Assembly: GCA_964395275.1 (NCBI GenBank)
Contig: CAYNBQ010000002.1
Location: forward strand, 16,731-80,730
Source of the DNA: an uncultured Verrucomicrobiota bacterium
Lineage (GTDB): Bacteria; Verrucomicrobiota; CALLYA01; CAYNBQ01
Direction: 5' to 3'
Length of the DNA stretch: 64,000 nucleotides
The translations under genes were made by a program, and so were the position numbers. Positions within the stretch are counted from its first letter, which is position 1. Each line of letters opens with the position of its first letter. A model generated the notes under the pieces. It worked only from the letters and a program-made list of their open reading frames with translations, searched no databases and was not told where the DNA came from. Positions 1 to 64,000 of the stretch are shown in pieces.

Positions 1-238
1 GGTATCCGCGCCCGTAGACCGATTCGACGATCTCGCGCACCTCGGTTCCGTTGCCTCCGTTGTCGGAAACGAGCAGGTCGATCCGGCCGTAGTCCTGCGC
101 CCGGACCGACCGCAGCGCCCGCGGCAGGGAATCGAGACGCCGGTAGACCGGGACCGCAAGGGTCACCAGCGGCGCTTCCCGCGCCCCGGCCCGGGTTGCG
201 CCGCCCGGAAGGTCGTCTGATGGGGGCGAACTAGGCAT
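1..238 (-). CDS. Glycosyltransferase family 2 (N-terminal part; 3' end beyond window)
   Basis: Reverse-strand translation from ATG at 238 gives MPSSPPSDDLPGGATRAGAREAPLVTLAVPVYRRLDSLPRALRSVRAQDYGRIDLLVSDNGGNGTE, a GT2 N-terminal signature (D..DN). ATG overlaps the upstream stop in an ATGA arrangement. Not listed in the ORF track because it runs off the edge. Confidence 0.6.
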   Translation of the reverse strand, partial: MPSSPPSDDLPGGATRAGAREAPLVTLAVPVYRRLDSLPRALRSVRAQDYGRIDLLVSDNGGNGTEVREIVESVYGRGY

Positions 239-920
239 CTTCCCGTTCCGGCGAGGGCCGCGGTTTGATCACCTTCGCCGGGATTCCGGCGGCGATCGTC
301 TCCGGCGGAATGAAGCCGGTGACCACCGAACCGGCGCCGACGACGGCGCCCTCGCCGATCTCGGCGCCGGAGAGGACGACGACCCCGGCCCCCAGCCAGG
401 CATGATCCCCGATCCGGATGTCGCCCTTCACGCGGAGTCCCTGCCCGGAGATCGGGCGTCCCCGATCGAAACGATGATCGTGGGGGAACAGGAAAGAGCC
501 GGGACCGATCTCGACGTCGGAGCCGATTTCGATCCCGCCCGCGTGGGCGCTGAGGAAACAGCGGGGCTGCAGATGGGTGTCCTCTCCGATCCGGATCGTC
601 CCCCCTACCCCCGTTTCCAGAACGACGTCCATGTGAAGATCGACCCGGTCCCCGATGGAGATCCCGCCCCCTCCCCGGTACCGGTAGATCACCACCCGGT
701 CTCCGACGAAGACCTTCCGGCCCCATTCGATCCGCTCGTGGTGAATCCGGGCGCTGGGCGCGATGTAGAGGGGCGCATGCTCGCGCGCGAGATCCCGCAT
801 CCCTCGGAACGGGGGCGCGAACCATCCGGCGAACCATGCCGCGCATCGCCCGGGCCGGCTGCGGCCGCATCGCCGCAACCAGAACCGCGTCCAGCGCGCG
901 CGCAGGGAGGACGGCGTCAT
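231..920 (-). CDS. Hexapeptide-repeat (LbH) sugar O-/N-acetyltransferase
   Basis: ORF 231..977, trimmed to ATG at 920 (MTPSSL...). Repeated [LIV]G-x-x-x-x hexapeptides (IGDRVDLH, IGEDTHL, IGSDVEIGPGS, IGDHAWLGAGVVVLSGAEIGEGAVVGAGSVV). ATGA overlap with upstream deacetylase stop. Confidence 0.8.
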   Translation of the reverse strand: MTPSSLRARWTRFWLRRCGRSRPGRCAAWFAGWFAPPFRGMRDLAREHAPLYIAPSARIHHERIEWGRKVFVGDRVVIYRYRGGGGISIGDRVDLHMDVVLETGVGGTIRIGEDTHLQPRCFLSAHAGGIEIGSDVEIGPGSFLFPHDHRFDRGRPISGQGLRVKGDIRIGDHAWLGAGVVVLSGAEIGEGAVVGAGSVVTGFIPPETIAAGIPAKVIKPRPSPEREDA

Positions 921-1684
921 GATTTTTCTCCTTCCGGCCCGCCCGCGGCGTCGCGCACCTCCGGCGGCAGCGGCCACGGATCCACGACCGGCCGGCCGGA
1001 CCCGAGCAGATCCGGCACCGTCACGAAACTCAGCTTCCCGGCGCTGCGCGCCAGGAAACGATCGAGGGCCTCAAGCATGACGCGGCGTTGCGGCAGAGGC
1101 GTCTGCAGGAGCGCGGGCTCCCCCGCCCCGGCCGGTTCTCCCGGTTCCGGGATCTCGAGACGGTCGTGCAGGAGCACGATCGCTCCGGGGGCGATCCTCC
1201 GCAGCAGCCTTCTCTCGAGATGTTCCGCGTCGGGATCCCACCAGTCCCCCGAATCGATGTTCCAGCCGACGATCCGATACCCCAGCAGCGCGGCGTCCCA
1301 TCGCCCCCCGGCGGTCTGCCGACCGAAGGGCGGACGGAAGAGACGCGTGCCGTGCCGCCCGAGGAGCTCCGCGCATCTGCGGATCTGTTCGCGGCGAACC
1401 TTTCCCGGGATCGCCGTCCAGCAGGGATGATCCCAGGAATGATTCCCCACGGCATGACCTTCGGCGGCGGTTCTCGCGACGATTTCGGGAGCCTCCCGCG
1501 CCCGGATTCCGAGCATGAAGAAGGTCGCCCGCGCGCCGTGACGCTTGAGGATGTCCAGCAGTTCCGCCGTCGATTCCGCGTCCGGTCCGTCGTCGAACGT
1601 CAACGCGACCCAGGGACGATCCGTTCGAACGCGGACGACCGTCCCGGGCGCAAGGAGGGGAAACCGCCGCACGGGACGTCTCAC
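917..1684 (-). CDS. Polysaccharide deacetylase (NodB homology domain)
   Basis: ORF 917..1684. ALTFDDGPD...HGARATFFMLG...GHAVGNHSWDHP motifs are typical of the CE4/NodB family. GTG start preceded by AGGAGGGG RBS at 1691-1699 on the minus strand. Confidence 0.8.
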   Translation of the reverse strand: MRRPVRRFPLLAPGTVVRVRTDRPWVALTFDDGPDAESTAELLDILKRHGARATFFMLGIRAREAPEIVARTAAEGHAVGNHSWDHPCWTAIPGKVRREQIRRCAELLGRHGTRLFRPPFGRQTAGGRWDAALLGYRIVGWNIDSGDWWDPDAEHLERRLLRRIAPGAIVLLHDRLEIPEPGEPAGAGEPALLQTPLPQRRVMLEALDRFLARSAGKLSFVTVPDLLGSGRPVVDPWPLPPEVRDAAGGPEGEKS

Positions 1685-1690
1685 GGAACC

Positions 1691-1699
1691 TCCCCTCCT
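1691..1699 (-). promoter_or_regulatory. Shine-Dalgarno sequence (AGGAGGGGA) 6 nt upstream of the deacetylase GTG start
   Basis: Reverse complement of tcccctcct lies in the 21-nt gap between the GT2 stop and the deacetylase start. Confidence 0.5.
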
Positions 1700-1705
1700 G
1701 CGCGG

Positions 1706-2599
1706 TCACACGGGGGGCACACGGTGAAGAACGCTTCCCTGGAGAAGGCCCAGCAGCCAGCCGAATCGCCAGCACCAGGCGAGCCGCGCCTCCGGATCGA
1801 GGAGCTTGCGCGTCTCGCGCGCCAGGCGTTTCCACTTGCGGAGGTATTCGCGCCAGGGACGACGCCCCGGCGGTTCCCCCCGTCCGTAGCGGCGATAGAT
1901 CAGTTCGTTGTACCGGGCCCATCGACGGGCCTGCCGCATCGCGCCGCCGCATCCGTCCCGGTAGCGCACGTGGAGCACGGCGTCCGGAGCGAATCCGAGC
2001 GTTCCGCCGGCCGTCTGCGCCCGGATGCAGTAGTCGGTGTCTTCGAGCATGCGCAGCGATTCGTCGAAGCCGCGGATCTCCTCGTGCAGCGCCCGTCGCA
2101 CGCCCAGACCGCTCCCCCCCGCATGCGGCAGGTACGGCGGATACCAGAGCCGTTGCACGCCGTCGTTCTGGGGGTTGGAACGGGCGCGCGCGACCCGTCG
2201 GGAATTCAGCCGTTCGGTCTCGAATCGGCTCGCCGCCAGCTCGTGTCTTCGAAGCGCCCCGGCCATCGCCGCGATCCATCCCTCGGCCGGAACGTCGTCC
2301 GCATCGCAGAAGACCAGGAACTCCCCCCGCGCGGCGCGGGCGCCCGCGTTGCGCGCGTGGGCCGCTCCGCGCCGCCCCGATGCGTCGATCCTCCGCAGGC
2401 CCGGCAGGCGGTCGACGTAGGCCCCGACGGTTTCCGCGGTATCGTCCGTCGAACCGTTGTCCGCCACGACGATCTCCCAGGGTTCGCCCCATCGCTGCAG
2501 GGTCAGCGCCTCGAGGAGTTCCCCGAGGGACCGCGCGGCGTTGCGGCAGGGAACGACCACGCTCAGGATCACGGGGGCGGATGGACCGTCCGTCGTCAA
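1706..2599 (-). CDS. Glycosyltransferase family 2
   Basis: C-terminal 297 aa of ORF 1706..3421. PVILSVVVPCRNAARSL...VADNGSTDDT...FCDADD are GT2 DXD motifs. Proposed TTG start at 2597-2599 overlaps the SDR stop (TTGA). The upstream part of the track ORF is a G/R-rich spurious extension. Confidence 0.7.
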   Translation of the reverse strand: MTTDGPSAPVILSVVVPCRNAARSLGELLEALTLQRWGEPWEIVVADNGSTDDTAETVGAYVDRLPGLRRIDASGRRGAAHARNAGARAARGEFLVFCDADDVPAEGWIAAMAGALRRHELAASRFETERLNSRRVARARSNPQNDGVQRLWYPPYLPHAGGSGLGVRRALHEEIRGFDESLRMLEDTDYCIRAQTAGGTLGFAPDAVLHVRYRDGCGGAMRQARRWARYNELIYRRYGRGEPPGRRPWREYLRKWKRLARETRKLLDPEARLAWCWRFGWLLGLLQGSVLHRVPPV

Positions 2600-3327
2600 G
2601 TCGGTTTTCTCGCGGGGCGGATGGTGATGTCCGTGATCTCCGCCGTGCGCGGCAGGTTCACCGCGGCCAGGACGACGGACGCCACGTCCGCCGGCTGGAT
2701 CAGGCGTTCGGGACGGTAGGGCCTCCCTTCGAGCCGCACGACCTCCTCCTGCATCGGCGTCGCGGTCCGCCCCAGATAGATCGTGGTCACCCGGATCCCC
2801 GACTCGTTCACCTCGTTCCTCAGGCTCTCGGCGAGGGCCTTCATTCCCTGTTTCGCCGCCGCATAGGCGCCGACCCCGGCCGGCGCGTGCAGGGCGACCG
2901 TCGAGTTCACGAAGATCACGTCTCCGCCGGCCGCCTCGAGCCGCGGCAGCAATAGGCGGGTCAGAACGTAGGGAGCGCGCACGTGGATTCGATACTGTTC
3001 GTCCATCCTGTCCGCCGGAACCTCTTCGATCGCACCGCGGACGAAGGTTCCCGCTCCGTGGAAAAGCAGGTCGAGCCGGTCCGAGTCCCGGCTGACCCGG
3101 TCCGCCGCCTCGGCGGGACCTTCCGGATCGAGGAGATCCAGGGCAAGGATCGTCCGTTCGCCGCCCCGTTTCGATATTTCCTCGCCCACTTCGGAGAGGC
3201 GTTCGAGGTTGCGGCCCAGGAGATAGACGTGAAAACCCTCCGCCCCGAGGGCCGCGGCCGTGGCCGCGCCCACCCCGCTGCTGGCGCCCGTAACCAGCGC
3301 CGTGCGCCGCGTTCGTTTCTCCGTCAC
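2596..3327 (-). CDS. Short-chain dehydrogenase/reductase (SDR) family oxidoreductase
   Basis: C-terminal part of ORF 2596..4470. TALVTGASSGVGAATAAAL is a Rossmann TGxxxGxG motif, with YAAAK catalytic Y-x-x-x-K. GTG start at 3325-3327 overlaps the upstream stop (GTGA). Confidence 0.75.
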   Translation of the reverse strand: MTEKRTRRTALVTGASSGVGAATAAALGAEGFHVYLLGRNLERLSEVGEEISKRGGERTILALDLLDPEGPAEAADRVSRDSDRLDLLFHGAGTFVRGAIEEVPADRMDEQYRIHVRAPYVLTRLLLPRLEAAGGDVIFVNSTVALHAPAGVGAYAAAKQGMKALAESLRNEVNESGIRVTTIYLGRTATPMQEEVVRLEGRPYRPERLIQPADVASVVLAAVNLPRTAEITDITIRPARKPT

Positions 3328-4664
3328 GGCATCCGTCCTTTCTCCTCCGCGCGCGGAGCGGATCCCGGCTCGATCTCCCGCAACAGACCCGCTTCGACGA
3401 GCCGTTCGGCCGCATGCGCAATCGATGCGAAGGGCATTCCGGACCGTTCCCCGATCTCCAGGAGAGAATGCCGCCCGTCGGAGAGGTTCAACGTCCAGAG
3501 CAGGGCCATGCGATCGTCCCCGCCGTCCGGCGACCCGCCGATCGAGCCGTACAACCCGCGCCGGCCGAGCTGCGGTTCGCATTTCGGGGAGAGATTGAGA
3601 TACGTCCGGTCTCCTTCGAGGATTTCGAAGGTCTCCAGGCAGACCCTGAGGCTGTCCTCCAGCGCCTCGGGACGCACGAAATCGAGATCGTCCGCGGACG
3701 TGTGGTACTGGGGATACTCGCCGAAGGGGGTCCGCATCAGGCAACCGACCGGCAGATCGAACCCGGGGGAACCGTACTGGCGTTCGTCGTACCCGTAGGG
3801 GCTGAAAGCGCGGATCTCGTGCGGACGGCCCGAGGTGCGCAGCACGTGGGCGACGGCCCGGTCGATCGAGGCGTCCCCGCGCCGGCTTCTCTTGTAGGTC
3901 GCCGCGCCCGGGTCTCCGACGCCGGCAAGGACCAGTCCGTGTCGGATCCGCGCGGCGCGCTCCTCGTTCCGGGCCAGCCAGGTGATCGAGCCGATCGTTC
4001 CGGGAATGAAGAGAAAGCGGTACGAACGGCGCCGGGGCGCGGCCGCAAGGATCCGCGCGAGGGAGACCGCGACGGTGATTCCCGAAAGATTGTCGTTGCC
4101 CAGGGAGGGATGACAGACGTGAACGGAAACCAGGACCTCGTTCTCTTCCGCGCCCCGGATGAAGCACTCCCCGTAGGTCAGGGAACCGGGTTCCAGCGTG
4201 CTGTCGATGCAGATCTCGTATTCCCCCTCGGGAAGGGAACGCCGCTGTCGGTCCGCAAGACAGAATCCCCAGTCCTCCCGATAGTAGGACGTGCGGTACG
4301 GAATCCAGTCGGGGTGTTCCGGATCGCTGTGCAGGTGCTTCTCGAGTTCGCCTTTCGAAATCCGGCGACGCACGGGGATGCTGTAGCCGACGACGTGGAG
4401 GTTCGAATCGCGGAAATCCACGATCCGCCGTCCCGCGGGATCGAGAATCCAGGCGCCGCGGATGTTCCACTCCTTCGGAACCGTCCAGTCGAAGACGGCC
4501 GTTCCCGTAGGAACCTCGACGATCTTCAGGGGGATCTCCCCGCCGATCCTGCGCAGGGTCTCCCGCACGCCGTCTCCGGTGATGCTGCGGCAGATCGGGA
4601 AGAGCGACCGCATGCGATCGTGCATCCGCGCCCCTTCGCCCTCGGACGGCTGCAGCCGGATCAT
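3324..4664 (-). CDS. Aminopeptidase-like (DUF4910/DUF2172-type) protein with degenerate M28 motif, sugar-cluster associated
   Basis: C-terminal 446 aa of ORF 3324..5288, starting MIRLQPSEGEG at ATG 4662-4664. HVCHPSLGNDNLSGITVAVSLARIL resembles the M28 zinc-binding loop (DDNASG) but is degenerate. ATGA overlap with the upstream gene. Confidence 0.55.
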   Translation of the reverse strand: MIRLQPSEGEGARMHDRMRSLFPICRSITGDGVRETLRRIGGEIPLKIVEVPTGTAVFDWTVPKEWNIRGAWILDPAGRRIVDFRDSNLHVVGYSIPVRRRISKGELEKHLHSDPEHPDWIPYRTSYYREDWGFCLADRQRRSLPEGEYEICIDSTLEPGSLTYGECFIRGAEENEVLVSVHVCHPSLGNDNLSGITVAVSLARILAAAPRRRSYRFLFIPGTIGSITWLARNEERAARIRHGLVLAGVGDPGAATYKRSRRGDASIDRAVAHVLRTSGRPHEIRAFSPYGYDERQYGSPGFDLPVGCLMRTPFGEYPQYHTSADDLDFVRPEALEDSLRVCLETFEILEGDRTYLNLSPKCEPQLGRRGLYGSIGGSPDGGDDRMALLWTLNLSDGRHSLLEIGERSGMPFASIAHAAERLVEAGLLREIEPGSAPRAEEKGRMP

Positions 4665-5230
4665 GATCCCCCTCTTCCCCGTCGCCGTCGGACGGCGTCG
4701 ACCCGGAAATCCGGGTAGGAACGGTCCCTGTCGGAGATCACGCGGACCTCCTCCGGCCAGACGACGCCGAACGCCGGGTCGTTCCATCGGACGCCCCGCG
4801 CCGATTCCGGATGGTAGAACTCCGACATCTGATAAAAGACCTCGGTGTCGTCTTCCAGGGTCAGGAACCCGTGCGCGAGACCTTCCGGTATGTACAGCAT
4901 GCGCAGGGGCCGCGCAGAGAGTCGTACGGCGAAATAGCTGGTGAACGTGGGGGAATCGGGACGCAGGTCGACGATGACGTCGTGAATCGAACCGCGGACG
5001 CACCGGACCAGTTTGATCTCCCCGTGGGGATCGGCCTGGTAATGCATTCCGCGCAGAGTGCCGCGCCGGCGGTTGTAGGAGAGGTTGCACTGCACGAATC
5101 GGTCGCACAGTCCGCGCTCGCGGAATTCGCGTTCGCACCACATGCGCGCGAAAAAGCCGCGTTCGTCTTCCATCGGTTCGGCTTCGACGACGTACGCCCC
5201 GGCGAGAGGGGTTTCGCGGAAGAGCATCAT
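4661..5230 (-). CDS. dTDP/CDP-4-dehydro-6-deoxyhexose 3,5-epimerase-like cupin (RmlC family)
   Basis: ORF 4661..5230. RmlC-like cupin sequence (GFFARMWCEREF...GTLRGMHYQ...IPEGLAHGF...YHPESARGVRWNDPAFGV). Confidence 0.75.
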   Translation of the reverse strand: MMLFRETPLAGAYVVEAEPMEDERGFFARMWCEREFRERGLCDRFVQCNLSYNRRRGTLRGMHYQADPHGEIKLVRCVRGSIHDVIVDLRPDSPTFTSYFAVRLSARPLRMLYIPEGLAHGFLTLEDDTEVFYQMSEFYHPESARGVRWNDPAFGVVWPEEVRVISDRDRSYPDFRVDAVRRRRGRGGS

Positions 5231-6531
5231 CCCAGGATTTCGATCTCCGGAATCGCCACCAGGAACCGTCCGCCCCAGCTCCGGACATGATCCAGATGGG
5301 CCATGATTTCCTCTCGCAGGTTCCAGGGGAGAATCATCACGCAGTCCGGACGGGTTTCCCGGATCCGCGAAGGATCATGGATGGGGATCCCCGTTCCCGG
5401 CAGGTAACGCCCCTGTTTCTCCGGGTTCCGATCCACGGTGTAATCGAGGAAGTCCCGGCCGATCCCGCAGTAGTTCAGCAGGGTGTTCCCCTTGGCCGGG
5501 GCCCCGTAGCCGACGATCGTCGATCCGGCGTTCTTCAACTCGATCAGCGTCGCCAGCAGATCCCGTTTCCTGCGTTTCACGCGCTCCGAGAAGGCCCGGT
5601 ACGTTTCCATCTCCCGCAGCCCGCGGTCGATCTCCCGTTGTCGAAGTTCCGCGACCCGCGGCGTCCTCCGCCGGGCCTTCTCCCCCTCCCTGCAGGCGAA
5701 GATCCGCAGGGATCCCCCGTGCGTTGGCAGTTCCTCCACGTCGAAGATGCGCAATCCGAGTTCCGCGAACACCCGTTCGACGGTCAGAAAGGAGAAATAC
5801 GAGAAATGTTCGTGATAGATCGTGTCGAACTGCCCCTGGTCGATCAACCGCATCAGGTGGGGGAACTCGAGCGAGGCCACCCCGTCGGCGGCCAGCAGGA
5901 TGCGGATGCCTTCGACGAAATCCCGCAGATCCGGCACGTGCGCCAGGACGTTGTTCCCGATCCAGAGATCCGCCGGTCCTCCTCCATCGAGAAGTTCCCG
6001 GGCCGCCACGCTCCCGAAAAAGCGTACGAGCGTCGGAACGCCGCGCGCGACCGCGGCTTTCGCCACGTTGGCGGCCGGTTCCACCCCCAGCACGGGAATC
6101 CCGGCCCGGACGAAGTACTGCAAAAGGTATCCGTCGTTGCTGGCGACCTCGATCACCCGGCTCTTCGATCCCAGGTCGAAGCGCCGGATCGCCCCCTCGG
6201 CGAAACGCCGCGCGTGTTCCAGCCAGCTCTCCGAGTACGACGAAAAATAGGCGTATTCCCCGAAGATCCTGCCGGGATCCTCGAATTCCCCGACCTGCAC
6301 CAGGAAACATTCCGAACAGACCCGCGCGTGCAGCGGATAGAAGATCTCGGCACGGGCGAGATCCTCTTCGGTGCGATAGGAATTCGCCAGAGGCGACATT
6401 CCCAGGTCCACGAACGTCTCCCGCAACGCCGAACCGCAGAAGCGGCATCGATCCCTTCCCCTGCCCTGCACGCGCCCTTTTCCCTCGGCGTTCAAGATCG
6501 GGATCCGTCCTCCGGGGGTCCCCCGATCCAT
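5227..6531 (-). CDS. SAM-dependent C-methyltransferase (TylCIII/NDP-hexose C-methyltransferase-like) with N-terminal zinc ribbon
   Basis: C-terminal 434 aa of ORF 5227..6888 from MDRGTPGG. CRFCGSAL...CSECFLVQ zinc ribbon, class I methyltransferase fold (VIEVASNDGY) and a C-terminal C-methyltransferase domain. The 5' part of the track ORF is spurious. The exact start is uncertain; a GTG about 57 nt downstream is possible. Confidence 0.7.
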   Translation of the reverse strand: MDRGTPGGRIPILNAEGKGRVQGRGRDRCRFCGSALRETFVDLGMSPLANSYRTEEDLARAEIFYPLHARVCSECFLVQVGEFEDPGRIFGEYAYFSSYSESWLEHARRFAEGAIRRFDLGSKSRVIEVASNDGYLLQYFVRAGIPVLGVEPAANVAKAAVARGVPTLVRFFGSVAARELLDGGGPADLWIGNNVLAHVPDLRDFVEGIRILLAADGVASLEFPHLMRLIDQGQFDTIYHEHFSYFSFLTVERVFAELGLRIFDVEELPTHGGSLRIFACREGEKARRRTPRVAELRQREIDRGLREMETYRAFSERVKRRKRDLLATLIELKNAGSTIVGYGAPAKGNTLLNYCGIGRDFLDYTVDRNPEKQGRYLPGTGIPIHDPSRIRETRPDCVMILPWNLREEIMAHLDHVRSWGGRFLVAIPEIEILG

Positions 6532-7544
6532 CGGAACCGTTCGTCGATTTTCCCATCGTCCAGGAGACGTTCCAGCTGTTTCAGCCGCGTGTAGAGGGGG
6601 GATTCGAACGTCTCCCGGTCGAGCCGCCGGATCTGGAAGATGCGCAACAACTCGGCGGCGACGGTGTCGATGCGGTGATTGCATCGGAAATCCGGGAGCC
6701 GGGCCGCGATCTTGGCGAAGGAGACCCGGTAGCTCCGGTTGTCCGCCGAGGGCGGGCCGAAGGTCGTCTCGCACTCCGGGAAGACCGAGGCGACGATCCG
6801 CGCGATCTCGCGGACCCGGAAGTTCTGTTCGTCGTCGCCGACGTTGAAGATCTCTCCGCAGACATCTTCCGCCGGCGCCGCCAGGCAACAGGCGACCGCC
6901 TGGGCGATGTCCCGCAGATCGACCAGGGGACGCCAGGGACTTCCGTCGCTGATCATGCGCACGACATGTTCCACCCAGGCATGTCCCGCAAGATTATTGA
7001 GCACGAGATCGAACCGCATCCTCGGCGAAGGCCCGTAGGCCGTCGCGTTCCGGAGCAGGACCGGACAGAAACGATCGTCGGCCATCTCCCGCAGGGCGCG
7101 CTCGACCCGGAGCTTGCATTCGGCATAGACGGTCTGGGGCCGCGGTTCGGATTCCTCCGTCTTGACCTCGTCGCCGCCGGCCCCGTAGACGCTGCACGAC
7201 GAACTGTACACGAAGCGGCGGACGCCCGCCTCCTTCGCCGCACGCGCCAGCTTCACCGAGGCCTCGCAGTTGATTTCGCGGGTCACCTCGGGACGGAGCT
7301 GACCGAGCGGATCGTTCGACAACTCCGCCAGATGGACGACCGCGTCGAATCCGAGGAGGTCCGAGGGCGTCAGATCCCGGGTGTCGGCTCGGCGCACCGG
7401 CGGAACGCCCACCGGCTCCTCCACGAAGGCCGCCTCGCGGAAATAGCCGGCGTCGATCCCTTCGACCTCGTGACCGCACCCCACCAGGTGCGGCCCCAGC
7501 ATCGACCCGATGTAGCCCTCGGCACCGGTCAGAAGGATTTTCAT
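6492..7544 (-). CDS. NAD-dependent nucleotide-sugar epimerase/dehydratase (extended SDR)
   Basis: ORF 6492..7544. MKILLTGAEGYIGSML is a GxxGxxG motif, with YAECK catalytic YxxxK. UDP-glucose 4-epimerase-like, not a canonical 4,6-dehydratase. Confidence 0.8.
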   Translation of the reverse strand: MKILLTGAEGYIGSMLGPHLVGCGHEVEGIDAGYFREAAFVEEPVGVPPVRRADTRDLTPSDLLGFDAVVHLAELSNDPLGQLRPEVTREINCEASVKLARAAKEAGVRRFVYSSSCSVYGAGGDEVKTEESEPRPQTVYAECKLRVERALREMADDRFCPVLLRNATAYGPSPRMRFDLVLNNLAGHAWVEHVVRMISDGSPWRPLVDLRDIAQAVACCLAAPAEDVCGEIFNVGDDEQNFRVREIARIVASVFPECETTFGPPSADNRSYRVSFAKIAARLPDFRCNHRIDTVAAELLRIFQIRRLDRETFESPLYTRLKQLERLLDDGKIDERFRWIGGPPEDGSRS

Positions 7545-7580
7545 TGCGTCACGAACCGATCCGAAACCATGGCTGCGATC

Positions 7581-8352
7581 CTACCAGATCTTCCACGGCG
7601 CTTCCCCGCGATTCCAGAGTTCCTCGAGCATGTTCTTTTCCTTCAGCGTGTCCATGCAGGACCAGAACCCGTAGTGCCGATACCCCATCAGTTCCCCGTC
7701 GTGAGCGAGCCGCTCGACCGGCTCCCGTTCCCATATGGTGTCGTCGCCGTCGATATAGTCAAGCACTTTACGGGACAGGACGAAGAATCCGCCGTTGATC
7801 CAGCCTTCCCCCGCTTCGGGCTTCTCGTAGAACTCCGAGATGCGGTCCCCGTCGAAACGGATCCGGCCGAAGCGCGCCGGGTTCCGGACCGTCGTCACCG
7901 TCGCCAGCTTTCCGTGGGAGAGATGGAATCTCCAGAGGGAGCGGATGTCGATGTCCGCAACGCCGTCTCCGTAGGTGAACATGAAGGGCTCGTCCGGATC
8001 CAGCCAGTCCGCCAGGCGCTTCAGACGGCCCGCGGTCTGCGTGTAGAGGCCCGTATCCACGAGGTGCACCGTCCAGTCGGGACGGTCGTCCCCGTGGATC
8101 TCGACCGAACCGGCCGCCAGATCGACGGTCATGTCGTTGTTGATCTCGAGGTACTCGGCGAAGTAGCGCTTGATCACGTGTCCCTGGTATCCGAGGGCGA
8201 TGATGAATTCGCGCACGCCGTGGGCCGCGTAGATCCGCATGATGTGGGAAAGAATCGGCCGGCCGCCGATCTCGATCATGGGCTTGGGACGGGCCACCGT
8301 TTCCTCGGAGATCCGCGATCCGAATCCCCCCGCCAGTATCACGGCCTTCACG
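7581..8352 (-). CDS. rfbF: Glucose-1-phosphate cytidylyltransferase
   Basis: C-terminal 257 aa of ORF 7581..8606 from GTG at 8350-8352 (VKAVILAGGFGSRISEET...). A near-full-length RfbF signature, including the C-terminal GFWSCMDTLKEKNMLEELW. GTGA overlap with the sulfotransferase stop. Confidence 0.8.
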
Positions 8353-9439
8353 ACGCCTTCTCCTCTCCGTTTTTTCGCCCGCCCCCGGCGGCAGGCCCGG
8401 GCCCCTCTCTTCCCGACATGTCCCGGACCGCCCTGCGCAGACGATTGCGAAACCCCCGCGGCCCGGTTTGCGCCTCCAGGCTGCGGATCACTTCCTCCGG
8501 CAGTTCGTCCCGCAGCGCGCGGAAGGCCCGCCGGCGCCGGTTCCTCGACGGCGAAAGCAGGGTTGCCGGCGGCAGGGTCCAGCGCACGGCCGGCGACGAC
8601 GCCCACCAGCCCGGCTCCGCGTACCCGAGTTCGTTCAACAGATCCCCCGCCTGAAGGTGAACGCGATAACGCATCCCGGCCGTAAGCGATTCCTCCCAGC
8701 CGCCGGCCCGTCCCTTCCGGAAGAAGCCATCCGGCAGTTCGGTTCCCCCCGCGCTCTTGCCGCGGAGTTTCATTCGTTCAAACTCGTGTTCCCGGAGAAT
8801 GCGTTCCGCCTCCGGCCGGCCGACGGGCAGGCCGACGAAGTCGAAAAGCCCCCGGAGAACCTCGGTCCCGTTCTCGAGGAGATCCTCGTACCGGACCTCC
8901 ATGTACCGATCGCCGAAGCGCCGCGCCTTGCCGGCCTCCCTCGCGAAGGACGCCCAGGTCCAGGCCGCCTTCTCGACCTCGGAGGGGGCCCAGCGGCTGC
9001 CCCATCCCCTCGAGGCGGCCAGCAGCGAGGCGACCACGTCCCGGCCGTCGCGGATCACGTGCACGAAACGCACGTCCGGCCGGAGCCGGTCGATGTGTTC
9101 GGTGTGTCCCGAGTATCCGGGATGCTTGTCCACGAGGACCTCCGCGTCCGGGTTCGAGGCCAGCACCCGCGCGTAGGCGTCCCGCAGAAATCCCCGCAGA
9201 TACTCGAGAAACTCCGTTTCGCTCCAGAGCAGGGGCAATCCGAGCGGTCCGCCCTGCTCCTTCAGTTCGCATTGTTCCTCCCAGGAACGCATCCACGGAA
9301 CCGTATAGAGATTGAAGAGCATCAGCTCGGCCGAGGTGCAGACGCGCGGATGCGCCCCGAGCATCGACTGCACCCAGGTCGTTCCGCTCCGGGGCGCCCC
9401 AATCACCACCACCAGGCGGACGTCTTCCGCGGGGTTCAT
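8348..9439 (-). CDS. Sulfotransferase family protein (PAPS-dependent)
   Basis: ORF 8348..9481, trimmed to ATG at 9439 (MNPAEDVRLVVVIGAPRSGTTW). PRSGTTW is a 5'-PSB motif and RDGRDVVASL a 3'-PB-like motif. ATGA overlap with the wzt stop. Confidence 0.75.
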   Translation of the reverse strand: MNPAEDVRLVVVIGAPRSGTTWVQSMLGAHPRVCTSAELMLFNLYTVPWMRSWEEQCELKEQGGPLGLPLLWSETEFLEYLRGFLRDAYARVLASNPDAEVLVDKHPGYSGHTEHIDRLRPDVRFVHVIRDGRDVVASLLAASRGWGSRWAPSEVEKAAWTWASFAREAGKARRFGDRYMEVRYEDLLENGTEVLRGLFDFVGLPVGRPEAERILREHEFERMKLRGKSAGGTELPDGFFRKGRAGGWEESLTAGMRYRVHLQAGDLLNELGYAEPGWWASSPAVRWTLPPATLLSPSRNRRRRAFRALRDELPEEVIRSLEAQTGPRGFRNRLRRAVRDMSGREGPGPAAGGGRKNGEEKAS

Positions 9440-10728
9440 CCGCGCTCGGTTCCCGGCGGATCCGTTCCGCCGTTTTCCCATCGGTAATCCACGAAGACCC
9501 CCGGTTGGCCCGGGGCGGGGATGATCCCCGTTCCGTAGTAGTCGCCGGCCTCGGTTGTCAACACCCCCGCCTCGGTGACCCAGTCCAGGGGGCGTTCCCC
9601 CTTTTCAGCGAAGAGATCGTAGACGTATCTGCCGGCCTTCAGCGGCCAGCGGTCGAGCACGCATTCGGTCGCGCCCCGGCCCGGCGGGAGGCGCAGGACC
9701 CTGCCGATGGCGCGGCTGCGGCAGGTGAACATCCGCCCGCCGTCGGGCGTCGCGAAGGCGATCCCGATGCCGACGTCATCCAGTCCGTCGGGGGCCCGGC
9801 ATTCGTAATGGATCCGGATCCGGACGGGGGACCCGGAAATCAGGGTCGTGGTGGCCGTTTCGCTGGCGGAATCGATGAACTCCACCCGGAGGAAGCGGAA
9901 ATCCTCGCCCCCCTGCCGGTCCTCTCTCGCGCCCAGGTCGGTTTCGAAGGAATCCTCGACCGTGCGCAGGTAATGCGTCACGGCGTCGCGCGCCGCGCCT
10001 TCGAAGACCAGCCGTCCCGAGTCCAGGACGATCGCGCGGGTGCAGAGCGACTGCACGGCGAGCATGTTGTGGCTGACGAACAGGACCGTCCGCCCGGATC
10101 GGGCCACGTCTCCCATCTTGCCCAGGCAACGCCTCTGGAAGGAGGCGTCGCCGACGGCCAGGACCTCGTCGACCAGGAGGATCTCCGGTTCCAGATGCGC
10201 GGCCACCGCGAAGGCGAGCCGCACGTACATGCCGCTCGAATACCGCTTCACGGGCGTGTCGAGAAAGCGGTTGATCTCGGCGAAGGCCACGATCCGGTCG
10301 AATTTCGCGGCGATCTCCTCGCGCGTCATGCCGAGGACCGCCCCGTTGAGAAAGATGTTCTCCCGCCCCGTCAGTTCGGGATGGAAACCGGTCCCCACCT
10401 CCAGGAGGGAACCGACCCGCCCGCGGATCGTCGCCCGTCCCGCGGAGGGTTCCGTGATGCGCGAAAGAATCTTCAGCAACGTGCTCTTTCCCGCGCCGTT
10501 GCGGCCGATGATCCCCAGCACCTCGCCCCGGGGCACGTCGAAGGTCAGGTCCTTCAAGGCCCAGAGACGCTCCCCAGGAAGCGTTCCACGCACCGCGATC
10601 GCGATGTTGCGCACCGGGGAACGGACGAATCGCCTCAGGGAATCCCTGAGGCTTCGCGAGGCCTCCCGCCGGGCCCCGATTCGATACCATTTCCCGAGGC
10701 CGTCGACCGAGATGGCCGGAAGGTTCAT
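9436..10728 (-). CDS. wzt: Polysaccharide ABC exporter ATP-binding protein (Wzt/TagH type) with C-terminal glycan-binding domain
   Basis: ORF 9436..10728. Walker A GRNGAGKST, ABC signature YSSGM, Walker B LLVDEVLAVGD, plus about 170 aa of C-terminal extension. Confidence 0.85.
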   Translation of the reverse strand: MNLPAISVDGLGKWYRIGARREASRSLRDSLRRFVRSPVRNIAIAVRGTLPGERLWALKDLTFDVPRGEVLGIIGRNGAGKSTLLKILSRITEPSAGRATIRGRVGSLLEVGTGFHPELTGRENIFLNGAVLGMTREEIAAKFDRIVAFAEINRFLDTPVKRYSSGMYVRLAFAVAAHLEPEILLVDEVLAVGDASFQRRCLGKMGDVARSGRTVLFVSHNMLAVQSLCTRAIVLDSGRLVFEGAARDAVTHYLRTVEDSFETDLGAREDRQGGEDFRFLRVEFIDSASETATTTLISGSPVRIRIHYECRAPDGLDDVGIGIAFATPDGGRMFTCRSRAIGRVLRLPPGRGATECVLDRWPLKAGRYVYDLFAEKGERPLDWVTEAGVLTTEAGDYYGTGIIPAPGQPGVFVDYRWENGGTDPPGTERG

Positions 10729-10759
10729 GGCGCGGATCGCCGGTTGCGCCGGGCCCCCT

Positions 10760-11644
10760 TCAAAGGAGGTCCACGATCGTTCGTTCCGTTCTCCGGAAGA
10801 TCATCATCCCGCTGAGCAGCAGGACCAGTACGATGGCCGCCGAGGCGAGCATCAGGATTCCGGGCGCGGTGCCCTTGCCGTAGACCGACCATCGGAACCC
10901 TTCGATCACCCAGAACATCGGGTTGAGTTTGTAGATCCAGAAGAGATGAGGAATCCGGTCGGCCACCGCGCCGGCCGTATAGACGACCGGGGTGGCGAAC
11001 TTCCAGACCTCGAGACCGTTCCGAACGGCGAATCGAAGGTCGCGATAGCGTACGGCGAGCGTGGCGCCCCACAGGCCCACCGCGAGGGCCGTCGCCATGG
11101 CCAGCAGAACGAAGACCGGGATCATCAGGAGTTCCCAACCCTGGATCACCACTTCGCCCCGGGCGACGTAGTACGCCATCATCCCCACCAGGACGATCAT
11201 CCGGGCCCCGAGATCGACGAGACCCGCGATGACCGCGCTGAAGGGAATGACCAGCCGCGGGAAATAGACCTTGGAAATGACCGGCATCGCCGCCACCAGG
11301 CTGTTCACCGACGCGTTGGCCGCCTGCGCGAAGTATCCCCACGGCAGCAGCGCCGTGTAGACGAAAAGCTGGTAGGGAACGCCGTCGCTCGAAAGGCGCG
11401 CCAGCTTTCCGAAGATGATCGTGAAGACGACCATGTCGATGATCGGCTGGATCAGGATCCAGAGCGGCCCGAGCGCCATCTGGCGATAGCGGGCCTTGAT
11501 GTCCCGCATCGTCAGGAACCACAGAAGTTCCCGGTACTGCCAGAGTTCGCCGAGCCCGAGGTTCGCCCAGCCCCGCGTGGGTTGGATCCGGATCGTCGGG
11601 GTCGCTTCCGCGGCTCGCCCTTCTGTCGTTGCGGTCGTGTTCAT
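10760..11644 (-). CDS. wzm: ABC-2 type polysaccharide exporter permease (Wzm/KpsM)
   Basis: ORF 10760..11644. ABC-2 permease signature (RDIKARYRQMALGPLWILIQP...) with 6 predicted TM helices. Confidence 0.85.
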   Translation of the reverse strand: MNTTATTEGRAAEATPTIRIQPTRGWANLGLGELWQYRELLWFLTMRDIKARYRQMALGPLWILIQPIIDMVVFTIIFGKLARLSSDGVPYQLFVYTALLPWGYFAQAANASVNSLVAAMPVISKVYFPRLVIPFSAVIAGLVDLGARMIVLVGMMAYYVARGEVVIQGWELLMIPVFVLLAMATALAVGLWGATLAVRYRDLRFAVRNGLEVWKFATPVVYTAGAVADRIPHLFWIYKLNPMFWVIEGFRWSVYGKGTAPGILMLASAAIVLVLLLSGMMIFRRTERTIVDLL

Positions 11645-11687
11645 TCGAAATTCCGCTCTGGATCCCGGCGCGGGGGATCGCCCGATT

Positions 11688-12650
11688 CTACCCGTTCTGC
11701 GACGGCGGGCGATGCTTCAGAAACCAGTCGCAGGTCCGACGCAAGCCCTCGTCGAAGGAGGTCGAGGCCTCGAATCCGAAGCGTTCCCGGGCCCGGGTGA
11801 CGTCGAGACATCGGCGCGGCTGCCCGTTGGGTTTGTCCCGGTCCCATTCGATGCTCCCTTCGAACCCGGTCAGTTCCCGGATCGTTTCCGCCAGATCCCG
11901 GATCGAGATCTCCATTCCCGAGCCGAGGTTCACCGGTTCCGCTTCGTCGTATCGTTCCGCGGCCAGCAGGAGGCCCTCGGCGCAGTCCTCCACGTAGAGA
12001 AACTCGCGCGTCGGACTCCCGTCGCCCCAGAGAACCACCGAATCGCGGCCTTCTTCGCGGGCTTCGACGAACTTGCGGATCATCGCCGGAATGACGTGGC
12101 TCGTTTCCAGATCGAAGTTGTCCCGCGGTCCGTAGAGATTCACCGGCAGCAGGTAGATCGCGTTCATCCCGTACTGCCGGCGGTAGCTCTGCGCCAGCAC
12201 GAGAAGCATCTTCTTCGCCAGGCCGTAGGGGGCGTTCGTCTCCTCGGGATACCCCTTCCAGAGATCTTCCTCGCGGAAGGGCACCGGCGTGAATTTCGGA
12301 TAGGCGCAGATCGTCCCGACCAGGACCACCTTCTCCACCCCCGTCCGGCGGGCCGCCTCGATCAGGTGCACCCCCATCTCCAGGTTGTCGTGCGCGAACA
12401 ACCCCGGGTTCTCCCGGTTCGCCCCGATTCCGCCGACCCGCGCCGCTAGGTGAAAAACGATCTGCGGACGGGTCTCCTCGAAGAGACGAAACGTCGCCTC
12501 CTGGGAGGTCAGGTCCCATTCCCGGCTTCGAGGGACCAGCACGTCCCGGGCGCCCCGTTTGCGCAGTCCCTCCACCAGATGCGATCCGAGAAACCCGGAT
12601 CCGCCCGTGACCATCACGCGCAAGTCGCCCCAGCCGTTCCGCATCTTCAT
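11688..12650 (-). CDS. fcl: GDP-L-fucose synthase (GDP-4-keto-6-deoxy-D-mannose 3,5-epimerase/4-reductase)
   Basis: C-terminal 320 aa of ORF 11688..13025 from [25 protein letters not shown]. Fcl family (...[15 protein letters not shown]...PYGLAKK). ATGA overlap with the gmd stop. Confidence 0.85.
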
Positions 12651-13726
12651 CGGGGATCCCCCTGCCCGGCGGCCACCGCGGCGGAGGAGATCTTCTCGCG
12701 TTCGGCCAGCCGCGCGTCCGCGTCGGTCATGATCGCCACCAGCTGTTCGAAGTCGACGGTCGGTTTCCAGCCGAGTTTCGAGCGGATCTTCGATGCGTCT
12801 CCCTGCAGCAGATCCACTTCGCTCGGACGGAAATACCGGGGATCGATCTCGATGAGAACCCGTCCCGTCTTCCGTTCGAGACCCCGTTCCTCCGCTCCCT
12901 CCCCTTCCCACACGAGGGGCAGACCGACCCTCTCGAAGGCGAGTTCGCAGAACTCGCGTACGCTGTGGGTCTCGCCGGTCGCCACCACGTAATCGTCCGG
13001 TTCGTCCGCCTGGAGGATCCGCCACATCGCCTCGACGTAGTCCTTCGCGTATCCCCAGTCCCGGCGCGCGTCCAGGTTCCCCAGGTACAGCCGGTCCTGC
13101 AGCCCGTAACGGATCCTCCCGGCCGCCCTCGTGATCTTCCGCGTGACGAAGGTCTCCCCGCGCCGGGGCGACTCATGGTTGAAGAGGATGCCGTTGGCCG
13201 CGAACATCCCGTAGGCTTCGCGATAGTTCCTCGTGACGAAGAAGCCCAGGGCCTTGGCCGCCGCATACGGGCTGCGCGGGTAGAAGGGCGTCGTTTCGGT
13301 CTGAGGCGTCTCCAGAACCTTCCCGTACAGCTCCGACGACGAGGCCTGGTAGAAGCGCGCATCCAGCCCCAGTTCGCGCATGGCTTCCAGGATCCGGATC
13401 ACCCCCACCCCCGTCACCTCCGCGGTATATTCCGGGATCTCGAAGGACACCTTGACGTGACTCTGTGCGCCGAGGTTGTAGACCTCGTCGGGCCGCACCG
13501 TTTTCAGGATCCGGTTCAACGAGGAGGCGTCGTTCAGATCGCCGTAGACGAGATTCAGACGCCGGCGGACCACATGGGGATCCTGGTAGATGTGGTCGAT
13601 GCGCGACGTGTTGAACGAAGACGACCGCCGGACGATTCCCCAGACCTCGTACCCCCTGGCCAGCAGAAGTTCCGCCAGGTACGATCCGTCCTGGCCGGTG
13701 ATTCCCGTCACCAACGCCTTCTTCAC
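12647..13726 (-). CDS. gmd: GDP-mannose 4,6-dehydratase
   Basis: ORF 12647..13792, trimmed to GTG at 13724-13726 ([22 protein letters not shown]). Canonical Gmd sequence (...[11 protein letters not shown]...SPYAAAK...[11 protein letters not shown]). Confidence 0.9.
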
Positions 13727-13797
13727 GATCGATCGACCATTCTCTCCGAATCCGGGTCGCGCGGACCCGCGAGACAAAGCTACCGCACGCACGGAAG

Positions 13798-13825
13798 ATC
13801 GGGGCTGCCGCGCAACCCCCGATCG
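13798..13825. other. Inverted repeat (gatcgggg...ccccgatc, 8-bp stem, 12-nt loop) in the ~400-bp gap between the wzc-like stop and the gmd start
   Basis: Seen directly. It sits about 70 nt upstream of the gmd start, next to a GCGGTAG ops-like heptamer on the coding strand. Confidence 0.25.
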
Positions 13826-14123
13826 CCCGCTTCATTTCTCACCATGCCGATTCCGTCCGGAGGCCTGCGGACGAACCCGTTCCAGGCCGTCCTGCCGCAA
13901 TCCGGCTCCTTCAACCGCCCTCCCGGACCGGGGTTCCCCGCCAGGAGGAACCGAGAATAACAGTCGCCGCACAGGCCGTCGCCAGTCAACCGGAATCCCC
14001 CTTTCCCCCCGCCGCCCGGAGAACCGCCTACCGGAGAACGCTTTCGTCCGGAGGGATGATCCGCAATCGCCGGTCGCGACATCACGTTTCCGGCGGGTCG
14101 CTCCCGGCAAACGCCCCGGGACC

Positions 14124-16409
14124 TCACGAAGGAGCCGAAACCTCCTTCTCGTCGGCCTCCGCCGCGGTCGTCGAGGCCGGCGTCTCCCTGCTCGAACGCC
14201 TCTTCTTCCTCTTGCGGACCCGCCGCTTCCGACGTTCGCCGTCGCCGTAGTAGGAATCGTGATAATAGGCGTAGTAATAGTAATAGGCGCCCGAGTTGAC
14301 GTTGATCCGGTTCAGAACGGCTCCGGCGATCCGCGCCCGCGCGTCGATCAGCCGGTTGATCGTGCGCACGATCAGCTTCTTGCGCACCTTGCCGAACTGC
14401 ACGATGAGCATCGTCGCATCGACCCGCCGGCTCAGGATCAGCGAATCGGCCACCGCGCTGATCGGCGGCGTATCCAGCAGCACCCTGTCGAACGATTCTC
14501 CCACCTCGGCCAGGAACCGGGCCATCTCCTGCGATGCCAGCAGTTCCCCCGGGTTCGGAACCGTGGCGCCCACCGTGCAGAGCCAGAGGTTCTCGATTCC
14601 CGTCGGTTGACAGACGTCCGTGACGGCCGATTTCCGTCCCTGAAGGTAGTCCGACAGGCCGCCCGAACGGGATACGCCGAAAATCCTGTGCAGCGACGGA
14701 CGCCGGAGATCCGCATCGACCAGCAGCGTCCGGGAACCCGCCTGGGCATAGGCGATCGCGAGGTTCGAAGAGATCAGGGACTTCCCCTCGCCCGGTCCCG
14801 CGCTGGTGATCACGATCCGGCGGCAGGCGGCCTCGTCGTCCTCCTCGAAACCGAGGGCCGCGCGCAGCGTCCGGAAGGACTCCGCGGCGGTCGTCTGGGA
14901 ATGCTTTTCGACGAGCCGGTCACGTTCCTCGTCCGGCAGGTTGTCCACGGCCGGAATCAATCCGAGGAACGGCACGCTCAGAACCTTTTCGATGTCCTCC
15001 TGGGACTTGATCCGGTCGTCGAAGGCGTTGAGCAGGAAGATCAACCCGAGCCCGCTGAGCAGGCCGAATCCCGTCGAGGCGAGGATGATCCGGGGACGGT
15101 CCGGTTTCGTCGGGCGCGCCGGGGGGCGGGCTTCGGAGACGATCTGGACGTTGTTGACCTCCATCTCGCCCGCGATCTCCGCCTCCTCCATCCGTTTCAG
15201 CACGGCGTTGTAAAGGGCCTCGAGCGTGTTCGCGCGGCGCTGGAGGATGTCGAATTCGACCCGTTTGCGGTCGATCTCCATCGCCTTGCGCTCGGTTTCC
15301 CGGAGGGTGCGGGTCAGCTCCTCTTCGCGCGCCCGGACCATCTCGTAATCCGCGCGGGCCCGTTGCAGGAGCTTTTCCGCCTCGGACCGGAGCTGCTGTC
15401 GGACCTTTTCCAGTTCGGCCTTGGCCTCGATGACGTCCGGATGCTTGTCCAGAAACCGTTCCTGCAACCGCGCCAGGGCCGCTTCCCGGTCGTTGACCTG
15501 CACCCGCAGCCTTTCCAGGGTGGCCGCGCCCGGAATTCCCGCCGGGATGGAATCGAGACCTCCGCCCGCGGCCAGGAGGCGGCTCAGTTCGTTGTAGGTG
15601 TTCTCCTTCTTGATCAGTTCCGTGCGGGCCTGGGTGACGGCGCTGTTCAGCTGGCGCAGTTCCTGCAGAACGATGTCCTTGCGATCCTCCAGGGAGATCG
15701 TCTTCTGCTCCGCCTTCAGATCCTCCAGGGCCATCTCGCGCTGGGCGACCTGGGCCTCGAGATTGGTCGCCATGCTCGCCAGCCAGCTCAATCCCTCGTG
15801 CGCCCGCGTCATCCGGTTCTGCAGGTTCTGCTCGACGTAGTTGCGCAGCAGGGAATTGGCGATCGTCGCCGCCAGCACGGCGTCCGCCGACTGGGCGTAG
15901 ACGTCGATCAGCTGGCTGTTGGCCACCGGACGGATCCGGATCGAATCCCGAATGAGCTGGCGGTCCCGCGCCCGGCGTCCCGCGTCGGTCGAAAGGTCCG
16001 GACCGAGATGGAAGAGCCGTTCGAAGAATCCCCGGTCGATGTTCGGATAGTTCTTCCGGACCCGTTCGATTTCCTGCTGCACCTCCGGATCGTCCAGCAC
16101 GAGATCGACCATCGCGCCGCTCTGCAGGATGCGCAGCTGGCTGTTGAAGAACTGGTTGAACTGCTGCGGGGTGGCGGGTTCCGGCACGCTGCCCTTGATG
16201 TCGGCCGGACGGGGAGGATTCATCAGGATTTCCAGCTGCGCCACGGCCACGTATTCCGGAACGGCCATCACGCAGTAGGCGACCGACAGCGCCACGGCCA
16301 GGAAGAGCGTTACCCCCAGGATCCAGATCCGCTCCCGGATGATCCGCAGGTAGTCGTACAACGACAGCCCCGGCTCCGGCACGTAGTAACGTTCCGCTTC
16401 CGCCGGCAT
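14124..16409 (-). CDS. Polysaccharide co-polymerase / BY-kinase fusion (Wzc/GumC-like) with Tyr-rich C-terminal tail
   Basis: ORF 14124..16508. N-terminal Wzz/PCP domain (TM, long coiled coil, second TM). C-terminal P-loop kinase domain with Walker A SAGPGEGKS and VLLDTPPIS. Tail SGAYYYYYAYYHDSYYGDG followed by a Lys/Arg-rich end. Start is either ATG 16409 (RBS-like GGAG upstream) or GTG 16508. Confidence 0.8.
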   Translation of the reverse strand: MPAEAERYYVPEPGLSLYDYLRIIRERIWILGVTLFLAVALSVAYCVMAVPEYVAVAQLEILMNPPRPADIKGSVPEPATPQQFNQFFNSQLRILQSGAMVDLVLDDPEVQQEIERVRKNYPNIDRGFFERLFHLGPDLSTDAGRRARDRQLIRDSIRIRPVANSQLIDVYAQSADAVLAATIANSLLRNYVEQNLQNRMTRAHEGLSWLASMATNLEAQVAQREMALEDLKAEQKTISLEDRKDIVLQELRQLNSAVTQARTELIKKENTYNELSRLLAAGGGLDSIPAGIPGAATLERLRVQVNDREAALARLQERFLDKHPDVIEAKAELEKVRQQLRSEAEKLLQRARADYEMVRAREEELTRTLRETERKAMEIDRKRVEFDILQRRANTLEALYNAVLKRMEEAEIAGEMEVNNVQIVSEARPPARPTKPDRPRIILASTGFGLLSGLGLIFLLNAFDDRIKSQEDIEKVLSVPFLGLIPAVDNLPDEERDRLVEKHSQTTAAESFRTLRAALGFEEDDEAACRRIVITSAGPGEGKSLISSNLAIAYAQAGSRTLLVDADLRRPSLHRIFGVSRSGGLSDYLQGRKSAVTDVCQPTGIENLWLCTVGATVPNPGELLASQEMARFLAEVGESFDRVLLDTPPISAVADSLILSRRVDATMLIVQFGKVRKKLIVRTINRLIDARARIAGAVLNRINVNSGAYYYYYAYYHDSYYGDGERRKRRVRKRKKRRSSRETPASTTAAEADEKEVSAPS

Positions 16410-16553
16410 CGCCGGCACGACTCCGTCCAGGGCGTCGCCTCGATTCTCACTCACTCCCGCAACTCCTTCGCGACCTCTCGATCCGCGTTTCCGCCGACCC
16501 CGATCCACCCGGCCGGCGCATGCGCCGGCCCGGGGAAAACCGCCGGCGAACCC

Positions 16554-17288
16554 CTAGAAGAAGGTTTCCGGAACCCTCACGATATCGCCCGGCGTCAACT
16601 GCAGATCCTCCTGATCGCCGTTCACGATCCGGTCGAAGTTGACCTTGATCCGACGGCGCTTCCCGTCCTCGCCGATGCGCGTGACCTGGATCCGGGTTCT
16701 CGCGGCCGTTTCGGTGAACCCGCCGGCCGCCGCGATCAGGTCCATCAGCCCGATCGATTTCCTCCCGGGCGGCAGCGTCACCGGCCCCGGTTTCCGGACT
16801 TCGCCGAAGACGGGAATCGACAGCATGCTGACCGTTCCCTGCCTCGGCTGGATCTCCACGGTCACCTGGGGATTCTTCAGATATCCGTCGGCGAGCTGCT
16901 GCGCCAGGGTCTGTTCGATCTCGTACTTCGTCTTCCCGATCACGAAGACCCGGCCGATCAGGGGAAGGTTGATCGTTCCGTCCGTGTCGACGATCGGGTT
17001 CCCGTTCAGCCGGGCCTCCTGGAAAACCCTCACGGAGACGACGTCCCCGGCGCGGACCCGGTAGAGTTCCGTCGTATCCGGCGTTTCCGTCGGATTGCCG
17101 GTCTGTGCGCCCGGTTCCGCGCCCGACTCGACGACGGCGGCCTCCCCGTCCGCGCCTCCCGTCGGCGCGCCCTGCGCCGGAACCGAGGGAGGAAGGTCCT
17201 CAGAGACGCAGGATGCGAGCAGACAGGCCAGAACGGTCGCTGTCAGCACCGACGACGACATACGGCGGAAACAATCGATCTTCGTCAT
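16554..17288 (-). CDS. Polysaccharide export lipoprotein (Wza/GumB family, SLBB domain)
   Basis: C-terminal 244 aa of ORF 16554..17723 from MTKIDCFRRMSSSVLTATVLACLLASC (lipobox). YRVRAGDVVSVRVF...NPIVDTDGTINLPLIGRV is the polysaccharide-export N-terminal domain, with C-terminal GDIVRVPETFF. Confidence 0.8.
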   Translation of the reverse strand: MTKIDCFRRMSSSVLTATVLACLLASCVSEDLPPSVPAQGAPTGGADGEAAVVESGAEPGAQTGNPTETPDTTELYRVRAGDVVSVRVFQEARLNGNPIVDTDGTINLPLIGRVFVIGKTKYEIEQTLAQQLADGYLKNPQVTVEIQPRQGTVSMLSIPVFGEVRKPGPVTLPPGRKSIGLMDLIAAAGGFTETAARTRIQVTRIGEDGKRRRIKVNFDRIVNGDQEDLQLTPGDIVRVPETFF

Positions 17289-17487
17289 GGTTCTTGCCCC
17301 GATGCGCGGGGGAGATCCTCCCGCCCGGCTTCCGTGGTTCTCTCGCCCGCCCTCCGGGCCCGGTTCCGTCCGATTGAAATATCCGCCTTCCGAATCCCTC
17401 CGCCGGCGATGCATCCCGCGCGTCGACGGCGTCAAAGATAACATCGGCCCATGCGTCGTCAACGGTGAAAGGGCGGGCCCGAAAGGC

Positions 17488-19449
17488 CTACTCCCGCGCG
17501 ACTTCCAGTCTGTGGGGCGGGACGATCCGAAAGGCGTTGACCGCCTCGATGTATCCCTCCGGATGACCTGTGTCGTAACGGCGCCCCTGCGTTTCATAGG
17601 CCAGGAAGCCCTCGCGGCGGCGGATCTCGTCGAGGGCCGTCGTGAGCTGGAATTCCCCTCCCTCGCGGCGGTCCGTGCGGACCATTTCCTCGAGAACCTC
17701 GAAGATCGAGGCATTGAGAACATACTGCCCGAAGATCGTGTAGTACTCCCCGGGACCGAGTTCCTCGCACCGCAGGTATTCCCGGGCGTAGTCGATCGTC
17801 GGCTTCTCGGCGAAGCGGGTCACCCGGTGGATCGCGGGATCCGCTTCGGACCGTTCCACCGATACCGTGCCGAACTGTTCGATCCGTTCTTCCGGCGTCC
17901 GCTGGACGGCCAGCGTGTTGGCCTGGTGGCGTTCGTACATGTCGAGGAGCTGCCGCGCGCAGGGCACCTGCGACTCGGATACGTAGACGTGGTCCCCCAG
18001 CATCAGCAGGAAGGGTTCGTCGCCGACCCATTCCCGCGCGGTCAGGACCGCGTGGCCGAATCCCTCCTGCCGTTCCTGAACGATGAAGGTCAGTCGGCGC
18101 CCGATCTCGGGAAGACGGTCGAACTGCTCGCGGGCGGCCGGGGAAAGGTCCCCGGACCCGTCGATCGGCGACTGGAAATACCGCAACAGATCCTCTTCGT
18201 CCCCGGGACGGGTGATGATGCAGATCTCCTCGATTCCGGATTCGAGGGCCTCTTCGATGATGATCTGCAGGACGGGTTTCACGACGCCCGTTCGATCCAC
18301 CACCGGGAACATCTCCTTCTGCACGCCCTTGGTCACCGGGTAGAGCCTCGTGCCGGATCCGGCTGCGGGGATCACCGCCTTGCGCACCCGCCGGCCGGCC
18401 GGGATCCGGATCTTCAACCCCTCCAGCCCCAGTTCCGTCCACAGGATTTCGACGACGCGATCCTGGGCCTCCTCGTCTTCCACCAGGAACTGGGCGCATC
18501 CGTCCCCCTGGGACCCGACGCCCTTGCCTCCGAGCACATGGGGCCGGATGCGGGGATCGGCCAGGACCCTGTGCAGAACGGGCGCTTCGAGTTCCCTGGG
18601 GCATGCGGGGATCATGGCCCGGTCGAAAGCGGCCTGGGCCCGGTCCATCAGGGCGCCGACGGCGCGCAGATCCCCGCGTTCGATCGCCTCGCGGGCCTGC
18701 CGGACGATCTCCCGGTTCTCGGCCCCGAGATAGCGGCGAACGGCCTCCGGGACGGGTCCTTCCGCGTTCGGATAACATGCGTTGAGATCGGCGAGGATCC
18801 GGAGCGTGTCCTTGCCCGCCTTCAGGTCCACCACGACGAGAAAGAGATCCGCCCCGGGCGTGATCGTCTCCACCAGGATGTTTTCCCCGTCGAACGTCAG
18901 AAGGGTCGGCCGGTTCCCGTATGCGCAGGCCTGGTCGAGCCGTCCGCATCGCGACGGCGTCAGGATCTCGCCCCGGTAGGCCTTCTCCATCTCGCCCCGG
19001 ATGGTCATGCGCAGCTCGTAGAGACGGTTGAACGCGCGCGCCACCAGCACGCAGATCGCCGCGGACGACGACAACCCCTTCTTCATCGGCAGGTCGGTCC
19101 GGTAATTGTCGATCTCGATCCCGCGCACCCGGTGTTCGACGAGGATTTCGTGGGCCACGCCCGCCGCGTAACTGAAGAAATCCCCCCGGGAAGCCGCCTC
19201 CCGCAGGGCCCGCTCTTCCATCGGAACGTCGAAAGGCTTCGTCCGGGTTCCGTCCGGCAGCGTGGATCGCAGAATGAAACGGTCCGGATGCGGACGCACC
19301 TTCGCGTAGATGCCCTGATTCGTTCCGGTGACGATGGCGTAGCCCGGCTCGATCGACTCGTCCACGCGCCGGTAGCCCGCGGCCCAGTCCGAATGTTCCC
19401 CGAAAAGGCAGAGCCGGCCGGGGACGAAGAGTTGCACTTCCTCAGGCAT
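17488..19449 (-). CDS. Bifunctional sugar-1-kinase (GHMP family) / UTP-sugar-1-phosphate uridylyltransferase (GalU-like) fusion
   Basis: ORF 17488..19449. N-terminal GHMP-kinase domain (PGRLCLFGEHSDWAAGY, PMKKGLSSSAAICVLVARAF) and C-terminal nucleotidyltransferase domain (RKAVIPAAGSGTRLYPVTKGVQKEMFPVVD..., strongly GalU-like). Confidence 0.8.
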   Translation of the reverse strand: MPEEVQLFVPGRLCLFGEHSDWAAGYRRVDESIEPGYAIVTGTNQGIYAKVRPHPDRFILRSTLPDGTRTKPFDVPMEERALREAASRGDFFSYAAGVAHEILVEHRVRGIEIDNYRTDLPMKKGLSSSAAICVLVARAFNRLYELRMTIRGEMEKAYRGEILTPSRCGRLDQACAYGNRPTLLTFDGENILVETITPGADLFLVVVDLKAGKDTLRILADLNACYPNAEGPVPEAVRRYLGAENREIVRQAREAIERGDLRAVGALMDRAQAAFDRAMIPACPRELEAPVLHRVLADPRIRPHVLGGKGVGSQGDGCAQFLVEDEEAQDRVVEILWTELGLEGLKIRIPAGRRVRKAVIPAAGSGTRLYPVTKGVQKEMFPVVDRTGVVKPVLQIIIEEALESGIEEICIITRPGDEEDLLRYFQSPIDGSGDLSPAAREQFDRLPEIGRRLTFIVQERQEGFGHAVLTAREWVGDEPFLLMLGDHVYVSESQVPCARQLLDMYERHQANTLAVQRTPEERIEQFGTVSVERSEADPAIHRVTRFAEKPTIDYAREYLRCEELGPGEYYTIFGQYVLNASIFEVLEEMVRTDRREGGEFQLTTALDEIRRREGFLAYETQGRRYDTGHPEGYIEAVNAFRIVPPHRLEVARE

Positions 19450-19494
19450 CGCGCCGCTTCCTCCCGATCCGGCCGATCCGAACCGTCCGTCGCA

Positions 19495-20553
19495 TCACGT
19501 CGCCTCCGGCACGGGGGTTTCCCAGACGCGCAGCCCCATGCGGCTCAGGTAGATGGGAATGCTCTGGAAGAGGGGGTTTTCCTCCTTGATCCGCGAGATC
19601 ATGGCGCGTTTCGAGGCGGCCTCCGGACCGCAGAGGATGGAAACGGATCCGCCGTCTCCTCCGGCGCCGTTGACCTTCCATCCCACGGCGCCGTGTTCGC
19701 GGGCGATCTCGATGATCCTGTGCGCGTCGGCGCTGACCAGGTCCGGATGCAGATTCGCCTGCGCCTCGGTGTTCTCGATCATCGACTTCCCCAAGGCCAG
19801 GAAGTCTCCCGTCAACAGCGCGTCCTTCGCCTTGTCCGCCGTCCGCCTCAGCGCCTCCAGGCGGGGAGCGTCCGGTCCCTCCCCTTCCAGATCCCGGATG
19901 ACCTTCTCGTGGACCTTCGAAGAACTGTGCGCCTTGCCCGCGAAAATCAGCACCAGCCGCCGCTCGAGTTCCCACCAGATCGAGTTCGGCACATGAAGCT
20001 GCGAAACGACCGCCTGAGGATAACGCTCGATCTCGATGTAGCAGATCCCCCCGTAGGCCGAACAGAGTTGATCCTGGACTCCGCACTGCTGCTTGAGTTT
20101 CTCCGTCTCGATGGCGTGCGCCGTGCGGGCCACCTGGTGGGGCGTCATCGTCCCCGGCGTCAGCCGGTCCAGCGCCCCGATCAGGGCGACCGTGACCGCC
20201 GCCGACGTCCCGGTCGAGCAGCCTCCCGGCGCCTCGGAATAGATGTTGACCTCGATGGCCAGGTCTTCCGGCACGCCCATCATCTCGATCGCGGCCTCCA
20301 GCAGGGGGTGCTTGTCGTAGATGCCCGGTTCCTCCATGCCGACGACGAATCGTTCCCCGTAGTTCTCGGCGTGAACCACCACCCGTTCGCGGCTTCCGTC
20401 GTTCGGAAAGACCTTCATCTGGACCTCCGCATACGGATAGACCGCGATGTTGAAGATCCTTCCCCTCTCCGCGAACCAGGTGTCGGTCCAGCCCCCGTTG
20501 TCGCAGATCCTCATGGGCGCCACGGTGTTGACGATGCGAATCGGACTGCTCAT
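19495..20553 (-). CDS. GHMP-family sugar kinase (HddA / D-glycero-D-manno-heptose 7-phosphate kinase-like)
   Basis: ORF 19495..20553. APMRICDNGGWTDT and APGGCSTGTSAAVTVALIGAL are GHMP ATP-binding motifs. Confidence 0.75.
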   Translation of the reverse strand: MSSPIRIVNTVAPMRICDNGGWTDTWFAERGRIFNIAVYPYAEVQMKVFPNDGSRERVVVHAENYGERFVVGMEEPGIYDKHPLLEAAIEMMGVPEDLAIEVNIYSEAPGGCSTGTSAAVTVALIGALDRLTPGTMTPHQVARTAHAIETEKLKQQCGVQDQLCSAYGGICYIEIERYPQAVVSQLHVPNSIWWELERRLVLIFAGKAHSSSKVHEKVIRDLEGEGPDAPRLEALRRTADKAKDALLTGDFLALGKSMIENTEAQANLHPDLVSADAHRIIEIAREHGAVGWKVNGAGGDGGSVSILCGPEAASKRAMISRIKEENPLFQSIPIYLSRMGLRVWETPVPEAT

Positions 20554-20612
20554 GCGATCATCCTTCCCTTCCCGTCTTCGGAAATGCCTCGGCCCCGGCC
20601 GGGCGCGGCCTT

Positions 20613-21008
20613 CTACGCTTCATGGAGGCCGTCGTCGACGGTCGGCGATTCGGAACCTCCCCCGTCGTGCAGGACCGATTCCATATCCGCCTCGACCTGC
20701 TCCGGATCCTCGCCCCTTTCGACCCGATCCAGGGCCTCTTCGAACCGCGGATCGAATCTCTCCCCCGCCTCCCGGCCGATCTCGCGCATCATGCGGGCCA
20801 GGATCCGCCGATCCGCCGTCCCCTCGTTCGCCTCCGCGGAATCGGCCGGCGCGCTGTGCCCGCGCGCCGGGGTGAAGCGCGAGGGCCGACGTTCCAGCCT
20901 CGGACGCCCGCACCGCGGGCAGGAAGGCGGACCGTGCCCGCGGACGTTGCGCACCAGGAAGGAAAAGATCCGGTTGCAGGAAGCGCAGTAATACTCGTAG
21001 ATCGGCAT
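20613..21008 (-). CDS. FmdB-family zinc-ribbon protein
   Basis: ORF 20613..21032, trimmed to ATG at 21008. MPIYEYYCASCNRIF...CPRCG is a CxxC...CxxC ribbon. Confidence 0.7.
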   Translation of the reverse strand: MPIYEYYCASCNRIFSFLVRNVRGHGPPSCPRCGRPRLERRPSRFTPARGHSAPADSAEANEGTADRRILARMMREIGREAGERFDPRFEEALDRVERGEDPEQVEADMESVLHDGGGSESPTVDDGLHEA

Positions 21009-21117
21009 GGATCCTCTCTCCCGCCCGTGCAACTATCCCCTTCGCAACCCCCTGATTTCAAGCCCGCGCCGGACCCGCCATGTTCGGCCGCCGCTCCGAA
21101 TCCCGAGGAAATCCGCA

Positions 21118-22113
21118 ATGCAAGAGGAATCGCTTCCGCTGCGGCCTCCCGCGCTGCGTCCGGGAGACGTCATCGGCATCGCCGCCCCGGCGAAGCCCGT
21201 CGAGGCCGATACGGTTCGTCGGATCGAACGACGCCTCGAGGCCCTGGGATACCGCGTCCGTTTCGCGCCCGGCGTCACCGAACGCTGGGGATATCTCGCC
21301 GGCGACGACGAAACCCGCGCCCGATCCCTTTCGGAGCTTCAATCGGATCCCGAAATCCGCGCCGTCTTCTGTGCGGCCGGCGGGTACGGATCCACGCGGA
21401 TCCTCGACCGCATCGATTACCGGATCTTCGCGGAGGATCCCAAGATCTTCGTCGGCTACAGCGACATCACGGCGCTGCACGCGGCCGTCGGCGGGGAAAC
21501 GGGCCTCGTCACCTTTCATGCCCCCATGCCGATGACCTTCCTCGGATGGGAAAAGACCCCGCCCGATCCGCGAACCGAAACCGTTTTCTGGGAAACGCTG
21601 CAGGGGCGCCGGGGGAAAGGCGCGGTCATCGCCGCCGAATCGGACGACGCCGAACCGGTCCTCCGCGTGCCCGGCAGGGCCCGGGGACGTCTCGCAGGAG
21701 GAAACCTCTCGCTCCTGTGCGCGCTGATGGGCACGCCCTGGGAGGTCCCTTCGCGGGACCGCATCCTCTTTCTCGAAGACGTCGGGGAAGAACCCTACCG
21801 GATCGACCGCTACCTCTCCCAACTCCGGCTGGCGGGCAAACTGCGGGATGCGGCCGGAATCCTCCTGGGTTCGTGGTCCCGCTGTTCGCCGGAGTCGCCG
21901 GAACGCAGCCTGTCGATTCGCGAGGTGCTTCGGGACTACTTTGCGGACTCGCCGGTTCCCGTACTTGCCGGTTTTCCCGCGGGGCACCGGCGTCGAAACA
22001 TGACCCTTCCCCTGGGGATCCGCGTCGAACTCGACGCCGACGCCGGCGTCCTCCGTTTCCTGGAGGATCCGACGACGCCCCCGGCGGCCGGAGGCGATTC
22101 AGATCCCGCGTAG
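21118..22113 (+). CDS. ldcA: LD-carboxypeptidase (peptidase S66, muramoyltetrapeptide carboxypeptidase)
   Basis: ORF 21007..22113, trimmed to ATG 21118 (MQEESLPLRPPALRPGDVIGIAAPA). S66 core motifs (FCAAGGYGS...GYSDITALH...GGNLSLL). Confidence 0.75.
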   Translation: MQEESLPLRPPALRPGDVIGIAAPAKPVEADTVRRIERRLEALGYRVRFAPGVTERWGYLAGDDETRARSLSELQSDPEIRAVFCAAGGYGSTRILDRIDYRIFAEDPKIFVGYSDITALHAAVGGETGLVTFHAPMPMTFLGWEKTPPDPRTETVFWETLQGRRGKGAVIAAESDDAEPVLRVPGRARGRLAGGNLSLLCALMGTPWEVPSRDRILFLEDVGEEPYRIDRYLSQLRLAGKLRDAAGILLGSWSRCSPESPERSLSIREVLRDYFADSPVPVLAGFPAGHRRRNMTLPLGIRVELDADAGVLRFLEDPTTPPAAGGDSDPA

Positions 22114-23121
22114 CGGACCGATCGATTCGATCACGTCCGCCGGTTTCGCGAAGAAACCGTAGAGCCCCCCGGTGTGCAGGAAGACGATCCGTGCGCCGAA
22201 CGTCCGGGGATCCTTCGCAAGTTCCCCCAGCAGACCGAAGAACGCCTTCCCCGTGTACACGGGGTCGAGCACGATCCCCTCTTCCCGCGCCAGTTCGGCG
22301 ATCGCGCGGATTTCCTCCGGACGGCTCAGGGCGTAACCCCGCCCCACGTACCCGTCCCGGACGTCCACGTCGGACGGCTCGACACGGATTCCCAGGCCGT
22401 AGCGATCGGAGCAGGCGTTCGCGATCGAGGGGACGATCCGCCGGAATTCCTCCGCGGTGTCGCAGACGTTCACTCCGACGATCCGGATCCGGTCCAGCCC
22501 GAGGAGTTTCCGCCCGAGAATCAGGCCGGCGCCGGTTCCCCCGGAGCCCACGGCGTGAACGACGACCGCCTCGCGAATCCCGCGGGAATCGAACTGCTCG
22601 GCCAGTTCCCGCATCGCCGCGACGTACCCCCAGGCACCCACCGCATCGCTTCCCCCCGAAGGCGTCCAGTAAGGGCGCCGGCCCTCGGAACGGAGCCGCG
22701 CCAGGATCTCGTCCCGGATCTCCTCCAGCCGTTCCGCGTAGTCCCCGGCCCCGACGAACCGGATCCGCGCCCCCAGCAGATGATCCAGCAACAGGTTCGC
22801 CTGCACATCTTCCGCCGCGGAGGGGGAATCGCCCCGCAACAGGAGAACGGCCTCGAATCCGGCCCGACGGGCCGCCGCCGCCGTCGCCCGGCAATGGTTC
22901 GACTGAATCCCTCCGCAGGTGACGATCGTGTCGGCGCCGATCCGGCGCATTTCCGCCAGATGGAACTCCAGTTTCCGCACCTTGTTGCCGGAAAGCGCCG
23001 ATCCGGTGAGATCGTCGCGCTTGATCCAGAGATCCACGCCGAGCCGGTCCGAGACCCGATCGAGGCGTTCCAGCGGCGTCGGCGTGCGCGCCAGGGATTC
23101 ACGCAACGGGAATTCGATCAC
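22099..23121 (-). CDS. PLP-dependent ACC deaminase / D-cysteine desulfhydrase family protein
   Basis: ORF 22099..23121. DDLTGSALSGNKVRKLEF and TCGGIQSNHCRATAAAA are PLP fold-type II motifs. Confidence 0.8.
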   Translation of the reverse strand: MIEFPLRESLARTPTPLERLDRVSDRLGVDLWIKRDDLTGSALSGNKVRKLEFHLAEMRRIGADTIVTCGGIQSNHCRATAAAARRAGFEAVLLLRGDSPSAAEDVQANLLLDHLLGARIRFVGAGDYAERLEEIRDEILARLRSEGRRPYWTPSGGSDAVGAWGYVAAMRELAEQFDSRGIREAVVVHAVGSGGTGAGLILGRKLLGLDRIRIVGVNVCDTAEEFRRIVPSIANACSDRYGLGIRVEPSDVDVRDGYVGRGYALSRPEEIRAIAELAREEGIVLDPVYTGKAFFGLLGELAKDPRTFGARIVFLHTGGLYGFFAKPADVIESIGPLRGI

Positions 23122-23235
23122 GGCGCATCCTCCCGGAAACGGACGGGCATGGCGGAGAGAGAAAGGCCGCGCGGCCCGGATTTCTCCGGTTCCGCGCGGC
23201 CTCGAATCGACATCCGACCGCTTGAAACGGTCTTC

Positions 23236-23940
23236 CTACCCGCGCCGGCGGCGGAACAGGGCCAGGCCCGCAACGCCCAGAAGCGCCATCGTGGCCGGTT
23301 CCGGAACGTTCGAGACGCCCGGCGTATCGACCGCGTCGGCCGAGGCCGGATCGAACTCGCCGATCCGCCAGGCCGAGAAATCGGCGCCGTTCGACAGGCG
23401 ATACGCGTGGGCCGGCACGTAGCTTCCGTCCGGTCCCAGGGCGTCCGCGTAGTACTTGTCTCCCGTATCGACCGTTTCGATCAGGGAGATGGCGTCGATG
23501 ACGTCCGCCCACGGCGTCACGTCCAGCACGCCGTCGTCGTCCGTGTCGAGATCGTCCCCGTTGCTCCCCGCAAACTCCGAAACGAGCATGTGGGTCACGT
23601 TGTCGCTGTTCTCGAAGTTGATGCTCGTGGTGAGATCCACCTGGGCGGGAGCCAGGCTGAACGTGCTCTCGGCCGCGAGGAAGAATCCGTCGCTCGGAAT
23701 CGACAGACCCGCCAGACCGATCACCGCTTCGATCACACCGCTGCCGCCCGAGCCGTCTCCGATGACCAGGTAGGTCAGGTCATCCAGCGAGTCGCCCGGC
23801 GTACCCGCGATTTCGAAGTACTCGTCGTTGTCCGTTCCCGCCTGGTCGATCCGGATCTCGTTGATCTGGATCGCCGCGGGGGCGGAAACCGCGATCGCAA
23901 CGACCAGCAGTGCCATGAGCGTGAGATGCCTTTTCATCAT
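23236..23940 (-). CDS. Secreted lamin-tail-domain (LTD) protein with C-terminal PEP-CTERM sorting signal
   Basis: ORF 23236..23940. Signal peptide, LTD-like IQINEIRIDQAGTDNDEYFEIAG, and C-terminus VPEPATMALLGVAGLALFRRRRG (PEP motif, TM helix, Arg cluster). Confidence 0.75.
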   Translation of the reverse strand: MMKRHLTLMALLVVAIAVSAPAAIQINEIRIDQAGTDNDEYFEIAGTPGDSLDDLTYLVIGDGSGGSGVIEAVIGLAGLSIPSDGFFLAAESTFSLAPAQVDLTTSINFENSDNVTHMLVSEFAGSNGDDLDTDDDGVLDVTPWADVIDAISLIETVDTGDKYYADALGPDGSYVPAHAYRLSNGADFSAWRIGEFDPASADAVDTPGVSNVPEPATMALLGVAGLALFRRRRG

Positions 23941-24085
23941 AGCGCCTTTTCATGCCTCCCTGTTTTGTGCGGAATATCCGCCTGGAACATCACCCTTCAG
24001 CGGGCTCCACGCCGCCGGACACGTATCATACGCGCTTCGACCCCCGATGCAAGGGCAAACCCGGCGGCGGCCCTTCCCCCGGAGG

Positions 24086-24799
24086 TCATGCCGGGCTCGA
24101 TCCGTTCACCGCGCGGGAGAACGCCTCGCGCAGGGTCCGGGCCGTCGCGCATCCGCCCGCCGGGAACGCCCCGTCGCGAAGGAGCCAGATCGGGGAGATC
24201 CCGGCGCGTCGGGCGCCGATGACGTCGTCCCGGTAGCTGTCCCCGATATGCACCGTCTCCTCCGGACGCACGCCCATCTCGCGCAACGCCGCGTGAAAGA
24301 TCGCCGGATGGGGCTTTTCGACGCCGATCTCGCACGAAATGACGATCGCGTCGAAATAACCGATCAACCCCAGGCCTTCCAGGAGCCCGCGCAGCCGGGA
24401 ATCCCAGTTGGAAACGAGGCCGACGGCGCAGCCGCGATCCCGGGCCTCCCGGAGAACCTCCACGGCGCCCTCTTCCAGATGCCAGAGCGCGGGGTCTGCG
24501 AACATCTCGTACAATTCCAGGAAACAGGGTTCGGGATCGTCCATTCCGCCGACCCGCTCGAGCGTGCGGTAGACGATGCGCCGCCAGTACCGCATTCCCT
24601 CCTGGTCGGCGGTTTCGTGCACCAGCCCCGCGTCGTGGACCTCTTCCCAGGTCTCGCGGAAGGCCCGCTCCATCCGCGCCGGTTCGACGCGCAACCCGTG
24701 CCGGGCCGCCACCCTCGCATAGATCGCCCCCGGACTCGGGCGGGTATGCAGAAGGGTTCCCCCCGCATCGAAGGTGATGGCCGCCGTCTCCTTGCTCAT
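24086..24799 (-). CDS. HAD-family hydrolase
   Basis: C-terminal 237 aa of ORF 24086..25189 from MSKETAAITFDAGGTLL (DxG motif I), then LVSNWDS and GDSYRDDV (motifs II-IV). Confidence 0.75.
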   Translation of the reverse strand: MSKETAAITFDAGGTLLHTRPSPGAIYARVAARHGLRVEPARMERAFRETWEEVHDAGLVHETADQEGMRYWRRIVYRTLERVGGMDDPEPCFLELYEMFADPALWHLEEGAVEVLREARDRGCAVGLVSNWDSRLRGLLEGLGLIGYFDAIVISCEIGVEKPHPAIFHAALREMGVRPEETVHIGDSYRDDVIGARRAGISPIWLLRDGAFPAGGCATARTLREAFSRAVNGSSPA

Positions 24800-24896
24800 T
24801 GCGCTCCAGCGTAGTATGGATTGCGGACACGTCTCAACTCCCGCGGGTTCCGGCCGTTTCCACGGGCAAACGGTTTCCTCCGCGGACATCCCACCG

Positions 24897-25433
24897 ATGA
24901 TATCGACCCCGCAAATCCCCGACGGCGACGACGCCCGGCCCCGAATCGACCCGGGGTCCGACGAACGCCTCATGCGACGGGCGCTCCTCCTGGCCGCCGA
25001 GGCCGGAGAAGACGGCGAGGTCCCCGTCGGCGCCGTGATCTGGCGCGAGGGGCGGATTCTCGCGTCCGCCCACAACCAGGTGGAACGGTTGCAGGACGCC
25101 ACCGCCCACGCGGAAATCCTCGCCCTCACCCAGGCCTCCGCGGCCCTGGGCGACTGGAGGCTGGAGGACTGCATCCTGGTCGTCACCAAGGAGCCCTGCG
25201 CGATGTGCGCGGGGGCGATCGTGAAGGCCCGGATCCGACGTCTCGTCTACGGCGCGCCCGATCCCCGAGAGGGGGGCGCCACCGTCTTTGGAATCTTCGA
25301 CTGGCCGGGGATGAACCACCGGGTCGAAGTCCGGGGAGGGGTTCTCGCGGAGGAGTGCGCCGAACTGCTCCGGACCTTCTTCCGCAACCGGCGCAGGGAG
25401 CCCGGATCCCCGGAACCGCGTATCGAACCGTGA
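24897..25433 (+). CDS. tadA: tRNA adenosine(34) deaminase
   Basis: ORF 24774..25433, trimmed to ATG 24897. HAEILAL...TKEPCAMCAGAI is the CDA zinc-binding motif. Confidence 0.75.
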   Translation: MISTPQIPDGDDARPRIDPGSDERLMRRALLLAAEAGEDGEVPVGAVIWREGRILASAHNQVERLQDATAHAEILALTQASAALGDWRLEDCILVVTKEPCAMCAGAIVKARIRRLVYGAPDPREGGATVFGIFDWPGMNHRVEVRGGVLAEECAELLRTFFRNRRREPGSPEPRIEP

Positions 25434-25509
25434 CGCCCTTCGCGCCGCGCGGCGGGCGGCGATCCTTGGCCGACCCGCGCCGTCTCTGTACACTGGCAAC
25501 GCCATTTCG

Positions 25510-25515
25510 AAGGAG
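25510..25515 (+). promoter_or_regulatory. Shine-Dalgarno (AAGGAG) for sppA
   Basis: aaggagcagaacg ATG; 7-nt spacing. Confidence 0.5.
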
Positions 25516-25522
25516 CAGAACG

Positions 25523-26608
25523 ATGTCCGATCCGTCCCGTCCCCCGCCCCCTCCGGTTCGAAGTCCCGCGCCGACGCCGGCCGCTCCCCCGCCGCGACGC
25601 CGGCGCAGCGGATGCCTGCTGACGATGCTGCTGGTTCTTCTTCTCATCAGCCTGGGAGTCAACCTGCTTCTCTCCGGGGATCGGATCGCCGGACAGAGTT
25701 GGAAGGTTCCCGTTCTCCGCGGGCGGGACCTGACCGAGGAGACCATCGAAGGCGATCCGGAGGCGACCGCGAAGATCGCCGTCATCCCCGTCAGCGGCAT
25801 CATCCGCGGCGCCCTTCTCGACGGCCGGGATTCGGCGGCCTGGGTCTGCCGCCAGATCCAGCGGGCGATGGACGACGACGATGTCGTGGGAATTCTCCTC
25901 GAGGTCGACACGCCGGGGGGCGAGGTCGCCGCGTCGGACATGATCTACGACCAGCTCCGGCGCGCCGCGGAGAAGAAGAAGGTTCTGGCCTGGATGGGAT
26001 CGCTCGCCACTTCGGGCGGCTACTATGTCTCGGCCGCCTGCGACGAAATCATGGCGATGCCGATGACGTCGACGGGAAGCATCGGCGTGATCCTCGTGCT
26101 CTTTCGATACGGCGAACTCATGAACAAGATCGGCGTCCAGCCCCGGATCTTCGCCGCGGGGCGGTACAAGGATCTCTTCAGCGGATTACGCGAAGAGGAT
26201 TTCTCGGAAGAAGAAAAGGCCATCATCCGGAGCCGGGTGCAGGTTGCGTACGACCGTTTCGTCGAGATCGTCGCCGAGGCGCGCGGACTCCCGGAAGAAA
26301 CCCTCCGGGAAGACATCGCCGACGGCAGGATCTTCTCGGCCGAGGAGGCCCGGGAGATGCAACTGATCGATGCGATCGGCTATCGGGAAGACGCCGTCGA
26401 ACGCCTTCGGAAACTCGCGGGGGCGCCGGATGCGCGGCTGATTCGTTACGATCGGGGGTTCTCGATCCGCAACCTGCTGCATGCCGCGGGCGGAGGCTCG
26501 ACCGTTCGCGTGGAACTGGGGGCCGGCTGCGGATTCGCCCTGCGGCCGGGCGCACTCTACTACCTGCCCCTGGAAACCGCCCGCGCCGCCTGGATCGAGC
26601 CGGAATAA
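25523..26608 (+). CDS. sppA: Signal peptide peptidase SppA (S49, 36K type)
   Basis: Frame of ORF 24821..26608 from ATG 25523, with AAGGAG RBS at 25510-25515. N-terminal TM, then VDTPGGEVAASDMIYDQL...GSLATSGGYYVSAACD. Confidence 0.8.
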   Translation: MSDPSRPPPPPVRSPAPTPAAPPPRRRRSGCLLTMLLVLLLISLGVNLLLSGDRIAGQSWKVPVLRGRDLTEETIEGDPEATAKIAVIPVSGIIRGALLDGRDSAAWVCRQIQRAMDDDDVVGILLEVDTPGGEVAASDMIYDQLRRAAEKKKVLAWMGSLATSGGYYVSAACDEIMAMPMTSTGSIGVILVLFRYGELMNKIGVQPRIFAAGRYKDLFSGLREEDFSEEEKAIIRSRVQVAYDRFVEIVAEARGLPEETLREDIADGRIFSAEEAREMQLIDAIGYREDAVERLRKLAGAPDARLIRYDRGFSIRNLLHAAGGGSTVRVELGAGCGFALRPGALYYLPLETARAAWIEPE

Positions 26609-26684
26609 CCTCCGGGGACGCGGATCGCGGCCGGCCGGGCCGCACGAGGACGGAACCGACGGGACCCCGACGACGAGGATGCGG

Positions 26685-27665
26685 ATGACGATGATTCGAC
26701 AGGACGAGAGAGCCTGGGCGCTGCCGGCCGCGCTGGTCGCGCTCGCCCTGGTGACGACGATCGCCGTGGAATGGCACCGGATCGCGCGTTCCGAGGTCGA
26801 CGCGTCGTCCCGCCTTCTCGAAAGGGTGCAGATCCGCTGGGCGCTCGACGCCGTTCGTCCGGGCGTCGTCCTGGCCCTCGCGTCGGATCCGACCCCGGGA
26901 GCGGACGGTCCCGACGATCCCTGGCTTCAGACCCCGGAGGACCCCGTTTTCCTCGGCGGCGTCGCGCTGCGTCTCTCCCTCCACGCCGAGGACGACCGCT
27001 GGGACATGAACAACCTCGGATTCCAACCGGACGATCCCGCCGTGCGACCCCCCGCCCGATGCTGGCGGGATCTGAAGACGTTGCTCGGATGGAATCGTTC
27101 CGACGGCATGGCGTCCGCCGTGATCGACTGGATCGATCCGGACGGAAAGGGCGCCTCGGAGAACGGCTGGTACCTGGATCTTCCCGAACCGCGTCTCTGC
27201 AAGAACCGCCCTCTGGATCTTCTCTCGGAACTCCTCCGCGTGCGCAGTTTCGCGCCGATCCTGCTCCGGGGCGGCGTCGATCCGGCAACCGGCCGGGAGA
27301 TTCTCCCCCTGGACCGGGTGGCCACCGTCCTGCCGCGTCTCCGAACGGGAACGGCGGCGCCGGTCAACGTCAACCTCGCGTCCGAAGACCTCCTGCGGGG
27401 TCTCGTGGGACTCGACCGCCTGCGGGCGGCCGACCGGATCCTGCGGCGGCGCGAGGCGGCGCCTTTTCTCGCCGAAGAGGATCTGCGCCAGACCCTGGGG
27501 CCCGCGATCTGGGATTCCCTCTCGCCCTGGATCTCGGTGGGAAGCGAATGGATCCGGGTGGAGGCCGTCGCCGATCTCCACGGCGCCCGGCGCCGGCTCA
27601 CGGCGCTGGTCCACCGGCCCGGGGGCGGTGCGCCGGTTTTCCGGAGATGGTGGGTGCACGGATGA
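26685..27665 (+). CDS. gspK: Type II secretion system minor pseudopilin GspK
   Basis: ORF 26481..27665, trimmed; candidate ATGs at 26679, 26685 and 26691. N-terminal TM AWALPAALVALALV, GspK-specific SAVIDWIDPDGKG motif and PVNVNLASEDLLRGLVGL HhH-like motif. Confidence 0.7.
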   Translation: MTMIRQDERAWALPAALVALALVTTIAVEWHRIARSEVDASSRLLERVQIRWALDAVRPGVVLALASDPTPGADGPDDPWLQTPEDPVFLGGVALRLSLHAEDDRWDMNNLGFQPDDPAVRPPARCWRDLKTLLGWNRSDGMASAVIDWIDPDGKGASENGWYLDLPEPRLCKNRPLDLLSELLRVRSFAPILLRGGVDPATGREILPLDRVATVLPRLRTGTAAPVNVNLASEDLLRGLVGLDRLRAADRILRRREAAPFLAEEDLRQTLGPAIWDSLSPWISVGSEWIRVEAVADLHGARRRLTALVHRPGGGAPVFRRWWVHG

Positions 27666-29074
27666 AGCGCAGGATCGTCACCTTGCACGCGCGCCGGTAC
27701 CTCGAAAGCCGCCGGGCCGCCGCCGTCGCCGTCTTCGAAGACGCCGTCGAATTCGCGGTCGCCGAGAAGGGCGAACGGATCCGGAAATCGGGCCGCCTGG
27801 AAGGCCCGACCGACGAGGTCTCCGCGGCAGGCCGTCTGCAGCGCGCCTTTGCGGCGATCGCGGAATTCCAGCCGCCCCTGGTCGTCGGCGTGATGCCGGC
27901 CCACCATGTGCCGCTGCGGCGGTTGACCCCGCCTTTCCGGGACGCGAAACGCCTGGCGCGAACCCTCGATTCCCTCCTGGAAATCCATCTTCCCTTCGAC
28001 CTGGATGCCGTCAAGACCGATCACATCCTCGTGACCCGCGGCAACCGCGTCGAAGGAGACGTCCTGTCGATCGCGTGCCCGGCCGATCCGGCGCGGCGGA
28101 CGGCGGCCCGCATCGCCGCCCAGGGAGAGGCCCCGTCCATTCTGGATCACGAGCTCGTCGCCCTTTTCAACTACGCCCGATTCCGCGGCGTTCCCGCGGG
28201 GATCTGGTCCGTCGTCCGGGTCGGGAAGACCCGTTGCGCATGGGTCTTCGGTGAAGACGACCGCCTCCTCGGGGGCCGCGCCCTGCTTCTGGAAGATCCG
28301 GAGGGCCTTCCGGCGGAATGGGAACGCAGCCGGCTCGCGATCCCCGAGACCCGGAGCTGGCAGGCGACGGACGAAACGGTCCGTCTCCTCGGGGATCCCG
28401 GGGGACTCGATCCCTGCGCCCGCGCCATGCGGGAAACCCTGGGATTCCTGCCCGCCGTGATGAACCCGCCCGCCGAGGAATCGGTCGCGGCCGTCGCGTG
28501 CGGCGCGGCGCTGCGGGGGACCGGACGGGGGATCGCCGTCGATCTTCTGCCGACTCCGCCGCAGGCCCGCCCGGCGTTCCGGCCGATCCGGCAGGCGATA
28601 TGGGCAACGGCGGCCGCGGCCCTCTTCGTCCTGTTGATCCCCGTCGTCGGATCCCTGGGGAGAGGCGCCCTGGCCGTGCCCCGCCTGCGGGCCGTGAACC
28701 GCGCCCTCCTCGAGACCGCGCAACGCGCGGGCGTTCCCTCGCCACCCCCGGCCCAGGAGGTCTACGCCCTGCGCCGGGCCCTCGACGGGGCCCTCCGGCG
28801 ATCCGAATTGTATGCGCCCCTGGACGCGCCCCCGGTTTCGGATCGGCTCGACCGGCTCGTCACCGCCCTGCCGCGGAACGTCCGGATCGAACGGATCTCC
28901 CTGGCGCCCCGCCGCGTCGTTCTCCGGGCTGCACCGGCCGATCCCGCAGCGGCCCCCGCCTACGCGGACGCCCTGCGGCGCGCCTTCGATTCGGTTTCGA
29001 TCAAGACCCTGCCGGGATCCGGCGCCCTCGCCCGGTTCGAGATCGTCGTCGGCCGGGAGGTTCCGGCCCCATGA
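27662..29074 (+). CDS. gspL: GspL-like type II secretion/T4P assembly protein (cytoplasmic actin-like domain - TM - periplasmic domain)
   Basis: Frame of ORF 26771..29074 from ATG 27662 (ATGA overlap with gspK stop). About 310 aa cytoplasmic domain, single TM IWATAAAALFVLLIPVVG, and a 130-aa periplasmic domain. Confidence 0.6.
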   Translation: MKRRIVTLHARRYLESRRAAAVAVFEDAVEFAVAEKGERIRKSGRLEGPTDEVSAAGRLQRAFAAIAEFQPPLVVGVMPAHHVPLRRLTPPFRDAKRLARTLDSLLEIHLPFDLDAVKTDHILVTRGNRVEGDVLSIACPADPARRTAARIAAQGEAPSILDHELVALFNYARFRGVPAGIWSVVRVGKTRCAWVFGEDDRLLGGRALLLEDPEGLPAEWERSRLAIPETRSWQATDETVRLLGDPGGLDPCARAMRETLGFLPAVMNPPAEESVAAVACGAALRGTGRGIAVDLLPTPPQARPAFRPIRQAIWATAAAALFVLLIPVVGSLGRGALAVPRLRAVNRALLETAQRAGVPSPPPAQEVYALRRALDGALRRSELYAPLDAPPVSDRLDRLVTALPRNVRIERISLAPRRVVLRAAPADPAAAPAYADALRRAFDSVSIKTLPGSGALARFEIVVGREVPAP

Positions 29075-29598
29075 ACATGTCGATTCGCACCGCCGGAGGA
29101 CGGGCGATTCTGGTCGCCGCGGTCGTTCTGATCGGAGCGATCCTTTCCGTCCGCGCGGTGGAACGGCGTCTCGACCGCGTCCGCACGGCCCTGGTCGAAC
29201 GGAGCCGGGACCTGGAGGAGGCGCGGCGGCTTGCCGGCGAAATCCTGGACGTCAACGGGCTCGAAGAGGCGGTCGTGCGGTCGGCGCGCGCCCTGCCCGC
29301 AGGATACAATCCCGCGGCCCGGCTCCGGTCGATTCTGCGGGAGCGCATCGGCAGCCCCGTCCCCGAGGAGGGCGTTCAATCGACCGGCAGCGAGCGCCTT
29401 CCCTCCGGCATCCTGCGCGAATCGCTGCGGGTCGAAATCCGGTCCATCCCCCTCGAACAGGCCCTCGGGATCTTCTATGATCTCGACCGGCTCGACGCCC
29501 CGATCGGCGTACAGCGCCTCGAGTTGACCGCGGGCGACGAACCGCCCCGATTCGATCTGGTTCTCGAAATCGTGGCCTTCGTTCCGCCCGCTTCCTGA
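29071..29598 (+). CDS. gspM: GspM-like type II secretion protein
   Basis: Frame of ORF 28318..29598 from ATG 29071 (ATGA overlap). MNMSIRTAGGRAILVAAVVLIGAIL is an N-terminal TM, followed by a periplasmic domain. Size and position match GspM. Confidence 0.55.
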   Translation: MNMSIRTAGGRAILVAAVVLIGAILSVRAVERRLDRVRTALVERSRDLEEARRLAGEILDVNGLEEAVVRSARALPAGYNPAARLRSILRERIGSPVPEEGVQSTGSERLPSGILRESLRVEIRSIPLEQALGIFYDLDRLDAPIGVQRLELTAGDEPPRFDLVLEIVAFVPPAS

Positions 29599-29610
29599 AT
29601 CGCAGAAGAC

Positions 29611-30396
29611 ATGTTTTCCACCCTACGAGAAATCGCCCGCCGCCGGGAGATGCTGAGCACCCTGATCGTTCGGCATCTGAAGATCCGCTACAAGAACAGC
29701 ACGCTCGGGTTCCTCTGGACGGTGCTGAACCCGATCTTCATGGCGATCATCTACTGGTTCTTCATCAGCAAGGTCGCCCGGGCCCCGGTGCCGATCGGCG
29801 CGCTGCTCGTCGGCGTCTTCGCATGGAACTACACGGTCATGTCCGTCATGGATTCCACGGGGGCGGTGATCGGCAATGCCAACCTCGTGAAGAAGGTCGC
29901 CTTCCCGCGCGAAATCCTCCCCCTGTCGGTTTCGATCGCGGGACTGATCAACTTCCTCCTGTCGCAGATCGTCGTCCTGCTTTTTCTGCTGGCGACCCGC
30001 ACGGCGCCCAGTCCCTGGGTCGTCCTCTTCCCGTTCATCGTGCTGGCGCATTTCTGTCTCTGCCTCGGGCTGTCGTTCATCGTCTCGTGCGCCAACGTCT
30101 ATTTCCGGGACACCGAGCACCTGGTGGGGGTTCTCCTCTCGGCCTGGTTCTTCATGAGCCCGGTGATGTACGCGATCGACCAGGTGAAGGGCCTGCCCCG
30201 ACCGTGGTTCTTCATCTACTGCATGAACCCGGTTGCGGGAATCGTGAGCGCCTATCGCGCGGTTCTCCTGCCCGGAAAGACCCTGCCGCCCGATCCTGTG
30301 CCCTGGGCCGTTTCGTTCGCCCTCTGCGGGGCGATCCTTCTCGCCGGATACGCGATCTTCCGCCGCGCCCAGGCGAACTTCGGAGACGTCCTCTGA
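29611..30396 (+). CDS. wzm: ABC-2 type polysaccharide exporter permease (Wzm/KpsM), second copy
   Basis: ORF 29611..30396. Wzm signature (LIVRHLKIRYKNSTLGFLWTVLNP...) with 6 TM helices. Confidence 0.85.
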   Translation: MFSTLREIARRREMLSTLIVRHLKIRYKNSTLGFLWTVLNPIFMAIIYWFFISKVARAPVPIGALLVGVFAWNYTVMSVMDSTGAVIGNANLVKKVAFPREILPLSVSIAGLINFLLSQIVVLLFLLATRTAPSPWVVLFPFIVLAHFCLCLGLSFIVSCANVYFRDTEHLVGVLLSAWFFMSPVMYAIDQVKGLPRPWFFIYCMNPVAGIVSAYRAVLLPGKTLPPDPVPWAVSFALCGAILLAGYAIFRRAQANFGDVL

Positions 30397-31628
30397 TGTC
30401 CACGGCGATCGAAGTCGAGAACCTCGGCAAACTCTACCGGATCCAGGGCCGCACCGTTCCCACCCTGAAAACGACCGTCATCGACCGCCTGCGGCGCCGC
30501 GCCCGCAAACCCTTCTGGGCCCTGCGGCACGTGACATTCCGCGTCCCGAAGGGAATCACCTTCGGGGTCATCGGGGCGAACGGTTCCGGCAAGAGCACGT
30601 TGCTCGGCCTGATCGCCGGGACCCTGACCCCCACGGAGGGGTCCATACGCGCCGAGGGGAAGATCTCGACGCTGCTCGAACTCGGCGCGGGATTCCACCC
30701 GGAACTCACCGGACGGGAGAACGTCTTCCTGAACGCCGCGATCCTCGGGATCCCCCGCGAAGAGATCCGCAAACGCTTCGACCGCATCGTGGAGTTTTCG
30801 GGGCTCTCGGAGTTCATCGACACCCCGGTCAAGTTCTATTCATCCGGCATGTACGTGCGCCTCGGCTTCGCCGTCGCCATCGAGATGGATCCGGACATCC
30901 TGCTGATCGACGAGGTCCTGGCCGTCGGCGACGAATCGTTCCAGATGAAGTGTCTCGACAAGATCCAGCAGTTCCAGAGGGAAGGCAGGACGCTGCTGAT
31001 CGTCTCCCACTCCATGCCGGTCATCGAGGACGTCTGCGACGAGGTCATCCTCCTGGATCACGGGCACAAGGAAAACCAGGGAAAAGCCGGAGAGGTCGTC
31101 GCCGAATACCTCCGGATCACCCTCGGGCGCGACAGCCATCTCAACATCGAGGAACACGGCAGCCGCGACGTCGAGATGGTGTCGGTCCGGTTCGAGGACG
31201 GCGCCGGCCGAGAGACCCGGCAGTTCGAGGACGGCGGCGCGATGCGCGTGCGGATCCGCTACCGGGCCCGACGCCGGGTGGAACGTCCCGTCTTCGGCTT
31301 TTCCGTCAAACGGGCCGACGGAACCCACATGTTCGGCACGAACACCCAGCTGATGAACGTCCCCATTCCCGCCGTCGAGGGCGCCGGAGAGGTCGTCCTC
31401 GATCTTTCTCCGCTGCATCTCCTGCGGGGCGGATACTATCTCTCGCTGTCGATCCATTCCTGGGATCACTCGATCCAGTACCATCGCCGGGAAGACTGGT
31501 ATTCCTTCAGCGTTCGGAACCGGTCCGGAGACGAGGGATTCGTCCGAATCCCCTGCCGCTGGGAATGGCGGCCCGACCGCGGCGGGGAACCGCCGCCGCA
31601 GGAAGAGGAAGAAGACCATCATGAGTGA
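30396..31628 (+). CDS. wzt: Polysaccharide ABC exporter ATP-binding protein (Wzt/KpsT) with C-terminal carbohydrate-binding domain, second copy
   Basis: Frame of ORF 29823..31628 from ATG 30396 (TGATG overlap). Walker A GANGSGKST, YSSGM, Walker B LLIDEVLAVGD, and a C-terminal extension. Confidence 0.85.
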   Translation: MSTAIEVENLGKLYRIQGRTVPTLKTTVIDRLRRRARKPFWALRHVTFRVPKGITFGVIGANGSGKSTLLGLIAGTLTPTEGSIRAEGKISTLLELGAGFHPELTGRENVFLNAAILGIPREEIRKRFDRIVEFSGLSEFIDTPVKFYSSGMYVRLGFAVAIEMDPDILLIDEVLAVGDESFQMKCLDKIQQFQREGRTLLIVSHSMPVIEDVCDEVILLDHGHKENQGKAGEVVAEYLRITLGRDSHLNIEEHGSRDVEMVSVRFEDGAGRETRQFEDGGAMRVRIRYRARRRVERPVFGFSVKRADGTHMFGTNTQLMNVPIPAVEGAGEVVLDLSPLHLLRGGYYLSLSIHSWDHSIQYHRREDWYSFSVRNRSGDEGFVRIPCRWEWRPDRGGEPPPQEEEEDHHE

Positions 31629-32085
31629 ACCTTTCGAGATCCGGGCGGACGGCGTCGATGTGCAGGCGATCATGGAAGAGATCCGGCGCACCGTGGAACG
31701 AAAGCGCGCCGAGGGGGTTTACGACGACGACCGGATCGCGCGGGCGGAGCGGATGAATTTCCAGGAGCTGAAGGACGAGGATTCCTTCTTCGATTTCTAC
31801 ATGTCCAGCCTTCACCACGTCCACCTGGTCGACATCAACGATTTCCCGATCCGCACCCACCGCGGGATCTTCGGAAAACCGATCGTCCTGCTGAAGAAGA
31901 CGATCTGGAAACTGCTGCGCTTCTACACGTACCGCATGTTTTCCCAGCAGAATCAGATCAACGGCCAGGTCATCAACGCCCTGGACGGACTGAACCGCAA
32001 GCTCAACCGGCGCACGGCCGAAATCGAGGCGCGCATCGCCCGCCTCGAAGAACGCCTGGGAACCGACGGCGAACCCGATGAGTGA
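31621..32085 (+). CDS. Hypothetical protein (coiled-coil C-terminus) coupled to the wzt and glycosyltransferase genes
   Basis: ORF 31621..32085. 8-nt overlaps at both ends (ATGAGTGA). Ordinary amino-acid composition; C-terminal RRTAEIEARIARLEERL. Confidence 0.5.
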   Translation: MSEPFEIRADGVDVQAIMEEIRRTVERKRAEGVYDDDRIARAERMNFQELKDEDSFFDFYMSSLHHVHLVDINDFPIRTHRGIFGKPIVLLKKTIWKLLRFYTYRMFSQQNQINGQVINALDGLNRKLNRRTAEIEARIARLEERLGTDGEPDE

Positions 32086-33268
32086 ACCGCGCCGACTCGC
32101 CTTCGTCACGCCGCGTTACGCGGACCGGCGCGCCGTCGGAGGCGCCGAAACCGCCGTGCGCCTCCTGGCCGAACATGCGGCCGCGCGGGGTCATTCCGTC
32201 GAACTGCTCACGACCTGCGCGGTGGACCACGTCACCTGGAAGAACGAACGCCGGCCCGGCAGCGTCCGGCGCAACGGGATCACCGTCCGTTTCTTCCCGA
32301 CCCGCGTGGACCGGGACCTGTCGACCTATCTCCGGATCCAGAGAAAGATCGACCTGGGCCTGGAACTGACCGACGAGGAGGAAGAGACCTGGATCGGCGA
32401 AAGCGTCCACAGCGACGACCTCTACGCCTACCTCCGCCGGAACCTCGACCGTTTCGACGCCTTTCTCTTCGCGCCCTATCTCTTCGGCACCACGATGCGG
32501 GGCGTGACGCTGACGGGAAGGAAGAGCGTCCTGATCCCCTGTCTGCACGACGAACCGTTCGCCCGCTTGCGCATCACCCGGCGGCTTTTCGAAGAGGCCG
32601 GATGGGTGATGTTCCATACCCGTCCGGAACGCGAACTCGCCGAACGGATCTGCGGCGCCGACCCGGCCCGGGCGTCCGTCGTCGGAATCGGGTTCGACCC
32701 CTTCCCGGCCGACGGACCGCGGTTCCGAAAGCAGTACGCGATCGACGGCCCCCTGATGCTCTACTGCGGCCGGCGCGAGGGCGGCAAGAACGTCCCCCTG
32801 CTCATCGATTATTTCACCACATGGGCCGAACGCAACGACGGCGATACGCGCCTGGCGCTCGCGGGATCCGGCGCCGTGGCGATTCCCTCGAACATGGCGG
32901 GCCGGATCATCGACCTGGATTACCTCCAGGAACAGGAGAAGCGCGACGCCATGGCCGCCGCGGACGTTCTCGTCCAGCCCTCGGTCAACGAGAGCCTCAG
33001 CATCGTCCTGATGGAAGGCTGGCTGGCGGGAACCGCCGCCCTCGTTCACGCCGGCTGCGCCGTCACCCGGGACCACTGCATCCGTTCGAACGGGGGACTC
33101 TTCTTCGCCGACTATCCCGAGTTCGAGGAATGCGCCAACCGGCTGATCGGCGATCCGGCCCTTCGCGAAGCCCTTGCGCGCGGCGGGCAACGCTACGTCC
33201 GCGAGGAATACTCCTGGGACCGCGTGATGGACCGGTTCGAGGAATCCCTGGAGGCCCGGGACGTCTGA
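32078..33268 (+). CDS. Glycosyltransferase family 4
   Basis: ORF 32078..33268. GT-B fold with VQPSVNESLSIVLMEGWLAGTAALV, the E-x7-E motif. Confidence 0.8.
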   Translation: MSEPRRLAFVTPRYADRRAVGGAETAVRLLAEHAAARGHSVELLTTCAVDHVTWKNERRPGSVRRNGITVRFFPTRVDRDLSTYLRIQRKIDLGLELTDEEEETWIGESVHSDDLYAYLRRNLDRFDAFLFAPYLFGTTMRGVTLTGRKSVLIPCLHDEPFARLRITRRLFEEAGWVMFHTRPERELAERICGADPARASVVGIGFDPFPADGPRFRKQYAIDGPLMLYCGRREGGKNVPLLIDYFTTWAERNDGDTRLALAGSGAVAIPSNMAGRIIDLDYLQEQEKRDAMAAADVLVQPSVNESLSIVLMEGWLAGTAALVHAGCAVTRDHCIRSNGGLFFADYPEFEECANRLIGDPALREALARGGQRYVREEYSWDRVMDRFEESLEARDV

Positions 33269-34347
33269 TGGGAATTCGCGCCATTCACCAGGTGCTCGCG
33301 GGCTTCGCCTACGGCGACGCCCAGTCGAACGAGGCCCTCGTCCTGCAAAGGATCTTCCGGGACTGGGGGTTGCAGAGCGAGATCCTCTGCGAACGGTCCC
33401 GGATCCTGCCCAGCGTGGCCCGCCTCGCCCGGCCGCTGGAGGCCTACCGTCCGGAGGATCCCGCCCGGGAAGCCCTTCTGCTGCATTTCGCCATCGGTTC
33501 GCCGGCCAACCGCTGGTTCGCCCGGCATCGCGGGCCGAAGATCCTCCTCTATCACAACATCACCCCCGCGTCCTACCTGCGCGGAATCAACGAGGAGATC
33601 GCGCGTCTTCTCGAGGAAGGGCGGGCCGACCTCGCCGGCCTCCGCGGCGTTCCCGACGTCGTTCTGGCCGACAGCGGCTACAACGCCCGCGAACTCGACG
33701 AGCTCGGGTACCGCGACGTCCGCGTCTTCCCCCTGGCGATCGACCTCGCCGCCTTCGATCGCCGCCCCGATCCGTCCGTCCGGAGGGATTTCCCCCCCGA
33801 CCGGATCATCTGGCTCTTCGTCGGACGCGTGGTTCCCAACAAGCGGCACGACGATCTCCTGCGGGCCTTCGCCGCCTACCACCACCATGTGCGTCCCGAT
33901 TCCCGCCTGGTGATCGTCGGCTCGGCCGGCGGCACCGAGATCTATCTCGCGATCCTGCGGGCCTACGCCCAGCGCCTCGAAATCGCCGAAGACATCCATT
34001 TTCTCGGCAGCATCCCCTTCTCCGAACTCGTCGCGCACTACCGGATCGCCGACGTCTTCGTCTGCATGAGCGAACACGAGGGCTTCGGCGGCCCTCTGAT
34101 CGAATCGATGTACCTGGACCTCCCCGTCATCGCGCGGGCGGCGGCGGCGGTTCCGGAAACGATGGGCGACGCCGGGATCCTGCTGAAGGATCCCGATCCC
34201 TTCTACACGGCCGAGATCGCGGAACGACTCGTCGCGGACTCGGATCTGCGCCGGGGGGTTCTGGAACGACAACGCCGGCGGGTCCGCGATCTCCTGGACC
34301 GGGATATCGCGTCCGAGATCCGGGGGCATCTCGCTGCGATCCTGTAG
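33268..34347 (+). CDS. Glycosyltransferase family 4
   Basis: Frame of ORF 32602..34347 from ATG 33268 (TGATG overlap). VCMSEHEGFGGPLIESMYLDLPVIA is the GT4 motif. Confidence 0.8.
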   Translation: MGIRAIHQVLAGFAYGDAQSNEALVLQRIFRDWGLQSEILCERSRILPSVARLARPLEAYRPEDPAREALLLHFAIGSPANRWFARHRGPKILLYHNITPASYLRGINEEIARLLEEGRADLAGLRGVPDVVLADSGYNARELDELGYRDVRVFPLAIDLAAFDRRPDPSVRRDFPPDRIIWLFVGRVVPNKRHDDLLRAFAAYHHHVRPDSRLVIVGSAGGTEIYLAILRAYAQRLEIAEDIHFLGSIPFSELVAHYRIADVFVCMSEHEGFGGPLIESMYLDLPVIARAAAAVPETMGDAGILLKDPDPFYTAEIAERLVADSDLRRGVLERQRRRVRDLLDRDIASEIRGHLAAIL

Positions 34348-34505
34348 GCTGCCGCCCCTCTTTTCTGGATCTCCGTCCGCGATGAGGCTATCGTTCGCGC
34401 GCCCGATGCCGCCGCCGACGCAGGCCGGAATCGCCGGATTCACGCGGCGGTTCGGCGCCCCGTCCGGCCCCGGGATCCGGACCGCCGAACCGAGGAGGTC
34501 GTCGA

Positions 34506-35195
34506 GTGAAGCTCTCGATCATCGTGCCCGTACTGAACGAAGAGGCCACGTTGCGCACGCTTCTGGAACGGGTGAACGCCGTCGAATTGCCCCTGGAAAA
34601 GGAGATCATCGTCGTCGACGACGGATCGACCGACCGAACCGCCGAAATCGCCGAGGAAGCCGCACGTTCGCTTCCCGTCCGCATCATCCGGCATCCGGAA
34701 AACCGCGGAAAGGGAGCGGCCGTGCGCACCGGGTTCGCCGAAATGACCGGGGATTTCGTCGTCATCCAGGACGCGGACCTCGAATACGATCCGGCCGAAT
34801 ACGTCCAGCTCATGCGGCCGCTGATCGACGGGGTCGCCGACGCCGTCTACGGGGCCCGCTTCCTTGGCGGCCCGCATCGGGTCCTCTATTTCTGGCACTA
34901 CGTCGGCAACCGGTTCCTGACGCTGGTCACCAACGCGCTTTTCAACATCAACCTCAACGACATGGAGACCTGCTACAAGGCCATGCGGACCGACATGGCC
35001 CGGCGGCTGCGATTGAAGTGTTCCCGGTTCGGCATCGAACCGGAAATCACCGCCCAGCTGGTCAAGAAGGGCGCCCGGATCTACGAGACCCCGATCTCCT
35101 ACTACGGCCGGACCTACGAGGAGGGGAAAAAGATCCGCTGGCACGACGCGCTCTCGGCCCTGGGCGTTCTCATCCGCGAACGATTTACGGCTTGA
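34506..35195 (+). CDS. Glycosyltransferase family 2 (polyprenol-phosphate glycosyltransferase, DPM1/GtrB-like, soluble)
   Basis: ORF 34506..35195 with GTG start. LSIIVPVLNEE...VVDDGSTDRT...IQDADLEYDP. Confidence 0.8.
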   Translation: MKLSIIVPVLNEEATLRTLLERVNAVELPLEKEIIVVDDGSTDRTAEIAEEAARSLPVRIIRHPENRGKGAAVRTGFAEMTGDFVVIQDADLEYDPAEYVQLMRPLIDGVADAVYGARFLGGPHRVLYFWHYVGNRFLTLVTNALFNINLNDMETCYKAMRTDMARRLRLKCSRFGIEPEITAQLVKKGARIYETPISYYGRTYEEGKKIRWHDALSALGVLIRERFTA

Positions 35196-35299
35196 TTCCC
35201 GCCGGCGCTTCGTCAGCATACGGGCCTTTCGACCGGGTCGGCGGCCGCGATCCGGGATCGGAAATCTTTCGAACGCCCCTTTTGCCCGAGGAGAAGAAC

Positions 35300-36583
35300 A
35301 TGGCGAAAAGCATCGAGAAGGTCGGCGTCGTCGGGCTCGGATACGTCGGGCTGCCCCTGGCCGTGGCCTTCGCCCGCCACATGCCCGTGGTCGGCTTCGA
35401 CATCAGCGAAAAACGCGTCGCGCAGCTCCGCGCCGGGGAGGACCTCACCGGGGAAACCTCCGCGGACGACCTGCGCAATCCGAACCTTTTCCTCACCTCC
35501 GAGGCGTCCCGCCTGCGCGGATGCGACGCGATCATCGTGGCCGTGCCGACGCCCGTCACGCGGGCGCGGGAACCCGATCTGACCGCCCTTCGTTCCGCCA
35601 CCGAGATCGTGGCGCGGCAGATCACCCCGGGCACCGTCGTCGCCTACGAGAGCACGGTCTACCCCGGCGTCACCGAGCGCATCTGCCTGCCGATCCTCGA
35701 GGAGAAATCCGGCCTGAAACTCGGCCAATTCCATCTGGGCTACTCGCCGGAACGGATCAACCCGGGCGACCGCGAACACACCGTCGACCGGGTCGTCAAG
35801 GTCGTTTCCGCATCCGATCCGGAAACGCTCGAAACGCTGGCCGAACTCTACGGCAAGGTCGCCAAGGCCGGCGTACACAAGGCCCCGAACATCATGACCG
35901 CCGAGGCGGCCAAGGTGATCGAGAACATCCAGCGCGACCTGAACATCGCCCTGATGAACGAGTTGTCCATGATCTTCCGGCTCCTCGGGATCCGGACCCG
36001 CGACGTCCTCGACGCGGCGGCGACCAAGTGGAATTTCCACCGGTACACGCCGGGGCTCGTCGGCGGCCATTGCATCGGCGTCGATCCCTATTACCTGACC
36101 TATCGATCCCTGGAACTCGGACATCATCCCCGGGTCATTCTCTCCGGGCGGGACGTCAACGACGGCATGGGACGTTACGTGGCGGATCTGACCCTGAAAC
36201 GCCTCAGCGAGGCCGGCAAGGTCCTGAGCCGCAGCACCGCCTACGTCATGGGGCTCACCTTCAAGGAGAACGTTCCGGACATGCGCAATTCGCGCGTCGT
36301 CGACGTCATCGGCCGGCTGCGGGAGTTCGGGGTCGACGTCGTGGGCTGGGATCCCCTGCTCGCCGACGAGGACGTCCGATCCGAATTCGGGATCGAGAAC
36401 GTGCCGCTCGAGAAGATCCGGAAGTTCGACGTCGCCGTGGTCTCGTGTCCGCACGACGCCTTTCGTTCGATCGACCTGGAAACCCTGGCGCAACGCATGC
36501 AGCCCCCCGTTCTGATCGACATCAAGGGGCTCTACGACCCCGACGACGCGATCCGCGCCGGTTTCCTCTACGAATGCCTCTAG
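35300..36583 (+). CDS. UDP-N-acetylhexosamine 6-dehydrogenase (nucleotide-sugar dehydrogenase, WbpA/TviB/WecC-like)
   Basis: Frame of ORF 34382..36583 from ATG 35300, with GAGGAG RBS at 35288-35293. VGVVGLGYVGLPLAVAF is a Rossmann motif; GGHCIGVDPYYL has the catalytic Cys. Confidence 0.85.
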   Translation: MAKSIEKVGVVGLGYVGLPLAVAFARHMPVVGFDISEKRVAQLRAGEDLTGETSADDLRNPNLFLTSEASRLRGCDAIIVAVPTPVTRAREPDLTALRSATEIVARQITPGTVVAYESTVYPGVTERICLPILEEKSGLKLGQFHLGYSPERINPGDREHTVDRVVKVVSASDPETLETLAELYGKVAKAGVHKAPNIMTAEAAKVIENIQRDLNIALMNELSMIFRLLGIRTRDVLDAAATKWNFHRYTPGLVGGHCIGVDPYYLTYRSLELGHHPRVILSGRDVNDGMGRYVADLTLKRLSEAGKVLSRSTAYVMGLTFKENVPDMRNSRVVDVIGRLREFGVDVVGWDPLLADEDVRSEFGIENVPLEKIRKFDVAVVSCPHDAFRSIDLETLAQRMQPPVLIDIKGLYDPDDAIRAGFLYECL

Positions 36584-36650
36584 CCCCCGCGCGGCATTCC
36601 GCATCCGGACGGACCGGGAAGGGACGAGCAAGGGGGAATCTCCCGGCGAT

Positions 36651-36959
36651 ATGAAGACGGACCAACCCATCCGCGGCGCCGAAGGCGGCGTCCTTCTCGA
36701 CGTCCGGCTCGTTCCGCGCGCGAGAAGGGACGAGGTCGAGGGGATCTACGGCGACAGCCTCAAGATCCGCGTGGCCGCCCCTCCCGTCGAGGGACGCGCG
36801 AACGAGGCCCTGCTCCGTTTCCTGGGCAGGAAACTCGGCGTGTCCCGGTCCCGTTTCGAGATCCGCAGGGGACGCACCTCCCGCCGCAAGCTCGTCTGGA
36901 TCGACGGCGTCGACGAGGAGGCCGTGCGTCGCGCCCTGGGCCTCGCACAGCGGGGCTGA
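36651..36959 (+). CDS. DUF167 (YggU) family protein
   Basis: ORF 36651..36959. LLDVRLVPRARRDEVEGIYGDSLKIRVAAPPVEGRANEAL is a YggU signature. Confidence 0.7.
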   Translation: MKTDQPIRGAEGGVLLDVRLVPRARRDEVEGIYGDSLKIRVAAPPVEGRANEALLRFLGRKLGVSRSRFEIRRGRTSRRKLVWIDGVDEEAVRRALGLAQRG

Positions 36960-36965
36960 CCTCCC

Positions 36966-36980
36966 CCGCGGCCGCCGCGG
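36966..36980. terminator. GC-rich hairpin (ccgcgg-ccg-ccgcgg) between the convergent DUF167 and isomerase genes
   Basis: 6-bp perfect stem with 3-nt loop in the 42-nt convergent intergenic region. No U-tract. Confidence 0.25.
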
Positions 36981-37001
36981 CGGCGGCGGACGCACGCCGG
37001 A

Positions 37002-38411
37002 TCAGCCGAGATGCCGGGCGACGTCCCACCCGAGGTAGGTGGCCATCGCCTCTTCGACGGCGTCGGCGACCTCTCCGCGGGTGGCCGCCACGTGATGCTC
37101 GAACCCGTTCTCGCAGATGTAGCGGAGCAGGCCCTGGAACCCCGGGATGCGCACCACCCCGTAGCCGCCGAAGGTCGAAAGAGGATCGTCGGTGAACTCG
37201 CCCTGCCCCACGTAGGCCGCAATCTCGCCCCGCACGTCGTCGGTGGAAACCCGGCAGAAGGTGAATCCGCCCGGCCGGATCCGACCCACGATCGTCCCGT
37301 AGCTCTTCGCCTTGCCGACCGTTCCGGCGATGATCTCCTGGAAATCCATGTGGTGTTCCTGCAGGAAATCCTTCGGCAGATTCGAACAGTGGAAGACCAC
37401 TCCCCGATCGGGATCGTCCCCGTAGTTGTTGTTCCAGTCCAGGAGGGCCGCCGGTCCTCCCGAGGCGCTCTGCAGGGCGCACATCCCGATCAACCCCGCG
37501 ATGTCCGTTTCGCAGGCGCTCGGGCGCATCGAGTTCGACATCATGCTCATGACCGTGCAGGGGACGACGCCGTAGTACTCCTCGATCGACGTCCAACACT
37601 GGATGGCCGTGGCCGAAAGGTCGTTCTCGGTCATCCATTCCTCGATCACCACCGCGAGTTTCGCCATGCGGACGAGACTTTCGTCCGGCACCCCGTCGAC
37701 GCTCGTGTAGGAGCGCACGGATTCGAGCTTTTCCCGGACGCTATTCGCCCCGTCGTCCATCGAGGTCGCCCGGCCGAAGATCTCCGAGAGATCGATGGTC
37801 TCCACGCTGATGCCCGCCGATTCCAGGATCTTCTCGCTGAAGCGCACCGTGTTGAACGACGCCGGCCGCGCGCCGATCACGCCGAGCCGCATGCGCCGCA
37901 GGGTCCTGACCACGCGGCAGACGGCGGCGAACCGGCGCAGATCCTCCCGGAAGGAGGCGCTCTGCGGATCGACCGTGTGCAGATCGGTCAGCGAATAGGC
38001 GATGCCGTACTGGCGCAGGTTGTTGCAGACGGACATCTTGCCGCAGAAGCTGTCCCGCCGATCGCGGATCGTCATCCGGTCTCGATCGTCGGCGAAGGCG
38101 TGCACCAGGACGGGAACCTCCAGATCGGAATAGCGGATGGCGTTGGCCACGGCGCGTTCGTCGCCGAAATTCGGCAGCGTGACGAGGATCCCCATGATGT
38201 CGTCGCGCCGCTCGCGAAAGAGATCCCCGCAGCGTTTCGCTTCCGCGAGGCTCTCGACGGCGCCCATCTTGGTTTCGTCCTCGCCGACGATGACCGGTTC
38301 GAACCCCTCTTCTTCGAGCACGTCGAGAATGGTCTGCCGCCCCGTGGCGCAGAGATGATCCGGAAAGAACCCGCGGTTTCCCACGATGACGCCGATCGGA
38401 AGCTTTTCCAT
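37002..38411 (-). CDS. L-fucose/L-arabinose isomerase family protein
   Basis: ORF 37002..38495, trimmed to ATG 38411 (MEKLPIGVIVGNRGFFPDHL). FucI/AraA-like fold over its full 469-aa length. Confidence 0.65.
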   Translation of the reverse strand: MEKLPIGVIVGNRGFFPDHLCATGRQTILDVLEEEGFEPVIVGEDETKMGAVESLAEAKRCGDLFRERRDDIMGILVTLPNFGDERAVANAIRYSDLEVPVLVHAFADDRDRMTIRDRRDSFCGKMSVCNNLRQYGIAYSLTDLHTVDPQSASFREDLRRFAAVCRVVRTLRRMRLGVIGARPASFNTVRFSEKILESAGISVETIDLSEIFGRATSMDDGANSVREKLESVRSYTSVDGVPDESLVRMAKLAVVIEEWMTENDLSATAIQCWTSIEEYYGVVPCTVMSMMSNSMRPSACETDIAGLIGMCALQSASGGPAALLDWNNNYGDDPDRGVVFHCSNLPKDFLQEHHMDFQEIIAGTVGKAKSYGTIVGRIRPGGFTFCRVSTDDVRGEIAAYVGQGEFTDDPLSTFGGYGVVRIPGFQGLLRYICENGFEHHVAATRGEVADAVEEAMATYLGWDVARHLG

Positions 38412-38538
38412 GCTGCGGATCTCCGCGCGCCGCCCCGCCGAATCGGGACCGGCACGTCGGCCGGAAGCATACGAAGGTTCTTTGGAATCTCTCAACGCAT
38501 TTCGGTAGGCTCGGCGGAACCGGGGAGAGGAGATCCCG

Positions 38539-39255
38539 ATGCGCTACGAAACCCTGCGCAGAGCCGTCTGCGAAGCCAACCGTACGTTGTGGAAAGCCCG
38601 CCTGGCGCCCCTGACCTGGGGCAACGTCAGCGCGGCGGACGCCGACGCGGGCGTCCTGGCGATCAAGCCGAGCGGGGTCCCCTACGAAGACCTCGAACCG
38701 GAGATGATTCCCGTCGTCTCGATCCGCGACGGGACGCCGGTGGAAGGCGATCTCCTTCCCTCGTCGGACACTCCCGCGCATCGCCTTCTCTACCGCCGTT
38801 TCCCCGGAATCGGAGGGATCGCCCACGCGCATTCCCCGTATGCGACCGCCTGGGCGCAGGCCCGCCGCCCGATTCCCTGCCTCGGAACGACCCATGCCGA
38901 CGCCTTCCGCGGAGAGATCCCGGTCACCCGGCCGCTGCGGGAGGCCGAGATCGCGGCGGACTACGAAGAGGAAACGGGAAAGGTGATCGCCGAGCTTTTC
39001 GAAGCCCCCTCCGCTCCGGATCCGATGGAAATGCCGGCCGTTCTCGTGGCCTCCCACGGCCCCTTCACCTGGGGACGATCGGCCCGCGAGGCCGTCGTTC
39101 ATGCGATCACCCTGGAGGAGATCGCGCGCATGGCCGTGCTCACCTTCCGGATCGCGCACGACACGCCGCCGATCCCGGACGTTCTCCTGGAGCGTCACTT
39201 CACCCGCAAACACGGCCCGGGATCCTACTACGGGCAGCGCGGAGAAACCGGCTGA
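38539..39255 (+). CDS. L-ribulose-5-phosphate 4-epimerase / class II aldolase family (AraD/FucA-like)
   Basis: ORF 38539..39255. TWGNVSAAD...VLAIKPSGVPYEDL...PSSDTPAHRLLYRRFPGIGGIAHAHSPYATAWAQ is very AraD-like. Confidence 0.8.
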   Translation: MRYETLRRAVCEANRTLWKARLAPLTWGNVSAADADAGVLAIKPSGVPYEDLEPEMIPVVSIRDGTPVEGDLLPSSDTPAHRLLYRRFPGIGGIAHAHSPYATAWAQARRPIPCLGTTHADAFRGEIPVTRPLREAEIAADYEEETGKVIAELFEAPSAPDPMEMPAVLVASHGPFTWGRSAREAVVHAITLEEIARMAVLTFRIAHDTPPIPDVLLERHFTRKHGPGSYYGQRGETG

Positions 39256-39280
39256 GACGCCGGCCGCCGGCGATCTCCGT

Positions 39281-41257
39281 TCAGTAGGGCAACTGGATGA
39301 CGGATTTCGAGATCAGGGTGAATCCGATCGCCAACATGCCCGTCAGTCCGAGACCGCAGGTGGCGCCCGCCGTGAGCACCGGCACGTACCGGCGCCACTT
39401 GTCGCGGCCGAACCGGGGTTGGAAGACGTAGTGGCCGAGAAGGGCCCCGGCGAAGAGCAGGACCTGGTTGTGCGGCCAGGCGCCGATCCCGGTCAGCAGC
39501 CCGTAGAAGAGGAAGAGCGGCCCGTTGAAGATCATGAAGAGGGCGTAGAGCCCCAGCCCGCCGCCGAGACCGAGGGCGATGTATCCGGGCTTGATGGCGT
39601 CGAACAGCAGCGAGTTGCCGGTGCGGGTTCCCGTCGCCCAGAGGCACTGCCAGTACGCCTGGATGCCCCACATCTTGGCCGCGTAGGGATAGGCCGCCGA
39701 CGGAATCTGGTTGAGCTTCCACAGGAAGGAACAGAAGAGGACGCTGGTGATCAGCAGCAGGGGGAAGATCAGCAGTTCCACCTTGATCAGGCTGGTGAAC
39801 TTCGTCCGGGTCAGGGTGAGTTCCCGGAAGGTCTGGGTCATCCATCCGTAGTCGGCCAGGGGGACGGGAGCGAACCAGATGGCGATGCCGTTGTACCCGA
39901 GCATCCGCGTGCTGAGGATGAACGACGCCTCCCGGAAATAGCTGAACTGCACCGGTTGCCCCGTCAGGCCGACCATCCGCGCCGAAATGTACGAGTTGAA
40001 CGGCGTCCAGACCAGGGCGTAGAAGACCAGCAGCCACCACGGAAACGTCGGAACGAGACGGTGGCAGAGGTAGACGAGCGACAGGGCCGCCGTGAGCCAG
40101 ACGCCCACCGCCAGGAGGACGGGGATGTCGCCCCGTTCCTTCGAACCCCGCTGGATCTTGCGTTTCTCGCCCCGCCGCAGGAGGGCGTGCGCCGCGGATC
40201 CGATCCCGATGAAGGCGATCGTCAGGGTCGTTCCGATCCGGATGGACATCCAGAGGTCGAGATCGTTGGCGATGTACGTCTGGATGGTGTCCATCCCCGG
40301 TTTCCACGAGGTCAGGATGTCGTGGTTGTAGAGAATGGGGTTGAGAACGATCATCGTGCCGATCGAGGCGATCGTGGCGCCGATGACCAGCCGGAAGGGA
40401 AGAACGAATCCGATCAGGATGAAGAGAAGGTTCGTCCCCAGCCCGACCAGGGCCGCCGGCAGGATTCCCTGGGTCTTCTGCGTCAGGTCGATGAAGGGGA
40501 TCGGAAGGATCTGCACCGGCTTGTTCATGATACCGCCGGTGATCGTCGGCAGCACGACGTAGACGATCCCGAAGACGATGCCGATGGCGGTGCCCGTGGT
40601 GAAGACGCGCCAGCGCCAGGTTTCCTTCGGCTCGTAGGATTCGGCCAGGGCCGTGGCGCCCTGCGCCGCGATCGGGGCCATCGGGAAGGGCAGCTGCTCG
40701 ACGTCGCTGGTGATCCGGAAGAGGGTGTAGCCGAGGCAGAACATCACGATGCGCCCGAGCAGGCCGCTCAACACGATCACGCCGATCGCCGGGAGCCATT
40801 CCCGGCTGAAGATCGTCCGCAGCAGGTAGACCGGCGAACCCCGCGGCGGGGCGATCCACGGGTTCTGGCTGAGTTCGCCGACGATTCCGAACTGCTCGGC
40901 CTGGATCGACTGCACCAGGAACTGGTTCCAGAGGATCTGGAAGAAGGGGCCGCCCGATACCACCAGCCCGCCGGCGAGCGCGAAGAGGACCACGATCTCC
41001 TGCCGGGTCAGACGCGTGAAACAACGGCGCGAGACCTCCGTGAAGAGAATCACCGTGACCCACTGCGCGGCCGTGTGCATCCCCTGTTCCGATCCCGCCA
41101 CCAGCGTCAGATAGATCGCGCCGGGCAACATGACGAAGGCCAGGAAAAGGCCCCCGATGACCGACTTCATGTTGAAGCCGTCCCGGTACGGTTCCCGGGC
41201 CTCCTGGAAGGCGGCCGACCCCCATTCCTGCAGCAGTTCTTCCTGAATCGACGGCAT
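39281..41257 (-). CDS. Polytopic integral membrane protein of unknown function (paralog of 46609..48570), third gene of the giant-protein operon
   Basis: ORF 39281..41257 (658 aa). At least 14 hydrophobic segments, rich in W, F, Y and G, with no recognisable catalytic motif. RBS GGGAGAAGAG lies 17 nt gap after the upstream stop. Confidence 0.7.
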   Translation of the reverse strand: MPSIQEELLQEWGSAAFQEAREPYRDGFNMKSVIGGLFLAFVMLPGAIYLTLVAGSEQGMHTAAQWVTVILFTEVSRRCFTRLTRQEIVVLFALAGGLVVSGGPFFQILWNQFLVQSIQAEQFGIVGELSQNPWIAPPRGSPVYLLRTIFSREWLPAIGVIVLSGLLGRIVMFCLGYTLFRITSDVEQLPFPMAPIAAQGATALAESYEPKETWRWRVFTTGTAIGIVFGIVYVVLPTITGGIMNKPVQILPIPFIDLTQKTQGILPAALVGLGTNLLFILIGFVLPFRLVIGATIASIGTMIVLNPILYNHDILTSWKPGMDTIQTYIANDLDLWMSIRIGTTLTIAFIGIGSAAHALLRRGEKRKIQRGSKERGDIPVLLAVGVWLTAALSLVYLCHRLVPTFPWWLLVFYALVWTPFNSYISARMVGLTGQPVQFSYFREASFILSTRMLGYNGIAIWFAPVPLADYGWMTQTFRELTLTRTKFTSLIKVELLIFPLLLITSVLFCSFLWKLNQIPSAAYPYAAKMWGIQAYWQCLWATGTRTGNSLLFDAIKPGYIALGLGGGLGLYALFMIFNGPLFLFYGLLTGIGAWPHNQVLLFAGALLGHYVFQPRFGRDKWRRYVPVLTAGATCGLGLTGMLAIGFTLISKSVIQLPY

Positions 41258-41274
41258 CGGCTCTTCTCCCGGAC

Positions 41275-44200
41275 TCAGGCTTCCTCTTCTTCGATCTTCC
41301 CGGAGAGGATGTCTTCGGTGCGGCTGTAGTAGATGTCCTTCTCCTTGTCAGGCAGAACGCGCCAGAGCAGGATGGTCTTGCGCAGGCGGTTGAAGAACTC
41401 CCGGTTCGTCCGGCGCCAGGCCGTCTCCTCGCCGCTGATCCGGCGGATCGCCAGGCGGAAGGTCAGTTTCCCCTCGATCACGTCCGAAGGCAGGGAGATC
41501 AGTTCCACGTCCTGTTGCACACCGAAGTCGTAGGGCGCCAGGCGGCACCGGAAGGAGATCACCGCGAGGCCCTCTTCGATATCGTCGCGGAACCGGACGT
41601 TCTCGGCGCAGAAATGCCCGACGGCCTCCTCGCGATGCGCCCGGAAATAGTCGACGAGATAGGCGTTGAAGGGATGGACCTGGTTCTCGTCGATGATGAA
41701 CGGCAGGTCGAGAATCCACCGGTCGCCCTCGGGATCTCCCACCTGCCAGGTCCGGGCGATGTCGGGGGTCGCCAGGCGGTGGGCCAGCGAGGCCGGGTAG
41801 AGACTCGATCCGATCGTCACCAGCATGACCATCGCCACCGCCAGGAAGGTCGACATCGACGAGTAGTTCAGCGTCAGGCCCGCCAGCCAGTGGTTCTTCG
41901 CCAGCGTGAAGGCGACCGCCTGCCCCAGAAGATATCCGGCGATGGCCCCCAGCACCGCGTAGACGCAGGATTCGGCGATGAACAGACTGGAGATGTGGAC
42001 CGGGGAAAGGCCGACCGAACTGTAGGTGTGAATCTCCTTCTGCCGTTCGTAGACCGATCCGAGCATCGTGTTGAAGATGATCAGTCCGGCGATGAGAAGC
42101 GGGATCGCCATCGTGCCCAGGCCGGAGAGCGAACTCGCCCCGATCGAGTTGAAAAGCATCGCCGTCTCGCCCGGCTTTTCCCCCACGTAGATCGCCAGCG
42201 ACCAGCCCGACAGCAGTTTCTCGACGAACCCCCTCAGGTCCATCGATTCGTCCAGGGGCCGCGCCGCGATCGAACGCACCGTCCCCCCGCGCATCATCAG
42301 GGTCTTGAAGGGCAGCAGCGCGACCGCCGAGGCCGGGAAATAATCGTATTCCTCGAGCGCGGCCGCGGTCGTGCCCGTCTCCTCGTCTCGACGCACCTGT
42401 TCGGCCCTCCGGACGAGGAAACTCGCCGGGGTCAGCGGATCGTCGTTCAGATCGACGATGTCGTTCCAGCCCGGCAGGCCTTCCTCCGGCTGCGACCGGA
42501 CCAGCCCGATGACCGTAAGCCGTTCCCCGAAGAGCCGTACCGCCGCCGTCCCGAGCCGGTCCGGCGTGATCCCGATCGCCTCCGCAAGGCTGTCGGGCAG
42601 GATGCAGACCTTGCGATCCCCCGGTTCGAACCATCGCCCGGCCGTCAGGGCCCGCCCCACGCCCGTGATCCGGATCTCCTCCGGCTCGAGTCCCACGGCG
42701 CCGGCGATCTGCGTCATGCGCGTCGGTTCGTCGGCGTTCGAGATCTCCATGGCCAGGTATTCTTCCGGCCGCGCCGCCGTCAGCCACGCCCGCGCCGCGA
42801 CCACGAACCCCTCTTCGAAGGCGCGCCGGAACCGGCGGAACTCCGGTTCCTCCAGCGGCGCCCAGTCGAGGTTCCGGTAGAGCACCCCCCGGTACTCCGC
42901 CTTCCAGGGAAGCGGATAGCGGTTCATCCGCAGGTATCCCTGCACGGAGACGAAGGAGATCACCGTGAAGGTCAGGAGAATCAGCGCCACGCAGGTCAGC
43001 GTCGTCTTCATCTTCCGCCGGCGCATGTAGGAAACGCCGAGATTGAACGCGGTGAGCGCCGCCCCGAAGCGGTTCACGTCGCTGTAACGCAGCGCCACCA
43101 TCCCGGATTTCAGGCGGCGCAGTTCCCGGTTGAACTTCGACATCACCAGGGAGGTCACCACCACCGCGAGGGTGATGATCACGAACCCGAGAAAGATCAG
43201 CAGGGGCGTCATGGTGATTGCGAAGGCCGGGTGCACCATCGCCAGCAGCAGGAGTACGACGGCGAAGACACCCACCACGCCCGCGATCCGCGCGCGGATG
43301 TCCGCGAAGGCGAAGACGAGCCGTTCGGTGAAGAAGGCGAAGGGCAACGCCATCGCCAGGTAGAAGATCACCCCACGGACCACGTCGTTCGAGGTGCTGA
43401 TCACGTCGGGATACACCCGCGACGCGAAGGCCCACGCGTCCGAAGTCGCTTCCACGTACCGGCTCCAGAGCCGGTCCTTTCGGTAGTTCGCCGCCCGGTC
43501 CAGCGCCGCGCGGGCCTCCCGGTGCATTCCCGCCAGAAACTCGCTCACGATGCCGTGCCGCGTCAGGGCCGCAAGACGTTCCTCGTTCAGGTACCAGAGG
43601 TCCCGGGCCACCCGTTCCGGAACCTCCTTCATGACCCCGTGGACGGGGCGGAATCCGTACGTCGAACCCTTGTGATTCTCGATCACCGTCGAGACCAGCC
43701 GTTCCACCTCCTGCCGCCGCTTGCGCCAGGCGTGGTCCGTGCCTCCGTTCCGGGCCTCTTCCACGAGCGTCCGGAACGTTTCGCGGGCCTCCCGGAGATG
43801 CCGGAGCTCCTTCTCGGTCGGCGGGACGATGCCCCGGGAAAGCAGTTCTTCGGGATCCGCGTCAAGGATCTTCGAAAACAGCTCTTCCACGGTCTTCGGC
43901 TGCAGGCTTGCCGGCGCCCTCGCCAGGGCGTCGGGACCGCTTTCCGCCCGGTCGAGGCACCCCCGGACGGCGTAGCCGAGTTCGATCAGCGGCGTGGCGG
44001 CGTTGACCAGCACGAGCCGTTTGCCGACCAGCCCGAGGCTCATCGTCAGTTTGAACCGGTCGTCCGGCCTCGTGAAGATCACCACGCAGGGTTCGATGTA
44101 CGAGGTGGCGTACCGAGGAACCATCGGCAGCGAAAACCCGAAGAACTGCGGTTCGGCGTCGGTGCGCCCGTCCAGGATCTGCAGGTACTGCAGGGAGAGC

Positions 44201-46605
44201 AGGTAGCGCGGATCGACCAGATCCACCAGGGCCGTCGCGGAACAGTCGAAAAGCACGGCCGTGATCCCGAGGGCGGATCGCGAGGGGATGTGGATTCGAT
44301 GGAAGTTGTACTTCCGGTCCCCTTCCCCGCCGAGGTCGTGGGCCATGGTCACGTGCCCGGTTTCTTCGTCCAGGAGAAAGGCCTGGAGTTCGGCGCCGGC
44401 GGTCCAGAGGAACCCGGGGAACGAGAATCCCCCGTCCTCGTCGGCGATCGTCACGTGTTCGGTGTGGATTCCGTACAGGGGTTTCGGGAATCCCCGCAGA
44501 TAGGCCCCCTTCATTCCCCGTTCGGGACGGACCATCAGCAGGGCGCCGGGAACGGGCGTGTCCGCGATGAGGCTCTTGGCCTGTTCGAGACGGACGGCCC
44601 GGCCGTGGATGGCCGGGTAGAGACGGAACTTCTCGTAGATGTGCAGGTCGATGTCGACGTCGTCGGCCAGCATCCGGCAGATCGTCGCCGCCATGCGGCC
44701 GCCCAGGAGGAGGTTGTCGAGGTTCACCTGTTCGACCGTGTCTTCCGGCGTGTCGACGAGCCGGCGCGCGTCTTCGCAGGTCGCCACCGTGACGGCGGGG
44801 ATCGCCATCGAAACGATCTCGCTTTCGAAGGCGAAGGTCTCGCTGAAGAACGATTCCGCGCTGGTTCCCCGCTGCCCCGTGATCGTCTCGGCGAAGATCG
44901 CCGCCGCCGGCACGCCGAGCGCGTCGCCGAGGCCCGGTTGCCCCATTTCGGCGTCGCCGATGATGCGGCTGCGCAGGGCCCGTCCGAGCGGAACGTATTC
45001 GCGCTGGCGGTAGATGTCGCGGTTGTCCTCGTATCCCCCCCGGATGAAGAGGCCGACCTTGGGGGAGCCGCTGGTGAGATCGAACCCCACGAAGAGAACC
45101 GGCGAACGTTTCCGGGCCCGTTCCCGTTCGGAGACCCGCCGGAACAACGGGGCGCGGGGCCGATTCTTCCTGGCCTCTTTCACCAGGCGGTCCAGCTCCG
45201 GCGTGTGCTCGTATTTCTTCTGGAGACGGACGATGGCTTCGCGCGCCTTACGGCACAGGGCGATCTCCTCGGCCGCGCCCGGCCGGTTCCTCAGCTCCGG
45301 ATCGTTCCGGAGATCGCGGATGCGCGTGCGGAGATCCGCCAGGGCGCCCTTGAGGTCCCCCATGTCCCGGAAGGCGTTGCGCACCCCTTCGTAGGTTTCG
45401 ACGTAGGCGTTGGCCCGGTCCCATTCCGTGCTGAAGGGGGGAACCGCGAGAACCTCGATTTCCCGGCGGACCTTTTCCTCCTCCTCGCTCTTCGATTCGA
45501 GGCTCTCCCGGACGTCCGCATAGAGGTTCGTGATCGCCTCCAGCGTCGGGAATTCCCGCGCCAGACGTTCGAAATCCGGCAGGCGCGCCCGCAGCATCTT
45601 CTCTTCGAGGGGGATCGCCAGCAGTTTGCGATGATGGCCGCCGTTCGTGTTGGCCTCGCTGAACCAGCGAATGAAGTTGGCGGCCCCGCTCATGCCCAGG
45701 AAATGCGCGTCGGTGAATACGAAGAGGACCGTCCGGGCCGGCGGATCCTCCGCGAACTGCCGGGCGGTTTCCAGGAGGGCCGCGGCGTTCCCGGCGGCTT
45801 CCGCTCCCGGGGCGCGGTTCGGCACCACGGAAACGGCGTCGTAGTACGCGGAGAGAATCACCCTCTCGTTCGCATGGTCCGGATCCGACCCGGGCAGCAG
45901 TCCGATGACGTTGTGCGCCGTGACCGTTTCCCAGTGCGACCCGCCCCACAATCGCGCCCGCTCGCCCCGGCGGGCGGCTTGGCGCAGCTCCTCGGCCCGG
46001 TCCGCGCGGCGCAGCATGAAACGCGGATAGTCCAGGGGCGCCGACAGAAGAGCGCGCTCCATTTCGGTGCGTTCCACCACGCGCGGGGGCAGGAAGACGA
46101 CGGCGCGGATCCCCAGTCCGGCGACCCGGACCCAGAAATCCCCGTCGGCGAAATCCTGCACGAGGATGCCTCCCTCGACGTCGGTGCCGTCGAGGTCCTC
46201 GTACGATCCGGCGTAGATCAGCGGACCTTCGATTCCCTCCCGGGGGGTCTTCGGCGGAACGCCCGCATTGGGCCATAGGGCGTCGACTTCCAGATCCATC
46301 CCGCCGACCTGCAGGCGGCCCGGCGCGTCGGGGACCGGAACGGTGACGTCGAACTCCTGCACCACGACGCGGTTCGTGCCGAGAATCTCCCCCAGTTCGG
46401 CCCGGATGTGTTCGAAGGCGTTCGAGGAACCGACCGATCCCGGCATCCTCGATTCGTCCGAGGTGAGAATCCGCAGGGTTTCCTCGATCCGGGAGCGGTC
46501 GAAGGGCGGCGCGGGGGAACCGGCCCGGGCGGGACCCGCGTTCCCGAGCAGGACCAGGATCGCCGCCGAGAGCAGCGGCAGTCGGATGAGTGCACGGTTC
46601 CTCAT
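41275..46605 (-). CDS. Giant exported multidomain protein: signal peptide + degenerate M28-peptidase-like domain + long extracytoplasmic region + TM cluster + FtsX/MacB-fold permease module + C-terminal cytoplasmic domain
   Basis: ORF 41275..46605 (1776 aa). Signal peptide MRNRALIRLPLLSAAILVLLGNAGPARA. M28-like HNVIGLLPGSDP...RVILSAYYDAVSVVPNRAPGAEAAGNAAALLETARQF...VLFVFTDAHFLGMSG with metal ligands substituted. FtsX TM1 TLTCVALILLTFTVISF, then a periplasmic domain, then MLGSVYERQKEIHTYSSVGLSPVHISSLFIAESCVYAVLGAIAGYLLG, an FtsX/MacB TM2-3 signature. Starts 3 nt after the upstream gene's stop. Confidence 0.8.
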   Translation of the reverse strand: MRNRALIRLPLLSAAILVLLGNAGPARAGSPAPPFDRSRIEETLRILTSDESRMPGSVGSSNAFEHIRAELGEILGTNRVVVQEFDVTVPVPDAPGRLQVGGMDLEVDALWPNAGVPPKTPREGIEGPLIYAGSYEDLDGTDVEGGILVQDFADGDFWVRVAGLGIRAVVFLPPRVVERTEMERALLSAPLDYPRFMLRRADRAEELRQAARRGERARLWGGSHWETVTAHNVIGLLPGSDPDHANERVILSAYYDAVSVVPNRAPGAEAAGNAAALLETARQFAEDPPARTVLFVFTDAHFLGMSGAANFIRWFSEANTNGGHHRKLLAIPLEEKMLRARLPDFERLAREFPTLEAITNLYADVRESLESKSEEEEKVRREIEVLAVPPFSTEWDRANAYVETYEGVRNAFRDMGDLKGALADLRTRIRDLRNDPELRNRPGAAEEIALCRKAREAIVRLQKKYEHTPELDRLVKEARKNRPRAPLFRRVSERERARKRSPVLFVGFDLTSGSPKVGLFIRGGYEDNRDIYRQREYVPLGRALRSRIIGDAEMGQPGLGDALGVPAAAIFAETITGQRGTSAESFFSETFAFESEIVSMAIPAVTVATCEDARRLVDTPEDTVEQVNLDNLLLGGRMAATICRMLADDVDIDLHIYEKFRLYPAIHGRAVRLEQAKSLIADTPVPGALLMVRPERGMKGAYLRGFPKPLYGIHTEHVTIADEDGGFSFPGFLWTAGAELQAFLLDEETGHVTMAHDLGGEGDRKYNFHRIHIPSRSALGITAVLFDCSATALVDLVDPRYLLSLQYLQILDGRTDAEPQFFGFSLPMVPRYATSYIEPCVVIFTRPDDRFKLTMSLGLVGKRLVLVNAATPLIELGYAVRGCLDRAESGPDALARAPASLQPKTVEELFSKILDADPEELLSRGIVPPTEKELRHLREARETFRTLVEEARNGGTDHAWRKRRQEVERLVSTVIENHKGSTYGFRPVHGVMKEVPERVARDLWYLNEERLAALTRHGIVSEFLAGMHREARAALDRAANYRKDRLWSRYVEATSDAWAFASRVYPDVISTSNDVVRGVIFYLAMALPFAFFTERLVFAFADIRARIAGVVGVFAVVLLLLAMVHPAFAITMTPLLIFLGFVIITLAVVVTSLVMSKFNRELRRLKSGMVALRYSDVNRFGAALTAFNLGVSYMRRRKMKTTLTCVALILLTFTVISFVSVQGYLRMNRYPLPWKAEYRGVLYRNLDWAPLEEPEFRRFRRAFEEGFVVAARAWLTAARPEEYLAMEISNADEPTRMTQIAGAVGLEPEEIRITGVGRALTAGRWFEPGDRKVCILPDSLAEAIGITPDRLGTAAVRLFGERLTVIGLVRSQPEEGLPGWNDIVDLNDDPLTPASFLVRRAEQVRRDEETGTTAAALEEYDYFPASAVALLPFKTLMMRGGTVRSIAARPLDESMDLRGFVEKLLSGWSLAIYVGEKPGETAMLFNSIGASSLSGLGTMAIPLLIAGLIIFNTMLGSVYERQKEIHTYSSVGLSPVHISSLFIAESCVYAVLGAIAGYLLGQAVAFTLAKNHWLAGLTLNYSSMSTFLAVAMVMLVTIGSSLYPASLAHRLATPDIARTWQVGDPEGDRWILDLPFIIDENQVHPFNAYLVDYFRAHREEAVGHFCAENVRFRDDIEEGLAVISFRCRLAPYDFGVQQDVELISLPSDVIEGKLTFRLAIRRISGEETAWRRTNREFFNRLRKTILLWRVLPDKEKDIYYSRTEDILSGKIEEEEA

Positions 46606-46608
46606 CGG

Positions 46609-48570
46609 CTACTCGATGATCAGGACTCCCTCGATCGGGAAGAAGAAGTGGATCAACAACCAGGTGAACAGAATGAAGGCCTCGCCGAGAATCAGCCCGA
46701 GCGCCGCCGGATAGAGTTTCCGCCAGAGTTTCACGCCGCCGAGCCAGGTCACGACCGACTTGATCGACCATCCGAGGAAGACCGACCACCAGTAGCGGCC
46801 CATCGTCCAGGTCGTGTTCACCACGAACCCGAGCGGATGGAAAGGCCACCAGAGAAACTGCTTCCTCATGAACACCAGGAAGAGCGTGAACAATCCTCCC
46901 AGGGCCATGTCGGGATACTCGTTTCCGCGGAAATACTGGTTGCGATAGATCGGCGTCGACACGATGCCCGCGCACCAGCGCGCGGCGCCCCGCGTCCACC
47001 AGCCCAGGTTCGGGATCGCCGTGCGGTACATCACCCAGATGGACGGGATGTGGCAGGCGAGCATCGACACCAGGATCGCCAGCGTGATCATCAGGAACAG
47101 GACCCGGCGGTTCAGCTTCGCCGTATCCCCGATCTTGAAGGCCTGGAGGACCTGGGGCTGGATGCAGGTGGCCGCATCCACCAGGTTCCAGCCGATCATC
47201 GTCAGGGAGGTCACGTTCTGCCGGGAAAGATTCTCGGAGCCGAACGGGAGGAAGGCCATCTGGTGCGGGTAGACGCCGAACCAGTAGACGAACAGGCCGG
47301 TCTCCGAAATGATGCGCGTAAGCACCATGATCGCCAGGAAATACCAGCCGAACATGATCGCCGCCAGCCCGAGCGACAACCCCGCCGCCCAGCACCACGC
47401 CAGGATCCCCGCCATCCCGAAGACGATGCCGAAAACGGCCGCGCGGTAGCTGATCGGTTCGTCGGAATCGTCGATGCGTCGATCGTTCGTGAAGGCCTTG
47501 CGCAACACCGCCAGGAAATGCTTCCGCCCCATCCAGAGGTAGAAGAGACCGATCGCGGCCACGGACCCGATGTGCAGCGCGCGGAAATACTCCCCGTGCC
47601 GTTCCGCGCCCGCCGTGATGCGCACGATCTCCTGCACGTACCGGAAGAAGTAGAAGAAGACCAGGCTGAAGCCGACCTCCCAGGTCAGCATGTAGGCGAT
47701 GCCGATCATCCCGAAATAGAAGCCGATCGAGATCCGGTTCAGGACGTTCCAGGGACGATCCGAGAAGAGGTTCGCGAACCAGCGCGGATAGAGGTTGAAG
47801 TGCGGGAAGGACGGCGCGTAGGCGTGAATCCCGTTCACCAGGTAGACGATCACGGGAATCAGGAACGCGATCCAGAAGGCCCGTTTCCGGAAGAAGGGGG
47901 AGGCGCCCGTGCGTCCCGGTCCCTCGGCGGTCATGTCCAGGGGCACCTGGGCCAGGGGGAAGAGCAGGCGCTCGTTCTCGATCCATTGCTTGCGCAGCAC
48001 CACGCAGATGCAGATCGTCACGAAAAAGATCAGGAAGAGAAAGGGCGTCCAGACCGCCAGCGGACGCACCCAGAGGTGCCAGGGGATGTCGTGGAAGCCG
48101 GCCCCCTCCGGCAATCCTTCGAAAAGCCACCGCACCACGGGGGCGTTGGGATCCTTGGAAGGCACCAGCCAGTCGCGGATGTACCGGTGAAATCCGTTCA
48201 CCGGGTCCGCCCACTGGTTCTGAGGGGTCGCGTAGTAGATCGGACCGACCAGTCCCAGGTAGAGATAGGTCGCGAACTGCTGGCCCGGGATCCCGGACAT
48301 CACCACCAGCGTGCAGTAGACGAAGAGAAGCTCGCTGCGGCGCAACCCGCGCATCCGCGTGAAACGGCGGACGAGGAAATTGATCGCCAGAAGGACGAGC
48401 AACGGATAGAGGGCCGAGCGCGGCAGATGTCCCGTGCCGATGAGGTCATAGCGCAGGAAGGCCGAGAAACATCCGGCGACGGAGATGCCGACGACCAGCG
48501 CCAGCGCGAGGACTCCCACGGCTGCGGCACGCATCAGCGAGGTGCGTTCTTCCGCGCCGCGCTCCCTCAT
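46609..48570 (-). CDS. Polytopic integral membrane protein of unknown function (paralog of 39281..41257), first gene of the giant-protein operon
   Basis: ORF 46609..48570 (653 aa). N-terminal region aligns to the other copy (FTRMRGLRRSELLFVYCTLVVMSGIPGQQF versus FTRLTRQEIVVLFALAGGLVVSGGPFFQIL). At least 14 TM segments, W/F-rich. Confidence 0.7.
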   Translation of the reverse strand: MRERGAEERTSLMRAAAVGVLALALVVGISVAGCFSAFLRYDLIGTGHLPRSALYPLLVLLAINFLVRRFTRMRGLRRSELLFVYCTLVVMSGIPGQQFATYLYLGLVGPIYYATPQNQWADPVNGFHRYIRDWLVPSKDPNAPVVRWLFEGLPEGAGFHDIPWHLWVRPLAVWTPFLFLIFFVTICICVVLRKQWIENERLLFPLAQVPLDMTAEGPGRTGASPFFRKRAFWIAFLIPVIVYLVNGIHAYAPSFPHFNLYPRWFANLFSDRPWNVLNRISIGFYFGMIGIAYMLTWEVGFSLVFFYFFRYVQEIVRITAGAERHGEYFRALHIGSVAAIGLFYLWMGRKHFLAVLRKAFTNDRRIDDSDEPISYRAAVFGIVFGMAGILAWCWAAGLSLGLAAIMFGWYFLAIMVLTRIISETGLFVYWFGVYPHQMAFLPFGSENLSRQNVTSLTMIGWNLVDAATCIQPQVLQAFKIGDTAKLNRRVLFLMITLAILVSMLACHIPSIWVMYRTAIPNLGWWTRGAARWCAGIVSTPIYRNQYFRGNEYPDMALGGLFTLFLVFMRKQFLWWPFHPLGFVVNTTWTMGRYWWSVFLGWSIKSVVTWLGGVKLWRKLYPAALGLILGEAFILFTWLLIHFFFPIEGVLIIE

Positions 48571-48692
48571 GCCGTCTTTCGCTCCATGCTCGTCGACGAG
48601 GGCACAGCATTCCCCCTGTTAGCCGGTTTCCCGGACGTTCAAGCGCCTTCCCACCGGACCCGCGCGCACGACGGACTCAGCCACCGGGACGA

Positions 48693-48770
48693 TGGGGTGA
48701 GCGAGGGGACTCGAACCCCCGACCTTCAGGGCCACAACCTGACGCTCTAACCACCTGAGCTACGCCCACC
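48693..48770 (-). tRNA. tRNA-His (anticodon GTG) with genome-encoded G-1 and 3' CCA
   Basis: Reverse complement reads G-GTGGGCG-TA-GCTCAGGTGGTTAGAGC-G-TCAGG-TTGTGGC-CCTGA-AGGTC-GGGGGTTCGAGTCCCCT-CGCTCAC-C-CCA. The cloverleaf has a 7-bp acceptor stem, and an extra 5' G pairs with discriminator C73, which is specific to tRNA-His. Confidence 0.85.
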
Positions 48771-48887
48771 ACTGTACGCGAGAGCCTTCCCCCGGACCCT
48801 GCCGCCGGGGGGCCAAACCGGCGCCCATACTACGCGGGCGCTTCCCGCGGGTCAACAGGCTGCGTCCGCTTCCCCTCTTTCCTCCCT

Positions 48888-50084
48888 TTACAACGGAAGC
48901 CGGTTCAGTTCGAACAGCGGAAGAAGGATGGCCAGCGCCACGAAAAGGAAGACGATTCCCATCACGATGATCATGCCTGTCTCCAGGATCGTGCTCATCC
49001 GTTCGGTACGGGCCTCGATCACCGTCTCCAGAAGATCGGAACCGTGCGCCAGCAGCGAGGAGACCTCTCCGCTCGCCTCGCCCGCCCTGGCCAGATGATG
49101 GATCACCGGCGGCAGGGCCCCGCTTTCCTCCAGCGCGCGGGACAGGGGGATTCCGCTGCGCACACGGCCCGAAACCCCTTCCAGCCGAGCGGCCAGCGCC
49201 CGGTTGCCCACCGACGACCGGGCGATTTCCAGCGCCTCCGCCATCCGCACGCCGCCGCTGAGCAGCGAGGCGAGCGTCCTCGCATAACGGGCCGATTCGG
49301 CGTCGGAGAGCAGACGTCCCGCCAGGGGGATCCGGAGTTTCAGCCGGTCGATCTTCTCCCGCGCCGCCGGACGCGACGCCCAGCGTCGAAACCACAGGAC
49401 CCCCGCCGCCAGAAGAAGCAATCCCGGCAACCAGGCGGACGCCGCCAGCCGGCTCAGGGCCGCCACCACCCGCGTCGGCCACGGCAGTTCCCGGCCCAGC
49501 TCCGTGAAGAGGCCGAAGATCCTCGGCGCCACGAAGGTCAACAGGAACGTGAAGACCACCGCTCCGAATCCCAGCAGGATCGCCGGGTAGAGCATCGCGG
49601 TGCGGACGCGGTCCGCAAGGCGCGCCGAGCTCTCCAGTCCCTCCGCGGCCCGGTCCAGAACGGTCGGCAAGACCGCCGCCCGCTCGCCGGCCCGGAGCAG
49701 TCCCACGATTTCCCGGGGGAAGACATCGGGGAAGGCCGCCGCCGCGCTTCCGAGCGATTCCCCGCGCGAAACCGATTCGTGCAGCGAATGAACGATCGCC
49801 CTCAGTCCGGGATCTTCCACCTGGTCGGCCAGGGCGCGCAGGGCCTGGGCCAGCGGCATGCCGGCGCGCACCATGGCCGCCAGTTGCCGCAGGGCGAGGG
49901 CCAGATCCGCCCGCCCCACCTTCGCCCGCCGCCGCACGCGGGTGCCGCGCGCGGGACGCAACTCCTCCGGAAAGAGCCCACGGCGCACCAGCGTCTCGCG
50001 CGCCGCGCGTTCGCTCGGGGCCTCCACCGTGCCCCGGGCCGGAGATCCCGCCGAATCGAAAGCTCGGTAGTCGAACGAAGGCAT
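48888..50084 (-). CDS. gspF: Type II secretion system inner-membrane platform protein GspF
   Basis: ORF 48888..50084. MPSFDYRAFDSAGSPARGTVEAPSERAARETLVRRGLFP is the canonical GspF N-terminus. Two GspF repeats and three TM helices. Confidence 0.85.
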   Translation of the reverse strand: MPSFDYRAFDSAGSPARGTVEAPSERAARETLVRRGLFPEELRPARGTRVRRRAKVGRADLALALRQLAAMVRAGMPLAQALRALADQVEDPGLRAIVHSLHESVSRGESLGSAAAAFPDVFPREIVGLLRAGERAAVLPTVLDRAAEGLESSARLADRVRTAMLYPAILLGFGAVVFTFLLTFVAPRIFGLFTELGRELPWPTRVVAALSRLAASAWLPGLLLLAAGVLWFRRWASRPAAREKIDRLKLRIPLAGRLLSDAESARYARTLASLLSGGVRMAEALEIARSSVGNRALAARLEGVSGRVRSGIPLSRALEESGALPPVIHHLARAGEASGEVSSLLAHGSDLLETVIEARTERMSTILETGMIIVMGIVFLFVALAILLPLFELNRLPL

Positions 50085-50091
50085 CGGGGCT

Positions 50092-51783
50092 TCAGTCCTG
50101 ATCCCGCATCGTCACGCGCACCACTTCCGAAAGCGTGGTCAACCCCGCCCGCACCTTCTCCAGACCGTCGTCGCGCAGGGTGCCCATGCCCCGGCGCGAC
50201 ATCAGCTCCCGCAAGGCCGCCTCCCCCTCCCCGTCGTGCACCATGCGGCGCACGTCGCGGTCGAAGGAAATCAGCTCGAACAACCCGATCCGCCCGAGGT
50301 ACCCGGTTCCGCCGCATCGGTCGCATCCGCGCCCCCGCCGCGGGCGCAGCCCGGCCGACTCCTCCGCGGTCAGGCCGATCGCGCGCGCCAGGTCGGGATC
50401 GACCGGGACCTCCTCCGCGCATTCCGGGCAGATCCTCCGGACCAGCCGCTGGGCCAGCACCGCAAGAAGACAGGCCGACAGGAGAAAGGATTCCACGCCC
50501 ATGTCGATCAGGCGCGTGATCGCCGAAACCGCGTCGTTCGTGTGCAGCGTCGAGAGCACCTGGTGTCCCGTCAGCGAGGCCCGCACCGCGATCGCCGCCG
50601 TTTCCAGGTCGCGCATCTCCCCGATCAGGATCACGTCCGGATCCTGCCGCAGCACGTGCCGTAGCCCCTGCGCGAAGGTCAGGCCGATCTGCGGTTTCAC
50701 CTCGATCTGCCCGATCCCCCCGATCTGGTACTCGACCGGTTCCTCGATCGTGATGATGTTGCGGCGCCTGTCGTGGATGTGCCGGATGGCCGAGTACAGG
50801 GTCGTCGTCTTCCCGCTGCCCGTGGGCCCCGTCACCAGGAGCAGCCCGTGGGGCATGCGCAGGAGGCGGTCGATGGTCCGGAAGATGCCTTCCGGCATTC
50901 CCAGGGCCTCGAGCGAATAGAGCATCGAGGCCGGATCCAACAGCCGCAGGACGACCCGTTCCCCGAAGGTGGTCGGCACCGTCGACACCCGGATGTCGAT
51001 CTCGCGGTCCCCGATCCGGATCCGCGCCTTGCCGTCCTGCGGAAGCCGCTGCTCGGCGATGTCCAGATCCGCCATGATCTTGATCCGGCTGACGATGCCC
51101 GGATACATCGACCGCGGCGGGGCGTTCTGTTCCTGAAGAACCCCGTCCACGCGGAACCGCACGCGCAGCTCCCGTTCGTACGGTTCGATGTGGATGTCGC
51201 TGGCCCGCGAGCGGACCGCGCGGAGAATCATCGTGTCGACGACCTCCACCACCGGCCCTTCGTCCGAACGACCGAGCAGATCCGCCTCCGTTTCGACGGA
51301 GGCGCTTCCCTCCTCCGGAAACTCCGGTCCGCTTTCCTCGGGGCTCAAGCCCGCGGCCTCGTAATAGAAACGGTTGATCGCCGAACGCAACGCCGACGGT
51401 CCCGCGACCACCACTTCGACCGGGGATTCCAGAAGAAGACCCGCGTCGTCGATCGCCGCCGTGTCCAGCGGATCCGCCATGGCCACGATCACGCGGCCAC
51501 CCGCGCGCCCGATCGGCAGGAGAAGATGTCTCCTGGCGAACCCGATCGGAATTCGCGCGACGAGTTCCTCCGGCACCGGCGCGCGATCGAGGGGCGGCGC
51601 CGGATCGAGGCGCAACGCCGCGGAAAGAGCCGATACGTACCGCTCCTCGTCCAGAACCCCCCCGGCGGCGAGCGCCTCGGGCAACCCGCCGGGCGCCTCC
51701 GCGCCCCGGCCGCGGAGCACTTCCTCGATCTGGTCGCGCGTGCAGACCCCGTCGCGCACGAGAATCTCGGCGATCGCCGACAT
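50092..51783 (-). CDS. gspE: Type II secretion system ATPase GspE
   Basis: ORF 50092..51783. Walker A GPTGSGKTTT, Asp box, Walker B VILIGEMRD, His box TLHTN, and the tetracysteine CPEC...CDRCGGTGY. Confidence 0.9.
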   Translation of the reverse strand: MSAIAEILVRDGVCTRDQIEEVLRGRGAEAPGGLPEALAAGGVLDEERYVSALSAALRLDPAPPLDRAPVPEELVARIPIGFARRHLLLPIGRAGGRVIVAMADPLDTAAIDDAGLLLESPVEVVVAGPSALRSAINRFYYEAAGLSPEESGPEFPEEGSASVETEADLLGRSDEGPVVEVVDTMILRAVRSRASDIHIEPYERELRVRFRVDGVLQEQNAPPRSMYPGIVSRIKIMADLDIAEQRLPQDGKARIRIGDREIDIRVSTVPTTFGERVVLRLLDPASMLYSLEALGMPEGIFRTIDRLLRMPHGLLLVTGPTGSGKTTTLYSAIRHIHDRRRNIITIEEPVEYQIGGIGQIEVKPQIGLTFAQGLRHVLRQDPDVILIGEMRDLETAAIAVRASLTGHQVLSTLHTNDAVSAITRLIDMGVESFLLSACLLAVLAQRLVRRICPECAEEVPVDPDLARAIGLTAEESAGLRPRRGRGCDRCGGTGYLGRIGLFELISFDRDVRRMVHDGEGEAALRELMSRRGMGTLRDDGLEKVRAGLTTLSEVVRVTMRDQD

Positions 51784-51787
51784 CCGT

Positions 51788-53796
51788 TCACCTCGGCCAG
51801 CGAACCGGTTCCCCGGGGATCTCCTCCACCCCCTCCGGAGGGAATACCGGGGTCGGCGAGGGTCCCGATCCGTCCGATTCCTCCCGGGTGAAGAGCCCCC
51901 CGGCCTGATGTTCCTGCATCATCCGGTCCTTCGCCGCCCGGGCCTCGGCCGGGGAACGGATGATGTGCGGGGTGATCAGGATCAACAGGTTCGTGCGTTC
52001 GACCACCTTCGCGCTGCCCCGGAAGAAGAATCCCACCACCGGAATGTCCCCGAGCAACGGGATCTTCCGGCGGCTCGACACCTCCTGGTCCTTCAGCAGC
52101 CCGCTGATGACGATCGTCTCGCCGTCCGCAACCGTCACCGTGTTCTTCACCTGCCTGCGGGCGATCGTCGGCGTGTACATCAGGTCGCCCGTCTGTTCGC
52201 TGATCACCGCTTCCACCGTCGGATTCAGCTCGAGCTGGACATGGTCGCCCTGGGTGATGTGGGGCTTGATCTTCAACTTGATGCCGACGCTCACCCGTTC
52301 GATGTTCTGGATGATGTCCCGCGCGGTTCCGGCCCCCGAGGCGACGGTGGACTGCAACACCGGGATCTCCTCGACGACGTCGAAACTCGCCTCGGTGTTG
52401 TTCTGCGCCCAGAGGCTCGGGTTCGACAGGATCCGCACCTTGCCCAGCTTCTCCAGGGCCCGGATCAGCAGGGGAACCATCGGAACCTGGTTGCCCTCGG
52501 CGTCGGTCCGATAGCCCCGCGCGATTCCGAAGGCGACCCCCTCGGGAAAGATCTGCTGCGTGATCAGATCCGCCGCCGTGTTGCCCGAGGGCGAGAGATT
52601 CGTGAACCCGAGAAAGGTGTTCACCCCCATCTTCGGCAATTCCGTCGTCGCAAGGTCGACCGTCACGTCCTTCTCGTTGCGGGTGGTCACCTCCGCGATC
52701 AGCACGTCCACCAGCACCTGGTCCTGTTCGACGTCGAGTTGCTTGACGAGATCCCGGATGACCTCGAACTCCTTCGGCGGGGCGTCGACCACCAGGGCGC
52801 TGCTTCCCGGAAGGAAATCCACCGCCGTGTCCTTGACCGCCTCCTTGCCGAGCTTCTTCGACAGAAGCGTCGTGAGCATCTCGGCCGTCTTTTCCGGATC
52901 GAGATAGTTCAGCGGAATCGCGTTCAACCGGCTCTTGCCGGGCGGCGTTTCCACGTCGAGCCGTTCCACGATGCTGCGGATGTGTTCGATCTCCGGTGGG
53001 GTGCCGACGACCAGCAGCGCGTTGCTCCGTTCCTCCGCCACGATCTTGACCTCGAGCGGCAGCTCGCTCGACCCGGCCTGCCCCAGCGCGACGCTGCGGC
53101 GGATCCGTTCCTCGGGGGTCAGGTCGAGCCGCAGGACCTTGTTCAACTGGTCGGCGATGTCCCGCACGGGGGCGTGCTCCAGCGGGACGATCTCGAGGAT
53201 GCGCCCCGCGCCCGGCTGATCGAGGTCCCGGATGATCGCGAGAAGCCGTTCCACGTTCTCCGCCGTGTCGGTGATCAACAGGCGGTTCGACCCGGGAAAG
53301 GCCCGGATGGAATTCTCGCCCATCTCCGCCAGCGATTCGAGCGCGCCGGCCAGTTCCCCGGCCGGAACGTTGCGCGCCGCGTAGATCCGCGTGACCAGGC
53401 CGGTCGGCCGACCCTCCTCTTCGCCGGAGACCACGGGACCGCCGATCGTGATTCCCCGCTTCTTCGGCAGGACCCGGACCGCGTTCTCCCCTTCGACGAC
53501 CGCCAGTCCCCGGGCCTCGAGCGCCGCCACGGCCAGGGGATAGACCTCCGACGCCGGGATCCGGTCGGGCGAAATCAGGGTGATCGAGCCCGTCGCTTCC
53601 GAATCGACGATGAACCGCCGGCCCGTGATCCGGCTCACCAGCTTGAGGAACACCCGCAGATCGACCTCGTCGAAGGAGATGTCGACCAGCGCGGGCGTCT
53701 CCGGCCCGGGCGCCGCTTCCGACGCCGGTTCCACGGCCCGGACGGCGGGGGCGGCCAGCACGAACGCCGCAAGAAACAGTCGCGGAACTCGTCTCA
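51788..53796 (-). CDS. gspD: Type II secretion system secretin GspD
   Basis: C-terminal 669 aa of ORF 51788..54673 from MRRVPRLFLAAFVLAAPAVRA. N0-N3 domains, then the secretin domain (NPSLWAQNNTEASF...VVERTNLLILITPHIIRS). The 5' part of the track ORF is spurious. Confidence 0.85.
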
Positions 53797-53886
53797 TGAA
53801 TCTCCGTTCTCCGAACGACGCGCCCGGAGTCGGTCCTTTCCCCGAACGATCGGTGTCCCCCACCCTAGCGGGAAGCCGAAAGCTGT

Positions 53887-54660
53887 TCAACGGGAGATCC
53901 CGCGCGAGGAGTTCCGCACGAATTCCGCCAGCCGGTCGATTTCCTCGAGGGAGGGTAGTTCCTCCAGGATCCTGCGGACCGCCTCGTCGATCGCCAGCCC
54001 TTCCCGGTACAGGATCTTGTAGGCGTGCCGCAGGGCGTTGCGAACCTCCGGGGGAACCCCGGCGCGTTCCAACCCCACCCGGTTGATGCTGCGCACCTCC
54101 GCCGGATGCCCGTCGGCCATCATGTAGGGCGGGATGTCCTGGGTGATCTTGGAGCATCCGCCGATGATCGCCAGCCGCCCGATCCTCACGAACTGGTGCG
54201 CCGCCGTCAGTCCGCCGATGATCGCCCGGTCCTCGACCACCACATGCCCCGCCAGCGTTCCGCAGTTCGCGATGATCACGCCGTCGCCCACGACGCAGTT
54301 GTGGGCGATGTGCGCCACCGCCATGATGTGACAGTTCGAGCCGACGACCGTCTTCTCCCCGTCGCCCGTGGCCGAGTTCACCGTCACGTATTCGCGAAGG
54401 GTCGTCCCGTCCCCGATCTCCACGAAGGTCGTTCCGCCCCGGTACTTCAGGTCCTGCGTCTGGCTGCCGATCGAGGCGAAGGGAAAGATCTCGCAGCCCG
54501 ACCCGATCGTCGTATGCCCTTCGATGACGACGTGGGAATGCAGGCGGCAGCCCGCCCCGAGCCGTACGTGTTCGCCGATCACGCAGTACGGACCGATCTC
54601 GACCCCTTCCCCCAGCTCCGCCCCCGGGGAGACCACCGCCGTCGGGTGTATCGTCGTCAT
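53887..54660 (-). CDS. lpxA: Acyl-ACP--UDP-N-acetylglucosamine O-acyltransferase
   Basis: C-terminal 257 aa of ORF 53887..56769 from [29 protein letters not shown]. Hexapeptide repeats and the LpxA C-terminal helical domain. ATGA overlap with the upstream stop. Confidence 0.85.
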
Positions 54661-55979
54661 CGATCCCCCGCATCCACCAGCGCGAACATCAGTTCGGCTT
54701 CCGAAACCAGTTCCCCGTCCACGGTGATCCTTCCCTTCACCTTCCCGGTCCTGCCGCGCACCTTCAGCATCTCCGCCTCGATGATCAGACGGTCCCCGGG
54801 CGTCACCGCGCGCCGGAACTTCGCGTTGCTGATCGACATGAAATAGGCCAGCTTGCGCTGGTTGCCCGCCTTGCCCAGCAGCAGCACCCCCCCGACCTGC
54901 GCCATCGCCTCGATCTGCAGAACCCCCGGCATGATCGGATGCCCCGGGAAATGCCCCTGGAAAAAGGGTTCGTTGATCGTCACGTTCTTCAGTCCCACCG
55001 CGCGGTCTTCGTCCTGCCGGACCTCCAGCATCCGGTCGACCAGCAGGAACGGGTAGCGATGCGGCAGCACGCCCATGATCCCCTGGGTATCCAGGGATTC
55101 GTCCCCCGCGGGAACGGGAACGGACGCCTCCTCGATTTCCTTCCGGCCCTGAATGCTCTCCTTCAGCAGCCGGGCCAGTTCCACGTTCGGCGGATGCCCG
55201 GGCTTGATCGCGACGACATGGGCCTTCAGCGGTCCGCCCAGCAGATAGAGGTCGCCGACCATGTCGAGGATCTTGTGGCGAACGAATTCGTCCGGGTAAC
55301 GCAGGGCCTCCTTGCTCAGGATGGCGTCGTCCCGGACCACCACCGCGTTGTCCAGGCTGCCGCCCCGGATCAGCCCCTTCTCCATCAGGGTCGCCACTTC
55401 GTCGTAGAAACAGAAGGTGCGCGCCGGGGCCAGTTCCTCCCGGAAGGTCCTCTCGTTCACGTCGAGGCTCAGGTACTGCGCGTCCAGGGCCGCCGTCCCG
55501 TAGCTGATCGTGCAGGAGATGCGGAACTCCTCCGCGGGCAGGGCCACCATCGTGACCCCGTCGCGGCTCATCGACACCGTCCGGCGCAGCTCCAGCACGC
55601 GGCGCGGTTCGTCCTGTTCCTGCACCCCCGCCTCGTTCAGCGCGTTGAAAAACGGAAGACTGCTTCCGTCGCCGACGGGAGGTTCGCCCTCGTCGAGTTC
55701 CACCAGGAGGTTGTCGATTCCAAGGCCGCTGGCCGCCGCCATGACGTGTTCGACCGTGTGCACCCGGACCTCGCCGAGCCCGATCGTCGTTCCCCGGCGC
55801 ACGTCCACCACGTTGTCGATCTTCGCCGGAACACAGGGCCGGCCCGGAAGATCCGCCCGGACGAACAGGACGCCCGTGTTCGGCGGGGCCGGCCGGAACG
55901 TCGCCGTCGCCCGCATTCCGGTGTGCAGCGCGATGCCGGTCACGCTGACCTCGCGCGCGATCGTTTTCTGATTCGCCAT
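54657..55979 (-). CDS. lpxC: Bifunctional UDP-3-O-acyl-GlcNAc deacetylase / 3-hydroxyacyl-ACP dehydratase (LpxC-FabZ fusion)
   Basis: ORF 54657..56066, trimmed to ATG 55979 ([21 protein letters not shown]). LpxC domain (HTVEHVMAA...[12 protein letters not shown]) followed by a FabZ hot-dog domain ([19 protein letters not shown]). Confidence 0.85.
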
Positions 55980-56320
55980 GATTTCCCCCGGATCGGCCGC
56001 CGACGCGGCGTCCGAAAAGCGTTCCACAAGGATTTCCGATTCCCCCGACCGAAGCCTCCATAGCACGGGACCGACCGCGGCACAAGATCCTCCGCGGCCC
56101 GCCGTCGTCCTGCCCGGCGGCGCGCGAACCCGTCCGATCCGGCGATCCCGGAACCGCTCCCTGCTTGTCCGGGGGGCGATTCGATGGTTCGATCGGTGCC
56201 ATTCGTTCGCGATGGATCTCCCGGTCCCCGCGTCTCCCGGCGACGCCGTCGCCGGCGCAGGACGGGATCCGCCGCAAACCCAGCAACCGGGTCCGCGGGG
56301 AGAGACCCGGGTACGGAGAG

Positions 56321-56326
56321 AAGGAG
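56321..56326 (+). promoter_or_regulatory. Shine-Dalgarno (AAGGAG) for the Gfo/Idh/MocA oxidoreductase, first gene of the mla-associated operon
   Basis: aaggag ATG. Confidence 0.45.
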
Positions 56327-57412
56327 ATGCCGGATACGGTCGGGTTCGCCATCATCGGTTGCGGAAACATCGCGGAAATCCATGCCCGCGCCATCGGGGA
56401 CGTTCCCGGCGCCCGCCTGGCCGCCGTGTACAGCCGGACGCGCTCGAAGGCCGAGAGAATCGCCGCCCTCGGCCGGGAGACGTTCGTCGGCGGAGACCTC
56501 GACTCGACGGTCTCGCGTTCCGACGTCGATGTCGTCGTCGTCGCCACGCCCAGCGGCGCCCACCTCGAGCCGGCCCTGGCGGCGGCCGCGGCGGGGAAGC
56601 ATCTCCTGATCGAGAAACCGATCGAGATCACCGTCGAACGGGTCGACCGCATTCTCGATGCCGCCCGCCGCGCCGGCGTCCGCGTCGGCGCCGTGTTCCA
56701 GTCCCGCTTCGGCCGGGGCGCCCGGGCCCTGAAAGACGCCGTCGACGCGGGCCGCTTCGGCCGGATCACCCTGGCCGACGCCTACGTCAAGTGGTTTCGT
56801 CCGCAGTCCTACTACGACGGCGGCGACTGGCGGGGAACCCGGCGATGGGACGGAGGCGGCGCGATCATGAACCAGTCGATCCACGCCGTGGATCTTCTCC
56901 AGTGGCTCGTCGGAATGCCGGACCGGATCATGGCCTTCGCCGCGGCGCTCGCGCACGAAAGGATCGAGGTCGAGGATACGGCCGTCGCCGTTCTCCGCTT
57001 TCCCGGCGGGGCCCTGGGGGTCCTCGAGGGCGCCACGTCGAGTTATCCCGGCTGGGCGAAGAGGATCGAGATCTCCGGCGACGAAGGATCCGTGATCCTC
57101 GAAGACGACCGCATCCTCGCCTGGGATTTTCTCCGTGCCTCCCCGCAGGACGAGACGATCCGCCGCACCTCGGAAACCGACGCCATCGGGGGCGGCGCCT
57201 CGGATCCGATGGCGATCGACATCGAGGGACACCGCCGGCAGATCGAGGACATGGTCGGGGTCGCGCGCGAAAACCGCGAACCCCGCATTCCCGGGGCCGA
57301 AGGGCGAAACGCGGTTCTGCTCATCGAATCCCTCTATCGCTCGGCCGAGGAAGGACGCCCCGTGGAGATCCCCCGGAAAGAATCCGGCGCCGGGGACCGG
57401 AGCGCGTCATGA
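56327..57412 (+). CDS. Gfo/Idh/MocA-family NAD(P)-dependent oxidoreductase
   Basis: ORF 56165..57412, trimmed to ATG 56327 with AAGGAG RBS at 56321-56326. [16 protein letters not shown] is a Rossmann motif; the EKP motif LLIEKPIE follows. Confidence 0.8.
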
Positions 57413-58938
57413 AGGTCGGGGGGGTGTGGCGATACCTCGGCTGCGGATGGGCGGTCGTCTCCGTCTTCGCCGCCGCGCCGGCGCATGCGCAGGAGCGGGT
57501 TCCGGATCCCGCACAAGCGACCGGCCGGATCCGCGGCGGCGGGGCCGCCGTCGCGGGCGCCGACCGGATGCGGTACATCGTCGACACCTCGATCCGCCTC
57601 GGCATTCGGCCGGAGACGACGGGTCCGTCGATCGCGGGATTCTACCGGGAACGCCTCACCTTTCTCGAGCTGGACGCCGCGCCCGCGTCGGGACCGATCC
57701 AGCTCGATCGCGTCTCCCAGTTGCTCTACGCGGGAGGATACCTGCCTCCCCTCGACGGATGGTCCCTGGGACTCGTCGGCGGCGTCGCCGGCGCGCGCGC
57801 CGCGGATACGATCGGGGAATACCGGGTCGGATTCGTCGGACCGGGGCTCGTCCTGAACCTGCCCGCCCGGGGCATCGAAGCGGAATGCATCGCCGCACCG
57901 GCCTTCGACACCCGGGGGGTCGACACCGACGCATGGTACCTTCTCGACATGGCGTGGACCCCGTCGTTCGCGTCGGGTTGGATCACCCTGGATCTCCGCT
58001 ACGAGGGTCTCGGCGACCCGTCCCCGTCGGGCGGCGCGTGGGAGGGCGGCGCCGTGCTGCATCTGATGCCGAACCGGCCCCGCTCGGTGGATCTCGCCTT
58101 GCGCTACGTGTCGGTCGAAGACCAGCCCCTCTTCTCCTTCGACGACGACGGATGGGGATTCTGGATCGAACTCCAGGCGGACCCCTCTTCCGACGGGACC
58201 GGCCCCGGGGATTCCGAGGGCGCCGCCGGCTCCCTCCTCGCCTCGGGATCCCTGCGTCTGGGCCTCGGCGACGACGGGTACACCTCGCGGTTCGGAGCGC
58301 GCGCCTTCTGGCGCGCCCCCGGAAGAAACTACGGATTCCACGTGGACTACTGCGCGCGCACCGACGTTTCCGACGACCCCATCGGCATGTTCGCCGTCTC
58401 CCTCGGACCCGCCCTGGAGTTCGCGACGCCGCCCCCGCCCCTCGAAGGTCCCGAGCGGATCCTCGTCGGCCTGGAGTTTCTCCATCGCAGCGATCACGCC
58501 CTCGACGCCGACCCCGGGCGGCTCGCCGCGTCGGGCCACTACACCGATCTCGGTTCCATGGTCGAACATACGAACATCAACATCGTCCCGCGGCTTTTCC
58601 TCACCACCTCCGGCTGGCATTCCCCGGATCTCTTCCGCACCGCCGATCCTCCCCGCTGGTCCGTCCGGCTGGCGGCCGGATACCGGCTCGGCACGAACAG
58701 CGCGGACCCGGGGTTCGCCGGCAGCGCCGGCCTGCGGATCAATTTCCTGAGACGGGAAAACCTGACCGGCTATCTCCGGGGCATCCTCGGCACGGGTCGG
58801 GAGACGCCCGAGACCGCCGCGGAGATCGGGCTGGAATCCGGACCGTGGCTTTTCTATCTGTCGTGGAGCGATCCCGACCTCGATGCGAATCTCGGGGATC
58901 CGCTCGAGGGTACCGTGGGAATCGGTTTCCGCCTTTGA
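57409..58938 (+). CDS. Hypothetical secreted / outer-membrane-like protein
   Basis: Frame of ORF 55978..58938 from ATG 57409 (ATGA overlap). Signal peptide [29 protein letters not shown]. Gly/aromatic-rich with alternating hydrophobic pattern; C-terminus ...GTVGIGFRL. Confidence 0.55.
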   Translation: MKVGGVWRYLGCGWAVVSVFAAAPAHAQERVPDPAQATGRIRGGGAAVAGADRMRYIVDTSIRLGIRPETTGPSIAGFYRERLTFLELDAAPASGPIQLDRVSQLLYAGGYLPPLDGWSLGLVGGVAGARAADTIGEYRVGFVGPGLVLNLPARGIEAECIAAPAFDTRGVDTDAWYLLDMAWTPSFASGWITLDLRYEGLGDPSPSGGAWEGGAVLHLMPNRPRSVDLALRYVSVEDQPLFSFDDDGWGFWIELQADPSSDGTGPGDSEGAAGSLLASGSLRLGLGDDGYTSRFGARAFWRAPGRNYGFHVDYCARTDVSDDPIGMFAVSLGPALEFATPPPPLEGPERILVGLEFLHRSDHALDADPGRLAASGHYTDLGSMVEHTNINIVPRLFLTTSGWHSPDLFRTADPPRWSVRLAAGYRLGTNSADPGFAGSAGLRINFLRRENLTGYLRGILGTGRETPETAAEIGLESGPWLFYLSWSDPDLDANLGDPLEGTVGIGFRL

Positions 58939-60353
58939 AGACCCGAAACGCCATTCTGCTCTTCGCCTTCTGCGGGGCCGCATCGGGGTTTGCCGACGGG
59001 CTTCCGGCGGCCGATCCCGCGCCTCCGCCGCCCTCCTTCGCATGGGGCGGCGTCTGGCCCATCTACGAACGCGACGCCGAACAGACCTCCTGGCTCGGAC
59101 CCTTCTTCCAGCAGTGGCGCACCGGGGAAAAGGAGGGCTGGGCCCTGCGGCCGCTTTTCGCACGATTCTCAGACGGGGATCGGGAAGGATGGGACCTCCT
59201 CTTTCCCGTCGCCCTGTACCGATCGTACGACGATTTCCACCGCTACCAGGTCCTCTTCCTCTTCCACCGCAAGGTCCGTTCGGACCCGCAGACGGCGGAC
59301 GTCCGGACCACGCTTTTTCCGGTCTATTTCTCCCGGCGCTCCGTGGATCCCGACTACGATTATCTCGCGGTCTTCCCGATCGCCGGAACCATCCGGCACC
59401 GCTTCTTCAACGATTCCCTTTCCTTCGTCCTCTTCCCCGTCTACGCCCGGTTCGTGCGCAAGGGCATCGCCACGACCTACTATCTCTGGCCGTTCGTGTC
59501 CCGCGGTCCCCGGGGAGCCGGACGCACCGGCTGGTCCTTCTTCCCCTTCTTCGGCCTGCGCCAGAGCGACGGGGTCCGACGGGGATTCTACTTCTGGCCG
59601 ATCGTCACCTGGCGGGAAACCGCGGGCGGTTCGAAACACGCGGCGATCCTCCCGATCGTATCCAGCACGGAATCCCCCCAGAGTCGCAGCCTGACGATCC
59701 TGTGGCCCTTCTTCCGATGGCAACGGGTCGATCTGCCCGAATACCGGGAATTCGGGGCCCCCTGGCCCTTCGTGGTCTTCGGACGGGGGGAACGGAAGAG
59801 CCGCCAACGGGTCTGGCCGATCGTCAACTCCTACGTCAGCCGCGACATGCGCAAGGCGACGTTCGCATGGCCCTTCTGGATCGAACGGACCACGAGCCGG
59901 GCCGACGGCCTGCGCCGCACCCGGAGGATGCTCCTGATCTTCGCCACCGAGGAACTCGACCCCCGCCCGCCGCCCGGAAAACCGGCCCACACCGCCACGA
60001 TCTGGCCCCTTCTCTGCTGGCGGAAATCCCCCGCCGGACGGGTCGAATGGCAGATCCCCGCCCCGATCTCCGGGATCCTTCCCCGCAGTCGAACCGTCCG
60101 CAGGAACTACTCCCCCTTCTTCCAGTGGATTCACAGCCGGACGACGCCCGACGGCGGGCGCGATTTCGAACTGCTCTGGGGGCTCTGGCGATCGCGCCGG
60201 ACATCCCGTTCCTCCCAGTGGAGCCTCGCCGGTTCCCTGATCCAGAGGACCACCATCCGGACGCCCCGAGGTCGCAGATCCCGCTGGCGGCTTCTCTATG
60301 GCATGATCGACACCGGACGATCCGGGGATCCCCCGGGGAAGACGAAGCACTGA
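58935..60353 (+). CDS. Hypothetical exported tandem-repeat protein (about 16 copies of a ~23-aa hydrophobic-W/F-P-[IFV] repeat)
   Basis: Frame of ORF 57135..60353 from TTG 58935 (TTGA overlap). Signal-peptide-like KTRNAILLFAFCGAASGFA. Repeats YYLWPFVSRG, FYFWPIVTWRE, LTILWPFFRWQR, GAPWPFVVFGRG, QRVWPIVNSYVSR, TFAWPFWIERT, TATIWPLLCWRK. Start codon uncertain. Confidence 0.5.
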   Translation: MKTRNAILLFAFCGAASGFADGLPAADPAPPPPSFAWGGVWPIYERDAEQTSWLGPFFQQWRTGEKEGWALRPLFARFSDGDREGWDLLFPVALYRSYDDFHRYQVLFLFHRKVRSDPQTADVRTTLFPVYFSRRSVDPDYDYLAVFPIAGTIRHRFFNDSLSFVLFPVYARFVRKGIATTYYLWPFVSRGPRGAGRTGWSFFPFFGLRQSDGVRRGFYFWPIVTWRETAGGSKHAAILPIVSSTESPQSRSLTILWPFFRWQRVDLPEYREFGAPWPFVVFGRGERKSRQRVWPIVNSYVSRDMRKATFAWPFWIERTTSRADGLRRTRRMLLIFATEELDPRPPPGKPAHTATIWPLLCWRKSPAGRVEWQIPAPISGILPRSRTVRRNYSPFFQWIHSRTTPDGGRDFELLWGLWRSRRTSRSSQWSLAGSLIQRTTIRTPRGRRSRWRLLYGMIDTGRSGDPPGKTKH

Positions 60354-60355
60354 CG

Positions 60356-61132
60356 ATGGTCGGACGAATCACCACATGCAGACTCTGGCTCTGCCGATGG
60401 CTCGCCTCGATGGGCGAGGTCGTTTCCCTCTTCTTCCGCGCCATGGCCAGAATCAGCCTGCGCGGCAACCACCGCCGCCGCCTGATGGAACAACTGGCGG
60501 AAATCGGGTTCGCCACCGTGCCGATGGCCTGCCTGGTCTCCCTCTTCATCGGCGGCGTTCTCTCCCTGCAGACCGGCCACCTGCTGGCCCGACACGGCGC
60601 CCTTTCCGGCCTCGGCGGACTTGTCGGCATGAGCGTCGCCCTGGAACTGTCGCCCGTAATGATGGCCATCCTCCTGGCCGGCCGCATGGGATCGGCCATG
60701 ACCGCCGAACTCGCCTCGATGAGCATCTACGACGAGGTCGACGCCCTGCGCATGATGCGCCTGGACCCGATCCGGTTTCTGGCCACCCCCCGGATCCTCG
60801 CGTCGATGCTGTGCATGCCGGTGCTGGCGATCATCAGCGACGTCATCGGCTGGACCGGCGGCGCCGTCGTCGCCCGGTTCAACACCGCCACCCAGCTTCC
60901 CTTCGGTCTCTACTACCAGGGACTCTCCAGCGCCGTCTCGTTTCCCGACGTGCTGCGGGGTCTCGTCAAGTCGTTCGCCTTCGGCATCATCATCTCGTCC
61001 ATCTGCTGTTCGATCGGCCTGAACGCCCGCGGCGGTCCGCGCGAGATCGGCACCTCGGTCACCCGGGCGGTCGTCCTGTCGATCGTCTCGGTGCTGATCT
61101 CCGACTACATCATCACGAGGATTCTGCTCTGA
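60356..61132 (+). CDS. mlaE: Mla/MCE-type ABC transporter permease
   Basis: Frame of ORF 58883..61132 from ATG 60356. MlaE signature (EQLAEIGFATVPMACLVSLFIGGVLSLQTG...LELSPVMMAILLAGRMGSAMTAELASM). Confidence 0.85.
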   Translation: MVGRITTCRLWLCRWLASMGEVVSLFFRAMARISLRGNHRRRLMEQLAEIGFATVPMACLVSLFIGGVLSLQTGHLLARHGALSGLGGLVGMSVALELSPVMMAILLAGRMGSAMTAELASMSIYDEVDALRMMRLDPIRFLATPRILASMLCMPVLAIISDVIGWTGGAVVARFNTATQLPFGLYYQGLSSAVSFPDVLRGLVKSFAFGIIISSICCSIGLNARGGPREIGTSVTRAVVLSIVSVLISDYIITRILL

Positions 61133-61914
61133 TGAAACCGCGCCGACCCTGCCCTCCCTGCGCCCTCGAGGAGATCGTGCTCGAGGCGAACGGCCTGGTG
61201 CGCCGGTTCGGATCGAACCTCGTGCTGGACCATGTCGACCTGCGGATCCGACGCGGCGAATGCTACGTCATCATGGGGCCCAGCGGCGCCGGCAAGAGCG
61301 TCCTGCTGCGCCACCTCGCCGGCCTGGCGGAACCGGACGAGGGCACCGTGTGCATCCTCGGCGCGGACATCCACTGCATCGACGAGGAAAACCGTCCCCC
61401 GCTGTCGATCGTCTTCCAGTCGGCCGCCCTGCTGAATTCGCTCACGGTCGGGGAAAACGTCGGTCTGGCGATGATCGAACGCAACGAACCGATCGAAGAG
61501 GTCCGGCGCGTCGTCCGGCAGAACCTGGAACTGGTCGGCTTGCCGGACGTCGAGGACTACATGCCGCCGGAGCTGAGCGGCGGAATGCGCAAACGCGTCG
61601 CCATCGCCCGCGCCCTCTCCATCTCCTCGGAGATCATCTTCTACGACGAACCGACCTCGGAACTCGACCCGATCACCGCCGCGCGGATCGCGGAACTCAT
61701 GGACCGGCTTCAGAAACGCCTCCGCCGCACGGCGGTCGTCGTGACGCACGACCGCGACCTGGCCTATTTCCTCGCCGACCGCGTCGGAATCCTTCACGGA
61801 GGCCGCATCATCTGCGAAGGTTCGCCCGACGAGGTCTGGGCGTCCCGTCAACCCGAGATCAGGGAGTTCCTCGACGTCCACATCGGAACTCTCTCCGCCG
61901 GGAGGCGACAGTGA
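61132..61914 (+). CDS. mlaF: Mla/MCE-type ABC transporter ATP-binding protein
   Basis: Frame of ORF 60376..61914 from ATG 61132 (TGATG overlap). Walker A GPSGAGKS, signature LSGGMRKRVAIARAL, Walker B IIFYDEPTSELD. Confidence 0.85.
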   Translation: MKPRRPCPPCALEEIVLEANGLVRRFGSNLVLDHVDLRIRRGECYVIMGPSGAGKSVLLRHLAGLAEPDEGTVCILGADIHCIDEENRPPLSIVFQSAALLNSLTVGENVGLAMIERNEPIEEVRRVVRQNLELVGLPDVEDYMPPELSGGMRKRVAIARALSISSEIIFYDEPTSELDPITAARIAELMDRLQKRLRRTAVVVTHDRDLAYFLADRVGILHGGRIICEGSPDEVWASRQPEIREFLDVHIGTLSAGRRQ

Positions 61915-62933
61915 AACAGATCGAATCCATCAAAGTCGGTACGTTCTTCGTCCTCGGCATGGTGCTCCTGGCCGCCATCTTCGAACTGGTCGCCGGCCGG
62001 ACCACCCTTCTGCGGGGATACACCCTTCACACCTGGTTCGACTCCACCCTCGAACTCAAGACGGGGGACCCGGTGCGCCTGGCCGGCGTCATCGTCGGCG
62101 ACGTCGAATCCATCGAACTGGAACCCGAAAGCGTCCACGTCGTCCTCAAGATCCAGCCGGAGGTCCGGATCCGGGCCGACGCCGTGGCCAGCATCCGCAT
62201 GACCGGTCTGCTCGGGCAGAACTACATCTACATTTCCCTCGGCAGCCCGGAGGCCCCCGTGCTCGCCGACGGCGACCGCCTCGCATCCATGCCCGCCATG
62301 GATCTCGTGCAGACCATCCAGCGCCTCGGCGAGATTTCCGGACTCGTCGGCGACCTGCGCAGCACCCTGACCGGACCCACCGGCCTCCTCGGCCGCGCCT
62401 CCGCCCTGCTCGCCCCCGACGGGAACCTCGCCCTGACCCTCGCCAACGCCGAGGCCGTCACCGCCGCCCTGCGCGACGGACGCGGCACCGCCGGCCGGTT
62501 GATCCAGGACGACGCCCTCTACTCGGCCGCGGAATCCACCCTCGCGCAGTCCTCCCGGTTGCTCGCCGGAATCCGGGAGGGCCGCGGCACCCTGGGCCGC
62601 CTCGTCACCGACGAGACCCTCTACGAAGACACGGATTCGACGGTCCGCAAGGTGGGAGACGTCGCCGACGCCGTCGCATCTTCCCGGGGAACACTCGGGC
62701 TCCTGCTCCACGACGACCGTCTCTACGTCAACGCCGCCGACGCCGCCGGGAATCTCAATGCCATCCTGGCGAAGATCGTCCGGGGCGAAGGGGTCCTCGG
62801 GAAGGCCATGCAGGACGAGGACTTCGCACGCGAGGTGCGCACCGCCCTGCAGAGCATCACGCAGGCCAGCGAGGAGGTCGAAACCCAGGGGCCCCTCGCC
62901 GTCCTCGGACTGCTCATGGGAACGGCCTTCTGA
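61911..62933 (+). CDS. mlaD: MCE-domain substrate-binding protein
   Basis: Frame of ORF 61260..62933 from GTG 61911 (GTGA overlap), with GGGAGG RBS upstream. N-terminal TM, MCE domain, then a long helical C-terminal region (340 aa). Confidence 0.8.
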   Translation: MKQIESIKVGTFFVLGMVLLAAIFELVAGRTTLLRGYTLHTWFDSTLELKTGDPVRLAGVIVGDVESIELEPESVHVVLKIQPEVRIRADAVASIRMTGLLGQNYIYISLGSPEAPVLADGDRLASMPAMDLVQTIQRLGEISGLVGDLRSTLTGPTGLLGRASALLAPDGNLALTLANAEAVTAALRDGRGTAGRLIQDDALYSAAESTLAQSSRLLAGIREGRGTLGRLVTDETLYEDTDSTVRKVGDVADAVASSRGTLGLLLHDDRLYVNAADAAGNLNAILAKIVRGEGVLGKAMQDEDFAREVRTALQSITQASEEVETQGPLAVLGLLMGTAF

Positions 62934-62958
62934 TCCGGCCGCGCCCTCCCGCCGCGGC

Positions 62959-64000
62959 TCATTCGTCCGGCAGGGGCGCTCCGTACACATCGAAGAGACG
63001 GCGGATCACTCCCCCGAGGATCCGGCTCGGAGACGACGCCCCCGCCGTGATCCCCACCGTCAGCGGACGCGTCGCGTCGAGCCATCCGCTCGTCACCGCC
63101 TCGCTCCGGGTCTCGAGGTCGTAATGCCGGATCTCGTCCCGGGAGATCAGGCAGTCGGCCGATTCCACGAAATAGGCGGGACAGCGTTCCATCGCGATCT
63201 CCACCAGGTGCGACGTGTTGCTGCTGTTGTAACCGCCCACGATCAGCATGAGATCCGGATTCCGGTCGAGCAGTTCCGTGGTGGCGTCCTGGCGCTCCTG
63301 CGTGGCGCCGCAGATCGTCTCGTAATACCGGAACCGCTTCGGCAACTCCTCCTCCCCGTAGCGGTCGATCATCGCCTGCCGGATGCGGCGGCCGACCTCC
63401 TCGGATTCCCGGCCGAGCATCGTCGTCTGGTTCGCCAGCCCGATGCGTTCCAGGTGGCGGTTCGGATCGAACCCGGGAGACAACGCCCCCTCGAACCGTT
63501 CCCGGAACCGCCGCGCGTCCGCTCCACGCCGGATCGCATCGCAGACGATCTCCGTCTCTTCCAGATCCCGCACCACGACGTAGTGCCCCGAGTCCGGCGT
63601 CGCGCCGACCGCCCGGGAACTCGTTGCCAGGGTTTCCTCGTGACGCGCCCGGCCGTGGATCAGGGTCGTGAACGAGGCCTCCGCATACTGCCGAACCCGG
63701 CGCCAGACGCTCACCACGTCGCCGCAGGTGGTGTCCACCAAGTGACAACCGATCCGCTGCAACCGGTCCAGCATCTCCTTCGGCGCCCCGAAGGCCGGGA
63801 TGATCACCACGTCTTCCTCGCCGATCCGGGAGAGTTCATCCCCCGAACCGCGAGAATCGAGGAAACGGATCCCCAGTTCCCGCAGCCGCTGGTTCACGTC
63901 CGGGTTGTGGATGATCTCCCCGAGAATGAAGATCCGGCGCCCCTCGAAATGCCGACGGGTCGCGTAGGCCAGTTCGATCGCCCTCTCCACCCCGTAACAG
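62959..64000 (-). CDS. ispH: 4-hydroxy-3-methylbut-2-enyl diphosphate reductase (partial; N-terminus beyond window)
   Basis: ORF 62959..63990 continues in frame to the window edge (CYG-VERAIELA matches the IspH GFCAGVERAI region). FILGEIIHNPDV, GGYNSSNTSHL and the C-terminal half are typical of LytB/IspH. Confidence 0.8.
   Translation of the reverse strand, partial: CYGVERAIELAYATRRHFEGRRIFILGEIIHNPDVNQRLRELGIRFLDSRGSGDELSRIGEEDVVIIPAFGAPKEMLDRLQRIGCHLVDTTCGDVVSVWRRVRQYAEASFTTLIHGRARHEETLATSSRAVGATPDSGHYVVVRDLEETEIVCDAIRRGADARRFRERFEGALSPGFDPNRHLERIGLANQTTMLGRESEEVGRRIRQAMIDRYGEEELPKRFRYYETICGATQERQDATTELLDRNPDLMLIVGGYNSSNTSHLVEIAMERCPAYFVESADCLISRDEIRHYDLETRSEAVTSGWLDATRPLTVGITAGASSPSRILGGVIRRLFDVYGAPLPDE

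Follow-up and report, generated by a model that had tools for sequence, protein, structure and literature searches.

The giant gene that forms the subject of this analysis lies at 41275..46605 on the minus strand of the window, the 64-kb stretch of DNA that was analysed, and the open reading frame list and translation give it an ATG start and a product of 1776 aa. The open reading frame is coding, with GC1/GC2/GC3 of 0.68/0.45/0.87 and a frame-plot phase that agrees with the minus strand, and a protein identical to its product is present in the public collection (P0001); 41515-46278(+) and the other large open reading frames that overlap it were rejected as high-GC artefacts. To judge from the spacing, the giant gene occupies the middle of a compact operon of three genes, between those for two polytopic membrane proteins of about 650 aa: a DUF6785/DUF6784 protein upstream (653 aa; 46609..48570, minus strand), with its stop 3 nt before the giant start, and M658 downstream (658 aa; 39281..41257, minus strand), with its start 17 nt past the giant stop. 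The DUF6785 gene is preceded by a gap of 317 nt with a promoter-like site (48827..48855, minus strand), on weak evidence a possible start of this operon. The T2SS genes gspD-E-F, directly upstream, were considered as functional partners and rejected, because the related loci L086, L087, L088, L089 and L090 carry unrelated genes in that position and because of the 317-nt gap with its promoter-like site. On the other side, 37741-39213(-), 36760-37638(-) and 39101-41329(+) were ruled out as operon genes by frame-specific GC; the real downstream genes are a convergent class II aldolase (38539-39255, plus strand) and a fucose-isomerase-like gene (37002-38495, minus strand).

The protein begins with a predicted Sec-type signal peptide (aa 1-28; 46522..46605, all coordinates in this paragraph being on the minus strand), recognised by hydropathy and sequence reading from a hydrophobic core at residues 5-24 and an ARA/G cleavage motif. 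The N-terminal part of an M28-like fold with a PA-like insert follows (aa 29-320; 45646..46521), then a charged, helix-prone insertion (aa ~321-500; 45106..45645; ~320-505 in the family alignment) and the second half of the M28-like fold (aa ~501-650; 44656..45105). The remainder of the ectodomain consists of a beta-rich domain conserved in the family alignment (aa ~651-900; 43906..44655), for which Pfam and PDB gave no sequence match, the profile search against PDB returning a single chance-level match of E 0.34, and a helical stalk toward the membrane (aa ~901-1065; 43411..43905), of which about 76 aa are lineage-specific. The membrane portion comprises three extra TM helices (aa ~1066-1169; 43099..43410), an amphipathic elbow helix with TM1 (aa ~1179-1218; 42952..43071; H119-136 and H138-158 in AF2 model numbering, with hydropathy in agreement), a MacB-type (Porter/Sabre-like) extracytoplasmic domain between TM1 and TM2 (aa ~1219-1495; 42121..42951), and TM2, a cytoplasmic coupling helix, TM3 and TM4 (aa ~1496-1612; 41770..42120). 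The chain ends in a conserved cytoplasmic C-terminal domain of beta-alpha-beta4-alpha2 topology (aa ~1613-1776; 41278..41769).

Pfam Peptidase_M28 (PF04389) matched aa 232-313 at E 8.8e-10 (39.1 bits, cut-off 21.3), a partial match that covers profile positions 1-78 of 193, and phmmer to YwaD (6hc6) aligned the PA domain and the first M28 half at E 2.8e-5, while a relative without the insertion (P0036) matched the same Pfam family across profile positions 12-189 of 193. The contention of the earlier note that the N-terminal domain is M28-related is supported by all three results. The three structural claims in that reading of a 1776-aa M28 and FtsX protein hold; it missed the insertion of about 180 aa that interrupts the M28-like domain, which is lineage-specific and measures 10-40 aa in most relatives, and the PA-like insert near the N-terminus of the domain.

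Active M28 enzymes carry five metal ligands, H97, D117, E152, D179 and H256 in the Aeromonas aminopeptidase, and a catalytic glutamate, E151. These positions were mapped by direct alignment to YwaD 6hc6, with the Aeromonas enzyme aligned via a family member, and four of the five zinc ligands as well as the catalytic glutamate were found to be replaced in the giant protein. The His97 position is Y254 (the Asp99 position being kept as D256), the bridging Asp117 is A270, the Glu151-Glu152 pair is H301-F302, so that the catalytic glutamate has become H301, and His256 is S595; only the Asp179 equivalent is kept, as D509, an assignment made from the motif only. The motifs to which the earlier note had assigned these substitutions, SAYYDA at 252, PGAEAAGN at 266 and FTDAHF at 297, were correctly placed. 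The losses are family-wide and hence not a sequencing accident: the His97 position is Y or P in 90 of 131 relatives and H in eight, the bridging-Asp position is Q, A or S in 86 and D in three, and at the Glu151 position 83 have His and 13 have Glu, with D, Q or R in many others. D256, by comparison, is present in 128 of the 131, and among the 31 relatives scored further along D509 occurs in 30 and E596 in 29. Judged by its sequence, the head is an M28-related fold without the di-zinc catalytic site, from which we infer, as the earlier note did, that it would act as a binding scaffold rather than a peptidase.

The C-terminal region of the giant protein is a type VII ABC (MacB/FtsX-fold) transmembrane module. 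Pfam FtsX (PF02687) matched aa 1500-1608 at E 9e-14 (52 bits, cut-off 25.5), and the AF2 model (pLDDT 87.4) contains the three extra helices, the elbow helix, TM1, the extracytoplasmic domain, TM2-4 and a folded C-terminal domain; hydropathy agrees, so that the proposed FtsX-fold order of TM1, periplasmic domain and TM2-4 in the C-terminal third stands. The layout is that of a type VII ABC permease, with four TM helices, a Porter/Sabre-type domain of about 275 aa between TM1 and TM2 (by hydropathy and AF2) and an N-terminal elbow helix, and the fold matches MacB, LolC/E, YtrF and HrtB; scores against the NCBIfam equivalogs were far below their cut-offs (MacB, 24.8 vs 966; LolCE, 16.5 vs 362; FtsX_Gneg, 21.6 vs 255). 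The TM2-TM3 loop contains MLGSVYERQKEIHTYSSVGLSP, the signature quoted in the earlier note, and the cytoplasmic coupling helix between the same two helices reads VYERQKEIHTYSSVGLSP, with an ER..EI motif; across 50 relatives the coupling-helix motif N-T-M-x-G-x-V-x-E-R-x-x-E is nearly invariant. The three TM helices said to precede the FtsX unit were confidently modelled (6-38, 43-70 and 74-109 in AF2 model numbering) and are conserved in the family, with an invariant Glu (E1094) and an invariant H1125-P-x-F1128 motif.

The extra cytoplasmic domain claimed for the C-terminus is likewise present in the AF2 model and conserved, at about 165 aa rather than the ~140 aa first proposed, and starts directly behind TM4. 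Profile searches of Pfam and PDB returned no significant sequence match for it. Its modelled fold appears Bet v 1/START- or KA1-like, at 6-12% sequence identity to SRPBCC (START/Bet v 1/AHSA1) and KA1 domains and with no sequence-profile match to them; canonical START domains have more strands. At the archaeal locus, the additional FtsX protein does not have this domain.

The domain reading of the giant protein thus held up, but it had missed the more informative feature of the locus, the operon with OPT-like membrane proteins. The upstream partner passed the Pfam thresholds for both DUF6785 (449.7 bits, E 1.5e-134) and DUF6784 (96.7 bits, E 9.9e-28). For the M658 protein of the window, Pfam OPT (PF03169) gave nothing even at E<=10; a homologue 66% identical to it (P0168) scored 30.3 bits against a cut-off of 25.8, another (P0177) scored 24.1 bits over profile positions 106-621 of 623, and the NCBI name for such homologues is 'peptide transporter'. 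M658 therefore appears to be a distant, very divergent member of the OPT oligopeptide-transporter superfamily. DUF6785/6784 would be only a remote paralogue of it (hhalign probability 57%, E 1e-4, 507 columns). Like members of the OPT family (PF03169; TC 2.A.67), M658 is a polytopic protein of about 650 aa, and it differs from them in its near-obligate pairing with a giant FtsX-fold protein.

This pairing extends well beyond the window. Related loci were sought with a 145-aa alignment as query. With or without DUF6785, the giant gene and M658 are syntenic in an unclassified bacterial MAG, a Thermoproteota archaeon MAG and Poribacteria, and the pair was also found in Abditibacterium utsteinense (NIGF01) and in a relative whose M658 is assigned by NCBI to Nitrospiraceae. 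In a Poribacteria-dominated genome set, M658 starts within 1.5 kb after the giant gene in 66 of 77 eligible loci, and all five M658 homologues that were looked up adjoin a giant gene. One complete protein, P0152, unites the head, FtsX module, C-domain, DUF6785 and DUF6784 in a single chain. This fusion, together with the near-obligate adjacency across distant lineages, argues for a physical association. The Poribacterial clusters also contain a conserved gene for a PqqD-like peptide-binding (RRE) protein.

No MacB/LolD-type ATPase is encoded in the 64-kb window, where the only ABC ATPases belong to Mla and Wzm/Wzt systems. MlaF (61180-61914) and Wzt (29823-31628) were considered as the missing ATPase and rejected, the former having its own MlaE/MlaD permease set and the latter its own Wzt_C domain; both share just 28-39% identity with the ATPases found in the clusters of relatives. 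Of 70 eligible, Poribacteria-dominated loci, 61 carry a gene for a LolD/MacB/FtsE-type ATPase downstream on the same strand (TIGR02211, E 2.5e-70), as does L004, an unrelated MAG whose ATPase is 64-73% identical to those of the Poribacterial clusters. No such gene adjoins the giant gene in L086, L087, L088, L089 or L090, several of which are on long contigs, that of L089 measuring 3.6 Mb. With no ATPase in cis in the window or in several relatives, ATP coupling is something that we only infer for the giant protein.

At least 1519 representatives (50%-identity clusters) share the C-terminal module of three TM helices, FtsX unit and C-domain at E<=1e-30, the best 150 of the 1519 all lying below E 1e-188. 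They include Planctomycetota, Poribacteria, Abditibacteriota and one Thermoproteota archaeon MAG, with Armatimonadota, Nitrospirota and Hydrogenedentota indicated via the partner gene, and their annotation goes no further than 'FtsX-like permease' or 'M28 family peptidase'. Family hits of 721-1342 aa without the M28-like segment were rejected as a minimal variant, since most of them start within a domain and resemble contig fragments. No paper on this family or on DUF6785 came up in literature searches on DUF6785, on FtsX combined with M28 and on OPT combined with FtsX/MacB.

Compared with MacB, LolC-LolE, FtsX, YtrF and HrtB, the giant protein adds three TM helices and an ectodomain of about 1040 aa in front of the module and a folded cytoplasmic domain behind it, and its partners are OPT-like permeases in place of MacA/TolC, LolA or EnvC. 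A parallel for the combination of an FtsX-fold unit with a catalytically inactive, peptidase-fold extracytoplasmic domain is FtsEX-EnvC (also FtsEX-PcsB/RipC), in which EnvC, a degenerate and inactive LytM/M23 domain, is controlled by the FtsX-fold mechanotransducer FtsEX; the dead domain of the giant protein is, however, of M28 rather than M23 type, covalently fused and far larger, and the family extends to an archaeon and has transporter-like partners. For the head itself, the M28 fold invites comparison with nicastrin, nicalin and the transferrin receptor, where a PA/M28 fold that has lost its zinc ligands provides a membrane complex with an extracytoplasmic head for binding or gatekeeping; those proteins are eukaryotic, cross the membrane once and lack an ABC-type module.

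We favour, tentatively and at a little less than even chances, the reading that the giant protein is the central subunit of a widespread but uncharacterised envelope machine with an ATP-driven binding head and OPT-like permeases. Following the pattern of MacB, LolCDE and FtsEX, the conserved coupling helix between TM2 and TM3 would be the docking site of a LolD/FtsE-type ATPase, whose gene lies in cis in Poribacteria and in one further lineage and presumably in trans in the organism of the window; by way of the TM helices, ATP binding and hydrolysis would then set the extracytoplasmic domains in motion. The head may bind a ligand without cleaving it, the example of other inactive M28 relatives making a free peptide or protein N-terminus the most plausible candidate, and would then pass it to, or gate, the associated OPT-like channel or channels; the 'peptide' theme comes from distant homology and from analogy with those relatives. 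A bolder and rather doubtful extension is hybrid primary/secondary transport, in which a type VII ABC mechanotransducer would be physically coupled to OPT-fold permeases, normally secondary transporters, in bacteria and at least one archaeon, with peptide or protein N-termini captured by the head outside the cell and their feeding into the OPT-like channel, or its gating, driven by ATP or, where there is no cis ATPase, by protons. To our knowledge, no mechanism of this kind has a described precedent.

Other explanations read parts of the same evidence differently. The conservation of D256, H301, D509 and E596 at the old M28 active site argues for a functional pocket, and the head might have been repurposed around these residues as a new mononuclear-metal or metal-free centre that processes substrate before OPT-like uptake, for which glutaminyl cyclase, an M28-fold enzyme, provides a parallel. 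We nevertheless consider this unlikely, as many members have D, E, Q or R at position 301 and the residues at the His97, Asp117, Glu152 and His256 positions are chemically diverse, a pattern that a binding pocket fits better than a fixed catalytic centre. Little probability is likewise given to a regulator resembling FtsEX-EnvC, which would transport nothing and whose ATP-moved dead peptidase domain would switch on or position extracytoplasmic hydrolases or enzymes that remodel the cell surface: the obligate partners are polytopic transporter-like proteins, not hydrolases, LysM matches are weak, under the Pfam cut-off and without any instance in the window protein, and the family extends to a Thermoproteota archaeon MAG, a phylum whose members are generally held to have no peptidoglycan.

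The lack of a cognate ATPase in the window and beside the gene in L086-L090, the additional domain placed immediately after TM4, and the invariant Glu and His of the extra TM helices would all suit a machine that works without an ABC partner in most lineages, its FtsX-fold module serving as a structural or pmf-coupled adaptor of OPT-like transporters and the START/KA1-like domain replacing the nucleotide-binding domain. Such an arrangement seems improbable given the near-invariance of the coupling-helix motif, which contacts the ATPase in MacB and LolCDE, and given that the close identity of the LolD-type ATPases between Poribacterial clusters and L004, which are unrelated lineages, points to a cognate ATPase subfamily; besides, genes for ABC ATPases often lie elsewhere in a genome. 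It is very unlikely, in our estimation, that the protein is a conventional MacB-type exporter or extractor of peptides, toxins or lipoproteins and that the OPT-like neighbours merely share its regulation. The fold agrees with this, and in L004 the genes after the giant one encode another FtsX permease, of ordinary type, and two ATPases, and in L002 a second FtsX protein follows; against it stand the P0152 fusion, the OPT-like adjacency in distant lineages, and the clusters examined, which showed neither a MacA-type adaptor nor a LolA/B-like gene.

Type VII ABC systems (MacB, LolCDE, FtsEX, BceAB, HrtBA) are the model for how ATP energy is carried across a membrane without passage of a substrate, and each newly characterised member has revealed another extracytoplasmic job. 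The preferred reading, an envelope machine with a binding head and OPT-like permeases, would extend this series: the fixed partnership with divergent OPT-fold proteins, together with the fusion, suggests an unexplored combination of an ABC-type motor with a secondary-transporter fold. With the family come a new type of cytoplasmic domain and a prokaryotic M28 pseudo-enzyme as a putative receptor head, and the operon provides a first functional context for DUF6785/DUF6784. Abditibacterium utsteinense carries the gene pair, and the hypothesis may be testable there.

The giant open reading frame at 41275–46605 (−) codes for a protein of 1776 aa and carries a coding signature (GC1/GC2/GC3 of 0.68/0.45/0.87, with a frame phase that fits the minus strand) in a window of 66% G+C, where chance overlaps among long ORFs are numerous; an identical protein (P0001) is present in a public collection. 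Pfam profiles for FtsX (aa 1500–1608, E 9e-14) and Peptidase_M28 (aa 232–313, E 8.8e-10) both matched above the gathering score, the latter over profile positions 1–78 of 193 only, and the ORF, its GC-frame signature and these two matches bear out what the earlier note had observed at this locus. NCBIfam models for MacB, LolC/E and FtsX matched the FtsX region with scores far under the equivalog cut-offs, and the protein is therefore a member of the superfamily and none of those three proteins.

The M28 match is partial because a charged insertion of ~180 aa (aa ~320–505) interrupts the fold; the insertion is lineage-specific, with most relatives having 10–40 aa there, and P0036, a family protein without it, matches M28 profile positions 12–189. 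In phmmer searches against solved structures, aa ~90–320 aligned with the PA domain and M28 core of Bacillus YwaD (6hc6, E 2.8e-5), and an insertion-free family member aligned with the Aeromonas aminopeptidase (AAP), its best match being the E151H mutant (2anp) since the family has His at the catalytic Glu position. In the alignment, AAP His97 corresponds to Y254, the bridging Asp117 to A270, the catalytic Glu151 to H301, Glu152 to F302 and His256 to S595, with Asp99 retained as D256; Asp179 is retained as D509, an assignment made by motif only. Among 131 relatives with an M28-like segment, the His97 position holds Y (65), P (25) or H (8), the bridging-Asp position Q (43), A (24), S (19) or D (3), the Glu151 position H (83), D (18) or E (13), and the Glu152 position F (45), H (14) or Y (14). 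These counts indicate family-wide loss of the di-zinc site, so that the ligand substitutions claimed in the earlier note hold well beyond this one protein; we infer, as that note did, that the head is a binding scaffold. C-terminal of the M28-like fold lie a conserved β-rich domain (aa ~650–900) and a helical stalk, neither with a sequence match in Pfam or PDB.

Hydropathy and an AlphaFold2 model of aa 1061–1776 (from a 50-sequence alignment; pLDDT 87.4, pTM 0.71) place three long helices at aa ~1066–1169 (43099–43410, −), followed by an elbow helix and TM1, a mixed α/β extracytoplasmic domain of ~275 aa, TM2, a short coupling helix, TM3, TM4 and a compact C-terminal domain. The three additional TM helices and C-terminal domain read earlier from the sequence are thus both present, and the structural interpretation, an M28-related head that has lost its di-zinc site joined to an FtsX unit with these extra elements, is supported. 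With a cleavable N-terminal signal peptide and an odd number of extra helices, the head lies outside and the FtsX unit begins on the inner side, which is the orientation it needs. Invariant polar residues occur at E1094, towards the cytoplasmic side of extra helix 1, and in an H1125-P-x-F1128 motif at the outer end of extra helix 2.

The giant gene lies between two polytopic membrane protein genes on the same strand, with gaps of 3 and 17 nt: upstream a protein with DUF6785 and DUF6784 (46609–48570, −; E 1.5e-134 and 9.9e-28) and downstream the 658-aa M658 (39281–41257, −), which has no Pfam match. Homologues of M658 number more than 2100, and several of them have a precomputed OPT (PF03169) match and the NCBI name ‘peptide transporter’; one at 66% identity scores 30.3 bits against an OPT cut-off of 25.8, and a second aligns along nearly the entire profile. 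M658 and DUF6785 are colinear over 507 columns (hhalign; probability 57%, E 1e-4), suggesting remote paralogy. The operon ends after M658, as the next gene, a class II aldolase (38539–39255, +), is convergent; it belongs to a group of sugar-metabolism genes (36651–39255) with a fucose-isomerase-C-domain protein (37002–38495, −) and a DUF167/YggU gene (36651–36959, +).

Directly upstream of the operon are type II secretion genes (48888–54673, −), in the order 961-aa secretin, whose N0 domain starts only at aa 333, GspE and GspF; this adjacency is not kept in relatives and is probably coincidental. The window also encodes a 469-aa LpxC-FabZ fusion (54657–56066, −; LpxC aa 33–301, FabZ/FabA-like dehydratase aa 334–457) and a surface-polysaccharide region (14124–20553, −, and 29599–36583, +) with a Wzz/GNVR/ParA-like co-polymerase-kinase, two GHMP kinases (one fused to a nucleotidyltransferase), a Wzt_C-containing Wzt ATPase, two GT4 glycosyltransferases and a UDP-glucose dehydrogenase, the ORF of which appears ~300 aa too long because it overlaps the frame of another gene.

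A profile of the three TM helices, FtsX unit and C-terminal domain, searched against 1.84 billion cluster representatives, retrieved 1519 proteins at E≤1e-30; of these, the top 150 (721–3053 aa, the shorter mainly contig fragments) each matched the whole module below E 1e-188. An M28-like segment was found in 130 of 154 family members examined, some of which have additional Big_5, PA or LysM-like elements. GTDB species representatives hold at least 574 giant-gene loci, the best 80 coming almost entirely from Candidatus Poribacteria, with a single Planctomycetota bacterium among them. Database annotation of the protein is trivial, its relatives being named ‘FtsX-like permease family protein’ or ‘M28 family peptidase’, the latter in a Thermoproteota archaeon MAG.

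The order giant gene–M658, with or without a DUF6785/DUF6784 gene in front, recurs in seven loci: L086 (an 87%-identical relative), L087, L090 (M658 homologue assigned by NCBI to Nitrospiraceae), L004 (an unclassified bacterial MAG), L088 (Abditibacterium utsteinense), L089 (a 3.6-Mb assembly) and L002, the archaeal MAG. The last also encodes another FtsX-fold protein, 1005 aa long (L002:8709-11726), whose N-terminus is CarboxypepD_reg-like and whose C-terminal tail of ~160 aa has no match to the C-terminal domain of the giant protein. All five M658 homologues looked up adjoin a giant gene, and in the Poribacteria-dominated set M658 lies ≤1.5 kb downstream in 66 of 77 eligible loci, with two copies at 11 loci. 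P0152, a metagenomic protein of 2120 aa, is a complete natural fusion in which one chain runs from the signal peptide through the M28-like head, FtsX module and C-domain to DUF6785 and DUF6784. An ordinary MacB-type exporter with merely co-regulated OPT neighbours is a rival reading here; adjacency across distant lineages and the P0152 fusion are strong evidence that the giant protein and its partners act as one complex.

A further rival, an ATPase-independent adaptor of secondary transporters, turns on the ATPase. In Poribacteria, M658 is followed by a conserved 324-aa protein that matches no family, a PqqD-like protein of 139 aa of the peptide-binding RRE (RiPP recognition element) type and a LolD/MacB/FtsE-type ATPase (L010:13278-15498 and 70+ other loci), the ATPase (TIGR02211, E 2.5e-70) being found in 61 of 70 eligible loci; in L004 the next genes of the cluster code for a 375-aa FtsX permease of ordinary type and two ABC ATPases. 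The window has no counterpart of the Poribacteria trio, its only ABC ATPases being those of Mla and Wzm/Wzt systems, and five other giant-gene relatives have no adjacent ATPase. The coupling-helix motif is near-invariant in the family, and we therefore judge an ATPase in trans more likely than none. The best match in the window to the cluster ATPases of relatives, in the mlaE-mlaF-mlaD operon (60350–62933, +), was ruled out as it belongs to the Mla system. Another rival is a head repurposed at its catalytic site rather than dead. D256, D509 and E596 are near-invariant, which, with the di-zinc site lost, fits a conserved putative binding pocket, and new chemistry there is conceivable.

ATP-driven movement of extracytoplasmic parts is established for MacB, LolCDE and FtsEX, and nicastrin and the transferrin receptor are inactive M28-fold receptors. 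By analogy, ATP would move the extracytoplasmic parts and the head would bind the end of a peptide or protein; given the OPT-like partners, the ligand may be peptide-like and may be handed to a channel or gated there. This overall picture is tentative, put at slightly under even chances; the architecture-level statement is made with high confidence. A further rival is that the protein regulates surface hydrolases in the manner of EnvC. Three points are established: a MacB/FtsX-fold mechanotransmission unit with a large, ligand-site-bearing pseudo-peptidase head, two OPT-like partners and a new cytoplasmic domain. The component folds are already known; the searched literature holds no description of a pseudo-M28 head, three extra TM helices, a type VII ABC unit, a START/KA1-like domain and obligate OPT-like partners in combination. 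The system is a type VII ABC variant, and there is a realistic possibility that it represents a hybrid machine of a new type.

Follow-up and report, generated by a model that had tools for sequence, protein, structure and literature searches.

Two remote OPT/YSL relatives, one of them a DUF6785/DUF6784 protein, bracket a giant FtsX-type envelope protein in an uncultured Verrucomicrobiota bacterium

OPT-family proteins of plants and fungi function on their own, and MacB/FtsX systems work on periplasmic substrates or hydrolases. We know of no MacB-type system that has OPT-fold partners and, to our knowledge, a primary/secondary hybrid architecture of the MacB plus OPT kind has been described for neither superfamily. 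The closest described relatives of the proteins discussed here are the OPT/YSL transporters (PF03169, TC 2.A.67), the type VII permeases of the MacB/FtsX group (MacB, LolCDE, FtsEX, YtrF), and the M28+PA aminopeptidases, such as Bacillus subtilis YwaD (PDB 6HC6). The OPT/YSL protein HvYS1 (barley YS1; PDB 7WST/7WSR) forms a dimer and is a proton-coupled symporter of the elevator type (PMC9691689).

We analysed a 64-kb window, meaning the whole stretch of 64,000 nucleotides, in which three genes, A, B and C, follow one another on the minus strand with gaps of 3 bp and 17 bp (Table 1). As the first-pass annotation had proposed, two W/F-rich polytopic membrane proteins of about 655 aa bracket a giant gene, and both are real open reading frames. 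Gene A has a GC3 of 0.89, a codon-position GC pattern typical of coding sequence, and homologues in the hundreds. Aromatic residues are abundant in A (W 4.6%, F 8.6%, Y 4.1%) and in C (W 3.2%, F 6.5%). Upstream of A, a tRNA-His gene separates the A-B-C unit from type II secretion (T2SS) genes and thus marks its upstream edge. Adjacency to the T2SS genes was rejected as a functional clue because this tRNA gene intervenes and because no T2SS cluster lies beside the module in the related loci with inspected gene tables. A search upstream of A for a riboswitch or other RNA that might point to the substrate found only the tRNA. Two sigma-70-like sites were detected, compared with 0.9 expected by chance.

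Table 1. Features of the A-B-C locus (positions are those of the 64-kb window).
Feature	Position	Strand	Residues	Description and basis
tRNA-His(GTG) gene	48693..48769	-		Rfam, 63.8 bits; ARAGORN
Sigma-70-like promoter match TTGACC-17-TAGTAT	48827..48855	-		Upstream of tRNA and A; weak evidence
Gene A	46609..48570	-	653 aa	Polytopic membrane protein; DUF6785+DUF6784; predicted OPT/YSL fold
DUF6785-matching part of A	47020..48513	-	20-517	Pfam; holds E200-x-L202-x-F204-P205
DUF6784-matching part of A	46639..46908	-	555-644	Pfam
Gene B	41275..46605	-	1776 aa	Envelope protein; Pfam, PDB matches, hydropathy
M28-like core of B	45667..45912	-	232-313	Canonical zinc ligands replaced; YwaD alignment
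FtsX-like permease C-terminal domain of B	41782..42108	-	1500-1608	PF02687; MacB 5lil alignment
Gene C	39281..41257	-	658 aa	Polytopic membrane protein; divergent OPT-superfamily member, remote paralogue of A

The two proteins had been described as lacking recognisable motifs, which does not hold for either family. A belongs, at full length and with high scores, to the Pfam families DUF6785 (E = 1.5e-134; 449.7 bits, gathering cut-off 25) and DUF6784 (E = 9.9e-28; 96.7 bits, gathering cut-off 26.4), and both models are matched by all 44 of the 44 aligned A homologues. At E ≤ 1e-30, the A family comprises 3526 representatives of 50%-identity clusters. The Pfam entries record no function and split one fold between them: the DUF6784 part of A corresponds to the final helices of the OPT-like fold, after which A ends in a conserved C-terminal tail, GV[LV][VI]IE. 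Literature searches under the names DUF6785 and DUF6784 and under the accessions PF20581 and PF20580 found no paper that mentions either family. C has no Pfam match at E ≤ 1, whether to PF03169 or to DUF6785/DUF6784, and thus lies outside the family of A. Its homologues (at least 2108) include several that are named ‘peptide transporter’ by NCBI or carry PF03169; among 40 C-family members, seven match this OPT model (best E = 9.6e-14). Since C itself does not, the C family is tied to OPT by sequence only transitively. None of the 44 A-family members matches PF03169, A itself has no match to it at E ≤ 1, and a search of NCBIfam gave no model for A or C.

The claim that A and C are paralogous fails by BLASTP, where nothing significant was found (best E = 0.48), and holds at the level of profiles. 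In hhalign, the profiles of the two families aligned with a probability of 96.8% (E = 2.2e-10) over 550 collinear columns at 15% identity. In contrast, control profiles, either reversed or from unrelated families, gave only E = 0.1–0.45 and 74 columns or fewer. Thus, the similarity is real and extends from end to end, rather than being confined to shared N-terminal blocks. One block, E-x-L-x-F-P, is common to both families (E200, L202, F204 and P205 in A; E187, L189, F191 and P192 in C). Given the absence of OPT matches in its own family, A reaches OPT by sequence only through this profile alignment.

The AF2 models of A (pLDDT 93.7) and C (pLDDT 84.4) are almost wholly helical and polytopic. 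In Foldseek searches of the PDB, HvYS1 (7wst_A) was the sole significant match both for A (E = 6e-9, TM 0.66/0.71 over 669 columns, probability 1.00) and for C (E = 1.2e-11, TM 0.64/0.69, probability 1.00); the next entries had E > 0.02 and TM < 0.2. HvYS1 is found by fold alone: phmmer and hmmsearch of A, C and the family profiles against PDB sequences returned neither it nor any other useful match. In these models, therefore, A and C are predicted to hold the OPT/YSL fold over their whole length. They also share the size of about 650 aa and the all-helical polytopic build of OPT/YSL transporters, but differ from them in a sequence identity of a mere 13–15%. The kinship is very remote, both between A and C and between these two and the OPT/YSL transporters.

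The first-pass annotation had proposed comparing the structures with the GT-C, MmpL/RND and OPT folds, and OPT/YSL was the only one of these to match (TM about 0.64–0.71). It had also noted that the proteins lack hallmark motifs of oligosaccharyltransferases (OST), GT-C glycosyltransferases, Wzy polymerases and ComEC. Their size, the large number of helices and the loops rich in aromatic residues are all that would recommend one of these classes or RND/MmpL; GT-C, OST, Wzy and ComEC are missing from both Foldseek lists, the single RND entry is HpnN at TM 0.07, and neither Pfam nor NCBIfam gives a match to any of them. We regard such an assignment as extremely improbable.

The fold also bears on the suggestion that A and C form a heteromeric channel or scaffold. 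A hetero-oligomer is plausible, because HvYS1, the only solved relative, is a dimer (PMC9691689), and the proposed connection with the middle gene has stood up (see below). The shared fold, however, is that of a secondary transporter, which makes a channel or scaffold less likely than elevator-type permeases. By analogy with the OPT/YSL superfamily, A and C are predicted to be elevator-type and probably proton-coupled secondary permeases.

The giant protein between them combines features of two other groups. B begins with a signal peptide and a periplasmic PA/M28-like domain carrying a charged helical insert. Three TM helices come next and lead into a permease module of the MacB/FtsX type, built from TM1, a periplasmic domain and TM2-4; a cytoplasmic tail of 165 aa completes the protein. 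In Pfam it matches M28 (E = 8.8e-10) and FtsX PF02687 (E = 9e-14), and it aligns to MacB, LolC/F, YtrF, FtsX and YwaD in the PDB. The first helix of the FtsX module (residues ~1203–1221) precedes a loop of ~270 aa, giving the four-TM layout of an FtsX permease. With the type VII permeases B shares both the FtsX C-terminal domain and the periplasmic domain between TM1 and TM2; it differs from them in its length, in a periplasmic N-terminal region of ~1050 aa, in three extra TM helices, in a unique cytoplasmic tail, and in having no fused nucleotide-binding domain. Neither a Walker A nor an LSGG motif of an ABC ATPase domain was found in B.

Similarity to YwaD extends over both the PA and M28 regions (E = 2.9e-5), but the B fold carries an extra insert of roughly 200 aa, and four metal-ligand or catalytic positions are replaced: H by Y254, D by E269/A270, EE by H301/F302, and H by D618. 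In the corresponding motifs, AHYD has become AYYD, GANDNGSG has become GAEAAGN, EE has become HF, and YHTPED has become VDTPED. Across 41 B homologues these new residues vary little or not at all, and the altered site is kept family-wide. Because the YwaD alignment finds in B neither the canonical co-catalytic zinc ligands of M28, which are His, Asp, Glu, Asp/Glu and His, nor the catalytic Glu, peptidase activity is doubtful.

The association of A and C with this protein recurs in other genomes. Of the C-seeded metagenome loci, 41 extend far enough upstream to be informative, and in 31 of them B immediately precedes C; the gene orders BC, ABC, BAC and CAB all occur across C-seeded loci. The complete trio is found in Verrucomicrobiota and Armatimonadota MAGs, and the B-C pair in Abditibacterium and another genome; an Omnitrophota MAG has A and, after it, the beginning of B. 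In Latescibacterota, B and A are fused naturally in one uninterrupted open reading frame of 2120 aa, whose B portion also matches MacB_PCD; 56 sequences make up the fusion cluster, and several of these are full-length and come from independent assemblies. Synteny in several gene orders, together with this fusion, supports a functional tie of A and C to B. In this respect they differ from known OPT/YSL proteins, which work alone. A clear family whose function has nothing to do with the middle gene would have spoken against a joint role; a family has now been assigned, but the evidence links its function to B.

The partnership is not obligatory in cis. Roughly one C locus in four lacks a B gene in its vicinity, and the A homologues of Fervidibacteria, whether single or in three-gene arrays, have neither B nor C within 10 kb. 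The neighbours of these stand-alone genes (Gfo/Idh/MocA, DapB, DUF456, VanW) gave no consistent clue to the substrate, and the F. sacchari paper mentions just a generic OPT transporter. Such stand-alone A genes, C-only loci in unrelated contexts, and the independence of plant and fungal OPT proteins would fit A and C as stand-alone OPT-type importers of peptides or metal chelates that are co-regulated with B but never touch it. We consider this unlikely, since B and A form a single polypeptide in several independent assemblies, the intergenic distances are 3–17 bp or the genes overlap, and the linkage survives shuffling of the order (ABC, BAC, CAB) in at least five phyla. Instead, A and C may be OPT-type permeases docked, as the permease partners of B, to a MacB-type machine that handles peptide-like substrates, a reading that we hold to be somewhat likelier true than false. 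The analysis itself yields the gene structure, the assignment of families and folds, the homology of A and C, the recurrent linkage to B and the fusion; that A and C transport, in which direction and with what energy source, that they dock to B and that the substrate is peptide-like are features that we infer.

Conserved intramembrane acidic or charged residues are few in the A-family alignment. In the C family, whose mean column identity across phyla is 53%, many buried charged or polar residues are invariant (E74, R78, D185, E187, E206, R215, D257, D334, R427, E443 and K492); this conservation lends only indirect support to the predicted proton-coupled import. The paucity of such residues in A, the B-A fusion, and the fixed conserved C-terminal tails of both families, which resemble the C-terminal strand that, together with the scaffold domain, makes the dimer interface of HvYS1, could also mean that A and C keep the OPT fold without transporting anything, and serve as an anchor or assembly platform, possibly a heterodimer, that positions or regulates B. 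Against this role, the buried charges retained by C are typical of an active ion-coupled transporter, and the solitary or multi-copy A-type proteins of Fervidibacteria, which occur without B, fit autonomous transporters better. A pure platform therefore seems to us improbable, to the same degree as transport without contact with B.

In about 16 related loci the module is larger and also encodes a small FtsX protein (E = 1.2e-21), an ATPase of the ABC type (E = 1.9e-35) and a peptide-binding protein of the PqqD-like kind (E = 2.8e-14). The second, small FtsX and the ATPase suggest a LolCDE-like heterodimeric arrangement. In the 64-kb window, the accessory genes known from other loci, those for a protein X, the PqqD-like protein and the small FtsX, are absent, and none of the ABC ATPases encoded there adjoins A-B-C. 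Literature searches for FtsX+PqqD+M28 or OPT+FtsX combinations found nothing relevant.

These additional genes, the matches of B to MacB, LolC and FtsX, and the charged helical insert in its M28-like domain, which is reminiscent of the coiled coils found in EnvC and PcsB, would also suit a module working outward or on the envelope. It might export or process an endogenous RiPP-like peptide, or remodel the cell wall like FtsEX with its hydrolase fused in cis, while the OPT-fold proteins export the peptide or recycle fragments. However, the loci showed neither a gene for a precursor peptide nor a maturation enzyme, the characterised OPT-family members are importers, and the PqqD-like gene is missing from most loci as well as from the window. 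This makes export or envelope maintenance a shade less probable even than the two preceding alternatives.

If A and C are instead permeases docked to the MacB-type machine, the module might work as follows. The periplasmic domain of B would capture a peptide-like substrate and possibly trim it. Its FtsX module would transmit the conformational work of the ABC ATPase and the small FtsX partner, which belong to the module in other genomes and are presumed here to be encoded outside the window in the same genome. The substrate or product would then be passed to the docked OPT-fold A and/or C and moved across the inner membrane; homo- or heterodimers of A and C, similar to that of HvYS1, may form. 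In its most complete version, the three proteins plus the small FtsX, ABC ATPase and PqqD-like protein would make up a composite envelope machine, in which elevator-type permeases with the OPT fold are joined physically to a mechanotransmission ABC transporter of the MacB type and a remodelled M28-like receptor hands over a periplasmic peptide-like substrate for import after ATP-driven capture or processing. We offer this full assembly tentatively, as possible but rather doubtful.

Physical coupling, if true, would be a new way to combine a MacB-type ABC machine with secondary transporters, and would make the module a candidate system for nutrient acquisition or for the envelope in lineages whose membrane biology is little known. 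For DUF6785/DUF6784, with thousands of 50%-identity clusters, the analysis provides a predicted fold and a probable role; the family of C, unnamed apart from the label ‘peptide transporter’, gains the same fold, and both families are placed in the OPT superfamily. The association of permeases with the giant FtsX-type protein recurs in Armatimonadota, Planctomycetota, Verrucomicrobiota, Omnitrophota, Latescibacterota and other poorly studied phyla. Cultured carriers include Abditibacterium utsteinense, which has the B-C pair, and Fervidibacter sacchari, which has stand-alone A-type genes.

The two membrane proteins A and C, whose genes flank that of the giant protein B, had been described in the first-pass annotation as W/F-rich paralogues without recognisable motifs. 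The general description held, as both proteins are about 655 aa long, polytopic, nearly all helical and rich in aromatic residues (W 4.6%, F 8.6% and Y 4.1% in A; W 3.2% and F 6.5% in C). The lack of motifs did not: A matches DUF6785 (E 1.5e-134; aa 20-517) and DUF6784 (E 9.9e-28; aa 555-644), as do 44 of 44 A homologues, and belongs to an already known, uncharacterised Pfam family. C itself has no Pfam match; 7 of 40 members of its family match OPT (PF03169; best E 9.6e-14), and this family, labelled 'peptide transporter' by NCBI, exceeded 2100 clusters in a single search. A search with the A profile returned 8683 representatives at E ≤ 1e-3, the weak end of which may include C-like or OPT proteins, and 3526 at E ≤ 1e-30.

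Paralogy was not apparent by BLASTP between A and C (best E 0.48), but emerged when family alignments of database homologues (44 sequences for A, 40 for C) were compared as profiles. These aligned with 96.8% probability (E 2.2e-10) at 15% identity over 550 collinear columns, nearly the whole length of the proteins. Controls with reversed profiles or the B family gave E 0.1-0.45 and at most 74 columns, so the homology signal is not an artefact of composition. The best-conserved common block is E-x-L-x-F-P (E200/L202/F204/P205 in A; E187/L189/F191/P192 in C).

AlphaFold2 models built from the family alignments were confident for both A (pLDDT 93.7, pTM 0.93) and C (pLDDT 84.4, pTM 0.85). In Foldseek searches against the PDB, the only significant fold for either protein was the barley Yellow Stripe 1 transporter, HvYS1 (7WST/7WSR; E 6e-9, TM 0.66/0.71 for A; E 1.2e-11, TM 0.64/0.69 for C), with all remaining matches at E > 0.02 and TM < 0.2. 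GT-C, OST, Wzy and ComEC folds were absent from these matches and the sole RND entry had a TM of 0.07, so these assignments were rejected. PDB searches by sequence alone, using A, C or their families, did not detect the OPT relationship. A and C thus represent two branches that diverged deeply within the OPT superfamily, and DUF6785 and DUF6784 are two pieces of a single OPT-like fold. HvYS1, the solved OPT/YSL representative, is a proton-coupled symporter of the elevator type; it consists of a core and a scaffold domain and forms homodimers via a C-terminal strand (PMC9691689). Roughly half of the A family ends in GV[LV][VI]IE (A aa 640-653; window 46609-46650), and the C family in KSVxxLP[FY] in 40 of 40, all terminating exactly at LP[FY] (C aa 645-658; window 39284-39325). 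By analogy, such fixed, conserved tails would fit an HvYS1-like, strand-mediated dimer. A literature search found no paper naming DUF6785/DUF6784, and the searchable literature appears to describe neither the OPT-fold assignment of A's family nor its pairing with a giant FtsX-type protein.

Features of the module and its surroundings in the window
Feature	Position	Strand	Remarks
LpxC-FabZ fusion gene	54657-56066	-	heads type II secretion (T2SS) genes, upstream of A
Secretin	51788-54673	-	961 aa; T2SS cluster
T2SS ATPase	50092-51783	-	GspE-like; T2SS cluster
T2SS F protein	48888-50084	-	GspF-like; T2SS gene nearest A
Sigma-70-like site	48855-48827	-	promoter-like; just upstream of tRNA-His
tRNA-His(GTG)	48693-48769	-	in 318-bp gap between T2SS F gene and A
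A	46609-48570	-	653 aa
B	41275-46605	-	1776 aa
C	39281-41257	-	658 aa
Class II aldolase gene	38539-39255	+	next gene downstream of C, convergent
Gene with L-fucose isomerase C-terminal domain	37002-38495	-	downstream of C

In the window (GC ~66%), A, B and C are separated by only 3 and 17 bp, and their frames are the coding ones by codon-position GC (GC3 0.87-0.89); by the same measure, overlapping opposite-strand ORFs were dismissed as high-GC shadows. The trio looks like one unit, since the tRNA-His gene and promoter-like site part A from the T2SS genes, and the gene after C is convergent. The T2SS cluster with LpxC-FabZ spans 48888-56066 (-); in the gene tables read for related loci, no such cluster adjoins the module. 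The aldolase and L-fucose isomerase-type genes belong to sugar metabolism, and nothing evident connects them with the module.

The A-B-C trio was also found in one groundwater Armatimonadota MAG and in one Verrucomicrobiota MAG, where stop and start codons overlap. An Omnitrophota contig carries A then the start of B, and a B-C pair occurs in cultured Abditibacterium utsteinense and one further genome. Among 80 C-seeded metagenome loci, 41 extended 5.5 kb or more upstream, and B lay immediately upstream of C in 31 of these; gene orders included BC (35), ABC (9), BAC (4) and CAB. The neighbourhood is therefore meaningful. The linkage is not universal: in Fervidibacteria, A-type genes stand singly or three to an array, and roughly one in four C loci sits among unrelated genes. 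In a rival reading, A and C might be independent transporters, merely co-regulated with B.

A natural fusion bears on this point. A full HMMER scan using the A profile uncovered a 2120-aa protein in which a complete B homologue (BLASTP 3e-144 to B) precedes a complete A, with Pfam domains MacB_PCD, FtsX, DUF6785 and DUF6784. It falls in a cluster of 56, several of them full-length copies from independent Latescibacterota assemblies; in one such locus (L129, 10001-16363) the gene is a single uninterrupted ORF, with no C homologue within 10 kb. The fusion is good evidence that the OPT-fold protein and B act together physically, and suggests that B has A and C as partners, either alternatively or jointly. 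Several FG-GAP/ASPIC-UnbV genes surround the L129 fusion.

B comprises a signal peptide, a periplasmic M28-like region, three TM helices, a MacB/FtsX permease module (TM1, a ~270-aa periplasmic domain, TM2-4) and a 165-aa cytoplasmic tail. It contains no Walker A or LSGG motif and therefore lacks an ATPase domain. The periplasmic region resembles PA-domain M28 aminopeptidases (YwaD; E 2.9e-5), with the canonical metal (zinc) and catalytic positions replaced (H to Y254, D to E269/A270, EE to H301/F302, H to D618). Since Y254, D256, E269, H301 and D618 (B aa 252-308 and 616-627) vary little or not at all among 41 B homologues, conservation points to a pocket that is remodelled and probably functional rather than decayed, and suggests a new conserved site.

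The module is extended by four genes in about 16 of the C-seeded loci (80 in all). They encode a PqqD-like protein (PF05402; E 2.8e-14), an ABC ATPase (E 1.9e-35), a minimal, ~205-aa FtsX that lacks a periplasmic domain (E 1.2e-21) and an unknown ~300-aa protein. All seven genes are consecutive in L051 (231-11989), and none of the four occurs within the 64-kb window. The extended module would supply the ATPase missing from B and, with the minimal FtsX, suggests by analogy that B and the small FtsX may form a LolCDE-like asymmetric permease pair.

The analysis establishes the fold of A and C, their homology and their linkage to B; from these we infer transport by A and C, its direction, energy coupling, docking to B and substrate, and consider a docked-permease mechanism most likely. 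A and C would be OPT-type secondary permeases docked to B, whose M28-like domain would bind, and possibly trim, a peptide-like substrate; B, driven by a MacB-type mechanotransmission cycle, would hand this substrate to A/C for import. Alternatively, A and C might be a non-transporting scaffold, or the module might serve export or the cell wall, a role to which the PqqD-like protein and the analogy with FtsEX give a hint. For phyla that have been little studied, the A/B/C module offers a solid lead open to testing, without direct bearing on a long-standing question.

Other features of related loci were also recorded. Extended-module genes adjoin (A)-B-C in L052, L070, L083-L085, L094, L097, L102, L105, L114 and L128. 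In Fervidibacterota and relatives (L003, L004, L011, L031; e.g. L003 10001-17512), an argininosuccinate lyase gene interrupts a row of three DUF6785-type paralogues that have neither B nor C in their vicinity, and Candidatus Fervidibacter sacchari (L043) has an apparently fragmented (pseudogenised) DUF6785-type copy. Gfo/Idh/MocA oxidoreductase genes recur beside A-type genes, with 19 of the 44 A-seeded loci (within L005-L046) and 11 C-seeded loci (e.g. L126 3-1103, L009 8852-9907) showing them, which may be chance given how common this family is in these phyla. Six loci have a FolC-like Mur-ligase-family gene upstream of B in divergent orientation (e.g. L047 3369-4601, L048 3169-4464, L069 71-1360), which may reflect mere shared synteny of related genomes. 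Finally, in the Verrucomicrobiota A-B-C locus L001, the C homologue is ~150 aa longer (816 aa) and is directly followed by a Dpy19-like gene (GT-C type mannosyltransferase family; 19162-20937).
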